Positions 1 to 64,000 of a DNA stretch of 64,000 nucleotides are shown here, one piece after another. How positions within the stretch are numbered: the first letter of the stretch is position 1; every line of letters begins with the position of its first letter. Both the position numbers and the translations under genes were made by a program. The notes under the pieces are model-generated. The model did no database searches and was not told where the DNA came from. It worked only from the letters and a program-made list of their open reading frames with translations. Source of the stretch: a virus (lineage: Duplodnaviria > Caudoviricetes); IMG/VR virus record IMGVR_UViG_3300032330_001078, positions 2,575 through 66,574 of that record. The stretch is one strand, 5' to 3'.

Positions 1-2
1 AT

Positions 3-1058
3 CCTAACGGCGGTCTGAATGCTAAGGGTCGCGCTTCTGCTCGGGCTGAGGGTCATAATCTAAAACCGCCAGTTAAGGCTGGCAACAATCCTCGTCGCGC
101 TTCGTTTCTTGCACGTATGGGTAACATGCCTGGACCAGAACATAAGCCAAATGGCGAGCCTACTCGTTTATTGTTGTCGTTAAATGCCTGGGGCGCTTCG
201 TCTAAGGCTGATGCTAAAAAGAAAGCTCATGCTATGAGTGTTGAAAAATCAATGGAGTATAGTGTAGTTATGAATCAATCACGTTTTGGTGGCGTTAGCG
301 CTGTAGGTAAGGCATATGTTGAGAAAGCTGATAAGGCTCACTATGCTGAGAAGCTTCTTGCAGAGGTAACTAATCTTGCTGGTCAGATTAACCACAAGGC
401 TCCAGAGATGGCTTATAAAAAAGGTGTTCGTGTAGGTATGCGACATAACGCTAAAGTGCTTGTGCCTGTTGGCGCTGCAGGTGGGTCTGCAGTAACTGCT
501 GCAGGTATGACTGCGCATAGTCGTCATAAGCGTGAGCCCATGCCAGTTGTTGTGGTCAAGGCAGACGAACCAGCATACGATCAAATGGGTCAGCCTGTTC
601 AACAAAAGAAGCGCAATCCTTTGTCTAACATGTCTGGTAATGCAAAGCTTGGTACTGCTGGTGGCGCTATTGGTCTTGTTGGTGCTAAGCGTATGGCTTT
701 TGCCGGTACTCTTCCAGGTGCTTTGAAGTCACAGGCTGATGCTGCTGAACATCGCGTTAAGTTTGAAGAACGTATGGCTACGGCTCAAAATGGTCGAGTA
801 CAACAGGCTGCCACTATTAGAAACCCTATTACTCGCCGTCGTCAAGTAAGAATGCATAATTTTTATGCAGATAAAGCAGCGTCAAACTTGGCATCTGCTG
901 AGAGCAAAAAGATTATGGCTGATAACGCTTTGAAGGCTGCTCCTGCTAAGAAGTTGGCTCATCTTAAGTCTGGTGGCGCTTTGGTTGCTACTGGTGCTGC
1001 TTTAGGCGGTCTGGCTGCTTACAATAACGCTAAAGAACGTAAGACTAAGGGTAAGTAA
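3..1058 (+). CDS. Head-region protein, 5'-truncated; DUF6321-like N-terminal domain followed by basic Gly/Ala-rich segments
   Basis: Frame is open from base 3 (PNGGLNAKGRASARAEGHNLKPPVKAGNNPRRASFLARMGNMPGPEHKPNGEPTRLLLSLNAWGASSKADA), so the track start at 117 is internal; this segment resembles the phage DUF6321 family as I recall it. Confidence 0.7.
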   Translation, partial: PNGGLNAKGRASARAEGHNLKPPVKAGNNPRRASFLARMGNMPGPEHKPNGEPTRLLLSLNAWGASSKADAKKKAHAMSVEKSMEYSVVMNQSRFGGVSAVGKAYVEKADKAHYAEKLLAEVTNLAGQINHKAPEMAYKKGVRVGMRHNAKVLVPVGAAGGSAVTAAGMTAHSRHKREPMPVVVVKADEPAYDQMGQPVQQKKRNPLSNMSGNAKLGTAGGAIGLVGAKRMAFAGTLPGALKSQADAAEHRVKFEERMATAQNGRVQQAATIRNPITRRRQVRMHNFYADKAASNLASAESKKIMADNALKAAPAKKLAHLKSGGALVATGAALGGLAAYNNAKERKTKGK

Positions 1059-1627
1059 TGACTATCAACCAGTCTCGTTATGGTGGCGCTGCTGAGGTTG
1101 GTCGCGCTCCTACAAAAGAACCGCGTAAAGATTCTAAGCGCCCTTTAGTTACTCTTGCCGGTGGTACTGCTGCTTTAGGTGGCGGTGTAACTGCTACACA
1201 GGCTAACAAACGCTTGCCTAGTTTCAGGTCTGTTCAGGATGCTGCTCAGAAGCTTGAACAATCAGCTACTAGTAAATACAATCAGCGTCACTTACCTAAC
1301 ACTGTTCTTATGCGACACGATCTTGGCGTTGGGCTTAAGGGCCCAAATCAAAGAGTTAGCACTAGTTATTATGAAAATCAATTAAAGCGGTTAGAAGGCG
1401 AGACTGGCAAGGCTAATAGAAACGTACGTCGCGTACGTAACGTACGTACTGCTGGTCTGGCGGCTTTGGCTACTGGTCTTGGCGTGATGGGTGCGTCTGC
1501 TATACAGCATGAGCGTTCTAGAGGTACTATTGGGTACAAACGCCCAACTAATCGACATGAAGCATTGCGTCAGGCTGGTCCGACTTCGGCTGCTGAGGCA
1601 CGCTACCGTCGTACGAATGGAATGTAA
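1058..1627 (+). CDS. Basic Gly/Ala-rich hypothetical virion-associated protein
   Basis: TAATG overlap with upstream stop; two hydrophobic GxxxG segments; N-terminus NQSRYGG resembles NQSRFGG of the upstream ORF. Confidence 0.6.
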   Translation: MTINQSRYGGAAEVGRAPTKEPRKDSKRPLVTLAGGTAALGGGVTATQANKRLPSFRSVQDAAQKLEQSATSKYNQRHLPNTVLMRHDLGVGLKGPNQRVSTSYYENQLKRLEGETGKANRNVRRVRNVRTAGLAALATGLGVMGASAIQHERSRGTIGYKRPTNRHEALRQAGPTSAAEARYRRTNGM

Positions 1628-3210
1628 TGGCTGACGATGTAAGGCTGTCCTATCGTGACACAGATAGTTTAAACGCAACTCCTGCAGATATTGCGGGCAT
1701 GGTTGAGGCCAATAAGGCTTCGCCTTTTATGGAACTTGGTACTACTGGTCTTAAGCGTGCCGGTGGTTACATTGATGAGCAGTTCCTTCCGCAGTTGCGT
1801 GGTCGTAAAGCTGTTCAAATTTACAAGGAAATGGCTGAGAATGATCCGCTTATTGGGTCGTTGTGGTTCACTGTTGATCGTTTGATTCGTAATGTTGAGT
1901 GGCGCGTTGAGCCTGCTGGCAAGTCTAAAGAAGATACTCAGAATGCCAAACTTGTTGAAACGTGTATGGATGACATGTCTCATACGTGGGATGACTTCAT
2001 TTCTGAGGTTTTGACGTGTGTTATTTTTGGCTGGTCTTGGCATGAGATTGTGTACAAGAAGCGTGTTGGTCCTTGGGAAAAAGATGGCTCGCGTCGCTCT
2101 AAGTACACGGATGGAATGATTGGTTGGCGCAAGATGCCAATTCGTGCTCAGGAAACTTTGTTGCGTTGGGCTTTTGATGATTCTGGTGATGTAACTGCTA
2201 TGGTGCAGTTGGCTCCGCCTCGCTTTGAAACTACTGTTCTTCCTATTGAGCGTTCGTTACTGTTCCGTTACCGTCATACAAAGGGCAATCCTGAGGGCAT
2301 GTCAATGCTTCGTCAGGCTTATCGTCCTTGGTACATGAAGAAGCGTCTTGAAGAGTATGAGGCTGTTGGTGTAGAGCGTGACTTGGCTGGTCTTCCTATT
2401 GTGAAGGTTCCTGCTGAGTTTTTGCGTGCTAAGCCAGGGTCACAGCAGGCTCAAACTGTTGAGGCTTTCAAGCGTATGGTGAAGTCTGTGCGTCGCGATG
2501 AGCAAGAGGGCATTGTGTTTCCTATGGCTTACGATCAGGACACTAAGCAACCTTTGTATTCGTTTGAGCTTATGGGTGGTGGTGGCGCTCGTGCATTTAA
2601 CACTAATCAGATTATTGAGCGTTATGAGCAGCGTATCTTGATGTCTGTATTGGCTGATTTTATTATGGTTGGTCATCAGGGTGGAGGCTCTTACAGTTTG
2701 CATACCGATAAGACTGGTATCTTCCGAACATCACTGAACGCTATTGCGCAGTCTATTGCGGATACATTGAATCGGTATGCAATCCCTCGTTTGTTTGTAG
2801 TGAATGGCATTAAGCCTTCTGAACTTCCTAAGATTGTTCCTAGTGATGTTGATAGCCCAGACATTGCCCAGTTGGCGCAGTTTATGTCTTCTATGGCCTC
2901 TACTGGTGTTACTTGGTTCCCAGACCCAACTATGGAAAACTTTGTGCGTGATGCTGCTCGTCTTCCTAAGCTCAGTGAAGAGGAAGAAGATCGTCGTCGT
3001 CAGATGCAGATGCGTACTGAGGCTACACAATTTGCGCAGGCTAATACTGAATATTTGCAGGCTAAGCAAATGTATCGCCAGACTGTAATGAGTGAAATGG
3101 GTGAGCAACCTATGCAGCAAGGTCAGCCTGGTCAGCCCAATCAACAAGGTAGTCAACCAAATGCTGGTCAACAAGAAAGTCAACAGCCAGTCCCACAACA
3201 GGAGCGGTAG
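1627..3210 (+). CDS. Portal protein (DUF935-like actinophage type)
   Basis: ELGTTGLKR..G.I.EQFLPQLRG, CVIFGWSWHEIVYK, GNPEGMSMLRQAYRPW, GVERDLAGLP motifs; Gln-rich C-terminal tail; 527 aa. Confidence 0.9.
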   Translation: MADDVRLSYRDTDSLNATPADIAGMVEANKASPFMELGTTGLKRAGGYIDEQFLPQLRGRKAVQIYKEMAENDPLIGSLWFTVDRLIRNVEWRVEPAGKSKEDTQNAKLVETCMDDMSHTWDDFISEVLTCVIFGWSWHEIVYKKRVGPWEKDGSRRSKYTDGMIGWRKMPIRAQETLLRWAFDDSGDVTAMVQLAPPRFETTVLPIERSLLFRYRHTKGNPEGMSMLRQAYRPWYMKKRLEEYEAVGVERDLAGLPIVKVPAEFLRAKPGSQQAQTVEAFKRMVKSVRRDEQEGIVFPMAYDQDTKQPLYSFELMGGGGARAFNTNQIIERYEQRILMSVLADFIMVGHQGGGSYSLHTDKTGIFRTSLNAIAQSIADTLNRYAIPRLFVVNGIKPSELPKIVPSDVDSPDIAQLAQFMSSMASTGVTWFPDPTMENFVRDAARLPKLSEEEEDRRRQMQMRTEATQFAQANTEYLQAKQMYRQTVMSEMGEQPMQQGQPGQPNQQGSQPNAGQQESQQPVPQQER

Positions 3211-3470
3211 TGTTTATTACTGAACTTGAAAAGTCTGCTGAAAAAGTTGTCGCTGGGTCTTGTGCTCTTATTGCTAAAGAGAATAATGCAGATGCCGCCA
3301 AACTAGTGCAGTTCTTTTTAGATGATGCTCGTCGTGATGGTATTGATTTAAAGACTACGATGGAGGCTTTGGCACGTGCGGGTATTGTTGTTGCCTTGTT
3401 AGCTGCTGAGCCTGATTCAGAAGAAACGTTTGATCGTGTTATTCAAAGGCTGGGCGCTGTTCATGAGTGA
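3210..3470 (+). CDS. Hypothetical protein
   Basis: GTG start overlapping portal stop; stop overlaps next ATG. Confidence 0.6.
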   Translation: MFITELEKSAEKVVAGSCALIAKENNADAAKLVQFFLDDARRDGIDLKTTMEALARAGIVVALLAAEPDSEETFDRVIQRLGAVHE

Positions 3471-5310
3471 TAACAAGTCAAATCGTAGGAATGCTGCCGA
3501 GCGTACTGCCGGTGGCGCGGCTGTTTTTGGTGTTGGTGCAGGCGCTCGTTTTATTAATGACAATCGTTTTGCCGACGGCAAGAAGCCTACTATCTTGCAT
3601 GCTGTTAAAAATAAGACATTTTCGGGCACTCATGCAAGGTATCTTGGCGCTAAGGCTGGAGCGCGTGCGATTCAGGGTGCTGGTCTAACCGTTGCTGTGC
3701 TGGGCGGTAAGCAAGTTGTTACTGGTAAAAATAATGAAAAGTTTCGTTTGGGTCATGAGGTTGTTCGACCTTTGGTTGGCGCCGATAAGATTGAAGAAAA
3801 GGTGAATGAGCATATGTCTAAGGCTCGTGAAGAAGACCCAATAATTCGCAGTAAGCAGCGAACTCGTCGTTATGCTCAGGTGGGTGGTGCTATTGGTGGT
3901 ACTGCTTTGTTAATGCGTTCTCCCGAATTGGCTACTGCCGTTTCGCGTAATTCTAAATCTAAAATTATTTCTACTGCTCAGCGTCTTGAGCCTAAAACTA
4001 CACGTGCTTCAAATACTTTGCTTGCTGTTGGTGGCGGAATTGGTGCTGCGGGTGCTTTTAACTCTGCTCACATGCAAAAACTTGAGGCTAATAAATTGAA
4101 GCAAGATAAGCTCGCTAATATTGGCAAGGCATTTAAAGATAAGCGCCCAAAGTCTGACAGAGATAAGTACGCTGTTGCTGGTGGTGCTGGTCTAGCGGCA
4201 GGCGCTGCTTTTCCTACTTTACAAAAACTTCCTCATGATCAGGGTGCTTCTAATCGTATTACTGAGCAATTAAAGGGTAGTCACGAGGGTGAAGTTAAAG
4301 TTGCTGATGTGCGCGGAGTTGCTCGTGGTCCCGGTAAGCGTTTTGGAGCAGAGCGTAACCAAGCAAAACTTACTCATGCTATTGATGTAAAAGGCTACGA
4401 CAAGACTCGCCCAGTTGAAGTTTCTCGTTTTGCTAATGGTCAGATGATGGTTACTGGCGGTCATCACCGCTTGCATGCTGTTGAGGATTTAGGTCATGAA
4501 ACGGTTGCTGTTCGTGTGCGCAATGAAGCTGGAAAGGCTCCGCGTTCTGTAGTTCCTTTGTACGATTCTGCTAAATACATTAAAGATGTTATTGCAAACC
4601 GTCAGCCTCGTAAGCCTTTGGATGCGGAAGGTCGTAAGAGAGTACAGGCTCTTGCTGCGCAAAAAACTCCAAAGCATATCGAGCGTGCTAACCGTATTAA
4701 GAGTGTTTCTGAAGAAGCAATGCAAGGCCTTAAGACTCCGCGTAATAAAGCAATTGTTGCTGCTACCGCTGCTGCTGGTGCTACTGCTTACGGGGCTAAT
4801 AAGTTAAACAATAAAGGTAAAGTTTCTAAGCGTGATGATAAGTTCTTGACGCAGTACCGTGATCGTATTAGCCCTAGTGCTGAGGAGGGCTATAAGTATC
4901 TTAAGCGTGGTACGCGTAGTCGTCAGTTTGATGCTGCGGGTAATGCTGCTTTAGGTACTGGTCTTTTAGTACATGCTGGTCACATTGCTGCTAAAAAGCG
5001 TCCTATGGCTGCACTTGAGGGCTTGGGCGGCGCTATTGCTTTAAAGACTGCTTCGGATAGTCATGCTGATTCTCAGGTGTGGAATTCTAAACTTGGTAAG
5101 ATTAAAGCTGCTGCTAAACAGCGTGAAATTGATAATACTTGGGGTAAAGACCGTAGGGTTGATGTGGCTAAAAGCATTTGGGTTGAAAAAGGCCTTAGTG
5201 TAGGATTGCCTTACCCAAAGGGTATTCGTCGTGCTTCTGGTATTCGTGCAGGTCATTTGATGCGTACTCGTTCGGGTAAAACGGTTTCTGTTCGTGGTTC
5301 TGTAGGTTAG
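3463..5310 (+). CDS. Basic Gly/Ala-rich head-region protein with internal ParB/Srx-like domain
   Basis: Likely start ATG 3463 (MSDNK); ParB-like core RPVEVSRFANGQMMVTGGHHRLHAVEDLGHETVAVRV at about 4405-4520; many GxxxG hydrophobic segments. Confidence 0.7.
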   Translation: MSDNKSNRRNAAERTAGGAAVFGVGAGARFINDNRFADGKKPTILHAVKNKTFSGTHARYLGAKAGARAIQGAGLTVAVLGGKQVVTGKNNEKFRLGHEVVRPLVGADKIEEKVNEHMSKAREEDPIIRSKQRTRRYAQVGGAIGGTALLMRSPELATAVSRNSKSKIISTAQRLEPKTTRASNTLLAVGGGIGAAGAFNSAHMQKLEANKLKQDKLANIGKAFKDKRPKSDRDKYAVAGGAGLAAGAAFPTLQKLPHDQGASNRITEQLKGSHEGEVKVADVRGVARGPGKRFGAERNQAKLTHAIDVKGYDKTRPVEVSRFANGQMMVTGGHHRLHAVEDLGHETVAVRVRNEAGKAPRSVVPLYDSAKYIKDVIANRQPRKPLDAEGRKRVQALAAQKTPKHIERANRIKSVSEEAMQGLKTPRNKAIVAATAAAGATAYGANKLNNKGKVSKRDDKFLTQYRDRISPSAEEGYKYLKRGTRSRQFDAAGNAALGTGLLVHAGHIAAKKRPMAALEGLGGAIALKTASDSHADSQVWNSKLGKIKAAAKQREIDNTWGKDRRVDVAKSIWVEKGLSVGLPYPKGIRRASGIRAGHLMRTRSGKTVSVRGSVG

Positions 5311-5319
5311 GGTAAACAC

Positions 5320-8300
5320 ATGACAATGCTTGGTGCTATTCGTAAGGCTGTTGAGGCTGATCCTATTGGCGGTTCTGCTCTTATTGATGAGGTTGTTTAC
5401 TCTTATCTTGCCGACCAGGCTGAAGAGTTGCGCCCTGAGATTGAGCAGTTGCTTAGTTCTTTTATGCAAGAGCGTGTGCTTGTTGCTAAGCGTGCTTTAG
5501 GCCGTTCTTATGTTGAGTCTGTTGTTGAGGGTGATTATCCTTCTGAGGACATTCAAAAGAGTGCTCAGTGGATTGCTGGGCTTGAGATGTTTATTCATGA
5601 TTCTTTGGTGCAAAAGGATGACCTTGAAGGGTCTGATTTGTACGCGTTTAATCGTAAGCATCCGCGTGGTGCTGGTGGTCGTTTTCGTCGCGGTATTGCT
5701 CCTTACAACAAGGAAAAAGGACATCCTACAACTACTCGCAGAATGGAACAGATTAGTCCTAATTTGCGTAATGACTCTGTGCTTGATGACCCAGAAAAAG
5801 AAGGCAGAATCATTTCTCCATATGCTGATAAAGATGTTGTTCAGCAAGAGCAGCATCAGTATGAAGAGGCTAATAAAGTTGTTAACTCTATGCTGCGTAA
5901 CTTTAGCGGTAAGAGCCTAGATGACATTAACGTTATTGTTAACCTTACTGATGGCAATAATGGCAATAGGTACTCTCGTTCTTACAGTGCTAAGTCTATT
6001 AAGCAAGCTGGCGGATTTGATATGGATGATCCAAGTAAGTTGTGGACTGTTGGAGATATTATTAATGACTTTGAGCTTGAGGCTAAGTCTGGAGCGCCAG
6101 ATGTTGTTCAGAATCAAATCAATGCTTACAACACTTTAGGCAATACGGGCAATGCTGCGGTAGCGTCTTTGGCTACTGTTGACCCTGATCGTCTAAAAGC
6201 TCTTGGTGGGGCTTTTAATTATGGTGATTCACAAAAGAATACAAAGCTAGGTAATTTCTTTAACCGTTTGGGCGTTGGCGGTAGTGTCATGCAGCAAGTT
6301 CCGGGCATGGAAAAGTATGGCGATTATGCTCGTTTTGTCGGAACTATGGGACCACAAGCCGAGGATGCGCTTGGCCCTTATGTTCAGCAAGCTGCTTACC
6401 GTTACCGCGGTACTGAGAAAGAACCAGATTTAGAACTTATTCGTCAGTTTAATAGCAAGACTATGCGTGCTGTTGATGCTGCTGCAGAGTCTCGCACTAA
6501 AATGAGCGACATTTCTGACACTATTATGAATGCTGCTTCTGACCGTGCTAATCAGAGCGACATTACGTTACAGGCTGCTAGTCATCAGATTAATAACCTT
6601 TCGCGTACTCGCGGAGGAGCCTTTACCCCTGATGAGCTTTCTCTTAATGTGCGCGCTGATGTGGCTGCACATCACATGTTACAGACTTTGCCTGACGATC
6701 CTTTTATTGCTCGTGTTAGCGCTAAATCAGGAAACATTCTTCCTTCGCAGGGTGTCATTATTGATGCTGATGGCGATGTAGTTTCACAATCAGTTGGTTT
6801 TTCTGATGACCATTATTTGCCGTTTGACCTTAAGAATCTTAAGTCTTTGCGTGGCGGTCAGTATGTTCGTACTCGCCAGCAGGGTGGTTTGACTGGTGAA
6901 GACATTTATGCGTCTATTCGTAGTGGTACTCGCATGGCTACTGTTGTTTCATCTTCTGGCGTGTACTCTATTGAGTTTGATCCTAACTTCCGTGGTGCTC
7001 GTGCTAATAGCGATAAGGCTCGCTCAATGTACGACCGTTACTTAAAGATTCTTGATGCTGTAGATAAATCTGGTCTTTATGTTCAAGACATTTCTTCTGC
7101 TGAAAAGGCCCAGCTGAGAGCTCAAGCTCAAAGTATGGGTGATAAAGATGATGTTATTTTTGATCGTTTCTTGGAAGAGCGTCGTCAGGCTAGCCAATCT
7201 TTAGATTCTGGCACAATTGCTATTTTGCAAGAAGAAGCCACTGCACAGGTTGATTCAGAGGGCTTTAAGCAAAAGGGCGACCGCTATAACCGTCGCGTTG
7301 AAGAAGTGTTTGAAGAGTTGGCTGACGAGAAACTTAAAGAGCGAGTATCTCAGCTTTCTTTGAACGCTAAAGGTTACGATGTTGCTTTGCGTACATTACA
7401 GCAACAGTTCCCTTATTTTATTCGCAATGTGTCTTACCAGCCTTTGACTAGCAAGCAAGAAGGTGAAGGGTTCTTGCAGAGCCTTAACCAGTCTGGCAAA
7501 CTCGGTGCTCGTCAAACTCTTGGTGCTAAGGATGAGGGTTATGTTAATCCTGGTGGCTTGCGTCCTGAAAAGATGCGTCAGGGCTTCTATGCTCCGTCTC
7601 GCCAGTCTTACAACAAGTTTAAGAATGAAGATTATTACGGTGGCGGGTCTAACGAAGAAGTTGTGGAAGAAAAGACAACTGGCAAAAAGGCTGTTGCTAC
7701 TGGTGGCGCTAAGGGTGCAGTTGCGCCTAAGTCTGCTTTCTTGGCTCGTGTTGAGGCTTATTCTTCTGGCCAAAAAGATAAAGGCTTGAAAGCTATTAAG
7801 CAGTTAGACATTTTGCTTAACACTATTCCTGCTGATGCTGCTATTGGTGATGTGGACAAGAGCATTACCTGGAATGATGTCAAAGATTTGGATGATGCTG
7901 CTGCTTTGAAGTGGCTTTTGCATCCTGGCAATGGCGGCTTTACTAAGCCTTTTGAAAGCGACCCTGATCGCGTAACTAGTTTGTTAAGTAACAAGAAACT
8001 AGTTGATGAAACGCTCGGTATGTACAAGACTAGTGCTGAGTCTGGCCATGGTTTGGGTAGTTTTGGCGACTTAGAAACTATGTCGAACAAGATTGTTGAA
8101 GCGGGTAAAATTGCCTCTATGTCTAATTCGTTTAGCAATCCTTTTGCTGACGAAATTGCAGGGGATGAGGGTTACTTTTATGCCGGGGCTAAGCCAATGG
8201 CTATTAAAGATTTGGCTCTTGTATCTGACTCGTCTTCCATTAATGCTTTGCTTGAAAAGAACCCTGGCGTAGCTAATGCTTTTAATGATCTAAAATCAAT

Positions 8301-8862
8301 TGACGAAGGCGCTATTCCAACTACTCTTAAAGAGTACTTTAAGATTATTGCTGATGTTAAGAAAGCACATGATAGCGTTCTTTCTTTGGCTGCTGCCGAT
8401 GCAGAGACTGCTAAGAAAACTTACACTGTTGACGAAGTGTTACGCCAAGCTGGTGTTAGTGAAGACGAGTGGAAGAAAGCAATTGGTAATCTTAATGATT
8501 TAGTTCCTTATGGTTACAATTCAACGCTTCCTATGTCGCAGTTTAAAGATTATGTAATTAAACAGCGTGCAAGGAATCTGCAAGACGCACGGACTTTACT
8601 TACTGCTGATCGCTTGATGTCTGCTATGTCTGGCGGTGAAGAACCCCCAAAAGCACCGGCTCCAGTGGAGCCGTCACTGGAGCCAACGGCGAAGAACCTA
8701 AGCAAGGATTACTGGTCCCAACAGGATCCAAGCTTCCAGAGCCTAAGCAAGGGGCGCTTGTCCCCACGGGTTCAAGTCTTGAGCAAAAGCCATCCGTTAA
8801 CGCGGGAGATTCAAATGCGCAAGAGCCTGAACCTGCCGTTAGTGAGCAGGAAGCAAAAGTAG
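5320..8862 (+). CDS. Large hypothetical head-region protein (1180 aa; 0-frame product of a probable -1 frameshift gene)
   Basis: Long ORF with genome-typical codon bias; contains FNRKHPRGAGGRF motif; last 69 codons overlap an open -1 frame. Confidence 0.75.
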   Translation: MTMLGAIRKAVEADPIGGSALIDEVVYSYLADQAEELRPEIEQLLSSFMQERVLVAKRALGRSYVESVVEGDYPSEDIQKSAQWIAGLEMFIHDSLVQKDDLEGSDLYAFNRKHPRGAGGRFRRGIAPYNKEKGHPTTTRRMEQISPNLRNDSVLDDPEKEGRIISPYADKDVVQQEQHQYEEANKVVNSMLRNFSGKSLDDINVIVNLTDGNNGNRYSRSYSAKSIKQAGGFDMDDPSKLWTVGDIINDFELEAKSGAPDVVQNQINAYNTLGNTGNAAVASLATVDPDRLKALGGAFNYGDSQKNTKLGNFFNRLGVGGSVMQQVPGMEKYGDYARFVGTMGPQAEDALGPYVQQAAYRYRGTEKEPDLELIRQFNSKTMRAVDAAAESRTKMSDISDTIMNAASDRANQSDITLQAASHQINNLSRTRGGAFTPDELSLNVRADVAAHHMLQTLPDDPFIARVSAKSGNILPSQGVIIDADGDVVSQSVGFSDDHYLPFDLKNLKSLRGGQYVRTRQQGGLTGEDIYASIRSGTRMATVVSSSGVYSIEFDPNFRGARANSDKARSMYDRYLKILDAVDKSGLYVQDISSAEKAQLRAQAQSMGDKDDVIFDRFLEERRQASQSLDSGTIAILQEEATAQVDSEGFKQKGDRYNRRVEEVFEELADEKLKERVSQLSLNAKGYDVALRTLQQQFPYFIRNVSYQPLTSKQEGEGFLQSLNQSGKLGARQTLGAKDEGYVNPGGLRPEKMRQGFYAPSRQSYNKFKNEDYYGGGSNEEVVEEKTTGKKAVATGGAKGAVAPKSAFLARVEAYSSGQKDKGLKAIKQLDILLNTIPADAAIGDVDKSITWNDVKDLDDAAALKWLLHPGNGGFTKPFESDPDRVTSLLSNKKLVDETLGMYKTSAESGHGLGSFGDLETMSNKIVEAGKIASMSNSFSNPFADEIAGDEGYFYAGAKPMAIKDLALVSDSSSINALLEKNPGVANAFNDLKSIDEGAIPTTLKEYFKIIADVKKAHDSVLSLAAADAETAKKTYTVDEVLRQAGVSEDEWKKAIGNLNDLVPYGYNSTLPMSQFKDYVIKQRARNLQDARTLLTADRLMSAMSGGEEPPKAPAPVEPSLEPTAKNLSKDYWSQQDPSFQSLSKGRLSPRVQVLSKSHPLTREIQMRKSLNLPLVSRKQK

Positions 8863-9728
8863 ATAAGATTCGTCAAAGTATTCATTCAATGATTGGCATG
8901 AAGACTGTCGCCAATGAAATGGATAGTTTGGTTAATACTGCTTTGATTAATGAGCGTAGGCGCGAGGCTGGCTTGCCTGTGTCTAGTAGTTCTAATCATC
9001 TTGTGTTTACTGGTAATCCTGGAACAGGTAAGACTACTGTTGCGACCAAGCTTGCTGATTTGTACCACGCTACAGGTATTTTGCCTAAGAATACTGTTAC
9101 TGTTACTGGCCGCGATGAGTTGGTCGGTGAGTATGCTAACAACATTTCTAACAATGTCACCAAGATTTTTAATAAGGCACGCGGTGGTGTTTTGTTTGTT
9201 GATGAGGCTTACATGCTGTCTGATGATAATCTCGGCAAAGAAGCAGCCACTCAGTTGATGAAACTTATGGAAGAGCATAAGGACGATACTGTGGTGATTG
9301 TTGCTGGTTATCCTGACAAGATGAAAGAATTCATCAACATTAACCCTGGTATGAAGTCACGGTTCTCTCGTACTATTAATTTTCCTGATTATTCTGAGGC
9401 TGATCAAAAGAAAATTCTTTCGAGTATGTTTAAGGGCAATCAGGATAAAGTTAAAGACACGGCTACTGCTAGTGCTGTTTCTGCTGCTGTAAAGGTGTAC
9501 TCAAAGCAGGGTGGTAATGGTCGTGCTATGGAGCGTTTGCATTATGATTTGTATAAGGCTCGTTCTTCGCGTTTGGCTAATCAACCTAATGTGTCTGATA
9601 AAGATTTGAGCGTCTTTACTATTGAAGATGTTCAGAATGCTTTGGATCGTCAAGGATATAAGCCTCGCAAGCAAGCTGCTAAAAAACCGGCAAAGAGAGT
9701 GGAACAAAGTGAAGCGTTGGTGGGCTAG
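8640..9728 (+). CDS. CbbX/SpoVK/EccA-type AAA+ ATPase domain; frame open from 8640, first ATG at 8889
   Basis: HLVFTGNPGTGKTTVA (Walker A), GGVLFVDEAY (Walker B), VVIVAGY, NPGMKSRF..INFPDYS. Confidence 0.9.
   Translation, partial: RTPKSTGSSGAVTGANGEEPKQGLLVPTGSKLPEPKQGALVPTGSSLEQKPSVNAGDSNAQEPEPAVSEQEAKVDKIRQSIHSMIGMKTVANEMDSLVNTALINERRREAGLPVSSSSNHLVFTGNPGTGKTTVATKLADLYHATGILPKNTVTVTGRDELVGEYANNISNNVTKIFNKARGGVLFVDEAYMLSDDNLGKEAATQLMKLMEEHKDDTVVIVAGYPDKMKEFININPGMKSRFSRTINFPDYSEADQKKILSSMFKGNQDKVKDTATASAVSAAVKVYSKQGGNGRAMERLHYDLYKARSSRLANQPNVSDKDLSVFTIEDVQNALDRQGYKPRKQAAKKPAKRVEQSEALVG
8646..8690 (+). promoter_or_regulatory. Putative programmed -1 ribosomal frameshift signal
   Basis: In-phase heptamer C CCA AAA (8646-8652), 5-nt spacer, perfect 10-bp stem GGCTCCAGTG (8658-8667) / CACTGGAGCC (8675-8684). 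Confidence 0.75.
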
Positions 9729-12120
9729 TCCTGAAGACTCTATTGCTGCTTTGAGTGTCGTTGACGATTCTGATGTGGTCAATGGGGCGGGGGTAGCGTT
9801 CTTGGGCTATCACGGGCTTGTTCAGAAGGCTTTACAGCCATTGACTCAGGAAACTCTAGTAGATACACACAAAGTTCGCGAAGCCCTGTCTAAGGTTGAT
9901 TTAGAGCCTGTTATGAAGGCTTTAAGAGAAGCCACTAAGCCTGTTATGGGTGACGCTTCTGAGCGTTATGGCCAGTTGCTTGCTGAAGAAATACATAAGC
10001 GTGCTGTGGTGGCTACAGAGCGTCTTTTAAACACTTGGACTAATAACGGTATGCCTTGGCCTCAGGCTATTGAAAAAGCTGCTGAGGTTCATGGTGTTCC
10101 TTTGGAGCGTCTTGGGCGTTATGCAACTGTTATGAAGGCTGTTGGTATTACTCCGCTTGTTCGCGCTGATTATGCTGATCGTGAGTTGATGGCTTATGCA
10201 TCGGAGTTTGGTAATCGCGAGGCTGTTACTGATAACGCTTTAGTTATCAAGCAGGAAAAACAAATGAAGTTTAATGAAGAGGATCATCCGCGCAACCCTA
10301 ATGGTGAGTTTAAAAACAAAGAAGATAATGTTTCTTCGATTAGCGATAAGTTAAATAGGTTAAACCGTATTAATCGCATGAATCGCATTAACGGTGTTAA
10401 TCGTAAAGCTGCTGCGTCTAAGAAAACTGAAACTGTTACTGAAAAGCCAAAAGAAGAAAAAAAGTTTGAAGAAAAGCCTGCTTTTGGTGCGGTTAAGTAC
10501 GGTGCAGTTAAGTATGCTCCTGTTAATTACGGCAAGAAAACTTTTAAGGCTGTTAATTTTCCTCCGCGTACACCTGAAGGACCAAAAGAAACTGATTTTG
10601 AAAAAATTGATGACCCGTTTAGGTGGGACAAAACTGTCTATATACCTATTAGCGGAGAAACGTTTGAAAAAATTAAGTACACCTTGAATGGTTATTTCTT
10701 TATTGGTGAATTGGATAAAAATGGCGTTGAGGCCATTAATGAAGATGAAATGGAAGATTGGGTAAAGGCCCAAGGGAATGGCGCGACTGTAAAGTCTGGT
10801 ATTCAGGCTATGCGCGAAAATAATGTATTTCTTATGCGATCTAATTACACTCCGGTTAATCCAGCAACTATGGATGGCAAATTTGGTAGTAAAAAGGTTT
10901 ATGACAATTTGCATGAAGATACTGGCTCTGCGCATGTTGTTCCTAGAGCAAAATTTACTATGGTGCCTAATGGTGGCGAGTTATTGCAAGTTGGCGGTAA
11001 CAGCAACTTGGTGTTACAAGCTTGGTTAATTAATTTAGAAAACTCAGACTTTGATGATTTTTCTAAAAGCCTTCAATCCGCTCAATTGCAGCATTTTAAC
11101 GAAGAACATCCACGTGGAGAAGATGGAAAGTTTTCTTCTAAAGATGATGTTGTTGATATTCGCAATGCTCGTCTTGATCGTATGAATCGTATGAATCGTA
11201 TGAATAAGGTAAATAACAATAACCGAGCTGCACAGATGAAACGTTTAATAGAGCAGCGCAAGTTAATTGACGAGAAACAAGCTGAACTTGAGCAAAAGTT
11301 TGGCGACGTTAAATACGGCAGAGTTAAGTATAACGATAGAAAATTTGGCAATGTTACTTGGTCTAGCGTTAATTACGGCAATAAGCCATTGCCTAAGCCT
11401 TTAGATCTTGGCGATAAACTGGCTATGTTTGTTGGTATGGAGCAGGTTGGCGATATACATGATTTTGATTTGGCTAGTGCGATTCCTATTAAAATTGGTG
11501 ATGTTAAGGGTATAGAAGACTTCAAGTCACCTAGACCTTTAATTGATGAATCTATGTATGAAACATTAAATGATGACGTTCCTTCATCGAGCAGAACAAC
11601 TGCTTTACAAAAAATTACTGAAGATGCTGACACTTATTATGCTAGTCATGATGGTTACGCTACAGACAAATTTTATGCTACTGATAAGTATGGCGATAAA
11701 GAAAAATTTGATGGTTATTCTAATTTAGACGATGCAATGGAGTCTATTGCTAATAATGCCCCTAAAGATTTAGTCGAAGGAACAATTGTGTGGCAGCCTT
11801 TTCTTGAAGAGGTTAAAAATAATTATGGAGACGAAACTGATGATATTTATGTTGGCTGGGAAGGCAATGACATATCAGATGCTATTCGTGTGGTTTTAGG
11901 AAACAAAGAGGATTTTGCGGCTTTAAGGGACGGCAATGCTACAATTCAAGAGGTTGATGGTGTTAATTGTCTAGCTGATTTGCTTTTAAAGTCTACTAAT
12001 AATGGTGAAAAATTGAGTGTTAATTATGTTTTTGAACTTTTATTTGAGGGTGGAACTAAAAACAATATAGGCACTAATCCGCCAATTGAGGCATATACCA
12101 TTAAGATAAATAATAGTTAG
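9709..12120 (+). CDS. Hypothetical head-region protein with duplicated HPR-motif module
   Basis: Likely start GTG 9709 rather than TTG 9622; two copies of FNEE(D)HPR..G.F + RMNR repeats + FG.VKYG. Confidence 0.7.
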   Translation: MKRWWASPEDSIAALSVVDDSDVVNGAGVAFLGYHGLVQKALQPLTQETLVDTHKVREALSKVDLEPVMKALREATKPVMGDASERYGQLLAEEIHKRAVVATERLLNTWTNNGMPWPQAIEKAAEVHGVPLERLGRYATVMKAVGITPLVRADYADRELMAYASEFGNREAVTDNALVIKQEKQMKFNEEDHPRNPNGEFKNKEDNVSSISDKLNRLNRINRMNRINGVNRKAAASKKTETVTEKPKEEKKFEEKPAFGAVKYGAVKYAPVNYGKKTFKAVNFPPRTPEGPKETDFEKIDDPFRWDKTVYIPISGETFEKIKYTLNGYFFIGELDKNGVEAINEDEMEDWVKAQGNGATVKSGIQAMRENNVFLMRSNYTPVNPATMDGKFGSKKVYDNLHEDTGSAHVVPRAKFTMVPNGGELLQVGGNSNLVLQAWLINLENSDFDDFSKSLQSAQLQHFNEEHPRGEDGKFSSKDDVVDIRNARLDRMNRMNRMNKVNNNNRAAQMKRLIEQRKLIDEKQAELEQKFGDVKYGRVKYNDRKFGNVTWSSVNYGNKPLPKPLDLGDKLAMFVGMEQVGDIHDFDLASAIPIKIGDVKGIEDFKSPRPLIDESMYETLNDDVPSSSRTTALQKITEDADTYYASHDGYATDKFYATDKYGDKEKFDGYSNLDDAMESIANNAPKDLVEGTIVWQPFLEEVKNNYGDETDDIYVGWEGNDISDAIRVVLGNKEDFAALRDGNATIQEVDGVNCLADLLLKSTNNGEKLSVNYVFELLFEGGTKNNIGTNPPIEAYTIKINNS

Positions 12121-12128
12121 CAGGAGTT

Positions 12129-12845
12129 ATGATGGATTCATTTGAAGTTGTTAAGTCTTTGCACGAAGTCGACCCGGGCTTTGTCGAGCTTTGCAAAACC
12201 CTTTTTGGCGATGCTGTGCATGCCGAGGATGTATGGGAGTACTTGTATACCGTTGATGGTATTTCTAAGATGGACTCAGCTGACGTTCATGTTAATAATG
12301 CTGGTAGGGGAAAGTTAGTCCCGCGGGAGCGCACTCCTCAAATTCCTCGTGTCAAGGTTCCTAAGAAGATTAACCCTAAGATGAAAGACGGCACTATCAT
12401 CGATAACACTGATGCTATGAGCAAGTCTGATGATGATTTTGACATTACTTGGGCTGGCGAGTTTGCTAAGGCTGACGAGGATAAGCGTCAGGTTTTTGGT
12501 TGGGCTTCTATTGTTGAGGTTGATGGTCAGCCTGTTATTGATCGTCAGGGCGATTGGATTTCTCCTGAGGAAATTGAGAAGGCTGCTTACCAGTATGTTC
12601 TTAATTCTCGTAAGGCTGGGCATCAGCATAAGCGCGATGGGGACCAGCCATTCCATGCTGGTGACATGATTGAGTCTTTTGTTATGACTCCTGAGAAGGT
12701 TGAAAAGATGGGCTTGCCTGACTCCACTCCTATTGGTTGGTGGGTTGGCTACAAGATTCATGATGATGACGCGTGGCAGAAGGTTAAGAAGGGCGAAGTT
12801 ACTGGCTTTTCTATTCATGGCCGCGGTAAGCGTAAAGAAGCATAG
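12129..12845 (+). CDS. Prohead maturation protease, XkdF-like serine protease
   Basis: KRQVFGWAS, DRQGDWISPEEIEKAAY, GHQH, ESFV, GWWVGYKIHDDDAWQKVKKGEVTGFSIHG; RBS AGGAG. Confidence 0.85.
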   Translation: MMDSFEVVKSLHEVDPGFVELCKTLFGDAVHAEDVWEYLYTVDGISKMDSADVHVNNAGRGKLVPRERTPQIPRVKVPKKINPKMKDGTIIDNTDAMSKSDDDFDITWAGEFAKADEDKRQVFGWASIVEVDGQPVIDRQGDWISPEEIEKAAYQYVLNSRKAGHQHKRDGDQPFHAGDMIESFVMTPEKVEKMGLPDSTPIGWWVGYKIHDDDAWQKVKKGEVTGFSIHGRGKRKEA

Positions 12846-12847
12846 TT

Positions 12848-13336
12848 ATGGGTTATTTATCTGCAAATAACCAAAATACAACCAGCCCTTATGCTGGTTT
12901 TGCGGCAGCAGGCGGTGTAGGTGGCGCTGTTCTTGGCCACAAGTTTGGCGGCGGACCTAAAGGCGCTTTAGTTGGCGCAGCGCTTGGCGCGGCTGGGGTG
13001 GGCTCGCAAGCACGCTTTGTTAAAACCAAGAAGCCTAGTGTGAGCCAAACACTTACTGCAAGCAATGTTTCTAAAGGTACTAACTTTAAGGATTACGAAA
13101 ATCTTCCCGAGAATGTTCGTTCATGGACGGACAAGGGTCCTTTTATTCGTCGTAATCCTGTTTCTCCTACGGACATGCTTTCTTCTGGAATGATGATGGC
13201 TGAGGCTCAAGCTGCCGGTATGGGGCGTAATCTCACGCGTAAGCAAAAGAAGCGCATGGGTAATAATGTTAAGAATTATGGCGAGGGGCGTATGTTTATG
13301 TACAGTCCTCTTAGTCGTGGAAGTATGATGACGTGA
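12848..13336 (+). CDS. Gly/Ala-rich hypothetical protein
   Basis: Glycine-zipper N-terminal half, then NVSKG and a basic C-terminal half. Confidence 0.6.
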   Translation: MGYLSANNQNTTSPYAGFAAAGGVGGAVLGHKFGGGPKGALVGAALGAAGVGSQARFVKTKKPSVSQTLTASNVSKGTNFKDYENLPENVRSWTDKGPFIRRNPVSPTDMLSSGMMMAEAQAAGMGRNLTRKQKKRMGNNVKNYGEGRMFMYSPLSRGSMMT

Positions 13337-14712
13337 GTGGCGCTCCTTCTAACAAGCCTCAGTCTGAGAAAGAACTAAAGACTGCTAGGACTCTTAACAC
13401 TGTTGCCACTATTGGTGCTGGTCACGCTATTGTTGCTTCTACTCCTGCTGAGTGGCGTGCTAAGGTTCCTGGCCGTAAGAAGTTAGTTAGTGCTGGTTGG
13501 CTTAATGAGCCACAAGCTCATGTTAAAAAACCGCTTCCACCTAAGTTGGCGCGTTTAATGCCTAAGTCTGGTACTTCTGCAAAAATTGCTGCGGGGACTG
13601 CTGCTGGTGGTTGGCTTACTCTTCATGGTGGCGAGCTTGCTGGCGACATTATGGCCCGTAGGTCTATTAATAATCAAATCTCACAATTGCCAGAAAATAA
13701 GGGTAAGGTTGATTCTGTGAAAAAGAATGATCAGTCAATGATTAGCAAGGCCGAGGGTTCTGTTAGTCGTAATGGACACGGTAAAGCTTTGGACGCTACC
13801 GGTTCTTTAGCTATGGCAGGTGGTGGTGGTTATGCGCTTAGCCGTATACCAGGGTTTAAGGAGGCTTCGCGCGATGAAAAACTTACGCGTGCACTGGCTC
13901 CTTCACGTAACCGTTTTACGTTAGATGCTCAACGAGACATTATTGATGCTATGAAACGTAAAAGTCGCGCTGGCAATAAGGTTGCTGCTGGTGGTCTTTT
14001 GGCAGCAGCAGGTTTGGCTGAGCATGCTCATAGTAAAAAAGTAAATAAGTCTTTGGTTGAGGTTGCTAAGGGCGCTAATACTGCTACTGCTCTTGGCGCT
14101 ACTCCTACTATTGGATCTATTGCTGCACCTATTTACAATGCCACGCAAGCGCGAGATGGTCGTAAGGCTGCTGTTGCTGGCCGTACTTATGGATCTATGA
14201 TTGCTTACGGCACAGGCGCGGCAGCTCTTGGTACGGGTGCGCTGTATGCTAACGCTGCAAGAAAAGGCGCCAAGCCTATTGTTAATACTGCAGCTAAACC
14301 AGGTATAAGCCGCGCCGCAGCTACTTTTGGTCATAAGCCAGCTATTGCTGCGGGTCTTGGTGTTTTAGGCGGCTTGGGTTATGGCGCACGTCGCGCTAAC
14401 CAAAATGCTGTTAAGCGTGGCGACATTGTTAAGGCTTATCGTCGTTTTGATCCTGAGGCTGACCGTCAGCGTCGCGCTGGTCTTTACACTGGTGTTGGCG
14501 TTTTGGGTGCGGGTTTGGCTGGTCGTGAGGCTGCTAATCATTTCACGACTAAGGCAAAAGACGTTCAGGGTGTCACGGTTCGCGGTGTTGTGGCAAAGCC
14601 TAAGAAGGGCAAGTTGGGTCTAGGTTTGGCTGCTGTTGCTGGTGCTTCTGGTGCTTTTGGTGCTCATTCGTACAAGAGTGGTTTATCTACTCGTAATCAG
14701 CCTTGGACATAA
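13333..14712 (+). CDS. Basic Gly/Ala-rich hypothetical protein with many hydrophobic segments
   Basis: GTGA overlap; repeated K/R-flanked GxxxG segments; ISKA, VNKS, VAKG, IVKA motifs. Confidence 0.65.
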   Translation: MSGAPSNKPQSEKELKTARTLNTVATIGAGHAIVASTPAEWRAKVPGRKKLVSAGWLNEPQAHVKKPLPPKLARLMPKSGTSAKIAAGTAAGGWLTLHGGELAGDIMARRSINNQISQLPENKGKVDSVKKNDQSMISKAEGSVSRNGHGKALDATGSLAMAGGGGYALSRIPGFKEASRDEKLTRALAPSRNRFTLDAQRDIIDAMKRKSRAGNKVAAGGLLAAAGLAEHAHSKKVNKSLVEVAKGANTATALGATPTIGSIAAPIYNATQARDGRKAAVAGRTYGSMIAYGTGAAALGTGALYANAARKGAKPIVNTAAKPGISRAAATFGHKPAIAAGLGVLGGLGYGARRANQNAVKRGDIVKAYRRFDPEADRQRRAGLYTGVGVLGAGLAGREAANHFTTKAKDVQGVTVRGVVAKPKKGKLGLGLAAVAGASGAFGAHSYKSGLSTRNQPWT

Positions 14713-14765
14713 AAGTTCTTAAGTCTAATGCGAACCAACCAAATGTGTAAGAAGATTGGATTATT

Positions 14766-15773
14766 ATGAATCATAATGTTAAGAGACTGTTCGACATCGA
14801 AATCGATGAAGTGTCTGTAGTTGACCGTCCGGCCAATCAGCATGGTCTTATCGCTTTTGCAAAGAATGACTCTTTTGATGAATTGGAGACCGGAGTGCCT
14901 GAAGAACTGTATGACGAGACGGGTGAAGAAATCCCTGTTGAAGTTTTGGAACATGGCGATATTGTTTTTGATGCTGAGGGCAACGAGTTTGTCTATGTTG
15001 AAGATGATGAAGACGATGATGATGTTGAAAAGGCAATTGCTTTAGAGGCTGGAAACATCGGCGAAAGATTAGCTTCGCGTGGCGGTAAGCGCGTTGAGCA
15101 ATTCAAAGATTTCTTTGCACCTAAGACGGGTGCACGGAAGTGGCTACCTGGCCAAGTTGGTCCTGGTGGTCAGCAAGCATATAAAGATGCTCGCCAATTA
15201 AATAAAACGCGTGTTGGAATTGCAGGTGCTGGTGTACTTGGAGTTGGCGGCACGGGATACGCCTTATCAAAGGCAGAAATGAGTGATCATATGAGTCTAG
15301 GTGACTCGGTTCTAGAAGAACTAAGCAAAGCGGTCACCGAGCGTGATCGCGAATACATTATTGCTAAGGCAATGGATGAAGTTGAAATCGCAAAGGCTCA
15401 GGCTGCAGAAGCGTTCGAATATGCTGCTGCTCTTGAAGACGCTCGCGTTGAAGAAGCTTTCATCTCTAAGGCAGCAGAGTACAACCTACCTGTTGCGCCT
15501 GAAGTATTCGGCCCTATCTTGAAGTCAATCGCTGAAGCGCTGACTGAGGATGAGTTGGAACTTCTTGACGAACTTTTCTCGGCTATCGGTGATTCACTGT
15601 ATGATGAGATTGGTTACGTTGGCGAATCTTCAAACTCTTCAGTACTTGACACTGTTAGTGGTCTTGCTTCTGAGTTTGTTGGCAAGTCAGACGTTTCCTA
15701 CGAACAGGCTTATGCTGCAATGTTCGAAGCTAACCCAAGCGCATATGACGCTTACCTAACCGAAGGACGATAA
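14766..15773 (+). CDS. Capsid scaffolding protein
   Basis: LFDIEIDEVSVVDRPAN N-terminus typical of scaffolds in XkdF-protease head modules; acidic and helical; sits before decoration and capsid genes. Confidence 0.75.
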   Translation: MNHNVKRLFDIEIDEVSVVDRPANQHGLIAFAKNDSFDELETGVPEELYDETGEEIPVEVLEHGDIVFDAEGNEFVYVEDDEDDDDVEKAIALEAGNIGERLASRGGKRVEQFKDFFAPKTGARKWLPGQVGPGGQQAYKDARQLNKTRVGIAGAGVLGVGGTGYALSKAEMSDHMSLGDSVLEELSKAVTERDREYIIAKAMDEVEIAKAQAAEAFEYAAALEDARVEEAFISKAAEYNLPVAPEVFGPILKSIAEALTEDELELLDELFSAIGDSLYDEIGYVGESSNSSVLDTVSGLASEFVGKSDVSYEQAYAAMFEANPSAYDAYLTEGR

Positions 15774-15776
15774 GCC

Positions 15777-16709
15777 ATGGCTTTTGAAGATACCCTCAAA
15801 TCTATCAGTCTGAATGCTGATAGCTCGATTGCTGGTTTTACTGGCGTATCGGGTGTTGCTGCAGGTGGTGGCCCGTCTACTTTCGTTAAGATTGCGTCCA
15901 TCACTGGTACCGATACAATTAATACATCTACCGCACACGGTTATTCTGTAGGCGATGTTGTTTACATTGCTAATGCAACTACTGCCGGTAACAATGGTGG
16001 TTTTACAGTTACAAGTATTGGTAGTTCTACGTCTTTCAAGACTGGCGCTACTTACACTAACCAAGCTGCTGCCGGCGGTACTGTTAACAAGACCAACTTT
16101 AACCAGTTGTACCGTTTTGTTAAGATCACTGGTGCTAAGACTGCTGGCCTTGTAACAAGCCCTAACGATTACTCAATTGGCGTTTTGCAGAATAAGCCAC
16201 AGTACACTGGTCAGGCTGCGCAGGTTGGTTTCCTAGGTGTTTCTTATGTAATCACTGGTGCTGGTGTTGCTTCTACTAACATCACTGCTGGTGACAAGAT
16301 TGCGCCGGATACACTGGGCGCTGCTACTAAGTACCTAGGTGGATTTAACAACGCACTTAACTACACTCAGGGTTCAACCTCTAGTACCTTCTCTTCACCA
16401 ACTGTCACAATGACTCTTGGTCCAGCAGGTTCTGCTACTACCTCTGACGTAACATCACACGGCGTACAGGTTGGCGACATCGTTAACATCTCGTACGCGA
16501 CAACTGCTGCTAACAACGGTACTTTTGTTGTAACTGCTGTTGGTGCTACTACAATCTCTTACATCAACGCTGCAGGCGCTGCTGAAGCCGGTCGTGCTTC
16601 TTCAGCTACCAAGGTACAGGTTGTTCGTCAGCAGGTTGTTGCTGGTACTGCACTCGCATCTTCGTCTACTCCAGGCGAACTAATCCCAGTTCTACTGGCC
16701 GCCCGATAA
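15777..16709 (+). CDS. Capsid decoration/cement protein (DUF2190-like) with two inserted beta-rich repeats
   Basis: LYRFVKITG..IGVLQNKP..AAQVGFLGVS..ITAGDKI and GTALASSSTPGELIPVLL; directly upstream of the major capsid gene. Confidence 0.7.
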   Translation: MAFEDTLKSISLNADSSIAGFTGVSGVAAGGGPSTFVKIASITGTDTINTSTAHGYSVGDVVYIANATTAGNNGGFTVTSIGSSTSFKTGATYTNQAAAGGTVNKTNFNQLYRFVKITGAKTAGLVTSPNDYSIGVLQNKPQYTGQAAQVGFLGVSYVITGAGVASTNITAGDKIAPDTLGAATKYLGGFNNALNYTQGSTSSTFSSPTVTMTLGPAGSATTSDVTSHGVQVGDIVNISYATTAANNGTFVVTAVGATTISYINAAGAAEAGRASSATKVQVVRQQVVAGTALASSSTPGELIPVLLAAR

Positions 16710-16729
16710 GGAATAGGTGAAATAGAAAA

Positions 16730-17797
16730 ATGCCAAATCCATCACAATCCGATCTGCACGTAAATGTGCCGCTGACTAATGTATCTATTGCATACATGCA
16801 GTCAGCTGATGCTTACATTGCAGACAAGGTGTTCCCTAAGGTTCCTGTTAAGAAGCAGTCGGACCTTTACTGGAAGTACAGCAAGAGCGATTGGCGTCGT
16901 ACTGACGTTGCTCGCCGTGCTCCTTCTACCGAGACTCCTGGTGTCGGTTGGAACGTAACCACCGAGCAGTACTTTGCTCACGTCTACGGCGTGCACAAGG
17001 ACATTGACGATCAGTTACGCGCCAATGCTGACAGCAACTTCATCTTGGACCGCGACAGCACCGAATTTGTTACTAATCAGCTTTTGCTGAAGCGTGACGT
17101 TGACTGGGCTAACACATTCTTTAAGACTGGTGTTTGGGATGTTGACTTCACTGCAGGCTCTGTTGCTTACAATGGTCTTACTCAGAATGGTTACTCTGGA
17201 GCAGGCTTTGCTTCTAAGTGGTCAGATGCTGGTTCAGATCCAATTGGTGACGTTGCTCGTTCTGTTATTGCTTTCCGCAAGCAGACTGGCTTTGCTCCAA
17301 ACGTAATGGTTCTTGGTGCTGATGTTATGACTGCTCTTAAGCAGCATCCAGATATCATTGACCGTATCAAGTACACTCAGCGCGGTATCGTGACTGAAGA
17401 CTTGATTGCGACAATGTTTGGTGTTAAGGAACTTTATACCTCTTACGCTACTGCTACTACTACTGCTACTGAAGTTAGCAATGGTACTGCAGCTCAGGGT
17501 AATGGTATTCAGGTTCCAGATGTTCGTGCGCAAGATGCTAACGCTTCTTTCAACTTCATCAATAACTCAAAGGCTGCGCTTTTGTGCTACTCACCTGCTA
17601 GCCCGTCTCTTATGACTCCAGCTGCAGGCTACACCTTTACTTGGAATGGCTACCTTGGTGGCAACTCTGAAGGTATCAAGATTAAGCGCTTCCGTATGGA
17701 GCACATTGCATCTGATCGTATCGAAGCAGAAATGACTTACGATATGAAGGTTGTTGCTCCAGACATGGGTGCTTTCTTCTCAAACGTGGTTGCATAA
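16730..17797 (+). CDS. Major capsid protein
   Basis: DLHVNVPLTNVSIAY, FPKVPVKKQSDLY, DRIEAEMTYDMKVVAPDMGAF; 355 aa; strongly biased codons. Confidence 0.9.
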   Translation: MPNPSQSDLHVNVPLTNVSIAYMQSADAYIADKVFPKVPVKKQSDLYWKYSKSDWRRTDVARRAPSTETPGVGWNVTTEQYFAHVYGVHKDIDDQLRANADSNFILDRDSTEFVTNQLLLKRDVDWANTFFKTGVWDVDFTAGSVAYNGLTQNGYSGAGFASKWSDAGSDPIGDVARSVIAFRKQTGFAPNVMVLGADVMTALKQHPDIIDRIKYTQRGIVTEDLIATMFGVKELYTSYATATTTATEVSNGTAAQGNGIQVPDVRAQDANASFNFINNSKAALLCYSPASPSLMTPAAGYTFTWNGYLGGNSEGIKIKRFRMEHIASDRIEAEMTYDMKVVAPDMGAFFSNVVA

Positions 17798-17799
17798 CC

Positions 17800-18417
17800 A
17801 TGTACCGTCCTGCAACCGTTCTTCGCTTGGCTAAGGCTCTCACCATTGCTGGTGTTAGCCGTTCCAAGGGATATATTCTTACTGATGCTGAAGTGCTGGG
17901 TATGAAGACGTTGCAGTCACTTCTTGCGAAGCGGTGGGTGGTCCCTGTTCCGGGGCCATCCGCCATTCGCTTGGCTACTGCTCGTCAGCAGTCTCCTCAG
18001 GGTATTTTTAACAAGGGTATTTTGGATACTACTGTTATGACGGATTCTTCGTCTAATAACTCAGTAAAGTACACTCCAATGCCTACTTATCTAAACCCTC
18101 AGGTTATTCGGGAGTATGCTAAGGATAATATTCCTTATGCTTTGACGGGTACTACGGGTAGTACTCAGGTTGTTTTGAACTGGTATGCGCCTGTTAATAG
18201 CCCTACTGTGACTGATTATGTTGTTCAGTATCGTACGTCTGCCACTGGTTCTGCTGCTGCAGGATCTTGGAATACTTTTTCTGATGGTACTTCTACGGCA
18301 GTCACAGCGACTGTTACTGGTTTGACTACTGGTACTAATTACGACTTCCAGGTCGCTGCTGTTATCGGCGGTACTACTGGTACTTATTCAAACATCTTTA
18401 CTACTACGTGTAAGTAG
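17800..18417 (+). CDS. Virion protein with C-terminal fibronectin type III domain
   Basis: VVLNWYAP..VTDYVVQYR..ATVTGLTTGTNYDFQVAAV..GTYS. Confidence 0.75.
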   Translation: MYRPATVLRLAKALTIAGVSRSKGYILTDAEVLGMKTLQSLLAKRWVVPVPGPSAIRLATARQQSPQGIFNKGILDTTVMTDSSSNNSVKYTPMPTYLNPQVIREYAKDNIPYALTGTTGSTQVVLNWYAPVNSPTVTDYVVQYRTSATGSAAAGSWNTFSDGTSTAVTATVTGLTTGTNYDFQVAAVIGGTTGTYSNIFTTTCK

Positions 18418-18425
18418 GACTTATT

Positions 18426-18725
18426 ATGCCTCAGACCAAGGCCGCTAATGGCAAGACTCAAACTCCTATTAAGAAAGCTACTTCTACTACTGCTCGCGCT
18501 GCTACGGTAACGCAGCAGGATGTTTCTGTGGCTGATAAGGAGTTGCAGCGTATTGCTACGCGTAATGCAATAATTGCGGATACGACTAAGGCTAAGACTT
18601 ATAAGGCTATGAAGCCTATGAGTGTTGGTAGTAATACTTATGCCGTTGGTGACATTGTTACTGAGGCACCTAATTGGCTTCGTTTGGAGTCATGGATTAT
18701 GGCCCGCTGGATTGAGGAAGTTTAA
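18426..18725 (+). CDS. Small hypothetical virion protein
   Basis: RBS-like AGGA; C-terminal domain loosely resembles the N-terminus of the upstream ORF. Confidence 0.6.
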   Translation: MPQTKAANGKTQTPIKKATSTTARAATVTQQDVSVADKELQRIATRNAIIADTTKAKTYKAMKPMSVGSNTYAVGDIVTEAPNWLRLESWIMARWIEEV

Positions 18726-18726
18726 T

Positions 18727-19818
18727 ATGTGTGCTTCGTGTGGTTGTGGTTGTAAGCATGGGATTGCAGCAAAGGGCTGTAAGTGTAAATGTAAAGATTG
18801 CCGGGAGGCTCGTACTATGTCTGTAGAAAAGTTTCATTTAGTTAATAAGGCTCAGCGCGGCTTTGATGCAATTGCTGATGCTCTGCTTGATGATGATTAT
18901 GAAGACGACTTGCTTGTTGACGAAGAGGGTAATGTTTACATGCTCGTTGATGAGGAAGAAATCGAGAAGGGCATTCCTAAGGCTATTCAGGCGCGTGGCA
19001 CTGGCGGTGCTTATGGTACTGCTCGTCGTAAGGCTTGGCGTACTGGCCATCAAGCTGCTCGTTTAAATTCTGGCGAAAAAGATGCTTTTGGACAGGCTTT
19101 GGTAGATTGGCGCAAGGCTCGTGGTGCTAAGGCTCGTGTGGAAGCACGCGATATTGTTAATGGTGTTCAGAAAGCTGATGATTCTCATCGTAACGCTAAA
19201 CTGGGAGCGGCTGGTGGCGCTATAGGTGCTGCTGGTTTAACTGCTTTGCAGGCTAAGAAGATTGCTAATGGTTATGCTTTTGCTCGCGCAATTGGTGTGC
19301 CAAAGAACGAAATGAATCGCGCTATGGCTGGCGGTCTTGGTCGACGTTTTGGCGCAGCTACTGGTGGTGGTGCTCTTGGCGGTGCTGCAGTTGATTACGC
19401 ACGCAGCAAAAATAAAGTTGAGAAGGGTCTTCCTTCTGTGCAGCGTAATTTGTTAAGGGAAGCGCAAAAGACTGGTAATTTTGATCGCATTAATAGTCAC
19501 TGGGGTCATAGTCTTAAAATTGATAATAAGCGCATTGGTCAAGAAGTTGCTGGTAAGCGTGGACTTTATCCTCATCAAGAGCCAATAACTCCAGATCGCG
19601 CGCTAAGACTTAAGAGTATTGGTTCTGATAAAGCAGTTCGGCGCAAGGAACTTTTATCTGAAAAAACCGGTAAGACTGGTTTGCGCCCATCAACAATTCA
19701 GCCGGGTAAAACTGTTGGCGAAAGCCGTAATGAGTTGGCTGGTATTCGTGAAAGTAGATTGCGCAGTCAACGTCCTGTTAATATTCGTGGTGGCACGCAA
19801 AACCGTCCTGCCTGGTAA
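18727..19818 (+). CDS. Hypothetical protein: Cys-rich N-terminus, acidic scaffold-like segment, basic Gly/Ala-rich segments
   Basis: Likely start ATG 18727 (MCASCGCGC) just after the upstream stop; VEKF, VNKA, IEKG, VQKA, VEKG motifs. Confidence 0.7.
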   Translation: MCASCGCGCKHGIAAKGCKCKCKDCREARTMSVEKFHLVNKAQRGFDAIADALLDDDYEDDLLVDEEGNVYMLVDEEEIEKGIPKAIQARGTGGAYGTARRKAWRTGHQAARLNSGEKDAFGQALVDWRKARGAKARVEARDIVNGVQKADDSHRNAKLGAAGGAIGAAGLTALQAKKIANGYAFARAIGVPKNEMNRAMAGGLGRRFGAATGGGALGGAAVDYARSKNKVEKGLPSVQRNLLREAQKTGNFDRINSHWGHSLKIDNKRIGQEVAGKRGLYPHQEPITPDRALRLKSIGSDKAVRRKELLSEKTGKTGLRPSTIQPGKTVGESRNELAGIRESRLRSQRPVNIRGGTQNRPAW

Positions 19819-19838
19819 ATCTAAGTTAGGATTGTCCT

Positions 19839-20339
19839 ATGTCGTGGACTTATAGTGGTAATCCGGGTGCTTCTGAAAAGGATCAGGTTCGGTTTTATGT
19901 TGGTGACGTTGATGAAACGTTTCCTCTTTTAACTGACGAAGAAATTACTTTCCTGCTGACTCAGTGGGATGATGCTTACAATGGTCCTTTGTATGTTGCG
20001 GCTGTTGCTGCCGAGGTTATTTCTGGTCGTTTTGCTCGTGAGGTGAGCGTTTCGGCTGATGGTGTTTCTGCTCAAATTGGTGAGTTGCAGCAGCGTTACG
20101 ATACTTTGGCTTCTTCTTTGCGTGACCAGTACAAGGCTTTGTATGGCTTCTTTGATCCTGTTACTGCAGCTAATATCTTGAACGATACGTTTGATCCTTC
20201 GATTAAGCCTCTTATTTTTGCTATTGGCTTTAATGATAATTATCTTGCTGGTCGCCAAAATTATGGTGATTTCCATCCGGGTAGGTCGATTGACTGGTGG
20301 TCTGGCGATATTCAAAACGAACCTGTTGTGTGGGGTTAA
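19839..20339 (+). CDS. Head-tail adaptor/connector
   Basis: WTYSGNPG..DQVRFYVGD....LLTDEEI..LL, typical actinophage adaptor; synteny. Confidence 0.7.
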   Translation: MSWTYSGNPGASEKDQVRFYVGDVDETFPLLTDEEITFLLTQWDDAYNGPLYVAAVAAEVISGRFAREVSVSADGVSAQIGELQQRYDTLASSLRDQYKALYGFFDPVTAANILNDTFDPSIKPLIFAIGFNDNYLAGRQNYGDFHPGRSIDWWSGDIQNEPVVWG

Positions 20340-20341
20340 TT

Positions 20342-20737
20342 ATGGGTAAATCAATTGTCGCTAGGACTTTTAAGGTTGATGCTAGGCGCGCTCAAGATTT
20401 GAAGATGTTGGCTGAGCGAGCTAAGACCCAGAAAGAGTTGAAATCATATGTTGCTTCTGGCAAGTTTGGCACTTCTTTTACTGATAAATATGGCTATGTA
20501 GGTAAGGTTTATCAAGAGTATCAGGTTATTGATCCTGGTAATCCTGGAAAACCTCACTCTGGTATTCGAGGCAAACTTGGCATGAAAAAGGGATACCGCA
20601 AGGCTCAGTATTTATTGGCTTCTGATGACATGGAGCCTTTTGTCCACGAGCAGGCTCCTGGCAAGTATCTTTACGGCAAGGAAGTTAAGAGTTTTAGCCG
20701 TCATGTCATGAAACCAAGTGCAAATCGGAGTTATTAG
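20342..20737 (+). CDS. Hypothetical protein
   Basis: Likely start ATG 20342 after the upstream stop. Confidence 0.5.
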   Translation: MGKSIVARTFKVDARRAQDLKMLAERAKTQKELKSYVASGKFGTSFTDKYGYVGKVYQEYQVIDPGNPGKPHSGIRGKLGMKKGYRKAQYLLASDDMEPFVHEQAPGKYLYGKEVKSFSRHVMKPSANRSY

Positions 20738-20739
20738 CA

Positions 20740-20940
20740 ATGGAACTCGTTGAACTTGGTCGCATTGCTAAAGCTAATGACCTTGTGAGCGAGCGTGTTA
20801 AGGCTGGTATGTCACCTAGTCCTATTTCTGCTCCAGCAAGGGCTAAGAATGGTCGTCTGCTAAACTTGGCTTCGATGGGTGATCGTCAGCCTGTTTTGGG
20901 TCGAGGCAAGCCGTTTAGAAATGGGAAGGTCGTTCCGTAA
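20740..20940 (+). CDS. Small basic hypothetical protein
   Basis: Tightly packed in operon; RIAKA motif near the N-terminus. Confidence 0.5.
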   Translation: MELVELGRIAKANDLVSERVKAGMSPSPISAPARAKNGRLLNLASMGDRQPVLGRGKPFRNGKVVP

Positions 20941-21407
20941 TGTATAGGGTTAATACTGGTCTTGTTCGCCGGTATGCCCAGCGGTATTCAGAGATGAATA
21001 TGACTGCGACTGTTCGGATTGACCGCCCTGATGTAGCCTCTCTAAACGCCTCTACGGGCGATGTAACGGCTCAGGTACTCAAGACTGTCTATGAGGGTAA
21101 AGGGCGCATAAGTGGCGTTTCTGGCCCCGTACAGTACTCCTTGGGCGAGGAGCCACAGTATTTTTCTAGTGGCACTGTTTACATTCCTTTGGCTGATGCT
21201 GATGGTACGCCTACTACTCCTCAAGTAAATGATATTGTTATTGTTACTTCTCATCCTGATGTGTTAATGGTTAACAGGGCTTTTCGTGTGATGAACGTGG
21301 CTGCTTCTGGTCAGTTTATTGCGGCTCGTGAGTTGAGCGTGACTGGTGTTCAGCGTTGGGAAGCGTGGACTCCGACTAATAACATTCCGCCGGAGTGGTA
21401 TGTATGA
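20940..21407 (+). CDS. Head-to-tail stopper (DUF6093-like)
   Basis: MTATVRIDRP..TGDV..VYEGKGRI, VNDIVIVT..NRAFRV. Confidence 0.7.
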   Translation: MYRVNTGLVRRYAQRYSEMNMTATVRIDRPDVASLNASTGDVTAQVLKTVYEGKGRISGVSGPVQYSLGEEPQYFSSGTVYIPLADADGTPTTPQVNDIVIVTSHPDVLMVNRAFRVMNVAASGQFIAARELSVTGVQRWEAWTPTNNIPPEWYV

Positions 21408-21682
21408 GTTTTGAGTCGGCAATAAAAATGCTTAAAACTATGCAGGTTAACAGTAAGCATCTTAATGTGGCTATGCATAGTAAGGCTGCGCAGTTGGCTA
21501 GTCATAGTCGTTTAAAGAATGTGGCTACTGTTATTAGTAATAAGCCTCATGGGGTTGAGATTGTGTTTAAGCCTATGGTTGGGGCTACTGTTGAGACTGA
21601 AAAGGTTGCTAAGACTGCTAAGGCTTTGGCTGTTAAATTGGCTGCTGATAGCAAAGGTATTGTTAAGGATGTGATGAAGTGA
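21404..21682 (+). CDS. Hypothetical protein at the neck-protein position
   Basis: Synteny between stopper and tail terminator; ATGA and GTGA overlaps. Confidence 0.45.
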   Translation: MSFESAIKMLKTMQVNSKHLNVAMHSKAAQLASHSRLKNVATVISNKPHGVEIVFKPMVGATVETEKVAKTAKALAVKLAADSKGIVKDVMK

Positions 21683-22146
21683 TTGATCATGGTGCTTTGA
21701 CTGACAAGATTCTTACCCAATTAGCTACTTCTGGTGAACTTATTGGTGATGGCGTTGCGCCTGTTGATGGTGGGTGGCTTCAGGGTCAGCCTAATCAGAG
21801 CGTCTTTGTCCCTTATACGGTTCTAGTTTCTACTGGGTCTAATGTCATGATTAATGATTTTGACGGAAATTTAGACTGGACTATTAACTTTAACCTTAGG
21901 CATTTTGGTGGATCTCGCAAGCAAGTCGATTGGGTGGCTAATAAAACAAGGGCTGTTGTTGATGCAGGGGTTAATACTTTACTTCATGCAACCTTTGGTA
22001 CCACTGAAGTATATAAAGTTACGGCTATTCAATGGCAAGCATTGGGCGCTGTTAACCGCGTTGACACAGTAAATCCTGCTTTTTGGCAGTGTTTTGATAC
22101 CGTAGGATTTGTTTGTTCGCGCAATAGTTTTACTCCAACTTTGTAG
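21679..22146 (+). CDS. Tail terminator protein
   Basis: IGDGVAP..GGW.GQP..FVPYTVL, SRKQVDWVA; directly precedes the tail tube gene. Confidence 0.65.
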   Translation: MIDHGALTDKILTQLATSGELIGDGVAPVDGGWLQGQPNQSVFVPYTVLVSTGSNVMINDFDGNLDWTINFNLRHFGGSRKQVDWVANKTRAVVDAGVNTLLHATFGTTEVYKVTAIQWQALGAVNRVDTVNPAFWQCFDTVGFVCSRNSFTPTL

Positions 22147-22203
22147 TAGTATCGGAAGTACCGGTTATTATTTCGTACGAATTGGCTTAGGAGGCCACAA
22201 ACC

Positions 22204-23121
22204 ATGGCAAGAATTATTCCGAATAACAATACTTGGATTGGATTCATTCCAGTCACAGGTGCGTTCGCTGGTCTCAGCGGATATTCAACTACTTGGAACT
22301 CTGTAAGCAGTGCCGCTGCTACTATTTCACAGGCAGAAATTGATTCAGCATACGACATCACGCCTTTCTTGATTTCGCTAACTGCTCAGTCAACTGGTAA
22401 CACTGTTCCAACCCCTACCCTTGATTCACTTTTTGAAGGTAACATCCCAGGTACTGTAAACGCTTCGTTTACTATGGATCTTTACCGCGATGACGCAACT
22501 TACACAGATGCTAATACTTCTACTTCTGACACTGACTTTGCTTGGAACAAGCTTGCTCGTGGACAAAAGGGTTATGTCATTGTTAGCCGTTACGGTGGTT
22601 CTGGTACTAACCAAGAGCCTGGTGCTGGTAATCTTGTTGAAATCTGGCCTGTTATTGTAACTGCTCGTACTGCGGGCGCTATTACTTCTAACACTGTTCA
22701 GACTTTCACTATTACTGCTGCTGTTCCTCAAGAACCTGCTGAATCAGCTACTGTTTCTGGCTCTACTGTTCCTTCGAAGCCTAACAATCTTGCTGTTTCT
22801 CTTGCTAGTGGTCAGCCTTCAGCTGCTGCTGCTGCAGGTATTACTGCCGCAACTGTACTTACCTTCGACTGGGATGCTCCACAGATTGGTGCTCCAATCA
22901 CCGGTTACAAGATCTACAAGGCTAGCAACACTTTGTTGACTACTGGCGTTGTTGAACTTACTTCTGGCGTAGTTAAGTCTGGTACAACTGCTGTTGTTAC
23001 TACCTCAAGCAACGCTGCTAACTTCACAGCTGCTGGTACTTGGTACGTCTATGTTGTTGCTACCAACGCTACTGGCGATGGTGCTAAGTCAAGTTACGTA
23101 ACCATTACGGTTTCTGCATAA
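22204..23121 (+). CDS. Major tail tube protein with C-terminal FN3 domain
   Basis: MARIIPN.NTWIGF, F.MDLYRDD, GYVIVSRYG, VEIWPV; FN3 FDWDAP..ITGYKIY..WYVYVVATNATGDG; RBS AGGAGG. Confidence 0.85.
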   Translation: MARIIPNNNTWIGFIPVTGAFAGLSGYSTTWNSVSSAAATISQAEIDSAYDITPFLISLTAQSTGNTVPTPTLDSLFEGNIPGTVNASFTMDLYRDDATYTDANTSTSDTDFAWNKLARGQKGYVIVSRYGGSGTNQEPGAGNLVEIWPVIVTARTAGAITSNTVQTFTITAAVPQEPAESATVSGSTVPSKPNNLAVSLASGQPSAAAAAGITAATVLTFDWDAPQIGAPITGYKIYKASNTLLTTGVVELTSGVVKSGTTAVVTTSSNAANFTAAGTWYVYVVATNATGDGAKSSYVTITVSA

Positions 23122-23130
23122 CCTAGTTTT

Positions 23131-23180
23131 GTATAGGGGAGGTGCTTTGCCTCTCTCGGCATCTCCCCTATACTTGCTTT
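23131..23180 (+). terminator. Rho-independent terminator after the tail tube gene
   Basis: 15-bp stem GTATAGGGGAGGTGC / GCATCTCCCCTATAC (one G.U) followed by TTGCTTT. Confidence 0.65.
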
Positions 23181-23243
23181 ATGTCAGCACCGACTCCGCC
23201 TAATAAGCGGAAAATTAAAAAGACCAAACAGAGGAAATATAAC

Positions 23244-23630
23244 ATGGCTCGCAAAATTGCTACCCTTGAAGATCTATTAAAGAAGCCTGCACGCACCAAG
23301 GAACTAGTTATTAATGTTCCTACTGGTAAGTCTGGCTCTACTGATTTTATTGTTACGCTTAAGGCTATTGGGTCTAAAGCTTATGATGATTTGATTGCTA
23401 ATCATCCACCAACAAATGAACAAAAGCGTGAAGGCCAGACTTACAATGCTGAATCGTTTGCACCGGCACTTATTGCTGCCTGTTCGGTTACTCCTGAACT
23501 TACTGAAGATCAGGCTAACCAGATTTGGACTTCTAATGAGTGGTCTCGTGGCGAACTTACTCAGCTTTTCTTGGGCTGCGTGGAAGTCAATTCTAAGGGA
23601 CTAGATGTCCCTTTCATCGACGCCGACTGA
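23244..23630 (+). CDS. Tail assembly chaperone (short form)
   Basis: ATG 23244 with GAGGA RBS; YNAESFAPALIAAC..PELT; between tail tube and tape measure. Confidence 0.85.
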   Translation: MARKIATLEDLLKKPARTKELVINVPTGKSGSTDFIVTLKAIGSKAYDDLIANHPPTNEQKREGQTYNAESFAPALIAACSVTPELTEDQANQIWTSNEWSRGELTQLFLGCVEVNSKGLDVPFIDAD

Positions 23631-23971
23631 GGTATGACCACACCTTCTACATGGAGGTTCAGTGGTGTTCTGACCACGGTTTGCCTCATTCGGCTTTGCT
23701 TGATTGGGAAGAGGAAGACCGCGCTAAGTTGGCTGCGTACTTACTTGAGCATAATGATAGATGTCAAATGTGTGGTACGGCTGGTTGGGAATGGGAAGAG
23801 GACCGTCATGCGTACGAGCCTATGGCTAAGCAATGTTGGGGTTGTTATCTAAAGGATCGTGCTACAGACGAGAATGACCGTTTACCTGGTAGTACAATGA
23901 CATTAGTGCCTTCTGCGCAGGCTGAAAAACTGAGGTCTAAGGCAAATAATTTGCCTACACGAAAGGGTTAG
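23609..23971 (+). CDS. Tail assembly chaperone, -1 frameshift extension (G-T type); fusion about 242 aa
   Basis: In-phase slippery heptamer C CCT TTC at 23609-23615; the -1 frame reads on (HRRRLRYDHTFYMEVQWC...) to 23971. Confidence 0.85.
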   Translation, partial: PFHRRRLRYDHTFYMEVQWCSDHGLPHSALLDWEEEDRAKLAAYLLEHNDRCQMCGTAGWEWEEDRHAYEPMAKQCWGCYLKDRATDENDRLPGSTMTLVPSAQAEKLRSKANNLPTRKG

Positions 23972-23973
23972 AC

Positions 23974-26900
23974 GTGTATAACGAAGACGTCTCCATTGAC
24001 TTTAGTGCTAATGTTGCGCCCTTTTCAGCTTCTCTATCTCAGGCTGTCAAAGGCCTTGAAAACATGTCTGCTTCGGCTGACACTACTTTGGCTAAAATTG
24101 GCAAGTTGGACAATGTGGCTTTGGCTGCGGTCAAGACTTTTGGTAAGTTTCTTGATCTTAACAAGGCTTCTACTGTTCAGGCTGCGGCTTATCAGCAAAA
24201 ATTAGCTGGTCTGGCTACTGTTACTGCTTTGAATGAGAAGCAGTTTAAGGGTCTTTCTGAAGTTTCTTTAAAGTTTACTCGCGAGTTTCCTATTGGGCTT
24301 GATAAATCTATTGGCTTAATTGATACTCTGCGCACGTCTGGTGTTACTACTACTAAGTCTATTAAAGAGCTTGGTACTGCTTTTATTAAGATTCAGCAGG
24401 CTTCTGGCGAGTGGGGGTCTGAGTTTGTTTCAGACATGCTTTCTGTCAATCGTTCTTTTGGTGGCTCTCAGTCTTCTGCTATTAAGTTTGGCGATTCGTT
24501 AGTTTCTGTTTCTAACAAGTTTGGCGCTTCTGCTAGTTCTGTTGTTGGTTTTACTAAAGCTTTGGCGCCAGTTGCTTCGGCTATGGGTTTGAATGCTACT
24601 CAAACTATGGGGTTCTCTACTGCTTTTGCTCGTCTTGGCGAGGATGGCAATAGGTCTGCTAACGCTTTGGCTAAGGTTATGTCTGATTTGACTAACTCTG
24701 CTAAGACTGGCTCGCCTCAAATTGGCGAGTACGCACATGCTATGGACATGTCTGTTGATTCGTTAAAGAGTCTTGTTGATACTGATCCTGCTGAAGCGGT
24801 TATTCGTTTTACTGAGGCTATTGCCAAGCAAGGCCCTAAAGCTATTGATACTTTGAACCGTCTTGGTATTGATGGTGTTCAAAGTTTTAAGTCTATTCAG
24901 GCTCTTGGTAAGTCTAAAGATATTCGTGAGATTTTACAGACTAGTGCAGATTCTTTTGGCAATAAGTCTGCCACTGAGGGCGCTAAAGAGGCTTTTGGCG
25001 GTGTTAATGACCAGATGACTCGTCTGGGCGACACTATGAATCAAACTGTCGCAGCGGCTGGTACACCGTTCTTAAACATGATTGCTGGTTTGCTTAAGGC
25101 TGCTAATAGTTTTGCTGAGGCTATTCATAGCGCCGTTCAGAGTGTTTCTAGTATGGCCGGTAAAATTGCTCCTCTTTTGGCTGTTCTTAAATTGCTACAT
25201 TCTGCGTTTCAGGGAATTATGCTTTTGCGTTTTGGACAGTATTTGTCAAATATGGCAATTAATAGTGCTGCTGGTCGTTCTTTTGCTCTTGGTCGCGCTG
25301 AGGCTTCTTATGGCCTTAAAGATGAGGGCGGCAACAGAATGTATAACATGGGCCAGCGCTTTCAAAACAATTTGGGCGGAATTATGGGTCGCCCTATTGG
25401 TGAAACAGTTAGGAATGTTTTTTCTGGCGCTAGGGGTTTGGTTGCTTATGCCGGCGCAGGATTAATGAATCTTAACGCCAGTATGATGCGAGGCGACCCT
25501 TCAGAGGTTGCTAATCGCCAAGCAACTACTAGAGCTTTTACTGAAAATATAACTAGAGGTCGTCAAGGTTTAGCGCCTTTAACTACTGAGCAAAAACTTA
25601 ATCGCGAGCAGATGAATGAGCGTCGTGTCGCCGCGGGAATGAAACCTATTGGCGATAAGCCAAATGGTCCTATGGTTGGTGCTGCCGAACAGTTTAAAGG
25701 CATAGGCGCTGCATTAAAACAGTTTGGTTCTGAGATCAAGGGTGCGGGTAAGTTAGCCAGCCTGATGGGTGTACAGGCTGGTACGGCTGGTGGCGAACTA
25801 CGAATTGCTTTTGCTGGTCTTAGCTTGGCTACTCTTCGTGCGACTGGTGCGCTTACTATGATGGCCGTTAAAGCTATTGGGTCTCTTATTGCCTCTATGG
25901 GTATGCAAATGGGCATGATGCTGGCTATGATGGCTGCTTTTCAAGCTTTCAACAGTATTAAAGAGGGAACTTCTAAGGCTCATGCGCTTCGCGATGAAGG
26001 CATTAAGAATGGCTTGGAAACACCTGGCAGTGTTTATAATGATTTTGCTCAAAAGGCTGGTCTTGCTACACGTAACGTTGATTCGTTGGCTAAGTCTGCG
26101 CAAAATGCTGCGCACCAGTTGGTTGTTAATACTAAATCTATGGCTGAGGCAAATGATCTTACACAGGCTCGTATTGCTGCTGCCCGTAATCCGGGGTATC
26201 AGCAAGCGTGGAAGTTTGGCGAAAAGAAGAATGCCCAGCAGTTAGCCAATGAGATTATTAACTTAGAGGGTAATACTCCAAATCCTCAGGCTAGGGCTCA
26301 GCTTCTTAATGATTTGATTAAGCAGTATGGTGCTGGTACTGCTCAGCAGGTTACTAATATTTTGGCTCCAGAATCTATGGGTCAAAGAAATGGTAATAAT
26401 GAGCGTCAAAGAACTTCTGGTGATGTTTATGTTGCTGGCTTGAATGATGTTAAAGATAAGCGTGAAGACAAATGGTGGAGTAGTACTTACAGATTCCTTT
26501 CAGGAACTCAAGATGGCGCTTTGTCTAAAACTTTTGGTTTGCTTGGTTTAGGCGCGACTGGCGGTTGGAATAGTAACTGGAAGCAAAATAACGGCCAAGG
26601 TAAGTATGACACTGAAGCGTCACGCGACGCAATGTCTTCTTTGATTACTAACATTGCGTCTACAGCAATGAATACTGGCAACATTTATGGCGCTAGGGCT
26701 GGTCAGTTATCGCAGTTTGCTGAAACTTCTAAACTGTACAATACTGGCAAAAATACAGGCCAGCTTGGTGATGTTGCAGCGGTTATTAACGGCATGTACG
26801 GCACCAACTATAAAGGTTCAGATGTTGGCGATTACAACACTTTAAGTGACCTTTTAAAGAATACTCTTAAAGAAGGTAATGATGACCAAAAAGCTTTGTA

Positions 26901-29079
26901 TGAAGAAATGTTTGGTAAGAAAACCAAGGAGAATCCTTCGGGTGGCTATGCTGTAGGCCAGAATCTTTCTGATCCAAATTTCATGAAAGTTTTCATGGAA
27001 AATGCTGCTAAGACTTTAATGGTTAGTCTTGATGAGCAGTTTGCTAAATCTCATCCTGAATCTACAGGCGGCTTGACTAAAATTGCTTTTGCTGCAACTG
27101 ATGCTGCTCAGCGTACTGGTTTCAAACTTGAAGACATGACTAGCAGTAGCGCTAATACTGCTGCACGTAATGCTTATCTTGGTATTGGTAAAGGTAAGGA
27201 TGCTAAAAATAATTTAACTCAAGAAGAACGTATTGCTGTTGATGCGGCTAATCGTCCTAATGATCCTGTAGCGCAGGCTTTGCGAGGAACGTCTTTGGCG
27301 ATTGAGGCTATGGACAAAAATGGTCAAAATTATACGGATGCAATGGTAGCGCTTACTAACGCCATGCGATCTACAGAATCTGGAACTGCTGAGCAAGCAC
27401 AGTATCAGCGAGCAATTGCTCAGGTTAAAGGCATTGGTAATGTTATGGACGCTGGGCTTGGGTCTATTACTATTGCTACTAGAAACGTTCAAGTTGGTAA
27501 AGAAGCTCAAGCCGGTCCGCTTCCAAAGAATGATGAAGAACAGCAGCAATACGATGACAAAATTGCGGCTATGCAGCAGGGCGAGGCTACTATTATTGGT
27601 TTTGTTAAGGCTGCCGCCGAAGCGCGTTACCAGTTAGATATTCAAACCCAACGTCAAAACGAGCAGTACCAAAAGAGTGTTATGCGCTCTAATCGTGATT
27701 TTAATTATCAGATGGCTAATCAGGATGAGGATTACCGTACCTCTGTTAAGCGCGCTAATGAAGAATTTAGGATTCAGCGTAAGCGCCAGTCTGAGGATTT
27801 TGCTAAGTCTGTTTATAGCCCTTATCAGCGTATTACTGCCGTTCGTACGTCTGATGCTTATAGTCTTATCGGTAACTTAAAGAATCAAAATAAAGTCCTT
27901 AAGACTCAAATGTCTAATGTTGCCAAGCTTAAAAAAATGGGTTTGTCGCAGCAATCTATTGATACTTTAGATTTGTTTAATCCTGCTAATGCGCAAGAAG
28001 TTGCTCGACTTGTTATGGATTTTTCTAGCAATAAGGCTTTGATTGAATCGACTAATAAAGAGGTTGCCACACGTAACAGGTTGGCTACACAGCATGAAAA
28101 TAGTACGTTAAATCAGAGTACTGTTCGAGCGGATCAAGATTTTGAGCGTCGCAGGACTATTGCTGAGAATGATTACAACAAGAGCGTTCGGCGTGCTGTG
28201 CATCTTCATAAGCAGGCTTTGCATGATATGAAGGTTGACCTTAGGGATTCGCAAACTTATGCTATGGAAGACTTGGCTAATTTTGGGCATGAGATTGATG
28301 TAACTGCGACTACCCTTGAATCTACTTTAGAGGGTGTTTTTAAAGGCATGCCAGCGGTAGCTAAAACTAACATTAGTGCTGCTCTTACTGCCGTTCAAAC
28401 TGCGGTAAAAGAATTTAAGCCAACAACCATTCATTACAGTTCTGATGTTGACGTTCCGCGTATTAGTAGTTACCAAAAGAAATCAGGCAAGCCCACATCT
28501 CCTCCAGTTGCAGATTCTCTTTACTGGCAGAATACTGCTGAGGCTGGTAGTTGGTATCAAGATCCAGCGTACACAGATTATTACTGGAAACTTGGCAGGG
28601 GTATGAAATTTGACCTTAATACTGGCGCTGTTACTTTGGCTGATATTAACAAGAACAAGTGGGTTGGCCGTAATAATGGTGTGTTTGATTATGGGGCTGA
28701 GGGCTATGCGCTTCATAAAGCTGCGGGTGGCTACATTACTGGTCCAGGAACTAAAACGTCTGATTCAATTCCAGCAATGTTGTCGCATGGCGAATATGTA
28801 GTTAAGGCCGATGCTGTGAGTAAGTATGGTGCTCATTTCCTTGATAACATTAATAATTTGAATTTTAAGTCTGGCAGTTATGTTCACGGCAGGGAATCTA
28901 AAATGTCTGCAATGCAAGGTTATGCTACTTCTATTACGCATAATACGTCTACGCAGTATGACCATTCGACTCAAATTAATGGTCCTATTACTGTTCAGTC
29001 TACGGATCCTAATCAGTTTATGCGTCAGATGCAGGCTAAGAAGCGTCTTAGTCGTTTGAATCAACCAGTGGGTAACTAA
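23974..29079 (+). CDS. Tape measure protein
   Basis: 1701 aa, Ala-rich and helical, TP901-like core region; C-terminal GGYITGPGTKTSDSIPAMLSHGEYVVKADAV. Confidence 0.93.
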   Translation: MYNEDVSIDFSANVAPFSASLSQAVKGLENMSASADTTLAKIGKLDNVALAAVKTFGKFLDLNKASTVQAAAYQQKLAGLATVTALNEKQFKGLSEVSLKFTREFPIGLDKSIGLIDTLRTSGVTTTKSIKELGTAFIKIQQASGEWGSEFVSDMLSVNRSFGGSQSSAIKFGDSLVSVSNKFGASASSVVGFTKALAPVASAMGLNATQTMGFSTAFARLGEDGNRSANALAKVMSDLTNSAKTGSPQIGEYAHAMDMSVDSLKSLVDTDPAEAVIRFTEAIAKQGPKAIDTLNRLGIDGVQSFKSIQALGKSKDIREILQTSADSFGNKSATEGAKEAFGGVNDQMTRLGDTMNQTVAAAGTPFLNMIAGLLKAANSFAEAIHSAVQSVSSMAGKIAPLLAVLKLLHSAFQGIMLLRFGQYLSNMAINSAAGRSFALGRAEASYGLKDEGGNRMYNMGQRFQNNLGGIMGRPIGETVRNVFSGARGLVAYAGAGLMNLNASMMRGDPSEVANRQATTRAFTENITRGRQGLAPLTTEQKLNREQMNERRVAAGMKPIGDKPNGPMVGAAEQFKGIGAALKQFGSEIKGAGKLASLMGVQAGTAGGELRIAFAGLSLATLRATGALTMMAVKAIGSLIASMGMQMGMMLAMMAAFQAFNSIKEGTSKAHALRDEGIKNGLETPGSVYNDFAQKAGLATRNVDSLAKSAQNAAHQLVVNTKSMAEANDLTQARIAAARNPGYQQAWKFGEKKNAQQLANEIINLEGNTPNPQARAQLLNDLIKQYGAGTAQQVTNILAPESMGQRNGNNERQRTSGDVYVAGLNDVKDKREDKWWSSTYRFLSGTQDGALSKTFGLLGLGATGGWNSNWKQNNGQGKYDTEASRDAMSSLITNIASTAMNTGNIYGARAGQLSQFAETSKLYNTGKNTGQLGDVAAVINGMYGTNYKGSDVGDYNTLSDLLKNTLKEGNDDQKALYEEMFGKKTKENPSGGYAVGQNLSDPNFMKVFMENAAKTLMVSLDEQFAKSHPESTGGLTKIAFAATDAAQRTGFKLEDMTSSSANTAARNAYLGIGKGKDAKNNLTQEERIAVDAANRPNDPVAQALRGTSLAIEAMDKNGQNYTDAMVALTNAMRSTESGTAEQAQYQRAIAQVKGIGNVMDAGLGSITIATRNVQVGKEAQAGPLPKNDEEQQQYDDKIAAMQQGEATIIGFVKAAAEARYQLDIQTQRQNEQYQKSVMRSNRDFNYQMANQDEDYRTSVKRANEEFRIQRKRQSEDFAKSVYSPYQRITAVRTSDAYSLIGNLKNQNKVLKTQMSNVAKLKKMGLSQQSIDTLDLFNPANAQEVARLVMDFSSNKALIESTNKEVATRNRLATQHENSTLNQSTVRADQDFERRRTIAENDYNKSVRRAVHLHKQALHDMKVDLRDSQTYAMEDLANFGHEIDVTATTLESTLEGVFKGMPAVAKTNISAALTAVQTAVKEFKPTTIHYSSDVDVPRISSYQKKSGKPTSPPVADSLYWQNTAEAGSWYQDPAYTDYYWKLGRGMKFDLNTGAVTLADINKNKWVGRNNGVFDYGAEGYALHKAAGGYITGPGTKTSDSIPAMLSHGEYVVKADAVSKYGAHFLDNINNLNFKSGSYVHGRESKMSAMQGYATSITHNTSTQYDHSTQINGPITVQSTDPNQFMRQMQAKKRLSRLNQPVGN

Positions 29080-29522
29080 TGTCTAGTAGTGCTTATGTAA
29101 AGGTTGAGATCCAGCAAAGCAATAATACTTGGCTGGATGTAAGTGACGGAATTGTGTATAGGGTTAACAAAGCTTCTTTTGAGAATTCTGCAGTTACTTT
29201 TCGCCGCGATGAGGTGACTAACGCTTTTATTGAGGGTAAGTTTTTGGTTAATGCTTTGCGCGATAATGTTACTGAGACCTTGGCTGTTTATGCTTATGGT
29301 GCTACTTCTGCCGCAGTAAAGTCTGCAGTTGATGCTGTTACTAATGCTGTGAGTCAAGTCAATTTTATGGTACGAGTCACTTTGGATAACTCACAAAAAC
29401 TTTGGGAGTGTTTTTCTTCAGATTACACAATCAATGTGTCTAAAGAATTTTTGGTTAATAAGCAGGCTTTGATTACTGTACAATTACATCGACTTCCTAG
29501 TGAAACGGTAACAACGGTGTAG
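29079..29522 (+). CDS. Distal tail (Dit-like) / minor tail protein
   Basis: Synteny directly after tape measure; beta-rich, 147 aa. Confidence 0.55.
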   Translation: MSSSAYVKVEIQQSNNTWLDVSDGIVYRVNKASFENSAVTFRRDEVTNAFIEGKFLVNALRDNVTETLAVYAYGATSAAVKSAVDAVTNAVSQVNFMVRVTLDNSQKLWECFSSDYTINVSKEFLVNKQALITVQLHRLPSETVTTV

Positions 29523-29524
29523 TT

Positions 29525-30379
29525 ATGGCTTCTATTTCTATTTACGGTAATCAGTTATTGCTTAGTGCAGTTTTTACCAAAGACACTGCAAACTTTCCAA
29601 TTCCAAGCAGTTTTAGCGTTGCTTTGCTTAATTCTGTCCCTGATCGTAATGCAGTATCATCTTCTCTTGTTGAACCGCCTTTAACTGTTGCTGGCTCTAC
29701 AAACATTGCTTCTGGTAATTACTATGATGGAACTTTGGCTGGTCTTCCAGGTGGTACTTTTCTTAATTACTTCTTGTCTTCACCCATGTCTTATTCTTTT
29801 TCAGATGGTCAGTCGGTCACTATTACTAATACTGCTGCTGGGTACAACACGACTGGTATTGTCAAAAATACTGTCTTGACTAACACTAATACTGTTAGTG
29901 CTTGGGTTGCTGGAGTTTCTGCTTACAGTATTGATGACGTAGCTACTTATAATGGCGCTTATTATGTTAATTTAACAGGCACTAATGGTACTGGCGCTAA
30001 TCACCCAGATGTCGATAATACAAACTGGGAATTTTTACCTTTTTGTGACTATTCGCAATTTACTATTTATGTAGCGGCTACTGTTTCAACTACTTTTACT
30101 GGAGCTACCGGTACTGTTGTTGCTAACACTGGTTATTCTCGTAAAACTATTAGCACTGGTAGCGATTGGACTGCTGGCCAGTCTTCTGTTTATAACACTT
30201 CTGTTATTGAATGGCCAGTCGCTTATGTGGATTGGGGCAGTATTGTTGGGTGGGCTTTGCTTGATGACCAAGCCACACCAAACATTATTGCTAGTGGTGA
30301 GCTACAGCAAATTCTTTTGGTTAATCAAAACTCTTTGGTTTCCTTACCATCTGGATCACTTAGATTGTTTCTGAACTAA
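29525..30379 (+). CDS. Minor tail protein with inserted carbohydrate-binding-like module
   Basis: Fibre-adaptor-like halves (FSVALL..P / GYSRKT..IEWP..DWG.IVGWALLD) around W..G..Y..DD..TYNG.YY..W. Confidence 0.65.
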   Translation: MASISIYGNQLLLSAVFTKDTANFPIPSSFSVALLNSVPDRNAVSSSLVEPPLTVAGSTNIASGNYYDGTLAGLPGGTFLNYFLSSPMSYSFSDGQSVTITNTAAGYNTTGIVKNTVLTNTNTVSAWVAGVSAYSIDDVATYNGAYYVNLTGTNGTGANHPDVDNTNWEFLPFCDYSQFTIYVAATVSTTFTGATGTVVANTGYSRKTISTGSDWTAGQSSVYNTSVIEWPVAYVDWGSIVGWALLDDQATPNIIASGELQQILLVNQNSLVSLPSGSLRLFLN

Positions 30380-32649
30380 TGGCTAATACGACCAATGATT
30401 ATAATTACGCCACTACAGATACTGGCGCAGCTATTGGCAATACTGTTGCCAAGATTAGCAAACCTGCTGGCGGTGTTTTTAAAATATTTAATAGCGCTTT
30501 TGATGTAAGAAACGACCCAAATGGACTGTCAATATCTGATTTTTTAGATACTGATTACAATTTAATTTCTTTGGCGTTTAAGGACGCGGCATTAGACGGA
30601 ACACTGCTTGGTGCTATCTGGAATCAGTTTGCGTTAAGCGGTGGCGGATTTAATACTACTAGCTGGAACCCGGCTAGCACTTATCTTGCCTCAACGCCTG
30701 AGTTTGTTTTTTACAATACGGGATCTAGTGTAAATATTTACAAGTGTATTCTTAACATCTCTACACCTTCTGCAGTCACTCCAGATGTTGATGTTACTCA
30801 CTGGCAGTATATGAGCCAGGCGTTTAAGTTGCGGCTGATACCTGATGAAAATTCTTATGTTCCAGATACTTCTGGCGGTGAAAGATTTAAGCATTATGTG
30901 ACGTGTTATGTGCCGTTTATCGATGATGTTACTTTTAGTCCTCTTTGGAATATTGCTTTTGCGGCTAAAAGTTACTCGTCCGTGTATACGTCTAATGGCT
31001 TGGAAGATGCTGTAGTTACAGATGGCACTACTGCAAGTAATAACATGATTGTCGCTGGAATTTCAAGCACTTGGAACTCTAATGCTTTTACTTGCACGCA
31101 CCCTAATACTGGGTATTTGAAACTTATTACCGGCACTAAGGTTCGCGTAAGGGGCTTAACTCTTGGGGGTGTTTCGATACCTTTTACTGTAACCGTAGCT
31201 TCGTCTACTACTACTGGTTTTACTGGAACTATTGCATCGCTTGGTACTTATTCGTCAGGCACTTCTTACAATTATGGTGATTTTGTTACTTACACGACTG
31301 GCGGCAACACGAGTGTTTATTACCATTACAGCGCTAGCACTACTACTGGTACTGTTCCTACCAGTACAGGTACTTGGAAAAAAGTAGTTGGCACGATATC
31401 TAGTGGTACTGCTGACACTATTTTTTCTAAATGGACTCTTTATTTAGATACTAATTTTTTCCAGGCTGCCGTTGAGCCGGTCCCTGCTGGATCTACATCT
31501 TCTTCTAAAGCTAAACCGCGTCATACTATTAATAGTTTTGTTTATAACGAACACATTGTTAATCAAAAGCAAACACTTTTTTCTACTGGTGATTACATTA
31601 TTCATGATGGTTTTCCTTTTGATAAGGATTCTATTACTGGCGGAACAATGAACATTACTGCTGGTATTTTGCCTGACGCTATCAGTTCTGTTGCGCGGCC
31701 TCCTATTACTACTACTTACACAGGCTCTCTGCCACAGTCAGATAATCGCTGGATTTCTATTTCAGGAGATGTTAGTGGCTGGGCTTATCCTGCTAACACT
31801 AATTTAGTATGGACTAGCCATAACGGTAGTACTTCTAGGAATCTTCAAGCGTTCAACGATACTAGCCATACATATTTGCCAGAACTTTTAGATGGATTTG
31901 GTACTAGCAACCAAAGTGATACTACTAATCAATTAATGCTAATGAGTCCAGACACATCTACTCCACCAATGTCAGCAGCTAGGTCTTTATCTTTTGCTAA
32001 CAAAGACTTTTTGTATACTGGTTTTAATCCTTTTAAAATTGATGGATCTAGCTCTAATGCTTTTACATCTTTGGTTGTGGCTTATTTAGATTATGTTCCA
32101 GGCACTGTGATGTCTACTACTTTGGGTGCTGAAGAAACTAATTGGTATGGAATTATGAGTGAGGCTGTTTTTAGTGCGTCGCCTACGTTAGCAACGGATG
32201 TAGCCACTCTTAATACATACACTCAATATCAGCCAAGATTATCCGTTAGATATAAATATGATGGAACTATTACATTAAATCTTGGCGATACTTTACTGAC
32301 AGGAATTAAGGCTAAGAATGGTATTGCTAGGCCTTTTCAGCCAATTATTGTTGGTCTAACTGTCGAGCCTCCAGATGCTAATGGCGTATGGACTGCTAAG
32401 TTAACTGTGGTTGATACTGACATTAATCGCACTTCTGTTAGGTTTAAGCGTAATTGGCTTGGCTATTCTGCTCAAACACATAACGTAATGCTTTATGGAG
32501 CTACTCCTTTTAACAAGCGCTGGCACGGGGCAAAAATGTTTGTTATGGAAATTAACCATTATTACAGTTCACAAACAAGTCAGTTTTTTAACAATGAAAT
32601 TAAAACTATGGATAAGATGTACGCAGTGACTAGCGGGAGAGTTTCATGA
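30379..32649 (+). CDS. Minor tail protein
   Basis: Ser/Thr/Gly/Tyr-rich, two CBM5/12-like modules; position in tail operon. Confidence 0.65.
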   Translation: MANTTNDYNYATTDTGAAIGNTVAKISKPAGGVFKIFNSAFDVRNDPNGLSISDFLDTDYNLISLAFKDAALDGTLLGAIWNQFALSGGGFNTTSWNPASTYLASTPEFVFYNTGSSVNIYKCILNISTPSAVTPDVDVTHWQYMSQAFKLRLIPDENSYVPDTSGGERFKHYVTCYVPFIDDVTFSPLWNIAFAAKSYSSVYTSNGLEDAVVTDGTTASNNMIVAGISSTWNSNAFTCTHPNTGYLKLITGTKVRVRGLTLGGVSIPFTVTVASSTTTGFTGTIASLGTYSSGTSYNYGDFVTYTTGGNTSVYYHYSASTTTGTVPTSTGTWKKVVGTISSGTADTIFSKWTLYLDTNFFQAAVEPVPAGSTSSSKAKPRHTINSFVYNEHIVNQKQTLFSTGDYIIHDGFPFDKDSITGGTMNITAGILPDAISSVARPPITTTYTGSLPQSDNRWISISGDVSGWAYPANTNLVWTSHNGSTSRNLQAFNDTSHTYLPELLDGFGTSNQSDTTNQLMLMSPDTSTPPMSAARSLSFANKDFLYTGFNPFKIDGSSSNAFTSLVVAYLDYVPGTVMSTTLGAEETNWYGIMSEAVFSASPTLATDVATLNTYTQYQPRLSVRYKYDGTITLNLGDTLLTGIKAKNGIARPFQPIIVGLTVEPPDANGVWTAKLTVVDTDINRTSVRFKRNWLGYSAQTHNVMLYGATPFNKRWHGAKMFVMEINHYYSSQTSQFFNNEIKTMDKMYAVTSGRVS

Positions 32650-35600
32650 TTTCACCATCGATGTCAGGTACTCAGCCTGTCGATTCTGGGTATTGGCGAA
32701 TTATTGTTGATCCTAGACCTTCATCTTCTACTAATGAAGCGGTTGACGTAACGTTTGTTCGCGGCGCTGCTACTACTGTCAGTAACTTGTCAACAATGGA
32801 CCCTTTTGGTCCAGGTGCTGCGACAATTGTTTTTACGTCTGTCACTTTGCTCGATAGGCCTGGTACTGGCGATTTGTCTTGGCTTGTTCCCGAAGCTAAT
32901 GTTGATATTTGCTGGATGAAACCTCAAATAAATATTGGTTCAGCAACTACGTGGGATAAAACAAGTACTTATTTGAAGGGCGCCATTGTAAAGTTTAATG
33001 GTAGTTATTACACAGCTAAAAATACTGTTGGGCCGTTTCCTCAATCTTGGTCTGTTTGGAATCGTTTTGATGATTTTGTTGTTGGCGATAAAGTTATTTC
33101 AACAAATGGTTTGGTGTATGTATGCATATTAGATCGCTTGCATACAACTAGTACTCCGCAAGCCGATACTACCCATTGGAGTCTATTTAACTGGCAGCCT
33201 AGTACTGACACTGACAATTGGATTTCTAATGGAACAGGAAACCAAACTGAGGATGACGTTGTTTATCGCTGGGAAGGTTATTTTGTTTCTTTTGAATATG
33301 GCGAAGATGATGCTGGCGGTACTTTAACTGTTGCGTGTAATGGTGCTATGAAGCAGATGGATAATTATCTTGCGTATCCTGAGCATCTTACGCAACCTAT
33401 TAGTTATGAATACGCTATTGAGCGTCAATTTAATACTACGAATAGACCTGATAGCCGTTTGCGTGATTGTATTCCTTTTAAGGAAACTGCTATTTCTGAT
33501 CCTGATTTTGCTTTTTTGGGTGATAATCCAGACAACATTTTTAGGTCTTCTGATTACACTAACTACAATTCTAAAGACGCTATATATAACAAAACTATGT
33601 CGTCTTACTACAAGCCTATTAACTTGCAAACTGGGGATTTGTGGACTGGTTTGCTTACTAGATCTACGGGCAACTTTGAGCCTGTGCTCACTAACTATAT
33701 ACAAAATTTGCTGGAGAGTATGCAGACTCCTACTGGCAGTTTTACTCTTTTGTTGGGTCCTGGTCGGCAGCCTTACTTTAAACATCGTAAGCGATTGACT
33801 GCTCCTGATGAAAATACTTTGGTGGTAGACGTTTTGTGGCCGGGCGTTAAAATTAGCGTTACGCAAGATTTTTCTCAAAAAGTTAATGTTGTTTATGGTT
33901 CTGGTAAAGCTTTGAATGGCGATACTTTTACCAACATTGTTTATGATGCAGATGGCTCACGCAGCCGTTACGAACCTTTTGCGTACAAGCAAGAAAATTA
34001 TCCTAGGGTTAAGTCCAACGATTCATTTAATGCTGACAAAATGAGTAAAGAGGTTTCTCTTAATTTTTGGGCTGGTCTTAATACTGCTGATGCTAAATTA
34101 GTGGCCGAAAAGCATTTAGAGCTTTTTTCTGATCCTGGTATTACTGCTCAGTTGACTCTTAATGTTGATCCTCAGTTGATGGATGGCACTGGGGTTGCTC
34201 GGCAAACTTTGACTGCTGGCCGAAGTATTCTTGTTAAGGGTTTATTTGGTAATCGTCAGGGTATTTTGTTTCACATTACTGAGCATTCTTATTCTGGTGC
34301 TGAAAATACTGTGTCTTTGACTTTGGATTCAAAATCTCGCAGCCAGTTGACTGTTCAAGAAGTGCGCCAGCGTGGTAAAGATTCTCTTGTTGTTTCTCGT
34401 TTGTTGGGTGTGGGTCAGTTTAAGCCAAACATTGATGATTTGCTTTTCCCGTGGTCGTACGAACAGGGCTCTGGTTTTGTTCCTCTTGGGTCTAAATTCT
34501 TGTGGGATGTTGCTAACAGAAATAACATTTCTATTGGAGATTTTCCTTGGTCTAATTTAACTACTGCTTATCCTCCTAAGCATTTTAATGCAGCAGCTAA
34601 AGCTGATGCGTCTACGCATTATGTTGGTATTCCTGGGGCTGCTGATACTGAGAATGCTGATAACAATTGGAGTGCTGTTGCACCAGTAATGTTTAGCGCC
34701 GCAGGATCTATTTCTTCTGTGCGTTTTGTGGCTGTTAAAGCTGATGGCACGCCTTACAAGGTGCCTTTTCATGTGTCTTTGTGGATGGAAGATGCAGCTG
34801 GTGGCTTGTCTTTTTACACTACTCCTGCTCTTACTACGCCAGAAAATTTTGGCGTTCAATTGCGTAAGGCAACGATAAAAGCCGTTAATCAAAGTGGTGC
34901 TGGTTTGTCTGCAACTGTAACTACATCTAAGACGGTTAATACTGGTGCTGCTAAAGGCACTATTACTGCTACTTTAAAGTTTTCTGCTAAGGATGCTTCT
35001 TACATTTTTGACAGAATTTCTAGTGCTGGAAAGATTCAAGTTAGAGATATGAAAAATGTTTCTAATTCTGCTAACACTTGGTTTACTGTTAAGAGTTACG
35101 ATGCTGATAACAGAACAATAACTTTTAATATTGCCAAGTCTTTGTGTAAATCTTTTACTCAGCAAGCAAACCAAACTGAAACTGTTAAAAATATCTGGAT
35201 TGTCGGCAACTATGCTCCGTCTGCATCGGATGCTGGTATTGTTCCGGCAGCTTTTAATTACAAATGGGGACAGCATTATCCTCTTTACCAGCGTGCGTGG
35301 GAACGCATTGAGCCTGAAGGCAATAACGCTGGGCCTTTGGCATATTACGGACCTAACTCACCTATTGCTGGTTGGGGTACTTATTATGAGATGGCTGGGT
35401 TTTACCCTAATAATGGTGGCATTGAGCAGTATTCTCCTGCTACTGGATTGTTTGCTGATGACACACCTTTTTCTTATGACTTTACGGCAGGCAATCAAAC
35501 TAGCGCTATTGATACTAATCACACGCCTACGGCTAATACTTTGCCTAGTTCTGATGGGTCTTACAGTAACGAAGGCAAGAAACACGCTACGGGCTATGCA

Positions 35601-35711
35601 ATGTTTTATTGTGATCAAGAGTATGACGAGGCTACTGGTACACTAGTTCCGCGCAAGCAAAGTGTTTATTTTATTGGCCGTTTGTATCGTCAAAACCCTG
35701 GGAGTTCATAA
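32646..35711 (+). CDS. Tail tip/hub minor tail protein
   Basis: 1021 aa; DPFGPGAATI, RWEGYF, VNVVYGSG, hub-like C-terminal part; two CBM-like inserts. Confidence 0.7.
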   Translation: MISPSMSGTQPVDSGYWRIIVDPRPSSSTNEAVDVTFVRGAATTVSNLSTMDPFGPGAATIVFTSVTLLDRPGTGDLSWLVPEANVDICWMKPQINIGSATTWDKTSTYLKGAIVKFNGSYYTAKNTVGPFPQSWSVWNRFDDFVVGDKVISTNGLVYVCILDRLHTTSTPQADTTHWSLFNWQPSTDTDNWISNGTGNQTEDDVVYRWEGYFVSFEYGEDDAGGTLTVACNGAMKQMDNYLAYPEHLTQPISYEYAIERQFNTTNRPDSRLRDCIPFKETAISDPDFAFLGDNPDNIFRSSDYTNYNSKDAIYNKTMSSYYKPINLQTGDLWTGLLTRSTGNFEPVLTNYIQNLLESMQTPTGSFTLLLGPGRQPYFKHRKRLTAPDENTLVVDVLWPGVKISVTQDFSQKVNVVYGSGKALNGDTFTNIVYDADGSRSRYEPFAYKQENYPRVKSNDSFNADKMSKEVSLNFWAGLNTADAKLVAEKHLELFSDPGITAQLTLNVDPQLMDGTGVARQTLTAGRSILVKGLFGNRQGILFHITEHSYSGAENTVSLTLDSKSRSQLTVQEVRQRGKDSLVVSRLLGVGQFKPNIDDLLFPWSYEQGSGFVPLGSKFLWDVANRNNISIGDFPWSNLTTAYPPKHFNAAAKADASTHYVGIPGAADTENADNNWSAVAPVMFSAAGSISSVRFVAVKADGTPYKVPFHVSLWMEDAAGGLSFYTTPALTTPENFGVQLRKATIKAVNQSGAGLSATVTTSKTVNTGAAKGTITATLKFSAKDASYIFDRISSAGKIQVRDMKNVSNSANTWFTVKSYDADNRTITFNIAKSLCKSFTQQANQTETVKNIWIVGNYAPSASDAGIVPAAFNYKWGQHYPLYQRAWERIEPEGNNAGPLAYYGPNSPIAGWGTYYEMAGFYPNNGGIEQYSPATGLFADDTPFSYDFTAGNQTSAIDTNHTPTANTLPSSDGSYSNEGKKHATGYAMFYCDQEYDEATGTLVPRKQSVYFIGRLYRQNPGSS

Positions 35712-36163
35712 TGTTAGGTGCGCCTACTGGCACTCTTATTGGCAATTTTTTGTCATATATTTCTACGACTAACACTACTTATGTAGCTTTGCACAGTGGC
35801 ACTCCTTCTATGTTTACTCCTGGATCTAATGAGATTGGCATTCGTCAGCTAGTAACGTGGAACGTTAATGCTGAGACTGCTAGTAACGCGTCAGATTTAG
35901 TTTTTACAGGATTGTCTACTACTAATATTTCTTATGTCACTATTAACGATGCTTTAACTGGCGGCAATGTTTTGTTTATGATTCCGTTAAGCGCTCCTTA
36001 TAGTTTGGTGGCTACTGGGTCTACTGGTATTTATAAGATTTCCGCTAATTCATTGTTTTTGAGTTTTGAAACTAATGCATCTGTTTATTCAATGGATGGT
36101 GGAACGCCTTATACTGTGTGGTCTACGCCTACTGTTTCTGTTGGCGATGGCGGAACTCCGTAA
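35711..36163 (+). CDS. Minor tail / fibre adaptor protein
   Basis: YVALHSGTP..EI..RQLVTW..N.SDLVF..INDALTGGNVLF; paralog of 37948-38301. Confidence 0.6.
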   Translation: MLGAPTGTLIGNFLSYISTTNTTYVALHSGTPSMFTPGSNEIGIRQLVTWNVNAETASNASDLVFTGLSTTNISYVTINDALTGGNVLFMIPLSAPYSLVATGSTGIYKISANSLFLSFETNASVYSMDGGTPYTVWSTPTVSVGDGGTP

Positions 36164-36177
36164 GGTAGGATTGGATT

Positions 36178-37131
36178 ATGTCTACTAAAATACAGGTTCG
36201 TCGTGGTACTGCGGCTCAATGGACTTCTGCTAACCCTACTTTGGCGTCTGGCGAGGTTGGGTTTGAAACCGATACTGGTAGGTTCAAAATAGGTACTGGT
36301 GCTTTATGGGGGTCTACAGTTTATGCCAGCACAGCGGTTGCTGATACTGCTTTGCTTTCTGCTGCTAATGTTTTTGCACAAGGCCAGACGGTTTCTTCGA
36401 CAGGTAACGCTATTTTGTCGCTTAATTCTGGTGTTGGTGGTACTGCCGGCAATCAAGTTTCTGGGATTGATTTTCTTCTTAATGGAACTCTTAAGGGAAA
36501 CATTGATGTATTTGAGTCAACATATAGCGAAGCGTTATTCTTAAATAGCGGTACGAGCAATAATGTGGTTTTGGCTTTTGGTGGCGGAAACGTTGGTATC
36601 AGCGTTATACCAACTGTAAAGCTAGATGTTAATGGAGCGGTAAAAGCTACTACGTTTAATAACTTGACTTTGACTGCTAATACAACGGGCTTTTCTGTTG
36701 CAGGTGGATCTCTCACTTCTAAAACTTTGCAAGTCAATAACACACTGACTCTTGCTGGTACTGATTCTACAACTATGACTTTTCCAGCCGCTTCAGGAAC
36801 TGTTGTTACTAAAGATTCTACGGATCAGTTAACTAACAAAACTTTTGCTTCCAATACTTATTCATCCGCTACTACACTGACTACTGCAAACGACATAGTT
36901 TTTATTTCTGCCACAGTGGCTTGGACACTAACTTTGCCCACTCCTACTGCAGGTAAGGTTTTACATATTGTTAGAACAGACGCTACTGGTGTTGTTATTA
37001 CCGTTGCTGGTCACATAAATAACGTTGCGTCCACTACTAACTCCGCTTGGTTTGCTGCTTCATCTGCACGTAAAGCTATTTTGGTATCCAACGGCACAAC
37101 TTGGTATGCAACTTCTAACGGAGCGTTCTAA
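36178..37131 (+). CDS. Tail fibre protein with Mtd_N/hyaluronidase-type N-terminal domain
   Basis: KIQVRRGTAAQWTSANPTLASGEVGFETDTGRFKIG; fibre repeats NVGI....PTVKLDVNG and T.QLTNKT. Confidence 0.8.
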   Translation: MSTKIQVRRGTAAQWTSANPTLASGEVGFETDTGRFKIGTGALWGSTVYASTAVADTALLSAANVFAQGQTVSSTGNAILSLNSGVGGTAGNQVSGIDFLLNGTLKGNIDVFESTYSEALFLNSGTSNNVVLAFGGGNVGISVIPTVKLDVNGAVKATTFNNLTLTANTTGFSVAGGSLTSKTLQVNNTLTLAGTDSTTMTFPAASGTVVTKDSTDQLTNKTFASNTYSSATTLTTANDIVFISATVAWTLTLPTPTAGKVLHIVRTDATGVVITVAGHINNVASTTNSAWFAASSARKAILVSNGTTWYATSNGAF

Positions 37132-37475
37132 TGGCTAATGCACATCCTTACCCAATAAAGATAGATCAAGGTGGTACCTGGACTCTTTCTTTTACATACA
37201 AAATTAACAATGCTGCTGTTAGTTTTAACGGTTTTACTGCTTCTATGATGGTTCGTAAGAACTACACGGATACTGATCCTGTTTTATCGTTAACAACCGA
37301 AAACGGCGGAATTACGTTGGGGGCTAATGGTTTGGTAACTATTACTGCTTCAGCTGCTTTAACTGCCACTATGCCTCCTGGTACTGGTGTTTATGATCTT
37401 GAACTGTACACAGGTAGTGAGGTTCGCAAGCTTCTTCGCGGTGATGTAACTATCGTGCCTGAGGTTACTCGATGA
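37131..37475 (+). CDS. Small virion structural/adaptor protein
   Basis: IKIDQGGTW...F.GFTASMMVR...GVYDLEL..VRKLLRGDVTIVPEVTR, a common phage Ig-like adaptor pattern. Confidence 0.6.
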   Translation: MANAHPYPIKIDQGGTWTLSFTYKINNAAVSFNGFTASMMVRKNYTDTDPVLSLTTENGGITLGANGLVTITASAALTATMPPGTGVYDLELYTGSEVRKLLRGDVTIVPEVTR

Positions 37476-37939
37476 GTGAAATCATTGAAATTGACAAAGA
37501 TAGCGTCACCCTGACAGTTGTTGACAATAACATCACTCTTGATGTCCAGACGTCCACTGTAAGCCTTACAACGGCTTCTGTGGGGCCTCAGGGGCCTCAG
37601 GGGCTTGCTGGGTCTAATGCCCAGTCTTTCCCTGTATTCTCGCTACAGGGGCAGATAGCGCCTTACACAGGTACTAACAGGTTCTATTTTGAGAACGCTT
37701 ACACGCTTACAAAGATTAGGGCTTCTGTAGGAACGGCACCTACTGGGTCTGGAATTGTCGTGACTGCTTTTATTAATGGTTCTTCTGTAGGTACTGTTAC
37801 GATTCCTGCTGGCAGTAATAGTGGTACCACAGTGGTATCAAGTGCGCTTGTAGCAGGGGATTATGCTACGATTTCTATAACAAGTGTCGGGTCAATAGTT
37901 GCTGGGTCTGACTTGACTGTTTCATTAACAATTGGCTAG
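37472..37939 (+). CDS. Minor tail protein with short collagen-like GPQ repeat
   Basis: GPQGPQG; ASVGTAPTGS..V...ING. Confidence 0.55.
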   Translation: MSEIIEIDKDSVTLTVVDNNITLDVQTSTVSLTTASVGPQGPQGLAGSNAQSFPVFSLQGQIAPYTGTNRFYFENAYTLTKIRASVGTAPTGSGIVVTAFINGSSVGTVTIPAGSNSGTTVVSSALVAGDYATISITSVGSIVAGSDLTVSLTIG

Positions 37940-37947
37940 GAGTTGAC

Positions 37948-38301
37948 ATGGCACGTATTTCCACTACAGAGGCAAACCAAGCCCTATCTACTACAGGTTG
38001 GGCTTATGTGTCTTTGCATTCTGCTGATCCTGGCACAACGGGTGCTTCTGAGCTTTCTGGTGGCACGTATGCACGCGTAGCAGTCTCGTGGAGTACCCCA
38101 GCATCAGGAGCAACTTCTAATACGGGTGCTTTGACAATTAACATTCCGGCATCAACTACAGCGGCTTACTTTGGTGTTTGGTCTGCTTTGACTACAGGTA
38201 CTTATTACATTGGTGGCGCGTTGTCGCCAACTATTACTACTGGCACTTCAGCAGGTACGGTCACTATTGCTGTTGGCGCTTTGTCGGTCACTGCGTCGTA
38301 A
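37948..38301 (+). CDS. Minor tail / fibre adaptor protein
   Basis: YVSLHSADPGTTGASELSGGTYARVAVSW; RBS AGGAG. Confidence 0.65.
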   Translation: MARISTTEANQALSTTGWAYVSLHSADPGTTGASELSGGTYARVAVSWSTPASGATSNTGALTINIPASTTAAYFGVWSALTTGTYYIGGALSPTITTGTSAGTVTIAVGALSVTAS

Positions 38302-38323
38302 TTTTGAAGGGAGGTAATCCCTC

Positions 38324-39367
38324 ATGGCTGTAAATGTTGTTGGCACGACTTTAACTGCATTTAACACTAGTTCCTCAACACCAATTACTTTTACTATTCC
38401 TGCGGCAGTTACCCCTTGTCTTGCAGTTGTTGTTTACGATGCTGGTATTAACGTTGGTTCTGAACCAGTTACATCTATCACAGACACTGCAAGTAATGTT
38501 TATACAAAAGTAGGCCCTTCCCTATTTCAGGGAAGTGTTCCTACTGGTATGACTCATGGTGTTTATACAGGAAAAATAGCCACAAGTGCTACTGCAGTTA
38601 CAGTAACTCTTAACGGTATTGCTGGTTATGGTGCTAAATCTGCTTTAATGTTTTTCCTGCAAGGCGTTAACTATGCAACTCCTGCTTTTACTACAAAAAC
38701 TGCTGCTAGCACCACAGGTGTAGGTTCTCTAGTTACCCCACCAGCTAGTAATGGTGACCTTGTTGTCATGACAGGCACAGCTACAGGTACGGGTATTCCT
38801 CAATCTGGCGCTAGCGATACTACGAATGGCACGTGGGGTACTGTAACTAACGTTTATGCCGTAGGCGGATCTATTAACGCTAACCTTGCCATTCAAGCAA
38901 AAACTATTACTTCAGGTACTAACGTAACACAAACGGGTGTAATGACAACAGCTGCAACTGTGTCTTACTCAACAGGTTTTGCTTTAGTTTTTCAAAGTAA
39001 CGCATCTAGCGGTACAGGCGCAATTGGGTTAAACGCTAGCGTTCCAGGACCTAAAGGTGCAATTAGTTTAACTGCAACGGTTACTAATGCGCTTAAGTTT
39101 TCTCAAACTGGTTCGGGTTCAATCGGGTTGGTTGCGTCTGCTACAAGCGCACTGCGTTATCCTGCTACTGCATTAGGAGCAATAAGTCTTACTGGCACAT
39201 CAAGCAATGCCAGTGTCAAATACACATCTACTGGTAGTGGGTCATTAAGTCTTTTAGGGGCATCTAATGGCGTTGCTTCACTTACTGGCACTGCTGCTAT
39301 TGATTTAATTCTTTCAGGTTCTGGCTCTAAAAGAGACCTTTTTGTTGGCTGGGGCATACCTTTGTGA
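38324..39367 (+). CDS. Thr/Gly/Ser-rich tail fibre or receptor-binding protein
   Basis: Beta-rich composition, repeated GSI.L.A segments near the C-terminus; RBS GGAGG. Confidence 0.55.
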   Translation: MAVNVVGTTLTAFNTSSSTPITFTIPAAVTPCLAVVVYDAGINVGSEPVTSITDTASNVYTKVGPSLFQGSVPTGMTHGVYTGKIATSATAVTVTLNGIAGYGAKSALMFFLQGVNYATPAFTTKTAASTTGVGSLVTPPASNGDLVVMTGTATGTGIPQSGASDTTNGTWGTVTNVYAVGGSINANLAIQAKTITSGTNVTQTGVMTTAATVSYSTGFALVFQSNASSGTGAIGLNASVPGPKGAISLTATVTNALKFSQTGSGSIGLVASATSALRYPATALGAISLTGTSSNASVKYTSTGSGSLSLLGASNGVASLTGTAAIDLILSGSGSKRDLFVGWGIPL

Positions 39368-39404
39368 TAGGCTTTTGCTGACCATTTAACCTAGGAGTAA
39401 AAAC

Positions 39405-39629
39405 ATGGCCATTGATTATGACGCTTATCTTTCTGCAGATCAGAAGAAAGCAATTGTTGAAAACCGTCTGCAGCAGTTTGCTTCAGAGGCGTACCAGACT
39501 GAATTGAATCAAGAGATTCAAAAGCGTTCTGGTAATGATGAAGTTGCTGCTGGATATGAAGAAACCTTGGCGCTTATTGAAGCTGCTATCGAGGTTCATG
39601 CCGAAGAGCTTGCAAAACTAGAAGCATAG
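39405..39629 (+). CDS. Small acidic helical protein (possible fibre chaperone)
   Basis: Last gene before the terminator; RBS AGGAG. Confidence 0.5.
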   Translation: MAIDYDAYLSADQKKAIVENRLQQFASEAYQTELNQEIQKRSGNDEVAAGYEETLALIEAAIEVHAEELAKLEA

Positions 39630-39643
39630 ACCTGTTTTTGGGC

Positions 39644-39699
39644 AAAAAAAAAGACCACATGGGGCGCTCCCGAAGGAGCGCCCCATTGGTTTTTTATTT
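39644..39699. terminator. Bidirectional rho-independent terminator between convergent operons
   Basis: 12-bp stem ATGGGGCGCTCC / GGAGCGCCCCAT, loop CGAA (UUCG on - strand), A-run before and T-run after. Confidence 0.9.
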
Positions 39700-39855
39700 C
39701 CGTCACACGAAATTGTAATAGCCAAACAGCCTTCAAAGGTAAAGCGAAACAAAGACAGGCTTTTTTATGCTAATCTGCTTAACGCCCAAGTCAAAACGTT
39801 AAGCAAACAGGCTGTCGTTCACGCGATAGGTGGCGCGTCAGGCGTTCACTACAAT

Positions 39856-40212
39856 TTACGGAAACGTGACAGCGGGTGCTGTCATCTTAGGCGGTAAGCC
39901 TAAGTCTTTTCCAACAGGATCGTCAATGTAGAAGTCGCTAACTGGCATTGGTTGTACTGCTGGTCGTGGTGTAGGCGCAACTGGCGTAGCAGGCTTAGCA
40001 GGCATTGGAACCGATAAAGGTCCTTGTCCTTGCTTTCCGCCACTAAACCAGATTGCTATTTGTCTTAATGCGTCGAATACCGTGAGAACTCTAGTGAGAA
40101 CTCCTGCGGCATTTCCAAATTGATTCAAGCGGTCAATGCCTGCAGGTCCCTGAAACTTTGCCCAGGTAAACCCGAAAACGGTGATTGCGCTTGCTGCCAG
40201 TAAGAGGCCCAT
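39856..40212 (-). CDS. Membrane protein with Pro-rich tail
   Basis: Likely start ATG 40212 with AAGGAG RBS (MGLLLAASAITVFGFTW). Confidence 0.55.
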   Translation of the reverse strand: MGLLLAASAITVFGFTWAKFQGPAGIDRLNQFGNAAGVLTRVLTVFDALRQIAIWFSGGKQGQGPLSVPMPAKPATPVAPTPRPAVQPMPVSDFYIDDPVGKDLGLPPKMTAPAVTFP

Positions 40213-41057
40213 TCTTCTCCTTGGTGTGCTGTGTCGGCAATTACTTGCCAACCGTCGTAGAAACGATTGACTGCTGATTGCCATGTTTGCTTGGTCATAT
40301 CGTCCATGTATTCTTCAACCTTGATAGGGTACCTATAAAGATTTTCAATCTTGGTCGATATTTGTTCGTAAATGTTACAGGTACATGCAGCTCTGTAGTC
40401 AGTTGAACGAGCGCAACTATCGTCACATGGTACTCCGTCAATGGTGCACCAGCATTCCGACAGCATGCCTAGGTCGGTTTCTGTTTGCAGCTTTCTTATT
40501 GATTTTTGCAAAGCAATTGTTCTTTCTTGCGTGAACATAGGAACAACTGACCATAAAGGGGCAAGTCCAATAACGTTAGACTCGCCTACTCGAATGCGAT
40601 CATCATTAGGGTAGTAAGACATTCTATCTGTTTCAGTTTCATAGTTCACGTTATTGAGTGACCAGCGAAACTCGTCTATTGCTGAGTTAACGTGAGTTAA
40701 CGCAACTGCCGGATAGTCGATGTCAAAATTCTTAATGAAATCAATGTGTGGAAATTCATTAACCATTATTGATTTCCAAGTAACTAAACTAGGAAATAGC
40801 CAAGGGTTATTGTCGTTTTTATATACGGCTTGCACGTGTGCATCACCGTAATAACCACAACAGCATTCTGGATCAAAGAGATGACCGACGTGTAATCCCA
40901 CACCTTCGGCTCCTGGATTCAGCATGCTCCACATTGTTCCGTCGTCAATTGACTGGAATCGCATGTAACCTGCGTACAGTTCTTGCGCGAATGGTGACAG
41001 GTAGGACGGGTCGTCTTCACGACCCGTCCACCCTTTCATGCCCCAGGGCATTATCAC
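40125..41057 (-). CDS. Hypothetical protein with Cys clusters
   Basis: 310-aa ORF overlapping the upstream stop; CCC and CWC..C..C..CTC. Confidence 0.6.
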   Translation of the reverse strand: MIMPWGMKGWTGREDDPSYLSPFAQELYAGYMRFQSIDDGTMWSMLNPGAEGVGLHVGHLFDPECCCGYYGDAHVQAVYKNDNNPWLFPSLVTWKSIMVNEFPHIDFIKNFDIDYPAVALTHVNSAIDEFRWSLNNVNYETETDRMSYYPNDDRIRVGESNVIGLAPLWSVVPMFTQERTIALQKSIRKLQTETDLGMLSECWCTIDGVPCDDSCARSTDYRAACTCNIYEQISTKIENLYRYPIKVEEYMDDMTKQTWQSAVNRFYDGWQVIADTAHQGEEWASYWQQAQSPFSGLPGQSFRDLQALTA

Positions 41058-42046
41058 TTCTTCTTTTTGTTCTTACTCTGGTTTTGGTTGCGAGGACCTT
41101 GTGGGCGAGGAGCCTGCGGCCTAACCAATTCTCGTACGGCTTTTTCAGCGACTACGAGTTCCTGAGCGATGTGCTGTTCAGCAATTTCAGTAGCTTGGGC
41201 AGTTGTTACATTGCCTTCTACTTCTACGTGAACAACGCCATTGGCAATGTCTACAATCTCGGAGATTGCGATGGCTTCTTCGATTGTCTCTGACAAGACC
41301 TTAGCTTGAACGCCGTTAACAATCTCGTCGCTCTTGAGTGCGAGGCTGATGCCTGCACCCAGCATTGCTACACCAGCTACGCAAAGGATTGCTGGCACGC
41401 CGCCTGCTAGGGCAGCAACAACGTACTTGCCTGCGACTGGGATAAGCGAAGCAAAGGTGCTAACTAGGCCACCAGTGAACTGGTTGACTACGAAACCAAC
41501 ACCAACAATAGAGGACCAAATTGGAACAATGGTTGCGGTAATGGTGTGCTCGAAAGCGCCCTTAAGAATACGACCAAAGTTGGCTGTGTATGATCCAACC
41601 TTCATCCAAGCACGCTCGCGGAAGTCAGTTACCTTGTAACCAAAGTTTGCCATCTTTGAACCAGCAGACGCATTAATCTTTCCAACACCCTTAGCGAGTA
41701 GCTGGAAGCCGTAGTCGTAAATGTCTGTTGACTTACGACGAATGCTACCAAGAATGCTAAATGTCTTCTTGATAACAGAACTGATAAATCCGGTAACCAT
41801 TCGGTAGCCGGACTTGGTAGCGGTCAGACCGCTGATCAGTGCACCGCCAAGGCTTACAGGGATGATTCCCCATGAGCGACGCATGAACGTCACAGTGCTT
41901 GCAATTCCCTTGCGGGATGAGGCGACTAGCTTCGTTGCGAGTGAACGCAAGTAATCTAGCTTAACGGAGGCCGCGTTGCGGACCTTAATGACAGTTGCCT
42001 TAGCATCTGCCTGCGCACCTGTTGGTGCCAAAGTGGCTGTAGCCAT
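41054..42046 (-). CDS. Multi-pass membrane protein
   Basis: Several hydrophobic segments, basic C-terminal tail; AGGAGA RBS. Confidence 0.7.
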   Translation of the reverse strand: MATATLAPTGAQADAKATVIKVRNAASVKLDYLRSLATKLVASSRKGIASTVTFMRRSWGIIPVSLGGALISGLTATKSGYRMVTGFISSVIKKTFSILGSIRRKSTDIYDYGFQLLAKGVGKINASAGSKMANFGYKVTDFRERAWMKVGSYTANFGRILKGAFEHTITATIVPIWSSIVGVGFVVNQFTGGLVSTFASLIPVAGKYVVAALAGGVPAILCVAGVAMLGAGISLALKSDEIVNGVQAKVLSETIEEAIAISEIVDIANGVVHVEVEGNVTTAQATEIAEQHIAQELVVAEKAVRELVRPQAPRPQGPRNQNQSKNKKKK

Positions 42047-42157
42047 TTTGTTTTCTCCTTGTGAGTGTTTTGTACGTACGTACTTGGTTTTAGTTACTTC
42101 TGTTTCACTAATTCCCCTAGATGCTCAACCGGGGAAGTGGCTGAGCATCGTAGGCAA

Positions 42158-42403
42158 TCAGCGCTTGGAAGGCTTGACGACTTCTAACGCGATGAGCAGT
42201 TCTTCGTACGACACATCTAAAGCCGCACACAACGGTGGCATCATTTCAATGCTTGGTCGTGTCTCGGCGGTAAAGTATCGATACAGGTTGCCTCGGTTGA
42301 TACCTACAGCGTCTGCAACTTCTTGCAGTGAAGCGTATTCAAGTAGCGCCATGCGATCGCGCAGCCACTTCATGATTCGCTTACCTTGGTTGTTCATTGC
42401 CAT
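42158..42403 (-). CDS. XRE/Cro-CI-type helix-turn-helix regulator
   Basis: SLQEVADAVGINRGNLYRYF...RPSIEM...LCAALDVSYEEL. Confidence 0.85.
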   Translation of the reverse strand: MAMNNQGKRIMKWLRDRMALLEYASLQEVADAVGINRGNLYRYFTAETRPSIEMMPPLCAALDVSYEELLIALEVVKPSKR

Positions 42404-42406
42404 TTG

Positions 42407-42787
42407 TTACTCCTTTTTGTGATGTGGATGGCAGTCAATGCACACGCAAACTTCTTTGTCGTAGTTTTTGATGGCATTTTTTATTTGCATAGAAAAATGG
42501 CTGGTGTAATCTTCCACCAGCCGTATTGCGTTGTCTTGCGTGTCGTTAATCATGTCAGTAAGTACACCGCGCATGTCGTTAACGATTTTGGAAGCTACAG
42601 CCATTGCCGCTTGTGGCGGCAGGAATGACTCTAGGTGATGCACAACCATTTGCTCGATGTTGTCGAGAAATTCTGGGTTGAGTGTATCTCGTGTTTTGCT
42701 AGAAAAATTACTGAGCATTGCTTTACCGAGCATTTGGTTTTTGCGCTTCTCTTTTGTAATAATTTCTGTAACTGCAGATGTTGCCAT
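42407..42787 (-). CDS. Hypothetical protein
   Basis: AAGGAG RBS; 126 aa. Confidence 0.65.
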   Translation of the reverse strand: MATSAVTEIITKEKRKNQMLGKAMLSNFSSKTRDTLNPEFLDNIEQMVVHHLESFLPPQAAMAVASKIVNDMRGVLTDMINDTQDNAIRLVEDYTSHFSMQIKNAIKNYDKEVCVCIDCHPHHKKE

Positions 42788-42803
42788 GTTTCTCCTTAAA
42801 TAG

Positions 42804-42834
42804 AAAAAGCCCCGACACGGTTTGTGTCAGAGCT
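42804..42834 (-). terminator. Intrinsic terminator-like hairpin directly upstream of an RBS
   Basis: - strand AGCTCTGACAC-AAACC-GTGTCGGGGCT-TTTT. Confidence 0.6.
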
Positions 42835-42929
42835 AAGATGTCTTGAGGTTTGTCCGGTCACTCTCTGTGTGACTTAGGTTATCCTTCTAGACTGCATTTG
42901 GGTTAGGTGTGCCCTACCCGAATACATCT

Positions 42930-42959
42930 ATTATAGCACAGATGAACAACGCGATGCAA
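42930..42959 (-). promoter_or_regulatory. SigA-type promoter
   Basis: - strand TTGCAT-18 nt-TATAAT with extended -10 TG. Confidence 0.65.
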
Positions 42960-42960
42960 G

Positions 42961-43155
42961 TTAATGTGAGTGGTAATTATTAACTAGCTCGTACCACGCG
43001 TCTTGTTCTGTCTTGGCAAGATCAACATGATCATTGTGTTCTTCGGTTTTTGATTTAACTGTATGCACAACAGTTATTGCAACAACCGTTACTGCGCCTA
43101 AAGCAAGAAACATTATCATGTATTTGACGTTATCATTCATAACTCTAAACCTCAA
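42961..43155 (-). CDS. Small membrane protein
   Basis: One transmembrane segment (YMIMFLALGAVTVVAITVV). Confidence 0.5.
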   Translation of the reverse strand: MRFRVMNDNVKYMIMFLALGAVTVVAITVVHTVKSKTEEHNDHVDLAKTEQDAWYELVNNYHSH

Positions 43156-43444
43156 ATATTTCTTTTAAGTTCTTGATGTGCACGTCAAGCTCATCAATTA
43201 ACTCATTAAGGTTAGCATCACTTATTCCAGTAGCGTCTTCAATTTCTTGCTGAATGGTGTTGATGTCGCCTAAGTGCGGGCGAAGGCAACGCCAAGAGTT
43301 GAACCTTTCTGCTGAAATTTCTGCTTGCATTTTCCAAGCAGCAAGACCATCTTCTAAGTCTCTAATGGTGTGGCGCTTGTAGAGATGGCATGCAATTGAT
43401 CCAAGAATAAAAAAGATAATTGCAATGAATGGTGTATTACTCAT
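43145..43444 (-). CDS. Small membrane-anchored protein
   Basis: N-terminal transmembrane segment; ATGA-type coupling. Confidence 0.55.
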   Translation of the reverse strand: MSNTPFIAIIFFILGSIACHLYKRHTIRDLEDGLAAWKMQAEISAERFNSWRCLRPHLGDINTIQQEIEDATGISDANLNELIDELDVHIKNLKEIFEV

Positions 43445-43629
43445 TTAATTACTCCAATTTTTGTAAGGTAGGCAACGCAAAATTCAGTGAGCCTGTCTTC
43501 TGCGCTTTTCTTGTCGTTCTGAAGGATTGGTATCAAGTCTTTATGCTTTGCCAGCAGGATTGCTAGTTCAGCCTGAGATACCTTGGGTTTCTTGATTATC
43601 ACTCGGCACTCTCCGTACTTGCTGACCAT
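43441..43629 (-). CDS. Hypothetical protein
   Basis: Coupled small ORF in operon. Confidence 0.5.
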   Translation of the reverse strand: MVSKYGECRVIIKKPKVSQAELAILLAKHKDLIPILQNDKKSAEDRLTEFCVAYLTKIGVIK

Positions 43630-44123
43630 TCTTTAAGTTCAGCTTGTACGCATGACGAGCAAACATTGTTATTCATGTAGCGACTGTCTTCGTATGTCTC
43701 TTCGCACTCAACGCAAGTAGCTTCTTTTAGGATTACATCTTGCGTTAAGTTTCTGGTAGATACGCTGTCTTGAATAATGTTGTATTCATCTACCCACACT
43801 TGAATGTAAAACGGTTCCACATACCAGTTATTTTCACGAGCAATAGTTGCCCAGTGATTACGAGCTGCTTCAATGTCTTGACCAAACTTACTTGCTTCTA
43901 ACTTTATTTGGCCTTTGCAGTGTGGTGAATCCCAGTCGTTGTGGTACTGGCATTCGATGGTGTCTTCGCAAAACTTACATTGAGCAACCATTGCGTTTGG
44001 CTCACCACAGCAAACTAAACTGTTGTCGGTAATCCAAACATACTTGGTTTGGTCGATTGCCCATGCAGGCTTTTGGTCTTGCTGGTCTTCCATTATTTTT
44101 TCTAGAACGCCATGATCAGCCAT
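43599..44123 (-). CDS. Cys-rich hypothetical protein
   Basis: Several CxxC pairs; AAGGAG RBS. Confidence 0.6.
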   Translation of the reverse strand: MADHGVLEKIMEDQQDQKPAWAIDQTKYVWITDNSLVCCGEPNAMVAQCKFCEDTIECQYHNDWDSPHCKGQIKLEASKFGQDIEAARNHWATIARENNWYVEPFYIQVWVDEYNIIQDSVSTRNLTQDVILKEATCVECEETYEDSRYMNNNVCSSCVQAELKEWSASTESAE

Positions 44124-44490
44124 TGCGCTTCTCCTTCATGATGTGCAGTTGGGTGTCTAAATGTTTGATTGCTTCTTCTAACTGAACCATTAGTGCTTTG
44201 GCCTCGTTAAACTTTAGTGAAATCTGTGAGTAATTGACCTTAGCGTGGCCTTCCCACTTTTTGATTTCGATAGTGACAATGCCTTCAACAAGTCCGTCTG
44301 GCGTATAAACGGTTGAGCCGACTGCTTCTTTGAATTGCGTGCGTTCAGCCTCTTGCATAATGTCTAACTTGTTCTTATTCACTTTCGTGCCTTTCTCTAT
44401 GGAACATGCGATGCATGTCGCGTTGTCGTGAGGAAGTTTGTCGATGTGTAGCATCAAATCATCGAATGGATTCTTTTTTGGCGTGTACAT
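44116..44490 (-). CDS. Hypothetical protein
   Basis: AGGAGA RBS; CxxC. Confidence 0.6.
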   Translation of the reverse strand: MYTPKKNPFDDLMLHIDKLPHDNATCIACSIEKGTKVNKNKLDIMQEAERTQFKEAVGSTVYTPDGLVEGIVTIEIKKWEGHAKVNYSQISLKFNEAKALMVQLEEAIKHLDTQLHIMKEKRNG

Positions 44491-44504
44491 GTCTCTCCTA
44501 ATGT

Positions 44505-44535
44505 AAAAACCCCCTAAACCGTGTTGTCTAGGGGG
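44505..44535 (-). terminator. Intrinsic terminator-like hairpin directly upstream of an RBS
   Basis: - strand CCCCCTAGAC-AACACG-GTTTAGGGGG-TTTTT. Confidence 0.65.
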
Positions 44536-44547
44536 GTGTAGTGGGTG

Positions 44548-44856
44548 TTACGCTCTGCGTCCGCCACAGTTAGCGGCGCATGTATTGCGGTGGTAGTCAT
44601 AAGTGCAGTCTTCAACAACACCAGTGCGATATCGGCAGTTTGCTTTGCATTCGCCAAACTCGTGCTTTTGACATTCAAGCACTTCAGTTTCTTCCGGAGT
44701 AACTGCACAAATTTCGCAGTACTTTGAATCGTGCTCTTCGCCGCGCAAGTGCGCAAGTGTCATTTTTTCTTTACGCTGCTGAATGGCCAGTTCGGTCTTT
44801 TCAATAGCGTCTGTAACTTCTTCAAGAACCTTGAAGATTTTCTTGCCTATGCCCAT
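44548..44856 (-). CDS. Cys-rich hypothetical protein
   Basis: AGGAGA RBS; many Cys and His in C-terminal half. Confidence 0.55.
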   Translation of the reverse strand: MGIGKKIFKVLEEVTDAIEKTELAIQQRKEKMTLAHLRGEEHDSKYCEICAVTPEETEVLECQKHEFGECKANCRYRTGVVEDCTYDYHRNTCAANCGGRRA

Positions 44857-44865
44857 GATGATCTC

Positions 44866-45183
44866 CTAATCAATCTCTGCGCAGTTACCGCACCAAGTAT
44901 TTCTTGATGCTGTCTTGCATGTGCCGTGCTTGTGTATTGTGTCTTCGTGTTCAGGGCAATGGCAACAGTTGATGCAATAACCCTGATCTGAGTGACATGC
45001 CCATACTTCAACGCTTACGCGTTCACAGAATAGGCATTTCTTGTCGTTATTAACAGCGCCTTTAATGTCGCTCTTAATCTCTGCTAATTCTTGCTTTATC
45101 AAGTGATAAACAACAACTAGCATGACTGGTAGTAAAACAATACAAAATGCTCTTTGTATGTAGGTAGCTATTGTCCAGCCCAT
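44866..45183 (-). CDS. Membrane-anchored Cys-rich hypothetical protein
   Basis: N-terminal hydrophobic segment then CxxC clusters; GAGG RBS. Confidence 0.5.
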   Translation of the reverse strand: MGWTIATYIQRAFCIVLLPVMLVVVYHLIKQELAEIKSDIKGAVNNDKKCLFCERVSVEVWACHSDQGYCINCCHCPEHEDTIHKHGTCKTASRNTWCGNCAEID

Positions 45184-45468
45184 TTATTCACCTCTTACTT
45201 TGTGGTCGGAATCCTGATACTTTTCGTGTCGAGGATTTTCGAAGTATTCTGCAATTGAAATGTCTACCAATCCGCTAAGCGAGTGGATAACATCCATGTG
45301 ATTTGCCTTTGTCATGTCAAATACGTTGACGTATTTGATTGGTTCGTACTCCCAAGGAATGATGGTGATCGTAACTTCTTGATCGTAATCAATTTCGGCA
45401 GTTACTTTGTACAAACCTCTAAGTGGTTTGTACGTTACTTGAGTTTCGTAGGTTTCTTGATTTGTCAT
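45184..45468 (-). CDS. Hypothetical protein
   Basis: Likely start ATG 45468 (MTNQET) with AAGGAG RBS; track start at 45687 runs through promoter and terminator. Confidence 0.6.
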   Translation of the reverse strand: MTNQETYETQVTYKPLRGLYKVTAEIDYDQEVTITIIPWEYEPIKYVNVFDMTKANHMDVIHSLSGLVDISIAEYFENPRHEKYQDSDHKVRGE

Positions 45469-45478
45469 GATTTTCTCC

Positions 45479-45589
45479 TTATTTACCTGTTTTACGTAAT
45501 ACTTGCTTAATCCAATAGATAGGACTACCAAGTAATACGCGCAATGTAATAGCTGAAACAGCGATAACTGCGATTTGTGTGTGTGACAT
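45479..45589 (-). CDS. 36-aa hydrophobic/basic peptide (MSHTQIAVIAVSAITLRVLLGSPIYWIKQVLRKTGK)
   Basis: Not in ORF track; AGGAGA RBS; stop abuts the next RBS. Confidence 0.55.
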   Translation of the reverse strand: MSHTQIAVIAVSAITLRVLLGSPIYWIKQVLRKTGK

Positions 45590-45607
45590 GTTTTTCTCCT
45601 GTAATAG

Positions 45608-45644
45608 AAAAACCCACCAAACGGGGTGTTTAGTGGGTTATTTT
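45608..45644 (-). terminator. Intrinsic terminator-like hairpin directly upstream of an RBS
   Basis: - strand AACCCACTAAAC-ACCCC-GTTTGGTGGGTT-TTT. Confidence 0.6.
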
Positions 45645-45675
45645 CAGGCAGCACAATAACTGCTTGAATACTTCT

Positions 45676-45705
45676 ATTATAGCACACTTACACACCTATT
45701 TGCAA
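45676..45705 (-). promoter_or_regulatory. SigA-type promoter
   Basis: - strand TTGCAA-18 nt-TATAAT with extended TG; 20 of 21 nt around the -10 match the 42930 promoter. Confidence 0.7.
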
Positions 45706-45824
45706 CACATAGGAACAAAAAAAAAAGAGTAAATACCCATTAGGCTGTAAATACAGTAAAACTGGTCATTTACTGTAGTAAGGAGGGTGGTTTTCCGTGT
45801 TTCCCACCCTCCTTACGCTTTTAT

Positions 45825-46817
45825 TTACAGTTTAGACACAATACTTAGCGCCAAAGACTTACTTGGATCAACTCTTGTAAGGGTACGACCTACACGAGTA
45901 TCAAGGTTGTGTGCTGGCTGGAAATGGTCAACCATTTCAATAGCAGCCTGCAAAATGCCCCATTTAGTGCCTGCAATACCCTCGCATGTAGGACCTGTGT
46001 ACAGCTCAATGAACTGTGAACGCCTATTGCTCATGTTTCGACGCTGCAAGTCTGTCATGTTTGTTGAAAACGGAAGCCACTTGTCCATAAAATCCTCAAC
46101 TTCTGGTAGCCAAACTGGATATTTGGCAAAATTAGTTGCCATAACTTCCCAGTCTTTAAAAGCCCCAATGTTTGACGCAACTGCGATACGTGCCTGCTCA
46201 ATACGGTCAGCCCAGTTGTTTGTGTGGCGAATAGTAAACACAAAGCCGTGCTTGTCCATTTCTCGCTCAGCAATTGCTTGGGTGTTTGCGCAAACTACGC
46301 GAACTGCCGTTGGCCCTAGCTTCATTCCGCCCAATCCATCATGGCGTGAAACAAACACCATGTATGGGTATGTTTCTGATGGATCACCTGGCAAACTAAT
46401 TGGTTCGTCTAGGTACATGGTGGCAATGATTTGCTTACCGCCGTGAAGGCTAATGAGGGTTTCAAACTTGAGGTTTGATGTGCCTTGAATGTGACCATTC
46501 ATTACATAGTCAATAATGTTGCCAAACTCCCCGTTTCCAATGACTGCGTATGAGTCTTTTTGAATGGAAAGAATAGCCCCAGTGTCGTTGCGGGTAATGC
46601 GCTGCCAGCCGTCAATCTGCTGATAAGACCTGTTGTAGACCGGTTGACCTTCCGAATCTGTGTCTAGCGCATAGATTGGTGATGATTCAACATCCCAAGT
46701 GAGTCCTGCGAACTCTCGTGCTTGCTCAAATGTTCCTGGCCAGTCTGGCAGTACATTGCCTAACTGATGCCACGCCGGCTGGCGTACGAACATTCCTGAT
46801 TCAAAATGGTGTGCCAT
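45825..46817 (-). CDS. DUF932 family phage/plasmid protein
   Basis: Start ATG 46817: MAHHFES...PAWHQLG...LTWDV, FET..SL.GGK, YMVFVSRHDG, VRVVCANT, RHT. Confidence 0.9.
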   Translation of the reverse strand: MAHHFESGMFVRQPAWHQLGNVLPDWPGTFEQAREFAGLTWDVESSPIYALDTDSEGQPVYNRSYQQIDGWQRITRNDTGAILSIQKDSYAVIGNGEFGNIIDYVMNGHIQGTSNLKFETLISLHGGKQIIATMYLDEPISLPGDPSETYPYMVFVSRHDGLGGMKLGPTAVRVVCANTQAIAEREMDKHGFVFTIRHTNNWADRIEQARIAVASNIGAFKDWEVMATNFAKYPVWLPEVEDFMDKWLPFSTNMTDLQRRNMSNRRSQFIELYTGPTCEGIAGTKWGILQAAIEMVDHFQPAHNLDTRVGRTLTRVDPSKSLALSIVSKL

Positions 46818-46828
46818 TTTTATTCTCC

Positions 46829-47068
46829 TTAGAGATTGATTGTGTGTGTGTAGTTGAAGCCACAATTTTTAAGCAAATCGTTGGCATGTCTTTCGGCATC
46901 TGACCAAGCAGTTTCAGTGTCAAATATTCTTGACAAAATGATGTGCTTGCCCCAGCCAGTTTTGTTCTTTTGGATTACCCAGTATTTACCAGATACGCCT
47001 TGTGTTTCGTCGTAATCAACTTGAATGATTGAATCATCATTCTCCCTGATTGCTATTTGCTTTCTCAT
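46829..47068 (-). CDS. Hypothetical protein
   Basis: Likely start ATG 47068 (MRKQ). Confidence 0.5.
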   Translation of the reverse strand: MRKQIAIRENDDSIIQVDYDETQGVSGKYWVIQKNKTGWGKHIILSRIFDTETAWSDAERHANDLLKNCGFNYTHTINL

Positions 47069-47615
47069 CTTTAGCCTTTCCGTACCTTTGAGCAAAGGAT
47101 TCATAGTCTCTTAGCCGTTTTTGATGTTCTTTTTCTATTTCACTTTTAATGTGAATAGTTTTCCAGTGTCTAGCAGCTTCTAATCTTTTTTCGTCGCGAG
47201 TAGCAACTGATTTAATACCAGCATTAAGAACTAAATCTTCAATATCTAGTTCTTTGTCAAAGCATCCCATACGGCGAAAAAACTCATCAGTAAAAGATTG
47301 CACGTCACTAATTACATGCTTACCATCAAAATAAATGTCTCTAGCATGTCGATTCCAATAATGGTCTGAATTATCTTGCGTATTAACTACAATACGCACC
47401 ATTAATGGCGGGTCTTTTGCTAGCGGATCAGAATTTGACTCTCTAAAAACTTTTAATGTCCAAAGTTTTCTTTGTGCTCTGTGCGCATATGTTACTTGAT
47501 GATAACCAAAATGATACTCAACGCTAGGTATTGTTCGCGAGTCTGTTTTTGGGTCTTTTATTTCTCCAAAATAATTGGATTCATCAATTGCTTCTAGTAT
47601 TTCTTCCGGTGTCAT
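47037..47615 (-). CDS. Hypothetical protein
   Basis: 192-aa ORF in operon. Confidence 0.6.
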   Translation of the reverse strand: MTPEEILEAIDESNYFGEIKDPKTDSRTIPSVEYHFGYHQVTYAHRAQRKLWTLKVFRESNSDPLAKDPPLMVRIVVNTQDNSDHYWNRHARDIYFDGKHVISDVQSFTDEFFRRMGCFDKELDIEDLVLNAGIKSVATRDEKRLEAARHWKTIHIKSEIEKEHQKRLRDYESFAQRYGKAKDEKANSNQGE

Positions 47616-47949
47616 CTACATCCTTAGGAGTTTGATAACCTGCATATTCACCATCTGGCGTGAGAATAACTAACCAGTGGTGCGTAAGGTTTAGTGGTGT
47701 TGTTTTGGGGTCGGCCCAAGAGCGCACCATAAATCCGTCATCGTATGATTTTTGTGGATTTAAGTGAACGCTATTGGTGCCTAGGTTGTGACATTCATGG
47801 TGTAGAGCTACTACGTTGTCAAGGTCGTCTTTTCCGCCTTGTGAACGTAGTTTGCGGTGATGCGCCGCCCAGTTTTCAGACAACACACCACCGCAAAACT
47901 CACACATACCTTTACAGCGTTCATAAAGCGCTTTGCGGTTGATTGTCAC
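47584..47949 (-). CDS. HNH endonuclease
   Basis: CEFCG...AHHRKLRSQGG.DDLDNVVALHHECH. Confidence 0.9.
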   Translation of the reverse strand: MTINRKALYERCKGMCEFCGGVLSENWAAHHRKLRSQGGKDDLDNVVALHHECHNLGTNSVHLNPQKSYDDGFMVRSWADPKTTPLNLTHHWLVILTPDGEYAGYQTPKDVDDTGRNTRSN

Positions 47950-48290
47950 GTAACAAAGCCGCCTAGAGCCATTTCTGATCTAGTCATGGCTGATAGTGAC
48001 CTGGCTACGTCAATACGGGTTCTTACACCGTCTAGACGGGCTTTAGCGGCTCTTAGGACCTGCTTGGCTACTTCTGAGTCCCAGCGTTCTTGCTCGGACG
48101 CTAATAGCGCTACAGTCTCTTTGACTGCCACAGCCCCAGATGCTTCCATGAATGCCCTAGCGTACGCCAGTTTGTAGGTATGTTCTGTTTCTACAGCGTG
48201 TGCATCGGCCTCTACGAGGTCTTCTGTGGCTTGATCTAAATCTGCTGACAGCAAGCTAAGGTCTCTGGCTATGGAAATTAGGTCTGTCAT
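47946..48290 (-). CDS. Helical/coiled-coil hypothetical protein
   Basis: Ala-rich helical sequence; coupled start and stop. Confidence 0.6.
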   Translation of the reverse strand: MTDLISIARDLSLLSADLDQATEDLVEADAHAVETEHTYKLAYARAFMEASGAVAVKETVALLASEQERWDSEVAKQVLRAAKARLDGVRTRIDVARSLSAMTRSEMALGGFVT

Positions 48291-48571
48291 TTCCTTTTGC
48301 TCAATTCTTTTAATAGTTTGGCAATGATGTCAATCAGATCTTCAACAATTTCATCGTAAACACTCAAAGTTGGCTTGGCATCCTCTTTGTGTTCGCGCTT
48401 ACCTTCAAACCATTCATCGTAATGATCAATAGTTTTAGGCTTGTTATTCTTGTAGTTATTTTCAAATTGCTTGTCTGGATAACGGTTTTTATTAAAAAAC
48501 GGCACTTTGGGCTTGTCTTTATCGTTATCATCAGGTACATTTGGTGGTGGAGTCGTGTTGTTCTCGTCCAT
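48287..48571 (-). CDS. Hypothetical protein
   Basis: AAGGAG RBS. Confidence 0.55.
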   Translation of the reverse strand: MDENNTTPPPNVPDDNDKDKPKVPFFNKNRYPDKQFENNYKNNKPKTIDHYDEWFEGKREHKEDAKPTLSVYDEIVEDLIDIIAKLLKELSKRK

Positions 48572-48631
48572 TGCGGTTCTTTCTCCTTGTGTGTGTTGAG
48601 TGGAAGGCCCCCTAGTTTTCTAGGGGGTCTT

Positions 48632-48763
48632 TTACATTACTGCAGTTATCTTAATGTCTGAGCAGTGATTTTCCAATTCTTCTTCAACTCGTTCTGAAGC
48701 TGTTTCTGGATTTGGAGCATCTAGTGTTACTCGAACTATTGCTTCGACTTCGTATGTCGGCAT
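48632..48763 (-). CDS. Small hypothetical protein (MPTYEVEAIVRV...)
   Basis: ATG 48763 with AAGGAG RBS. Confidence 0.55.
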   Translation of the reverse strand: MPTYEVEAIVRVTLDAPNPETASERVEEELENHCSDIKITAVM

Positions 48764-48783
48764 GGTGTTTCTCCTTTCATTTC

Positions 48784-48811
48784 TTGACACGGCTTCCTCT
48801 CTGTGTATGCT
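48784..48811 (+). promoter_or_regulatory. Putative SigA promoter for the inverted + strand island
   Basis: TTGACA-16 nt-TATGCT upstream of the AAGGA RBS and ATG 48841. Confidence 0.5.
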
Positions 48812-48840
48812 AGTAGTACACACCGACAGAAAGGACTGAC

Positions 48841-49068
48841 ATGGCGCTCACACTTGACGCACCAACTGTAAAGAAAGAACGAATCTGTTCTTTACAAAAA
48901 CTCCGCAACAAACTTGAAGCAGAGGATCAATCCACACTTGATAGTTGGATTGAAAACAAAGTAACTCCTTACAAAGTATTTATGGCTTTGAAGAGGGAAG
49001 GTCATGCAATCGGCAGGCAAGTAGTCTATGAACACATGAACGGATGCTGTATCTGCGATGGCTCTTAA
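48841..49068 (+). CDS. Small protein with terminal Cys/His motif
   Basis: C near the N-terminus and H..GCC.C at the end; coupled to the phosphoesterase gene. Confidence 0.65.
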   Translation: MALTLDAPTVKKERICSLQKLRNKLEAEDQSTLDSWIENKVTPYKVFMALKREGHAIGRQVVYEHMNGCCICDGS

Positions 49069-50245
49069 AGATTTTGTTGACATGGGCCCTGGTAGTCCAG
49101 ATCCTAGAGGAAAGCACCCAAACATTCCTAAAGGCTGGGAGCCTCGCCTTGAATGCGATAACGCTACTGGCGGCTTTCTTGTCACCAAACCTCGCGAGGC
49201 GTCACAAAGCGACCCCAGCACTTTGGAAATCTTTGACCAGTTTGGGTTAAACCCAGATAACTGGAAGATTACTAACTTACGCCGCTCTACTTGGCAAAAC
49301 CATGCCGGTGAGTGGCTTGAGTCATATAGGGCTACTTTTGTTCCTCAAACAATGTATGGTGCTGTTCTTAAAGCAGATGCAGACGAACTTATTAAAATGG
49401 TTAAGTCACATAAGCCGGGAAAGAAGCCAGCGCCCACTGGTAACGCTAGCGGTATCTTTGCTGTTGGCGATACCCAAATCGGTAAAGTAGACGGCGGAGG
49501 CACTGAGCAGATACTGCAAAACACCCTCAGTCGTTTTGACATGTCCGTAGACAGGCTCAAGACTTGGCGCAAACTCGGCTACGAGATTGGTGAAGTTATC
49601 GCACCTTGGCTCGGCGACTGTATCGAGGGCAACCAGTCTCAACATGGAGACGCTGCTGCCGCTGGGCGTATCGACCTGACCATTACTGAACAGGTCCGTG
49701 TATTGCGCCGTCTGATGATGTATCAAATCAAGACTCTCGCTCCCCACGTTGAGCGTCTCATTGTCCCTATCGTTCCGGGCAATCACGATGAGGCTGAGAG
49801 GCGCGGAAGCATTGTCCGAAGCTACACTGATTCTTGGGCAATCGAAGCAGGATCTGCCGTTGCAGACGCATGCGCGGAGAACCCGGAGGCTTACGGACAT
49901 GTTTCTTTCCTTTTCCCTCATAAAGATGAGTTAACTATTACTTTAAAAACTAACGACACCATTATTGGTATGGCTCATGGCCACCAGTTTGGCAAAGACC
50001 CTGTTAAATGGTGGCAAGAACAGTCACACGGCAGGCAACCAGTAGGTGAAGCTCATATTCTACTAGGTGCTCATCTTCATCATCATAAAATGCAAGATTG
50101 TGGCAAAGATCGTGTGTTTATCCAAACCCCTGCGCTTGATGGTGGGTCCACTTGGTATCGCCACCGCCGAGGTGAAGTAAGTAAAGCTGGTCTGCTAACC
50201 TTTGTAGCATCCAACGGTACATGGCAGGAAATGAGCATTCTCTAA
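49058..50245 (+). CDS. Calcineurin-like metallophosphoesterase
   Basis: GDTQIGK, LGDCIEG, VPGNHDE, MAHGH, GAHLHH motifs. Confidence 0.85.
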   Translation: MALKDFVDMGPGSPDPRGKHPNIPKGWEPRLECDNATGGFLVTKPREASQSDPSTLEIFDQFGLNPDNWKITNLRRSTWQNHAGEWLESYRATFVPQTMYGAVLKADADELIKMVKSHKPGKKPAPTGNASGIFAVGDTQIGKVDGGGTEQILQNTLSRFDMSVDRLKTWRKLGYEIGEVIAPWLGDCIEGNQSQHGDAAAAGRIDLTITEQVRVLRRLMMYQIKTLAPHVERLIVPIVPGNHDEAERRGSIVRSYTDSWAIEAGSAVADACAENPEAYGHVSFLFPHKDELTITLKTNDTIIGMAHGHQFGKDPVKWWQEQSHGRQPVGEAHILLGAHLHHHKMQDCGKDRVFIQTPALDGGSTWYRHRRGEVSKAGLLTFVASNGTWQEMSIL

Positions 50246-50442
50246 TGAAACGGCAAATCGTCATCAAACTGTTTGGTGAAGAGATTGTTAATGTTCTCAT
50301 AGACGAAACTGAAGACGAAGCAGAGGAAACAGAAGAAGTTGAGTCTAATGGGTCTAATAGCATTGAAACGGCCATTTCAAGTTTAGGAACTATTGGCTTT
50401 GGCACGCCTTGGTCTGTTGAATACTGGGATAACGAAGATTAG
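50245..50442 (+). CDS. Small acidic hypothetical protein
   Basis: TAATG coupling at 50243-50247. Confidence 0.5.
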   Translation: MKRQIVIKLFGEEIVNVLIDETEDEAEETEEVESNGSNSIETAISSLGTIGFGTPWSVEYWDNED

Positions 50443-50937
50443 CTATTCGTCAGGGTTTTGCGAAACCATTCCTGTTGTGTCGGTTGATAAAATTTGTATA
50501 GCGTGCCAGTTAACTAACAAGCCAGATGCGACAGTAGTTTGGGTTGCTGACGCATTGTAAATGTAGATGTTAAAAGCACTGCTGTTTACTGTGTTAACTC
50601 TAGGCACTAAACTTGCTGACCCAGTTAAAATATTGCCAAAAGATACGGTAATAATTGGACCTGTTGAAAACTTTGAGTTAATTCCAAATGTGCTGGCAAA
50701 GTTTACGTTAATTGCTCCGCTATTGCCACCACCAGCAATTGTCATTGCTCCGCAAGTTATCTGACCAGCGGCAATAGTGTAGGGTAACGCGCCGGTTGCC
50801 ACCCACACACCATTTTTTAAAACTAACGTATCTCCGTCAGTTCCAGATGCACCAATGTCATTTAGTTGATAAATACTATGTGTGTGTCCTTCTGGGCCTG
50901 AGGCTGGAAGGATGCGCCCTCGGTTGCTAAAACTCAT
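50443..50937 (-). CDS. Tail-fibre-like protein with H-type-lectin/gp53-like C-terminal domain
   Basis: HTHSIYQLNDI..GDTLV...W fibre motif; VNF...F...PIITVS...VNTVNSSAFNI...VNWHAI. Confidence 0.6.
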   Translation of the reverse strand: MSFSNRGRILPASGPEGHTHSIYQLNDIGASGTDGDTLVLKNGVWVATGALPYTIAAGQITCGAMTIAGGGNSGAINVNFASTFGINSKFSTGPIITVSFGNILTGSASLVPRVNTVNSSAFNIYIYNASATQTTVASGLLVNWHAIQILSTDTTGMVSQNPDE

Positions 50938-51434
50938 TACAGTTCCTCGTGATCAATCATTGGTAATTCAGATACTCGCTTAAGCGCTGCAACATATTCT
51001 TCAGATGTTCCTGCTACAACAATAGTGTTATTAGTAACAGTGCTTGAAGGAATAGTTTCCAATCCAAGGACTTTGGCTCTTGCTTGAATAATTTTTAGTG
51101 CTGTTTCAATTGCTTGACGGTCACCACCAATAGCATCATTCCAAATTGCTTGCTGGAGAGTATCCAAGCGATCTACTTCCATGGCTAACATAGTGCGCTT
51201 AGTTCCTTCATCTACAAGTTTGGCAGCTTCTTTAATGCGGTTGTGCACAAGCATTCCTGCTTGTTGTTCACTAATTTTAAGATCTTCTGCAATTTGCCAC
51301 CAAGAAGCGCCCGCTTTGCGCATTTGAAATGCTTTCATGGCTAAAGCATTTTGCTCTTCCTGCAGTACAGCAGCGCTATTGGCTTTTTTAACACGCGCAA
51401 CGCTTTTGCTTGGTGTTTTCTTTGCTGCGGTCAT
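50937..51434 (-). CDS. terS: Putative terminase small subunit (HTH)
   Basis: AFQMRKAGASWWQIAEDL, EVDRLDTLQ..IW..A..GD..AI...LKIIQARAKVLGLE, typical actinophage TerS/HTH pattern. Confidence 0.65.
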   Translation of the reverse strand: MTAAKKTPSKSVARVKKANSAAVLQEEQNALAMKAFQMRKAGASWWQIAEDLKISEQQAGMLVHNRIKEAAKLVDEGTKRTMLAMEVDRLDTLQQAIWNDAIGGDRQAIETALKIIQARAKVLGLETIPSSTVTNNTIVVAGTSEEYVAALKRVSELPMIDHEEL

Positions 51435-51739
51435 TTCTTTCTCTTTCTAGGCGACACAAACTTTTTATCATCATAGTCATTCATAGCGCCTTTAAAGTTT
51501 CCTTTGTTGCGGGCTATGGCTGCTCTTCGTTCAAAACTTGTAAATCCACCCCATACACCAAACTCTTCTTTGCTTTTTAGTGCAGTAATTAAGCAATCTC
51601 TTCGTACATCACATTGATTACAAATTGTTTTTGCTGTTTTTATTTCTTGTGAAGTCATTGGTAATTCATTTTTACCGTAGAACAGTTCGGATGGCATTCC
51701 GTTGCAGTATGCGTCGTCACGCCAATCTCTGCGAGCCAT
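51431..51739 (-). CDS. whiB: WhiB family transcription factor
   Basis: Start ATG 51739: WRDDAYC..ELFY..AKTICNQCDVRRDCL..A..EEFGVWGG.T..ERR. Confidence 0.92.
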   Translation of the reverse strand: MARRDWRDDAYCNGMPSELFYGKNELPMTSQEIKTAKTICNQCDVRRDCLITALKSKEEFGVWGGFTSFERRAAIARNKGNFKGAMNDYDDKKFVSPRKRKK

Positions 51740-52184
51740 ATATTGCCAGGCAGGTGGCGTCGATTGCGTCTTGAGGTTTTTTGAGATGCTGGCAGGCGTC
51801 ATAGTAATTAGGATGCTTGGAGGCGAGCCATCTTGCGACGGCATCTTTATCCGAGTGTCCATTACCAATTACCGCCTTTTTCCATGATGAAGGTCCTATA
51901 AATATTACTTCTGAGTCTACTCTTTGAGCGGCTACTGCTAAAGCACCAGCCACCATTCCCATGGATATGCCTGTACGAATGTTGCGGCTAGCGCCCTGAA
52001 TTGCCTGCTCAATAACAGTCAACTCAGGGCACGTAGCCCACATTTGGTCTGTCAACCAATCAGACAGGACTACAAGGTTTTTGACATCATCTTTACTGGT
52101 CAAAATGAGTTCTTCAAAAACCATGTGACTAGGGTGTGAGTACGCAATGCGCCTTACGCCATAGTCAACTCCTGCTGAATCCAT
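51717..52184 (-). CDS. ruvC: RuvC-like Holliday junction resolvase
   Basis: GVDYG.RRIA, VIEQ, IGPSSWKKAVIGNG..DK, QDAIDA..LA. Confidence 0.85.
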   Translation of the reverse strand: MDSAGVDYGVRRIAYSHPSHMVFEELILTSKDDVKNLVVLSDWLTDQMWATCPELTVIEQAIQGASRNIRTGISMGMVAGALAVAAQRVDSEVIFIGPSSWKKAVIGNGHSDKDAVARWLASKHPNYYDACQHLKKPQDAIDATCLAIYGSQRLA

Positions 52185-52193
52185 ACCTTATTT

Positions 52194-52271
52194 CTACCAG
52201 TTACCGCGATCAATGTACAATACGACGCCCAGCAGTAAAGCTAGAACAATTCCCAAGAATACGTTAAACAC
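52194..52271 (-). CDS. 25-aa transmembrane peptide (MFNVFLGIVLALLLGVVLYIDRGNW)
   Basis: Not in track; GTG start with GGAG RBS; fills the gap between genes. Confidence 0.5.
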   Translation of the reverse strand: MFNVFLGIVLALLLGVVLYIDRGNW

Positions 52272-52470
52272 GTTTTTCTCCGTCTACTGGTGGTCCCCAC
52301 GAAGTCCATGCTTGTGGTCGCCAGGCGACTCGGCAAATCTTATTGTCAAATACAGTGATTAATAGTTCGCCACCCTCAGGCGACGGAATACTATCTTGAT
52401 CATCTAAATTGACGACAAAGGTTGACATTACTTCTTGGTTAATCATCTTGATCATCCTCTCGTCCAGCAT
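52264..52470 (-). CDS. Hypothetical protein
   Basis: GGAGG RBS before ATG 52470; ATG 52446 is an alternative start. Confidence 0.5.
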   Translation of the reverse strand: MLDERMIKMINQEVMSTFVVNLDDQDSIPSPEGGELLITVFDNKICRVAWRPQAWTSWGPPVDGEKRV

Positions 52471-52585
52471 CTTCGTTATCCTCCCGTGCTTCTGCTGAGC
52501 ATTCCCAGCAGTTGATGATACTAGCAACACCGCCATGCCTACGGCAATTTGCGTACTGTTCGTCAGTTAATTCAATGTTTGTCAT
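52439..52585 (-). CDS. 48-aa Cys/His-containing acidic peptide
   Basis: Not in track; MTNIELTDEQYANCRRHGGVASIINCWECSAEARED...; starts just after the upstream stop. Confidence 0.45.
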   Translation of the reverse strand: MTNIELTDEQYANCRRHGGVASIINCWECSAEAREDNEDAGREDDQDD

Positions 52586-52590
52586 TGATG

Positions 52591-52935
52591 TCAAGCTTTC
52601 AACAAATCGCAAAGTTTTTGAATTTGCAATTCAGTAAGGCCTAAAGTTTCGCCTTTTTCATCTGCTTCACCGGTAAACACAACATTTCCTAGAATTGAAT
52701 CAAACATTTTGTATTCTTTTTGAAACAAAAAAGTAGCAAAAACGTTTTGCGGTAAATTAATTATTTTGCCGTATTCATTTAGCCACATGTCTACACCGAG
52801 CGACTTTAATTGCACTCGCTCAATGTTTCCGTCAACTGCATCGTGCAATACGATGTGTGCATCATCTGCAGTAAATGTCTTAATTTCTGCATTCATGTCA
52901 GTAGTAATAACTAGCGCTTCTCTAACGTTGGTCAC
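52591..52935 (-). CDS. DUF3846 family protein
   Basis: LHDAVDGNIERV..MWLNEYGK..LPQN..AT..ILGNVVFTG..G.T.GLT. Confidence 0.75.
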   Translation of the reverse strand: MTNVREALVITTDMNAEIKTFTADDAHIVLHDAVDGNIERVQLKSLGVDMWLNEYGKIINLPQNVFATFLFQKEYKMFDSILGNVVFTGEADEKGETLGLTELQIQKLCDLLKA

Positions 52936-53237
52936 GATTTTCTCTCTTTCTGAGATGTTTGTTGGTTGTTATTTATTTCTTCGTCTAACAATTTAATTGT
53001 TGGACAAGGGTATAGCCAAGATCCGTCTACTTCATTCCCACAATGGGAGCAAAGCTGCAGGTCCTCTTGGTATGGGTGTGGGACTGGCTTGTGCAGTTCC
53101 CTTATTGGTGCGGTTACCAAATCAATCATTCTTTGATACACCATGTAGTGCGGCATGTTTGAGGCGCATGATATTGCTACCATGCACCCCTTGCCGTGAA
53201 CATGCTTTCCGGCTGTCTTAATCATTGGGAAGACCAA
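52932..53237 (-). CDS. Hypothetical protein with LH.P...CxxC...YPC.T module
   Basis: ELHKPVP...CSHC...YPCPTIKLL. Confidence 0.65.
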   Translation of the reverse strand: MVFPMIKTAGKHVHGKGCMVAISCASNMPHYMVYQRMIDLVTAPIRELHKPVPHPYQEDLQLCSHCGNEVDGSWLYPCPTIKLLDEEINNNQQTSQKERKS

Positions 53238-53638
53238 TCATTAAGAGTTTTAATAGTTGTACAGGGCCACGTCTCGTCATCGACCAAACAATAATCTGCA
53301 TCATCTAAAGCAGGTTGAGCTCTATGCAAATGTCTAACTTGCCTAATTTGGTCAGACATTTCTCGGTTAAGAGAAGCGTATGGCTGAATGGTATCAAACA
53401 AATCAAGCGCTTCGCCCATGGTGTATTTCATTTCGTTCATTCTTGATCTCAAGTGAGCCAAGTAAACAATTGAATCGTCTATCTCTTCAATGGTTTCTCG
53501 AATAATTTCAGAAGGTTTTTTAAGTTCAATTTTTTGAACATTTCCTTCGTCATACTGATCAGCACCAACACCTAAAATTCTGGTGCGTAAACTGGCAATG
53601 ATTGCTTCAATCTGGTCAGCTAAATCATTCGCTTTCAT
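53222..53638 (-). CDS. All-alpha NTP-pyrophosphatase-like (MazG-superfamily-like) domain plus Cys/His module
   Basis: G..QYD.G..Q..E...E.IEEIDD.IVY; C-terminal LH...C...WPCTTIKTL. Confidence 0.45.
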   Translation of the reverse strand: MKANDLADQIEAIIASLRTRILGVGADQYDEGNVQKIELKKPSEIIRETIEEIDDSIVYLAHLRSRMNEMKYTMGEALDLFDTIQPYASLNREMSDQIRQVRHLHRAQPALDDADYCLVDDETWPCTTIKTLNDWSSQ

Positions 53639-54401
53639 CTTTCCTCCATTTAACGGTTGGGCAAACTTCAGCCCAATTACAGTAAGTAAAGGCAGAGCCT
53701 TTTTGTTGAATGCAAGAAGGAATCATTAATGGCAATGTTTGTTCTTTGATATGTCCATGCAAGTTAGCCATGAGGTTATCAAGTTCAGCATCAATTTCTT
53801 CCATACGTGCAATACGGAATTCTTTCCATGTTGCAGTGTCCCTATTTTCATACACAATAGAAAAATGTGACAAATCCAAGGCTCGCATGTATGCGTGTGT
53901 TTGCATAAGATGAGCATGAACTGGAATGTTATCTTTCAAAATTTCAGCAAACTTACGGCTGTTGGTTGTTTTAAGTTCCCAGCCTGATCCATCACTAATT
54001 ATTCCGTCCATAGCACCACGCAATTCCCATGGTTCGTAAGACACTTGAATTTCAATGTCTTTTAGCCAACCTTGCGAAAGACCGGCAAGTTGCCAACGGT
54101 AATGGCCCCAAGTGCCAGCATCCATAACATCATTACCGCCATCGCTGGTTTCACGCTGACCAATGCCCATGTAGGAAAACAAATGCTTACGTTCACACTT
54201 GTCTCCAATTAGGGATGGGCGCATACGACCCGCACCGCTTGCGCGATTACTATCTAACGAGTCTTTTGACAGCACTTCGAACAAACGTTCTAATGCTTCT
54301 GGAGTGACGACCGAACCGCCTTCTCTCCATTTGCTCATGCCAAACGTAACTGGCATGGCATCATTCTTCATTATGCTTTTCAGCAAATTAGTGATGCTCA
54401 T
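53625..54401 (-). CDS. Cas4-like PD-(D/E)xK exonuclease
   Basis: RPS.IG.CER, GT..H, GAMDG, WELKT, Q...Y, C-terminal C..C..C (four-Cys Fe-S pattern). Confidence 0.8.
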   Translation of the reverse strand: MSITNLLKSIMKNDAMPVTFGMSKWREGGSVVTPEALERLFEVLSKDSLDSNRASGAGRMRPSLIGDKCERKHLFSYMGIGQRETSDGGNDVMDAGTWGHYRWQLAGLSQGWLKDIEIQVSYEPWELRGAMDGIISDGSGWELKTTNSRKFAEILKDNIPVHAHLMQTHAYMRALDLSHFSIVYENRDTATWKEFRIARMEEIDAELDNLMANLHGHIKEQTLPLMIPSCIQQKGSAFTYCNWAEVCPTVKWRKDESE

Positions 54402-57061
54402 ATCAATGATTCTCTCTCTAAGCCCTTAAGGGCTCCTGCTTCGTGTAATGCCGCGATGATTCCACCGCATGCTTCTGGATGGTGACCTTTACCAAGATCC
54501 TTGGAGCCAGTCACTCTTTGTTTGCTTACTCGCCTCGCTAAGTCATCTAGTGAAGTGTATGGAGCATGTCTGACAATTTCGTCAGCTGCTTTATCGCCCA
54601 AACCTTTAATAGTGGTTAGACCTTTACGGATAGAGTTTGTTGTTGTGTCTGCTGTGTAACTTTTTGTTGAAATGTTTACGTGTGGTGGGAACAACTTAAT
54701 TCCGGCCTCACGTGCTGCGGTAACGTATTGGGTCTCTTGCTTGGCACCCGAATAGGCGCGTAGCATTCCAGTCCAAAACGCTAATGGGTGATGAACAGCA
54801 AAATAGCCTGTGATGTATGCAAGAACACCGTATGCAGTGGCGTGTGCTTTGTTAAAGCCGTAACCAGCGTATGCGTGTAATGCTTCTTCCAACCAATCAA
54901 GGTCTTTTGCGTTCATTCCCTTTTCTGTACCAAGTTTTCTAATGCGCCCCATGAGGTTAGCCAAATCTTTAGCGGCTGTGCCTACGCTGGCATTAGATGC
55001 CTTGATAGCCTTGCGTGCTTTTTCAATCTCTTCATTGTCCAAGCCCACATTGCGCATAACACCAATAACTTGCTCTTGGTAAAGCAATACGCCGTATGTT
55101 TCTTTGGTCTCATCAGAGATAATCTGGTGTCTTTCTGGCAATGCCAGGCTTCCTTGACGACGATTGATAAAATCGTCTGTTGCGCCAGACTCCATGGTGG
55201 CTGGGCGGAACAAAGCCATTGCCGCAATGACGTCAGCAATCTTTCGTGGCTTTAGCCGCTTAACGCCCATTCGACTTGATCCGCCTTCTAACTGAAACAA
55301 GCCCATGGTTTTGCCTGCTGACATGGCTTGGTACACCGCTTTGTCATTAAGTGGAATAGTGTCTATGCTTATTCCAGTTTGTTCTCGCATGATTCCAACG
55401 GCTGTCAGTGTCTTAAGGCCAAGCAAATCAAGTTTGACTAGCCCTAATCGTTCAATGTCGTCTTTATCAAATGACGTAACCATAGTTTTACTGGAGGATA
55501 CGTACTGCAGTGGTACTGCAGCGGCTGACTGTGCATTTGGTGCAACTAGCATGCCTGCTGCATGAACGCCATAACCAAGAAACGCTTTCTTGTCTGCAAG
55601 CATTTTCATGGTTTTCCACTCAGCGCTTGTCAGTTCTCGATTAGGATCTTCGCCCATCTTTCTGGCATTCATTTTCCAGCGAACCATTAGGCTTCCCTTC
55701 TGTTCGCCATCATCTTCGTTAGATAGACCCATTTGTAGCCATGTTCCAATTTTGATGGTGTAGAAGTTTTCACCTAGCCATTTTTCAACATCTTCTTTGC
55801 GCTCATGCTCAATGTCGATGTCAATGTCTGGTGGTTTTGTTCGGTCTTTGGATAGGAAGCGGTCAAACCGTAAGCCCCAAATAATTGGGTCAAACGATGT
55901 GATGCCAAGTAGCCAACAGATTAGTGAGCCTGATGCTGATCCTCGAATGTTGTAAAAAATGTTCTTGCTATCCATGTATTCACATACATTTTGAGCCAGC
56001 AGTAGGTAGCCTGAAAAACCAGCACCAACAATCACATCAAGTTCTTTGTTTAGACGCTCGTAATAAGCCTTTGACTTGGCAGTTTTGATGCTACCTTCTT
56101 CAATGCGTTTTTTGAGCAACGCATTTGTGGAGTCAGTCAGTTCTTTGTCGGGGTCTCCGGACACTGTGGTGTCTGGTACTAACAGTGAGAACTTGTCTAA
56201 TTGTGGTATTACTACTTTAGCTTTGGATTCTAGGTCAGCTAGGCCTTCCATTCCGGCGTTAAAGATGTACGGGGGATGATGGTCTTTCATCCATTCTTCA
56301 TCAGCCATGTGGTAGCCATCGCCAGGAAACACAGCGTCTTCTACATCGTTTGACCATGAGACTAAGCGTTTCATTGTGTCGTGTAACGCTTGTTCTTCTA
56401 AGTTGATGTAGTGCGAATCTTGACCAATGACCATTGGTAGGCCATGCTTTTGGGCTATTCGGTAAATGATTTCTGAATGCGCGTCGCTGTCTTGATCTTC
56501 TTTGTAGACTGCATGGTTTTGTGCTTCTATGTAGAACCCTGATCCGAACCAACCTGCTAGAGATGTGATTATGTTAGATACTTTTGTGTCAACATGAGAA
56601 TCTGGTTTTTTGAGCATTTCGGATAGTAACCCAAACCAGCATCCTGATGTTGCCGCAATACCGTCTAAGCGCCCGTCTTCTGCGGCCTCTGCAAGGTCTG
56701 TCAAGTCAAGAATTGCTTTGTATGTTTTGTGCTCTGCCCAGTTTTTGTGGGCTAGGTTTGACATGCCTACAAGGTTGTAGTAACCCTGTTCTGTTGTGGC
56801 TACCATTCCTAAGTGCATTGTTTGGCGTTTTTGTGTTATTTTGTCAAACGAAATGTAGGCTTCAATACCTGGTAATGGTTTAATTCCTACTTTTTTACAT
56901 TCTGTGTATAGTTGCGCGACACCGCCCATGTTTCCGTGGTCAGTTAAAGCAAGCGCTGGATATTCTAGCTCTTTTGCTTTTTGTACTATTGAACTAACTG
57001 ACGGAAACGCATCTTTTGCGGAATACTTACTATGCGTGTGTACGCTCCAGTATTTACTCAT
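54398..57061 (-). CDS. dnaE: DNA polymerase III alpha subunit (PHP, palm and fingers; C-terminally short)
   Basis: HTHSKYS, ALTDHGN, RGSASGS, LRFDRFL, PDIDID, HAAG, KLDLLGL, FQLE, LLYQEQ, Y.FNKAHA. Confidence 0.95.
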   Translation of the reverse strand: MSKYWSVHTHSKYSAKDAFPSVSSIVQKAKELEYPALALTDHGNMGGVAQLYTECKKVGIKPLPGIEAYISFDKITQKRQTMHLGMVATTEQGYYNLVGMSNLAHKNWAEHKTYKAILDLTDLAEAAEDGRLDGIAATSGCWFGLLSEMLKKPDSHVDTKVSNIITSLAGWFGSGFYIEAQNHAVYKEDQDSDAHSEIIYRIAQKHGLPMVIGQDSHYINLEEQALHDTMKRLVSWSNDVEDAVFPGDGYHMADEEWMKDHHPPYIFNAGMEGLADLESKAKVVIPQLDKFSLLVPDTTVSGDPDKELTDSTNALLKKRIEEGSIKTAKSKAYYERLNKELDVIVGAGFSGYLLLAQNVCEYMDSKNIFYNIRGSASGSLICWLLGITSFDPIIWGLRFDRFLSKDRTKPPDIDIDIEHERKEDVEKWLGENFYTIKIGTWLQMGLSNEDDGEQKGSLMVRWKMNARKMGEDPNRELTSAEWKTMKMLADKKAFLGYGVHAAGMLVAPNAQSAAAVPLQYVSSSKTMVTSFDKDDIERLGLVKLDLLGLKTLTAVGIMREQTGISIDTIPLNDKAVYQAMSAGKTMGLFQLEGGSSRMGVKRLKPRKIADVIAAMALFRPATMESGATDDFINRRQGSLALPERHQIISDETKETYGVLLYQEQVIGVMRNVGLDNEEIEKARKAIKASNASVGTAAKDLANLMGRIRKLGTEKGMNAKDLDWLEEALHAYAGYGFNKAHATAYGVLAYITGYFAVHHPLAFWTGMLRAYSGAKQETQYVTAAREAGIKLFPPHVNISTKSYTADTTTNSIRKGLTTIKGLGDKAADEIVRHAPYTSLDDLARRVSKQRVTGSKDLGKGHHPEACGGIIAALHEAGALKGLERESLI

Positions 57062-57231
57062 TTTCGACCTGCGCTAGACCAATGATACGTGCCGTAATTG
57101 ATTGGCTTGTCGGGGTGACGCTTTTTAATGTGTCTTGTAACAGATCCTGTTAAAAGTTCTTTATTGCAATAAACGCATTGGTTATAAGCCTGAGAAATAT
57201 TTCGTTTATCCAACTTTGAAGGTTTTGGCAT
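57058..57231 (-). CDS. 57-aa C2H2/BED-like zinc-finger protein
   Basis: Not in track; AGGAGA RBS; CVYCNKELLTGSVTRHIKKRHP; ATGA overlap with dnaE start. Confidence 0.65.
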   Translation of the reverse strand: MPKPSKLDKRNISQAYNQCVYCNKELLTGSVTRHIKKRHPDKPINYGTYHWSSAGRK

Positions 57232-57249
57232 TTTTTCTCCTGAGATGTG

Positions 57250-57288
57250 TAGAAGACAAAGGAGGCTGCCCCGTAGGACAGCCCCCTT
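57250..57288 (-). terminator. Rho-independent terminator after the SSB gene
   Basis: - strand AAGGGGGCTGTCC-TACG-GGGCAGCCTCCTT-TGTCTT. Confidence 0.7.
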
Positions 57289-57300
57289 CGTTGTTACGTC

Positions 57301-58209
57301 TTAGACGTTGTGTGCTACTGCAAGTTCGATAAGAGTAGCGTGTGTTGAGCGAGGTGGAATGGATACTCCAGCCTTAGTCAGCAGGGTCTTGAGACGCACT
57401 GGTGATACTGCGCTGTACTTCATGCGCACATCTTCTTCGATGTCGATTGATGCAACTGTTTCCTCAAACGTTTCTGCAACTGCATAACTATCTTCTTCAA
57501 TCAACTCGTCTTGTTGAGTGTCGCCGCTTAGACCGTTAACGTAATTTTCAACTTCCTTGCGGATGTCGCTAAATACCTGAACTAAGTCGTATGGTTCTGG
57601 CAAGTCCACTGGAGGCTCATCGCGCAATGGCTTTACGGACAGCGTGGTGGTTACGCCAGTACCTGATACGGTGAGCTGCCATGGGTAGGCAGTGCAAGTG
57701 AAGTTAGGATCCATTTCGCTGTACAAATTGAATGCAGTGAATAGTTCCTTGGCGCGTGCACCACTCATCTTGAGGATGATGTGCTTACCTTCTTCGTTGA
57801 GAACGTTAACTGCAACCTTGTCCGCAGCCTTTACAATACCGTCAACTGGCGGGTACTTGCTTGATGGTGCAACAAGTTCAAACAGCGGGTCAGTTCCACG
57901 GGGTCCCTTGCGACGCTTGCGCTCTCCAGTCTCAGGATCAATCACGATGATTTGATCGTTGACCGGGAATTCCTTGATACCGTTAGGTAGTTCAAAACCA
58001 CCCTTGAGACCGTCAAATGCGGCTACTTCACGGTAGATAAACCAACCGTGATCATCGTTCATTGTGTCCTTGTCTGTAAGGAAACGAACAATTGTGGTGC
58101 CCTTGGCTAGTCGCCAAATTGGACGGTATGTTGTTGATTCTGACTTGGCGTAACCGTCAAGTCCTGCGAGTAATAGATCTTCATCCATTGGTGTGTAATC
58201 GATAGGCAT
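57301..58209 (-). CDS. Single-stranded DNA-binding protein (phage gp32-like, inferred)
   Basis: IWRL.KG.TIVRFL, G.G..T...V.P, acidic C-terminal region; lies in the replication cluster. Confidence 0.55.
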   Translation of the reverse strand: MPIDYTPMDEDLLLAGLDGYAKSESTTYRPIWRLAKGTTIVRFLTDKDTMNDDHGWFIYREVAAFDGLKGGFELPNGIKEFPVNDQIIVIDPETGERKRRKGPRGTDPLFELVAPSSKYPPVDGIVKAADKVAVNVLNEEGKHIILKMSGARAKELFTAFNLYSEMDPNFTCTAYPWQLTVSGTGVTTTLSVKPLRDEPPVDLPEPYDLVQVFSDIRKEVENYVNGLSGDTQQDELIEEDSYAVAETFEETVASIDIEEDVRMKYSAVSPVRLKTLLTKAGVSIPPRSTHATLIELAVAHNV

Positions 58210-58211
58210 GA

Positions 58212-58493
58212 TTATGCTCCATTTTCTGTTTTGTTTTTCATTTGCTGTTGACGTCGTGCGTCAATGTTGGCAGCCAGAATATCTGCATTCTGGAATACCG
58301 TTTCTTGTGCTAGCGCAGAACAACGATCAATTGCTTCATCGCTGGTTTCTTCTGGTAGTACAGCTATTTGCCATTCTCCTGCAGCCCATTGTGTCTGGCC
58401 GTTTACAAGGAATGTGTGTGTCAGTTTGACTGTCAGTCGGTCCCCATCACTTACTGGAATGGGTTCGTAAACGTCTTCGTCGTTTTTACTCAT
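58212..58493 (-). CDS. Hypothetical protein
   Basis: Likely start ATG 58493 (MSKNDED). Confidence 0.6.
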   Translation of the reverse strand: MSKNDEDVYEPIPVSDGDRLTVKLTHTFLVNGQTQWAAGEWQIAVLPEETSDEAIDRCSALAQETVFQNADILAANIDARRQQQMKNKTENGA

Positions 58494-58872
58494 TTGAGTC
58501 CTCACTCTGTTCTTTGACTTCATTTATCGAAACCCATGCTTTGCGGTCTTTGATAATGATTATTTGTTGGGCTAGTTCAGCCTCAAGTTCACCGTTAGTT
58601 ACTATACGGTTAAATGCTGTCTTGTCCAAAACTTTCTTGGTTACGCGGTTGTAAAGGTCGATGTCGTTAGCTTTAAGAGCTGCCAAATCAACATCAGACG
58701 TTTCACTCCTGACAACTTTTGCTTTAAAAACGCGATTATCTGCTCTAAATTCGACTTGATCAAAAAGAGTTGAGACATAGCGTTGAATATCTTCGATTTC
58801 ATGTTCAATTTCTGCTTTCTGTGCTTTGAGTTGCAGTAACCGATAAAGGTCTTTCTCGATTTCTGGTTCCAT
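58486..58872 (-). CDS. Hypothetical coiled-coil protein
   Basis: GAGGA RBS; helical N-terminus. Confidence 0.6.
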   Translation of the reverse strand: MEPEIEKDLYRLLQLKAQKAEIEHEIEDIQRYVSTLFDQVEFRADNRVFKAKVVRSETSDVDLAALKANDIDLYNRVTKKVLDKTAFNRIVTNGELEAELAQQIIIIKDRKAWVSINEVKEQSEDSNE

Positions 58873-58880
58873 TGTTCCTC

Positions 58881-59711
58881 TTAACTTGTTGCGTGTTTTT
58901 TGTACGGACTGTTCAGTATTGTGTTGTTGATACTGGTTATCCGGTGTTGAGGTGATACATCACCTGGGTCGTTTGCACCAACTGTAGACCATTGGTGTGA
59001 CAGAACTGGTGCTATGTCGTGTAGCTGGAATGTCGCTCTTTCTGACGCTCCCCATCCCGCTTCGTCATCGTCAAATGCTGCTATGACCAGTTTTGGTGCT
59101 AAGTCAGCAATGAGTTGGACTTGCGGTGAGTGCAGGCCTGAACCAAAGCAACCGAGTACGGTCCAATGGTCTGGTATGCCTGCTTGCTCTAATGCCATTA
59201 CATCTCCGGCACCTTCGACAAGTACGACTACTTGCGAGGGCTTGTAAGCCCCGTAGAAGGTTGCAGAGGTTCTTACCCCTGCTGGATACATGTATTTGGC
59301 TTTCTGTCCTTCATGGCGTGTTACTACGCCTAGAAGTCGACCTAGTGAGTCGCGCATTGGATAGGTTGGCATGCCATTTTCATAGCTTGTACCGCACCGA
59401 TGCTTATTGGCTGTTTCTTCTCCAAAACGCGTAGCCCAGTATTCACTTGGGCCGTGCGCGTCAAATAGATCTAGCCATGATTCTGGGTATGTTCGGGGTT
59501 CTACTTCCCCTGCCAGAATTTTGATGATTTCTTCAACGCTTGGTACATGTCCTTCGACTGTTCCGTTTGCTTTGCATGCGTGGCAATACCACACACCTTT
59601 GCCTACGTTGAGTGATGCTGATGCATTGCTATCGTCATGCACTGGACAACAAAAGGCTCTTTCTGTGCCTCGTCCGTGTGATAGCGCTTCATCTAGTGTT
59701 ATCTTTTTCAC
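58881..59711 (-). CDS. DNA primase (CHC2 zinc finger plus Toprim)
   Basis: CCPVHDDSNAS...WYCHAC..G; VVLVEG..DV; FDDDEAG. Confidence 0.92.
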   Translation of the reverse strand: MKKITLDEALSHGRGTERAFCCPVHDDSNASASLNVGKGVWYCHACKANGTVEGHVPSVEEIIKILAGEVEPRTYPESWLDLFDAHGPSEYWATRFGEETANKHRCGTSYENGMPTYPMRDSLGRLLGVVTRHEGQKAKYMYPAGVRTSATFYGAYKPSQVVVLVEGAGDVMALEQAGIPDHWTVLGCFGSGLHSPQVQLIADLAPKLVIAAFDDDEAGWGASERATFQLHDIAPVLSHQWSTVGANDPGDVSPQHRITSINNTILNSPYKKHATS

Positions 59712-59713
59712 GG

Positions 59714-61012
59714 TTATCCTAACTGCGACGCATCGCTTTCATCGTCTTCTACTTTCATTTCCGTGGCTCTGCTGATACTTAAATCACCTAGCAAACCGCG
59801 TCCTGGCTCAAATTGGGTAAACCATTTTGCTCCAGACTCACCGTGGCGGTATTTCGTCAATGAGTTGACTAGTACACGCTTTGAGTGTTGCTTGAGAGTG
59901 ATTACTGCATCAGCATCCTGACCTAACGCATCAGATTGTGCAAGATGCTCGGTTCCTGGACTTCTATCAGAGTTACCGCCTGCACGGTTGATTTGTGCAG
60001 CGGCAATGATTGGTACGTTTCGGCTGAGTGCTACTTCTTTAACTTGGTTAGAGATGGTAGCCATTGCACGCCAGTCTTCGATTGCTCGTGATCCTGACGT
60101 TGTGTGCATTAATCCGATGTAGTCAATAATTACTAGTGTTTTTTCGTTTGCGATGGCTGATAGTACTGATGCATCACATCTTCCCTTTGTGGGGTCGTAA
60201 ACACTAATTGTTCCTGAGTCTTGCGCCCATTCTTCGAGCATTTCCGAGCGTCTATCTAAATCTAGATTTGCCCATGGCTCTCGCCATTGTTTTAGTGCTA
60301 CTCGGTGTATGCGGTCTAAGACTGACTTGGCTGGCATTTCAAGGCTAAAGAACGCTACGTCCCATCCGCCTTCTGCGGCTGATACGGCATGTTGTATTAA
60401 TCGCCATGATTTACCAATACCTAGTCTGGCTGCAATTATCCACATGTCACCTGAGGCTATTCCGCCGGTGGTTGAATGTAGCATTCCTTGCGGTACAGGA
60501 CACATTTCTAATTCGCCTATGTCTTCAAGCAGCGTAAGATCTGTGGCATCTACGCCCATTCCTACTGCTGGTTGAATTCGAGATAATCCGTCTTGAAGGA
60601 TACCAATTGCTTCATCGTTTGCATCTTCTGCTAGCGATGCTGAAGCTCTAGACATTGTTTGCCTAAGTACACGGTTAGTGTGTGCTTCAGATAGTACAGA
60701 TGCCGCCCAAACTGGGTTTGCTTCGGCAATGTATGGAAACTGTGGGTATTTTTCTTTCAAGATGTGGATTGGCGGAGCACCATGCGATACCTCTTGGTAT
60801 TTCATGCAAAACTCATGAATTGGCTTATGGCCAATTATTTGTTCTGATCTAACCCCATAAATGCCTGGAATGTAGATTCCTGTATCTATTAGGGCTGAGA
60901 TGAATTGTGCTTCTGGTGAATGGTCTGCTGATGAGCCATAATTTATCTGAGTGCTTCGGTCATTTACTAGATGAGCATAGGCATCCTTTTCTACTTTGTT
61001 GAATCTGCCCAC
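59714..61012 (-). CDS. dnaB: DnaB-like replicative helicase
   Basis: AARLGIGKS, FFSLEM, VIIDYIGL, PII.AAQINR, SDALGQDAD; likely start GTG 61012 with GGAG RBS. Confidence 0.92.
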   Translation of the reverse strand: MGRFNKVEKDAYAHLVNDRSTQINYGSSADHSPEAQFISALIDTGIYIPGIYGVRSEQIIGHKPIHEFCMKYQEVSHGAPPIHILKEKYPQFPYIAEANPVWAASVLSEAHTNRVLRQTMSRASASLAEDANDEAIGILQDGLSRIQPAVGMGVDATDLTLLEDIGELEMCPVPQGMLHSTTGGIASGDMWIIAARLGIGKSWRLIQHAVSAAEGGWDVAFFSLEMPAKSVLDRIHRVALKQWREPWANLDLDRRSEMLEEWAQDSGTISVYDPTKGRCDASVLSAIANEKTLVIIDYIGLMHTTSGSRAIEDWRAMATISNQVKEVALSRNVPIIAAAQINRAGGNSDRSPGTEHLAQSDALGQDADAVITLKQHSKRVLVNSLTKYRHGESGAKWFTQFEPGRGLLGDLSISRATEMKVEDDESDASQLG

Positions 61013-61158
61013 TAAAGGGTCTCCATTTCTGTGTGTGTAACGCCAAAAAGCTCTCAAGCGTTAGAGTCGGATTACCGATACTAGTACCTGAGAGCTTATT
61101 TAGGGAAGTCTTTTACTGACTGTAAGAAGGCATACTGCCCCCTCCCCTTGTGAGAGCA

Positions 61159-61167
61159 ATTATAGCA
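61159..61167 (-). promoter_or_regulatory. Extended -10 promoter element for the replication operon
   Basis: - strand TGCTATAAT, same element as the 42930 and 45676 promoters; no clear -35. Confidence 0.5.
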
Positions 61168-61477
61168 GATAAAAGTTAACAGAAACACCACATAAGAACT
61201 GAACACAAGGCATATTAGATAACAATTTCGTTATCAAAAGCAAAACACTGTGTTTACTGACCCCCAATGGTTTTGCAATTAGGTGACGTGTGATAAAATA
61301 AAGCGTCTAGCTGCTTGCTGATAGACAAACCTCAACAAATAACAATTCAGCAGATCAAGAGTTAATCTTAATCAACTGAAAGCGCGACAGCAAAGACGAG
61401 GAATTGCTGGCTAAGAGTTAATCAAAGCCTTGCAGGCAGCGGGAGACGTATATTTAGCAGGAAAATACAAGAATTCC

Positions 61478-61557
61478 GTTATATCTTTATATACAGATAT
61501 ACAGATATTCATATTCAGTTATATCTGTATTATGTATATATAGATATATACAGATAT
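61478..61557. repeat. AT-rich direct and inverted repeat cluster (candidate replication origin)
   Basis: ATACAGATAT at 61491, 61499 and 61548, inverted at 61521; GTTATATCT at 61478 and 61518. Confidence 0.6.
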
Positions 61558-61568
61558 AGGAGATATTC

Positions 61569-62015
61569 ATGGCTTGGCCACTTAAGAAAACACGTAAGGT
61601 CACATGTCCCTACGGGACTAAAGGTACTCAGTGGATGTCAGGTTGGCACCAAGGAGTAGATATTGGTGCTCCAGTTGGTGATCCAGTTTTTGCTGCAGCT
61701 GATGGAGTAGTTATCGGTGTAGGTATCTGGGGCAAGAGCTTTGGTAAATACTCACCGGTTATCAAGCATGGAAAGCATTACACAATTTATGCACATGTTG
61801 CTAAGTCTCTTGTTAAAGAAGGTGACAAAGTAAAGCTTGGTCAGCACATTGCTGATGTTGGCATTGAAGGTAACAGCGGTGGTCCGCATCTTCATTTTGA
61901 AACCCAGTACAGCCCTAACTGGACTGTTGGTGGTTCGCATGATCCTAAATGGCTTCTTGCTTACAAGGGTCGTCATCCACTAAAGCGTCTTATTGCTGCA
62001 GTCAAGAGTAAGTAA
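61569..62015 (+). CDS. M23 family peptidase (putative endolysin)
   Basis: HQGVDIG...G.PVFAAADG, YAH, G.SGGPHLHFE; AGGAG RBS. Confidence 0.9.
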   Translation: MAWPLKKTRKVTCPYGTKGTQWMSGWHQGVDIGAPVGDPVFAAADGVVIGVGIWGKSFGKYSPVIKHGKHYTIYAHVAKSLVKEGDKVKLGQHIADVGIEGNSGGPHLHFETQYSPNWTVGGSHDPKWLLAYKGRHPLKRLIAAVKSK

Positions 62016-62116
62016 TGAAAGTCATTGCTTGGATAGCTGTTGCATGGGCCGCAGTGTCTTTGTTTTTGTTGTTAGATACGTTGTACTGGATGAAAACTGG
62101 CCATAACTTTTGGTAA
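62015..62116 (+). CDS. 33-aa transmembrane peptide (MKVIAWIAVAWAAVSLFLLLDTLYWMKTGHNFW)
   Basis: Not in track; TAATG coupling to the lysin stop. Confidence 0.5.
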   Translation: MKVIAWIAVAWAAVSLFLLLDTLYWMKTGHNFW

Positions 62117-62162
62117 TGTTTTCTTAGTGTGGGTTGCCTAGGATAAGCCTTCACTAACCTGC

Positions 62163-62216
62163 AAGACCCCTGTTGCGGTGCTCGATTTTAAACCTTTGAG
62201 CCCGGACAGGGGTTTT
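62163..62216 (+). terminator. Terminator-like hairpin after the lysin operon
   Basis: AAGACCCCTGT ... ACAGGGGTTTT outer stem, T-rich tail. Confidence 0.5.
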
Positions 62217-62390
62217 GTGCTTTTAGTAGCGTAGACCCTGTGAAATTAGTAGCGTAACTTGGAAAGTAACAAGTAAGTGTTACTATTGAAGCATAAACAC
62301 CCAGTCCTCTGTTAATTCATGGCTGGGTTTTGTTATATTTGTTGCGTTGAAATGTAACAAACGTTACTTAAATGTTGCAATGTAATGCAA

Positions 62391-62470
62391 GGGGCAGGAA
62401 GGTTTCGACTAGACATTAAGACCACATGTTGGTAGTGTCTAGGACCAGAGTTCAATTCTCTGCTGCTCCA
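62391..62470 (+). ncRNA. Minimal tmRNA-like RNA (tRNA-like domain only, no mRNA-like domain)
   Basis: Acceptor GGGGCAG/CTGCTCC with G3.U70 and A73; unpaired D-region GAAGGTTTCGAC; GGAC then T-arm CAGAG-TTCAATT-CTCTG; only a 32-nt hairpin in between. Confidence 0.8.
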
Positions 62471-62498
62471 CAAGGAGCCCGACCGTAAGGAAACACAC

Positions 62499-62990
62499 GT
62501 GGTAAAAGCAAATTCACTACCAGTCATTGAAAAAGACCAGCAGCTAACAATTGAGTATTACGAACAAGATTTGTTAGACGTTGATAAAGAATATCCTCCA
62601 AGCAAAGTTAAAGAAATGCTTCACGCAAACATGGTCGTCAAAGTTAGTATTGGCGATGAAAGCAAGTATCAATTAGAAGGATACGAATTATTTAAAGTAG
62701 ATGATTGGGGCGGCTTAACTTTTGTAGGCAAGCTTGTAGAAGCCATTCAGTCAGTCAGATTTAATCATGCTGCGTCTATTCATGAAGACATTTGTTTGGA
62801 ATGCAAAGATGTTTGGCCTTGTAAAACAATTCAAGACATAGAACTTGTTTTTGATCAAGGTTTTTGGCAAGAAGGTTATCAAGAACCAACTTCAGTCGTT
62901 ACTGAAGAAATTGACTATCACGATTATCATGCAAAAATTGCAGATACTCAGAAAGAATACAAAGCTCGTTTTGGTAGTTTGTATTCTTAG
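62499..62990 (+). CDS. Hypothetical protein with H..CxxC..WPC.T module
   Basis: GTG start with AAGGA RBS; FNHAASIHEDICLECKDVWPCKTI. Confidence 0.65.
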   Translation: MVKANSLPVIEKDQQLTIEYYEQDLLDVDKEYPPSKVKEMLHANMVVKVSIGDESKYQLEGYELFKVDDWGGLTFVGKLVEAIQSVRFNHAASIHEDICLECKDVWPCKTIQDIELVFDQGFWQEGYQEPTSVVTEEIDYHDYHAKIADTQKEYKARFGSLYS

Positions 62991-62999
62991 TAAGGCTCA

Positions 63000-63073
63000 G
63001 CAGTCAAAGTGTTACGGTAGCACATCGGTCTCCAAAACCGATAGCCTAGGTTCGACTCCTAGTGACTGTGCCA
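63000..63073 (+). tRNA. trnW: tRNA-Trp (CCA)
   Basis: Acceptor GCAGTCA/TGACTGT, D-arm GTG/CAC, anticodon arm TCGGT-CTCCAAA-ACCGA, T-arm CTAGG-TTCGACT-CCTAG, G73, encoded CCA. Confidence 0.93.
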
Positions 63074-63110
63074 ATGTAGTATTGACTGACCACCAATAGT
63101 AGGAGCACGA

Positions 63111-64000
63111 ATGTCAAATGCGCCAGCGTTCAGTCTTACTCGTCCTCCCACAAATAAAGAAGAGTTATGGTGGACTGTCAAGACTCTTTGGGGTGTTGAA
63201 TTACCTAGAGTGCAGGTGTGTCCAGATCACACAGCACCTTTTGATGCATTTGCGGAGGCTTATTTTGGTAACGACTATAACTGGGTTCTTTGGTATGGTT
63301 CGCGTGGCACTGGCAAAAGCTACATGCTTGCTCTTCTGGCACTTACTAAAGCGGCTCTTCTAGAAATCAATGTAACTCTTCTTGGCGGGTCTATGGCTCA
63401 GTCGCAGAACATTCAAGAGCACGTTGAGTCTTTGACACAGTTTCGTAATGCGCCTGTACACGCTATTGAAAGCATCATCAAGACACAGATTACGTTTACT
63501 GGTGGTAACTGGATTAGACCACTTCCGGCATCCCAAAAGACTGTTCGTGGTCCTCACCCACAAATGACTTTGCTGGATGAGATTGACGAAATGGAACGTA
63601 AGATCTATGACGCTGCAATGGGTCAGGCTATGACTAAGCCCAACGTACGTGGTGTAGAGGTAGCTGAAATGGTTGTCGCTTCAAGTACGTGGCAGAACCC
63701 TGTTGGTACATTTCAGTCTGTCATGGATGAGGCTTTGGCTAAAGGTATGCCTATTCGTACATGGTGTTATAGAGAGCAGTTGCGTCCTAATGGCTGGATG
63801 GACCCTGATTTTATTGAGCGTAAAAGAATGTCTGTTCCGGCTGAAATGTTCCGTGTTGAGTACGAGTTAGGCGAGCCTGCTGGTGGTTCGCGTGCGTTTG
63901 ATTTGGACAAGCTTAATAGAGCATTTGTTGACATTCCAATTATTGATGAAAGGCAGGCGGGTAATGATGAGGAATGGGTTTTTGAGCATCCTATGCCTGG
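63111..64000 (+). CDS. terL: Terminase large subunit, 3'-truncated by the window end
   Basis: Not in track because it has no stop; AGGAG RBS; WYGSRGTGKS (Walker A), VRGPHPQMTLLDEIDEM (Walker B), VVASSTW. Confidence 0.9.
   Translation, partial: MSNAPAFSLTRPPTNKEELWWTVKTLWGVELPRVQVCPDHTAPFDAFAEAYFGNDYNWVLWYGSRGTGKSYMLALLALTKAALLEINVTLLGGSMAQSQNIQEHVESLTQFRNAPVHAIESIIKTQITFTGGNWIRPLPASQKTVRGPHPQMTLLDEIDEMERKIYDAAMGQAMTKPNVRGVEVAEMVVASSTWQNPVGTFQSVMDEALAKGMPIRTWCYREQLRPNGWMDPDFIERKRMSVPAEMFRVEYELGEPAGGSRAFDLDKLNRAFVDIPIIDERQAGNDEEWVFEHPMP

What the first reader, a model, noticed from the sequence alone, without database searches (positions are those of the whole stretch)
8640..9728. Probable programmed -1 frameshift fusing a 1111-aa head-region protein to an AAA+ ATPase
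Seen: the ATPase frame is open from 8640, about 250 nt before its first ATG, with no ATG/GTG/TTG in that stretch. Just inside the overlap is an in-phase heptamer C CCA AAA (8646-8652), a 5-nt spacer and a perfect 10-bp stem. Loop bases GCCGT (8670-8674) also complement ACGGC (8686-8690), allowing alternative folds. In the -1 frame a 12-aa repeat (EPKQGLLVPTGS at 8694, EPKQGALVPTGS at 8739) is 11/12 identical with 7 synonymous third-position changes, so that frame is under coding selection. The 0-frame tail carries LSKD, LSKG and LSKS, resembling the putative protease motif, so both products may be real. Inference: two isoforms, 1180 aa and about 1469 aa with a C-terminal ATPase, at a fixed ratio. 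In tailed phages such recoding is mostly known for tail chaperones and Ig-domain additions, not for adding an ATPase motor.
Basis: partly seen in the sequence, partly recalled or inferred. Interest (0 to 1): 0.85.

Follow-up and report, generated by a model that had tools for sequence, protein, structure and literature searches.

The report
Frameshift fuses ATPase to phage protein
In this uncultured phage of about 66 kb and some 20 diverged relatives, a conserved ribosome-slipping signal near the end of a 1180-residue head-module gene very probably makes a share of the protein carry a CbbX/SpoVK-type AAA+ ATPase; I found no published account of frameshifting used this way.

Summary
The 1180-aa ORF (5320-8862) and the AAA+ ATPase ORF (-1 frame, open 8640-9728) overlap by 223 nt. 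The in-phase heptamer C_CCA_AAA (8646-8652) is followed by a 5-nt spacer and a GC-rich hairpin.

- **Conservation.** All 28 loci that carry both genes (21 non-redundant lineages, 30-95% protein identity, GC 43-72%) have the ATPase in the -1 frame. All keep the same in-phase heptamer against their own codon usage (joint probability about 1e-41).
- **Flanking signals.** Most lineages have a hairpin 4-8 nt downstream, with compensatory changes. Most also have a Shine-Dalgarno-like G-rich element upstream, so the cassette resembles the E. coli dnaX site.
- **Dual coding.** The overlap is constrained at all three codon positions. Both the 0-frame tail and the -1 linker carry conserved motifs.
- **No separate start.** The ATPase has no start codon or SD before its homology begins.
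- **Family pattern.** A sister clade keeps the heptamer but appends a different, unknown domain. More distant relatives lack both heptamer and extension.

Assembly error is excluded. The products are most likely a 1180-aa and a 1469-aa protein, an arrangement like Gag/Gag-Pol. The function of the fusion is inferred, not shown. The scan has noted the same device before on other DNA (e1-5346069, e1-5908591).

The parts
5320..8862 (+). Frame-0 gene of the large head-module protein (1180 aa). No Pfam, PHROG or NCBIfam match. About 110 homologs, all from metagenomes.
   Evidence: AF2 model has mean pLDDT 82.6; its last structured helix ends at residue 1104, just before the shift site at P1110-K1111.
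8632..8639 (+). G-rich Shine-Dalgarno-like element (GGCGGTGA) 7-14 nt upstream of the heptamer. It is a candidate 5' stimulator. It also supplies the -1-frame stop TGA 8637-8639.
   Evidence: anti-SD pairing in the 20 nt upstream is in the top ~2% (median) of gene positions across 26 loci. The result is confounded by conserved Gly-Gly codons.
8646..8652 (+). Slippery heptamer C_CCA_AAA, in phase with frame 0.
   Evidence: present and in phase in all 28 loci with both genes. NNC-CCA-AAA is kept even where CCA and AAA make up 2-14% of Pro and Lys codons.
8653..8657 (+). 5-nt spacer.
   Evidence: the spacer is 4-8 nt in relatives, most often 5-6.
8658..8684 (+). 3' stimulatory hairpin of 11 bp with a 5-nt loop. 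A shorter proximal version (8658-8663 with 8667-8672, 3-nt loop) is the one shared with close relatives.
8652..8862 (+). Dual-coding overlap: frame-0 tail (residues 1112-1180) and -1 linker of the trans-frame protein.
   Evidence: divergence at the three codon positions is 0.14/0.16/0.24 here, against 0.38/0.31/0.56 upstream and 0.04/0.39/0.10 in the ATPase.
8694..8774 (+). Two copies of a 12-aa unit in the -1 frame that holds the motif LVPTGS (8694-8729 and 8739-8774). The second copy overlaps the conserved frame-0 tail.
   Evidence: The LVPTG-like motif recurs in the -1 linker of most lineages, including a non-ATPase relative (L092).
8767..8844 (+). Conserved C-terminal motif of the frame-0 product (RVxVLSKSxPL...R...LPLV). 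AF2 predicts a short helix at residues 1159-1169.
8652..9728 (+). -1 frame read after the slip: 358 codons plus the stop (9726-9728).
8871..9635 (+). CbbX/SpoVK/EccA-class AAA+ module. Walker A lies at 9012-9035 and Walker B at 9189-9206.
   Evidence: CbbX 3SYK, E 4e-42; catalytic motifs invariant in 21 sequences.
8889..8891 (+). First ATG of the -1 frame, which gene callers take as the ATPase start. It has no SD and lies inside the conserved N-terminal helix, within the SMIGM motif.

Best explanation
This is a programmed -1 ribosomal frameshift.

**Standard decoding.** Most ribosomes translating the 1180-aa head-module gene read on in frame 0. They finish with a disordered linker and a short conserved C-terminal peptide.

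A fraction pause with tRNA-Pro on CCA and tRNA-Lys on AAA (8647-8652). They are held by the GC-rich hairpin 5 nt downstream, and probably also by pairing of the 16S rRNA tail with a G-rich element upstream. Both tRNAs slip back one base onto CCC and AAA. Translation resumes at AGC 8652 in the -1 frame. It crosses a linker of about 75 residues and then adds a complete CbbX/SpoVK/EccA-type AAA+ ATPase, giving a 1469-aa protein.

- **Shown here, by comparison only:** the signal and both coding readings are under selection.
- **Inferred:** the slip itself and its efficiency.
- **Inferred more weakly (about 40%):** the purpose. As with retroviral Gag/Gag-Pol, the shared 1111-residue body would bring a few ATPase-bearing copies into the same assembly as the abundant short form. 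From the gene's position between portal and prohead protease, that assembly is probably the procapsid interior.
For: 1. **Anatomy.** In-phase X_XXY_YYZ heptamer, 5-nt spacer and 11-bp hairpin. The -1 frame opens 6 nt before the heptamer.
2. **Frame relation.** In all 28 loci with both genes the ATPase is in the -1 frame, overlaps by 109-529 nt, and C_CCA_AAA is in phase.
3. **Codon usage.** From each locus's own usage, the chance of NNC-CCA-AAA at a fixed x-Pro-Lys over 17 lineages is about 1e-41.
4. **Downstream structure.** The 45 nt downstream fold in the lowest ~5% (median) of windows in the same gene (Fisher 7e-10). A perfect hairpin lies 4-8 nt downstream in 17 of 21 lineages. Two base pairs change on both sides (GC/CG and UA/CG) among close relatives.
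5. **Upstream element.** An SD-like element lies upstream (median percentile 1.7%).
6. **Synonymous sites.** Variation is suppressed at all three codon positions only in the overlap. The -1 repeat has 7 synonymous changes against 1 replacement. Motifs are conserved in both frames.
7. **No own start.** ATPase homology starts 6-20 residues before the first ATG. That ATG lacks the GG-rich SD seen before most other genes.
8. **Phylogeny.** Every locus with the heptamer falls on one side of a 100/98 branch. Its sister subclade keeps the heptamer with a different -1 ORF, and the other half of the family has neither.
9. **Domain boundary.** The shift site sits where the structured part of the AF2 model ends.
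10. **Natural fusion.** One 1453-aa in-frame fusion exists, with the junction EPK-S.
Against: - There is no protein, RNA or ribosome-profiling evidence. No cultured member is known and the host is unknown.
- The efficiency of C_CCA_AAA in the host is unknown.
- ATG 8889 lies 27 nt after the frame-0 stop. Termination-reinitiation could therefore also yield a free 279-aa ATPase, which is how all gene callers annotate it.
- Four ATPase-clade lineages have only imperfect hairpins.
- The upstream G-rich element coincides with conserved Gly-Gly codons, so its RNA role is not separable from protein constraint.
- The loci are related by descent, so the combined P-values overstate independence.
- The one in-frame fusion sits on a short contig with a fragmented portal gene and on a long branch.
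Confidence: 0.88

Rival explanations
1. These are two ordinary neighbouring genes. The ATPase would be made only as a free 279-aa protein from ATG 8889, by reinitiation after the frame-0 stop 27 nt upstream. The heptamer and hairpin would be incidental.
For: Gene callers annotate it this way in every relative. The short distance from the stop makes coupling possible. ATGA-type overlaps also place a downstream gene in the -1 frame.
Against: - It does not explain the invariant in-phase heptamer kept against codon bias, the positioned and covarying hairpin, or the constraint and motifs in the -1 frame upstream of the ATG.
- ATPase homology starts before the ATG.
- The ATG is not conserved as a start in lineages such as L013.
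- There is no SD.
- A free ATPase made in addition to the fusion is not excluded.
Confidence: 0.06
2. A sequencing or assembly indel splits what is really a single in-frame 1469-aa gene.
For: Homopolymer runs (C5 A4) lie at the junction. One relative (L032) is in frame.
Against: The same frame relation occurs in 27 independent assemblies from different samples and pipelines, with overlaps of 109-529 nt and a conserved frame-0 tail. A single indel would not give a conserved 70-residue alternative tail.
Confidence: 0.01
3. Transcriptional slippage by RNA polymerase on the C/A run, rather than ribosomal slippage, produces mRNAs that encode the fusion.
For: It would give the same protein products. 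A homopolymer is present.
Against: The runs are short (3-5 C, 4 A), whereas known slippage sites have about 8 or more identical bases (established knowledge; review PMC5009743). What is conserved is a phased heptamer with a hairpin at ribosomal spacing.
Confidence: 0.03
4. The frameshift is real, but its role is regulatory. It would set the amount or timing of ATPase relative to the large protein, with the fusion quickly cleaved into separate proteins.
For: A conserved LVPTG-like motif, doubled here, sits in the -1 linker. An XkdF-type prohead protease is encoded 2.4 kb downstream. [LVI][SE]K motifs recur in head-module proteins.
Against: No cleavage site has been demonstrated. This is a refinement of the main explanation, not an alternative to the slip.
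Confidence: 0.25

Closest known systems
E. coli dnaX tau/gamma -1 frameshift cassette (reviewed in PMC5009743)
   Same: A three-part signal: an upstream SD-like element, an X_XXY_YYZ heptamer with Lys in the A site, and a stem-loop 5-6 nt downstream. An AAA+ protein is involved.
   Different: dnaX uses A_AAA_AAG and the shift truncates the protein after one codon. Here C_CCA_AAA is used and the shift adds a whole 358-residue arm. The two arms overlap in two conserved reading frames for about 210 nt.
Lambda gpG/gpGT and other tail assembly chaperone frameshifts (Xu, Hendrix & Duda 2004, as cited in PMC10885494 and PMC5009743)
   Same: A conserved -1 slip near the 3' end of a phage morphogenesis gene. 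It gives a short abundant form and a long rare form that share an N-terminal body.
   Different: The gene here is in the head module, not the tail module. It is unrelated in sequence, ten times larger, and the added part is an enzyme.
Capsid-protein extensions by -1 frameshift: Lactobacillus phage A2 gp5A/5B and T7/T3 10A/10B (PMC5009743, section 'Selected viruses')
   Same: A frameshift in a head gene yields two forms in one particle. From memory, unverified here, A2 also uses C_CCA_AAA with a downstream stem-loop.
   Different: Those extensions are short or are Ig-like decorations on the major capsid protein. Here an AAA+ ATPase is added to a non-capsid 1180-aa protein.
Retroviral Gag / Gag-Pol
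   Same: The logic is the same: an enzyme is appended to a fraction of an assembly protein by a -1 slip, so it enters the particle at a set low ratio.
   Different: There is no homology. Incorporation into the phage head is inferred from gene position only.
MuF-like head proteins fused to effector domains, and polyvalent proteins (the PRFect paper, PMC10885494, raises possible PRF between MuF-like and VIP2 ART genes)
   Same: A large head-module protein next to the portal carries a C-terminal enzymatic module. In some genomes the two are fused and in others they are separate.
   Different: The large protein here has no detectable MuF domain. The idea in that paper is a software prediction, not this family and not an ATPase.
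CbbX (red-type Rubisco activase), SpoVK and EccA AAA+ ATPases
   Same: The best sequence matches are PDB 3SYK (E 4e-42), TIGR02881, TIGR03922 and TIGR02880. The Walker A, Walker B and arginine motifs are intact.
   Different: Scores are far below each family's equivalog cut-off, so it is an orthologue of none. It is phage-encoded and is read as the C-terminal arm of a trans-frame protein.

Membership tests
Programmed -1 ribosomal frameshift site (bacterial/phage type) | X_XXY_YYZ heptamer in phase with the upstream frame | tested here: met
   C_CCA_AAA at 8646-8652. It is the only in-phase heptamer in the overlap.
Programmed -1 ribosomal frameshift site (bacterial/phage type) | Long -1 ORF that opens at the site and has no start signal of its own | tested here: met
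   The -1 frame is open 8640-9728. The first start codon is ATG 8889, without an SD, and domain homology begins upstream of it.
Programmed -1 ribosomal frameshift site (bacterial/phage type) | Stimulatory RNA structure 5-9 nt downstream | tested here: met
   An 11-bp hairpin follows a 5-nt spacer. A perfect hairpin lies 4-8 nt downstream in 17 of 21 ATPase-clade lineages. Local MFE has a median at the 5th percentile. Two pairs covary.
Programmed -1 ribosomal frameshift site (bacterial/phage type) | Signal conserved in homologs beyond what the protein requires | tested here: met
   28 of 28 loci keep it. Codon-usage probability is about 1e-41. Presence of the heptamer coincides with presence of a -1 ORF on the family tree.
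Programmed -1 ribosomal frameshift site (bacterial/phage type) | Upstream SD-like stimulator (dnaX/IS type) | tested here: inconclusive
   Anti-SD complementarity is strongly enriched 3-22 nt upstream. The same bases encode conserved Gly-Gly-Asp/Glu.
Programmed -1 ribosomal frameshift site (bacterial/phage type) | Trans-frame protein actually made | not testable with these tools
   No cultured phage is known.
CbbX/SpoVK/EccA class of AAA+ ATPases | Profile match to the class and AAA core | tested here: met
   Pfam AAA scores 51.3 bits against a cut-off of 21.2. CbbX 3SYK gives E 4e-42. TIGR02881, TIGR03922 and TIGR02880 give E 1e-51 to 1e-58.
CbbX/SpoVK/EccA class of AAA+ ATPases | Orthology to one named member (equivalog cut-off) | tested here: not met
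   Scores of 198, 182 and 175 bits against cut-offs of 423, 467 and 459.
CbbX/SpoVK/EccA class of AAA+ ATPases | Intact Walker A, Walker B and conserved arginines | tested here: met
   These motifs are invariant across 21 sequences.
MuF / SPP1 gp7-like minor head protein (for the 1180-aa protein) | Phage_Mu_F domain or fold | tested here: inconclusive
   No Pfam, PHROG or NCBIfam hit. There are only weak BFVD matches to proteins named 'minor capsid protein'. PDB fold searches were uninformative.
Virion-packaged head-internal (cargo) protein | Presence in virions / processing by the prohead protease | not testable with these tools
   Only position is known. The gene lies between the Mu-like portal (1627-3210) and the XkdF-type protease (12129-12845), upstream of the major capsid gene (16730-17797).

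The most novel reading that the evidence does not exclude
The C_CCA_AAA site may be a general cargo-appending hub of this phage protein family. One conserved recoding cassette at the end of the structured body would let different C-terminal modules be swapped in during evolution and loaded into the head at sub-stoichiometric dose. These modules are an AAA+ ATPase in one clade and unrelated domains of 140-290 residues in the sister clade. The frame-0 tail would serve as a removable targeting or cleavage peptide. The packaged ATPase would act after ejection into the host, where ATP is available, as a remodelling or counter-defence motor.
Probability: 0.3. Interest if true: 0.85.

Novelty: new variant of a known kind. 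Interest (0 to 1): 0.62.

Why it matters
- **Recoding.** Phage recoding is documented mainly for tail chaperones and small capsid decorations. Here a textbook-quality -1 signal adds a whole molecular motor to a giant head-module protein. The overlap is about 210 nt and is read, and conserved, in two frames.
- **Annotation.** All current annotations split the pair into a 'hypothetical protein' and a truncated 'AAA ATPase'. The real 1469-aa product is therefore absent from protein databases.
- **Experimental handles.** The case offers a clean natural test bed for C_CCA_AAA frameshifting in hosts outside the enterobacteria. It also gives a lead to how phages dose enzymatic cargo, and a conserved junction that can be searched for in metaproteomes.
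- **Wider pattern.** Similar CCCAAAA cases noted elsewhere in this scan suggest a widespread, undescribed habit of head-module cargo genes.

Tried and rejected
- **Raw reads.** The indel question was settled by 27 independent assemblies instead.
- **GenBank phages.** There is no nucleotide match and no protein match to the conserved core of the large protein. The ATPase finds only distant AAA+ genes in unrelated contexts, for example phage Adler.
- **Identity of the 1180-aa protein.**
  - A PDB profile search gave nothing below E 0.006.
  - The ESM Atlas gave no usable hit.
  - Foldseek against PDB and VIA-align on the full model returned only helical-hairpin noise.
  - BFVD found only its own family plus weak 'minor capsid protein' rows.
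  - The core domain (residues 455-745, pLDDT 84) gave at best a deaminase-like match: DddB Z 5.2, rmsd 2.4 over 82 residues, and Foldseek probability up to 0.97 over 75-100 residues. This is below reliable levels, and there are no conserved Cys/His zinc ligands, so I make no call.
- **In-frame fused forms.** A search with the ATPase restricted to longer proteins was swamped by cellular multi-AAA proteins and gave no information.
- **Pseudoknot or alternative pairing** (8670-8674 with 8686-8690). It is not conserved in relatives and is sterically unlikely.
- **Rfam.** No family matches in 8400-9000.
- **Tail comparison.** BLASTP between the C-terminal tails of the 626-aa and the 1180-aa proteins gave no alignment. 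Only a short shared V-x-V-[AS]-K-S-like motif is visible by eye.
- **Host.** The only genome hit is a Microlunatus MAG contig, from the sister clade.
- **Literature.** No paper describes this fusion.
Full report
**What is in the sequence.**
- The window carries a phage morphogenesis module, in this order:
  - Mu-like portal (1627-3210)
  - an 86-aa ORF
  - a 626-aa protein
  - the 1180-aa ORF (5320-8862)
  - an AAA+ ORF
  - an 803-aa ORF, probably starting at GTG 9709
  - an XkdF-type serine protease (12129-12845)
  - several unknown proteins
  - the major capsid protein (16730-17797)
  - later a tape measure gene
- The AAA+ reading frame is the -1 frame relative to the 1180-aa ORF. It is open from 8640, directly after TGA 8637-8639, to 9728. 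It has no ATG, GTG or TTG before 8889.
- C_CCA_AAA at 8646-8652 is in phase with frame 0.
- A 5-nt spacer and an 11-bp hairpin (8658-8668 with 8674-8684) follow. No other position in the gene has as good a hairpin 3-9 nt downstream.

**Relatives.**
- IMG/VR scans with the large protein, the ATPase and a 76-sequence alignment gave L001-L086. Exact-protein look-ups added four closer relatives, L087-L090.
- All 28 loci that contain both genes, the window included, show the same three things:
  - the ATPase is in the -1 frame;
  - the two ORFs overlap by 109-529 nt;
  - C_CCA_AAA is in phase.
- These loci form 21 non-redundant lineages. Identity of the large protein is 30-95% and locus GC is 43-72%. 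This excludes an assembly error.
- The residue before Pro varies (E, A, F, L, S, G, V), but its codon always ends in C. Pro is always CCA and Lys always AAA, even where these make up only 2-14% of the synonymous codons. From each locus's own codon usage the joint probability over 17 lineages is about 1e-41. That figure is an upper bound on significance, because the loci share ancestry.

**Flanking signals.**
- The 45 nt that begin 3 nt after the heptamer fold more stably than about 95% of windows in the same gene (median; Fisher 7e-10).
- A perfect GC-rich hairpin of 5-11 bp starts 4-8 nt downstream in 17 of 21 ATPase-clade lineages. The other four have imperfect structures.
- Among close relatives the stem switches between GGCTCC/GGAGCC and GCCCCC/GGGGGC. 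That is two pairs changed on both sides, while the peptides encoded in both frames differ freely.
- Upstream, a G-rich stretch complementary to the 16S rRNA tail lies 3-22 nt before the heptamer in most lineages (median percentile 1.7%). It also encodes conserved Gly-Gly, so its RNA role is unproven.
- The whole cassette looks like the dnaX site as reviewed in PMC5009743.
- No Rfam family matches.

**Both readings are real.**
- Among six relatives of 60-95% identity, divergence by frame-0 codon position was as follows:

| Region | Position 1 | Position 2 | Position 3 |
|---|---|---|---|
| Upstream (single coding, frame 0) | 0.38 | 0.31 | 0.56 |
| Overlap | 0.14 | 0.16 | 0.24 |
| ATPase (single coding, -1 frame) | 0.04 | 0.39 | 0.10 |

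- Low divergence at all three positions in the overlap is what two overlapping coding frames should give.
- The frame-0 tail carries a motif found in nearly all lineages (RVxVLSKSxPL...R...GLPxV). The -1 linker carries G-x-L-V-P-T-G in most lineages.
- LVPTG also occurs in a relative whose frame-0 tail is different (L092). It is therefore not a by-product of the other frame.
- In the window the unit is duplicated. The two copies differ by 7 synonymous changes and one replacement in the -1 frame, while frame 0 differs heavily.

**The ATPase has no start of its own.**
- Homology to CbbX (3SYK, E 4e-42) and to the SpoVK profile begins at residue 78 of the -1 ORF. Phage relatives align from residues 52-84. 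The first ATG is residue 84, inside the conserved SMIGM motif.
- That ATG has no GG-rich SD, unlike most gene starts in the window. The residue is not Met in several lineages.
- Walker A, Walker B and the conserved arginines are invariant, so the arm is an active-looking ATPase.
- Reinitiation at ATG 8889, 27 nt after the frame-0 stop, cannot be excluded as an additional route.

**Family picture.**
- On a tree of the conserved core domain, a 100/98 branch separates all heptamer-bearing loci from the rest.
- Within the heptamer side, one subclade (100/99) has the ATPase.
- The sister subclade (100/96) comprises L026, L037, L038, L040, L092 and L051.
  - Five of these keep C_CCA_AAA, and L040 has G_GGA_AAA.
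  - In the five other than L051, the slip site is followed by a -1 reading of 176-298 codons without AAA+ similarity, lying between the large gene and the homolog of the 803-aa gene. In L051 it runs only 60 codons.
- The other half of the family has no heptamer and unrelated C-termini.
- One contig in that half (L032) encodes a 1453-aa in-frame fusion with junction EPK-S. Its heptamer is lost. The contig is short, has a fragmented portal gene and sits on a long branch, so it is only weak support.

**Structure.**
- AlphaFold2 with 76 homologs gives a confident model (pLDDT 82.6).
- The last helix ends at residue 1104. Pro1110-Lys1111, the shift site, opens a disordered stretch. A short helix at 1159-1169 lies in the conserved frame-0 tail.
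- The slip therefore happens exactly at a domain boundary.
- No known fold was recognised for the body.

**Mechanism and function.**
- The slip gives a 1180-aa and a 1469-aa product (1111+358 residues).
- By position the protein belongs to the head module. Relatives of its 626-aa neighbour carry a ParB_N domain, which is common in phage polyvalent cargo proteins.
- I think a Gag/Gag-Pol-like arrangement is most likely: the shared body takes a few ATPase-bearing copies into the same assembly. This is inference.
- Cleavage at the linker motif, or action after ejection into the host, are open possibilities.

**Novelty.**
- Published phage -1 frameshifts concern tail chaperones, capsid extensions (A2, T7/T3, A118) and Ig-like domains (PMC5009743). 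PRFect only raises the possibility of frameshifting for MuF-like/VIP2 gene pairs (PMC10885494).
- I found no paper on this family or on an ATPase appended in this way.
- The scan has noted the same device before on other genomes: e1-5346069, and e1-5908591, whose quoted linker matches the L018/L019 lineage. It has also noted several CCCAAAA frameshifts that add other enzymes to head-module proteins.

Noticed in passing
L026:8109-8687, L037:9081-9722, L038:8803-9702, L040:8955-9545, L092:5054-5587: Sister-clade relatives keep the slippery heptamer (G_GGA_AAA in L040). After it, the -1 frame reads 176-298 codons with no AAA+ similarity and no Pfam match. These domains are only weakly alike among themselves.
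   Followed up: partly
L032:4213-8574: A 1453-aa in-frame fusion of a distant homolog of the large protein with the same class of ATPase. The junction is GAA CCA AAA AGT (EPK-S) and the heptamer is lost. The contig is short and its portal gene is fragmented.
   Followed up: partly
window 3430-5310 and homologs upstream of the large gene in L087-L090, L003, L024 and others: The 626-aa neighbour has ParB_N hits in relatives. It also has its own conserved C-terminus: a V-D-V-A-K-S-like motif followed by a basic tail ending in VSVRGSVG. The first part resembles the V-x-V-L-S-K-S motif of the frame-0 tail, which may point to a shared processing or targeting signal.
   Followed up: partly
window 5320-17797 (head-module proteins): [LVI][SE]K followed by a small residue recurs in these proteins: four times in the acidic 335-aa protein, three times in the last 55 residues of the large protein, and also in the protease, the 162-, 459- and 803-aa proteins. 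It is a candidate prohead-protease site and is untested.
   Followed up: no
window 6682-7554 (residues 455-745 of the large protein): This is the most conserved core of the family, with about 33 invariant residues. AF2 gives pLDDT 84. There is a weak deaminase-like fold match (DddB Z 5.2; cytidine deaminases at Foldseek probability up to 0.97), but no conserved zinc ligands.
   Followed up: partly
window 9709-9728: The next gene (803 aa) probably starts at GTG 9709, with GAGAG upstream. It overlaps the ATPase end by 20 nt and returns to the frame of the large gene.
   Followed up: no
window 8694-8774: The 45-nt duplication in the overlap is present only in the closest relatives (L001, L087, L089). 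It is absent from L088 and L090, so it is recent. A nucleotide block (CTYGTCCCNACRGGT) in the second copy is conserved across many lineages.
   Followed up: partly
L003 and L006 (contig IMGVR_UViG_3300027749_000047, 136 kb): One IMG/VR contig carries two diverged copies of the whole locus about 67 kb apart, with ATPases 88% identical. It is probably a chimeric join of two related ~67-kb phage genomes.
   Followed up: no
window 12848-13336: A 162-aa protein with a glycine-zipper match lies directly after the prohead protease.
   Followed up: no

Follow-up and report, generated by a model that had tools for sequence, protein, structure and literature searches.

The window analysed here, a stretch of 64,000 nt, covers bases 2575-66574 of a 66,574-bp phage record in IMG/VR, rated as 90% complete by CheckV. 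The portal, the major capsid protein, and the tape-measure protein are encoded on the plus strand, while a replication block on the minus strand carries genes for a DnaB-like helicase, a primase, a DnaE-like Pol III alpha subunit, and a Cas4-type exonuclease. At only 34-41% identity, the nearest relatives of its DnaE-like polymerase and capsid protein in cultured phages come from very different hosts. Nine sizeable ORFs of the early/replication region (39856-53638, minus strand) have no Pfam or PHROG match, nor do several large plus-strand ORFs, for example the 1180-aa one at 5320-8862. The phage is an unclassified, siphovirus-like one of 66 kb, and it is largely uncharted. No tyrosine integrase (PF00589), resolvase (PF00239), SmpB, RF-1/ArfB, or Pth was found in the whole 66.6-kb record.

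Toward the right end of the window, the order is lysin, two hairpins, two boxes, a short RNA element that we call the mini-tmRNA, a 163-aa ORF, tRNA-Trp, and the large terminase (Table 1). Comparing this region and the element alone with 50,697 phage records by blastn yielded tRNA-Trp matches only, or none. An ORF of 33 codons for a hydrophobic peptide (MKVIAWIAVAWAAVSLFLLL...) lies at 62015-62116, its start codon overlapping the stop codon of the M23-peptidase gene in a TAATG; it is below the size cut of the ORF lists and may encode a small lysis or membrane partner. The first terminator-like hairpin comes from a terminator scan, and the second was recognized by reading, as CCCAG...CTGGG followed by TTTTGTT. 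The two boxes are 33 nt apart, the second adjoining G1 of the mini-tmRNA. Their motif has no other close matches in the window, and equivalent boxes precede G1 in three relatives (L031, L064, and L035). No recognizable sigma-70 promoter was found by scanning upstream of the mini-tmRNA. As the motif is present only before the mini-tmRNA, where the scan shows no sigma-70 promoter, we rejected it as a general promoter of the phage; the boxes look instead like a candidate operator or a specialized promoter element. Neither PHROG nor Pfam holds a match to the 163-aa ORF, and a search of IMG/VR with it found nothing. Since it belongs to no known family and is absent from the relatives, it is variable cargo rather than a conserved partner. 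The tRNA-Trp gene is 530 nt downstream of the mini-tmRNA.

Table 1. Features at and around the mini-tmRNA (window positions)
Feature	Position	Strand	Basis or remark
M23-peptidase lysin	61569-62015		
Two terminator-like hairpins with T runs, closing the upstream lysis genes	62190-62225, 62300-62334	+	
Two near-palindromic boxes, TGTTGC-N5-AATGCAA	62340-62357 (one mismatch), 62373-62390 (exact)	+	
Mini-tmRNA body, G1 to discriminator A73, 80 nt	62391..62470	+	RF00023, model R1, fold, conservation in relatives
Acceptor stem 5' strand GGGGCAG, with G3	62391..62397	+	Pairs with 62463-62469
Stemless D-loop region GAAGGTTTCGAC, tmRNA signature GGnUUCGAC	62398..62409	+	Rfam tmRNA consensus alignment
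32-nt hairpin in place of the whole message domain	62410..62441	+	Sequence, fold, covariation
P2a, TAGACATT/AGTGTCTA, 8 bp	62410-62417 with 62434-62441	+	
3-nt bulge AAG	62418-62420	+	
P2b, ACCA/TGGT, loop CATGT	62421-62424 with 62430-62433	+	
GGAC junction	62442-62445	+	
T-arm CAGAG-TTCAATT-CTCTG	62446-62462	+	Sequence, Rfam alignment
Acceptor stem 3' strand CTGCTCC, U70 at 62467	62463..62469	+	Sequence, fold
Discriminator A73	62470	+	
3' trailer CAA; CCA not encoded	62471..62473	+	
163-aa ORF, start 26 nt past the RNA	62499..62990	+	No family match
tRNA-Trp, CCA anticodon, 3' CCA encoded	63000..63073	+	ARAGORN; Rfam tRNA, 59.5 bits
Terminase large subunit (TerL), N-terminal part, runs off the record end	63111..63998	+	PHROG 2/9/7579

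The initial annotation had read both ends of a tmRNA gene here, and the parts that it listed (acceptor pairing, G3.U70, A73, D-loop, GGAC, T-arm, 32-nt hairpin, and CAA end) are all present at 62391-62473 on the plus strand. The acceptor stem is completely paired, G3.U70 included. The same segment matches the Rfam tmRNA model RF00023 over positions 1-374, with a score of 60.4 bits (E 3.7e-21) that exceeds the gathering score of 47; 292 of these 374 positions are deleted in the match. A covariance model built from relatives of the element (R1, see below) gives 92.9 bits. The minimum free energy and centroid folds agree on the same four helices (z = -2.75), and the strict signature pattern has one match in the window against 0.00 in 100 shuffles. 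The mini-tmRNA is single-copy in the phage record, and a permissive Rfam scan of 61000-64000 found nothing credible beyond the known matches. ARAGORN calls only the tRNA-Trp at 63000-63073 in the window and passes over the mini-tmRNA.

Within the Rfam tRNA clan, of which only the best member is kept for each hit, the tmRNA model is the best for the element; where the mt-tmRNA model of mitochondrial tag-less forms is concerned, RF00023 is likewise the member kept. A canonical tRNA-Ala was rejected because the tmRNA model is the best in the clan, and because the fold has no anticodon arm and ARAGORN makes no tRNA call. In two-piece tmRNA genes, the 3' acceptor piece comes first, followed by a coding piece with the 5' acceptor strand. 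A permuted tmRNA of this kind was also rejected, the element being one 80-nt unit in the standard order, from 5' strand to 3' strand.

What is missing is the message. Neither the sequence nor the Rfam alignment contains a resume codon, a tag frame, or a stop codon inside the mini-tmRNA, and the sole ATG-led frame starts in the hairpin loop, crosses the T-arm, and exits past the RNA 3' end. Pseudoknots PK1-PK4 are absent, with no sequence left to form them. The hairpin's P2a, 3-nt A-rich bulge, and C-G, C-G stub have their counterparts in the Rfam consensus, namely P2a, the GAa loop, and P2b, and a 5-nt loop stands where tmRNA has its pseudoknots and tag message. The absence of pseudoknots, resume codon, and tag ORF claimed at the outset is therefore borne out, both by the 292 missing RF00023 positions and by the lack of any contained frame. 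In structural terms, P2 is oriented away from the decoding center. A zero-length tag, in which U27 and the A-rich bulge would supply a UAA as both resume and stop codon, was considered and rejected: the aligned counterpart of the bulge in ordinary tmRNAs is the GAa internal loop that separates P2a from P2b, the stop triplet is missing in many relatives, and P2 does not face the decoding center. The mini-tmRNA retains all of the universal features of the tmRNA tRNA-like domain (TLD), together with P2a, a P2b stub of 4 bp, and the A-rich internal loop between them.

Close relatives occur as five loci on four records from different samples, two of the loci (L031 and L053) sharing one record. Their TerL is 91-95% identical to that of the window phage, the mini-tmRNA is kept upstream of it, and the RNA itself is 89-99% identical, with an insert of 31-32 nt and the same architecture. 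An inner stem pair shows compensatory change, being A:U in this phage, G:C in L031, and C:G in L038. Outside of the RNA, the flanking sequences are unalignable: conservation sets in precisely at G1 and does not extend past C74, the only conserved position of the 3' trailer. Between the RNA and TerL lies a variable cassette. It is occupied by the 163-aa ORF in this phage; by only a tRNA-Trp in L035, where this gene comes 2 nt after the mini-tmRNA; by an ORF resembling His-Me/HNH homing endonucleases in L038 (8984-9448, sub-threshold match); and, in L031, L064, and L053, by an ORF that occupies a corresponding position and can be aligned, of which the L053 copy (8294-8623) has no Pfam match. The record shared by L031 and L053 (IMGVR_UViG_3300027749_000047, G018) is 135,953 bp long and is rated 100% complete. 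It carries two diverged mini-tmRNAs at a distance of 67,151 bp, with a TerL gene after each, and probably arose when a pair of related genomes, each about 67 kb long, was joined in assembly.

Such relatives bear directly on whether a full-length tmRNA gene could simply have been collapsed by misassembly or local deletion. This can happen elsewhere: in an Achromobacter MAG, the only tmRNA-model match is an 80-nt element (L134/G005, C175:3823-3902; 91 bits), and a full-length gene is missing, as if the host ssrA had been collapsed or deleted in the assembly. That scenario is inapplicable to the window, where five close-relative loci from different samples share the same 31-32-nt insert and where more than 100 distinct sequences, each on an independent contig, are built in the same way. 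The chance that the element is an artefact is practically negligible.

The breadth of the family was assessed with a pattern combining the universal TLD features with an insert of 15-45 nt. At least 120 IMG/VR loci match it, against only 22 loci in 185,579 species genomes (one genome each, 596 Gb), most of the latter being MAG contigs from many phyla. Among the matches listed, there are 111 distinct sequences of 63-89 nt, and CCA is encoded in 45 of these 111. Covariance model R1 (alignment A2) was built from 34 of the 111 and recovers 100 elements plus one weak second match of 28 bits. It has no match in KPP23, RDJL Phi 1, RHph_Y60, ValentiniPuff, or Ottawa, five cultured phages whose capsid proteins are about 40% identical to that of the window phage, and no stand-in that can be cultured came to light. 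In the R1 alignment, 94.0% of the cells are paired, versus 63.4% after shuffling and 44-51% when the partners are slid, and both sides change in 19 of the 24 pairs. A sequence-only MAFFT alignment behaves like it (93.4% paired versus 70.1%). Five pairs never vary (G1:C72, G2:C71, G3.U70, G4:C69, and one T-stem G-C), all of them fixed by the search pattern. The patterns likewise impose GGGG/CTCC, TTCGAC, GGAC, and the T-loop, so the invariance of these signature parts is not independent evidence. Elsewhere the helices vary freely: acceptor pairs 5-7 covary across the family, with all four Watson-Crick types at pairs 5 and 6, and so do all eight P2a pairs and four of the five T-stem pairs. The two inner C-G pairs of P2b are nearly invariant (79/82 and 72/75). 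In alignment A3, near-invariance of the A-rich bulge and these C-G pairs is seen in columns 41-48 and 85-88 (window 62418-62433), and the family's hairpin loop is commonly CAUG or CACG. A bulge and P2b stub this constant, next to a P2a that covaries freely, suggest a sequence-specific contact.

By this pattern of covariation, the mini-tmRNA is a real, selected RNA gene belonging to a large phage family. The Rfam match, the element's own covariance model, the covariation, and the equally short insert of over 100 independent homologues jointly identify it as a phage-encoded TLD in which a short hairpin replaces the message domain. This is also how the initial annotation had understood it, and its expectation that related contigs would share covarying stems and a short insert proved correct, a normal-length insert not being seen in any homologue.

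The family also settles the case of a non-functional remnant, whether left by an ssrA-targeting element as its attP or as a scar of integration, or the decayed form of a full-length phage tmRNA. The idea has some precedent, as integration into ssrA is common and the 3' end of this gene can be carried by phages (PMC4131195, PMC9004378). In the mini-tmRNA, however, both TLD halves are present and paired, the 5' half covaries, and the fold is under selection. We surveyed 38 other carrier records of at least 20 kb each, 16 of which are at least 90% complete: just six have an integrase, and none has a full-length tmRNA, the above-threshold tmRNA-model matches being the 78-92-nt elements themselves. 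With no tyrosine integrase or resolvase in the 66.6-kb record, an attP for an integrase outside of the window, which had been left open initially, is not what the element represents. The artefact, deletion, pseudogene, and attP readings all fall because of the family, its covariation, and the boundaries of conservation in the relatives; a remnant deserves hardly any credence.

Since G3.U70 was part of the search pattern, its conservation was reassessed by a rescan that starts from TTCGAC and leaves the whole 5' strand, position 70, and position 73 unconstrained. In this rescan, all 116 distinct matches with a paired acceptor stem have G3.U70, and all 116 have A73. A wobble pair that stays invariant in an otherwise freely covarying helix points to selection for recognition by alanyl-tRNA synthetase (AlaRS). 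Charging with alanine thus appears to be under selection, and the claim that the RNA can be alanylated holds as far as it can be read from sequence. The invariance of G3.U70 is the sole argument in this analysis for the charged form.

This invariance is also what separates the reading favored below from that of a passive sponge, an RNA that would merely titrate host SmpB, neither being charged nor entering the ribosome, and whose alanine identity would be inherited baggage. Under such a reading, G3.U70 could readily drift to G:C, yet it and A73 are kept in 116 of 116 sequences while the adjacent pairs vary freely. SmpB contacts the elbow and the P2a region of the molecule. Pair 3:70 is outside of that contact. 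No examined carrier encodes SmpB (0 of 38 other records), which would make host SmpB a limiting, shared ligand, and a similar TLD-only molecule inhibited tmRNA whether it could be charged or not, according to the account of Mao et al. (2009) in PMC4131195. The sponge is ranked second, explaining as it does the published inhibition and not the invariance of G3.U70, and we regard it as rather unlikely.

At 32 of 143 loci, tRNA genes lie within 3 kb of the mini-tmRNA, often at a distance of 0-10 nt; they are always on the same strand and never on the opposite one. This proximity on a single strand implies tRNA-type processing. Clustering the neighboring genes of the same 143 loci showed no protein family that accompanies the RNA across lineages. 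With SmpB absent from the carriers, the mini-tmRNA is predicted to depend on host factors.

Phage tRNA arrays are thought to counter tRNA-targeting defenses. The frequent location of the mini-tmRNA in such arrays would thus fit a decoy or ligand acting outside of ribosome rescue, directed for instance at an RNase such as RNase R, at a tRNA- or tmRNA-directed defense nuclease, or at a defense protein with an SmpB-like domain (CoCoNuT type), or serving as a non-ribosomal alanine donor. SmpB-like domains do occur in predicted RNA-targeting defense systems (PMC11090510), and tRNA/tmRNA fragments participate in an anti-CRISPR complex (PMC11662646). Against this, there is no conserved neighbor protein across lineages, and the sequence points to no target beyond the standard TLD ligands. 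The decoy is pure conjecture, and we consider it quite improbable.

Three genomes or MAGs (Streptomyces, Mycobacterium, and Sinomicrobium) contain both a full-length tmRNA and a mini-tmRNA. At every variable stem position the two are different, which shows that the minis have not been copied recently from the host gene. Nor is CCA encoded by the full-length genes of these hosts, which end in CTCCA-CAA (Streptomyces, Mycobacterium) or CTCCA-CTA; the CAA end of the window element is thus ordinary for hosts that add CCA. In three relatives (L006, L029, and L063), ARAGORN reports a 'tmRNA' of 320-340 nt with 'Tag not identified'. We rejected these calls as spurious, the true 3' end of a mini being joined to a poor 5' half upstream. 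Phage tmRNA counts based on ARAGORN may therefore contain mis-extended minis. Because ARAGORN misses or mis-extends these RNAs, and because Rfam labels them simply 'tmRNA', current annotations hide their inability to tag.

Bacteria rely mainly on trans-translation for ribosome rescue and quality control, and this pathway is a drug target. The reading that we favor, and consider rather probable, is that 62391-62470 is a functional TLD-only tmRNA of the kind found in phage DS6A (see below), which uncouples or blocks the tagging linked to rescue. The RNA would be transcribed as the first part of the packaging/late gene block or together with it. Host RNase P would trim its 5' end and host nucleases its 3' end, which would then be completed by the CCA-adding enzyme. 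Host AlaRS would charge it with alanine through G3.U70 and A73, and it would bind to EF-Tu and to host SmpB, since the phage encodes none. The RNA would thereby rival host tmRNA in binding SmpB and in occupying the empty A-site of stalled ribosomes. As there is no message, an accepted nascent chain would gain a single alanine and no ssrA degradation tag, after which host release or hydrolysis factors would resolve the complex. The net effect during infection would be that ribosome rescue is uncoupled from protein tagging, or that tagging is blocked. What the phage gains from this is conjecture. The initial annotation had proposed SmpB sequestration or tag-less rescue, either of which may serve to counter ribosome-stalling or RNA-cleaving defenses.

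A more specific version, in which the charged form is the active one, is possible and we put it forward tentatively: Ala-mini-tmRNA, SmpB, and EF-Tu would perform a tag-less trans-translation at stalled ribosomes, followed by ArfB/Pth-type resolution. If this were true, a large and widespread group of phages would run its own tag-less trans-translation, in which ribosomes keep recycling and phage proteins are spared ssrA-directed proteolysis. This would be useful when nonstop complexes accumulate, for example through RNA-cleaving defenses or through mRNA decay that the phage induces. On this view, the nearly constant A-rich bulge and C-G, C-G stub of P2b would form a module for docking on the ribosome or on SmpB, and this module would define the minimal working unit.

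Taken as a family, these phages probably interfere with the host's ribosome rescue and protein tagging. A compact natural RNA that engages or disables trans-translation would add a new layer to host takeover, and an 80-nt competitor of tmRNA would double as a ready-made tool. The published phage record consists of one example, DS6A, treated in two sentences. The same design is now seen in more than 100 independent viral contigs from many host phyla, mostly in phages without an integrase and often in tRNA arrays. The literature thus understates how wide and how constrained the family is, and the invariant alanine pair argues that selection may see the charged RNA and not just an SmpB sponge.

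The nearest known system is that of DS6A, listed as 'Mycobacterium phage DS6A (TLD only)' by Hudson, Lau and Williams (2014; PMC4131195), with tmID 11587 on the tmRNA Website. A 2025 database paper repeats the statement and adds plastid forms without a CDS (PMC11915505). The novelty implied by the initial annotation was consequently overstated: phage tmRNAs are not always several hundred nucleotides long with a tag ORF, and both the TLD-only tmRNA of DS6A and the idea of SmpB titration were already in print (PMC4131195, PMC11915505). Model R1, although built from relatives of the window element, matches DS6A at JN698994 28478-28560 with 61.8 bits (E 1e-13). The DS6A element (L156:979-1061, the same segment) is unannotated in the GenBank record, where it lies between gp33 and a DNA polymerase III gene; the window phage also has a DnaE-like polymerase. 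Both elements are phage-borne and about 80 nt long, with a complete acceptor stem, D-loop, and T-arm, G3.U70 and A73, nothing but a P2 hairpin in between, and no tag frame. The features of the DS6A type (a complete TLD, a short capped P2 stem, a total of about 65-90 nt, and no tag frame) are thus all found in the window element. DS6A has the inner AAAACC-GCACG-CGG module, which is common across the family. The two also differ: DS6A is a temperate actinophage of another lineage and host, whereas the window phage has no integrase; DS6A has GGTGGTCGAC and GGCAC where the window element has GGTTTCGAC and GGAC; and there is no blastn-level similarity between the elements. Our literature search found no paper that describes a wide distribution of TLD-only tmRNA among phages.

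Engineered TLD fragments of bacterial tmRNA likewise consist of a TLD and a capped P2 stem, and they indicate what such a molecule can do. As reported in the papers that cite these studies, a TLD-only-like molecule, chargeable or not, strongly inhibits tmRNA in Escherichia coli (Mao et al., 2009, in PMC4131195 and PMC11915505), possibly through titration of SmpB (Mao et al., 2009, in PMC4131195); peptidyl transfer to a TLD-only tmRNA is EF-Tu-dependent (Shimizu and Ueda, 2006, cited in PMC3895274); and a truncated tmRNA was crystallized with SmpB and EF-Tu on the 70S ribosome (Neubauer et al., 2012, cited in PMC8363625). These fragments are laboratory truncations of host tmRNA, whereas the mini-tmRNA is a natural gene that evolves independently and retains the A-rich loop and the P2b stub.

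Full-length tmRNA (SsrA, RF00023) has a homologous TLD, to which the mini-tmRNA is related above the gathering threshold, but the mini-tmRNA lacks the resume codon, tag frame, stop, and pseudoknots, and it cannot add a degradation tag. Phages can also carry full-length tmRNAs, examples being mycobacteriophage Bxz1 and Bacillus phage G. The organellar tmRNAs without a CDS, found in jakobid mitochondria and in the plastids of Mallomonadaceae (PMC11915505), are closer in design: they are tag-less, about 65-80 nt long, and TLD-only, with SmpB as their presumed partner. Each of them is the sole tmRNA of its compartment, in contrast to the mini-tmRNA, which is an accessory viral gene beside a complete host tmRNA and presumably acts against it.
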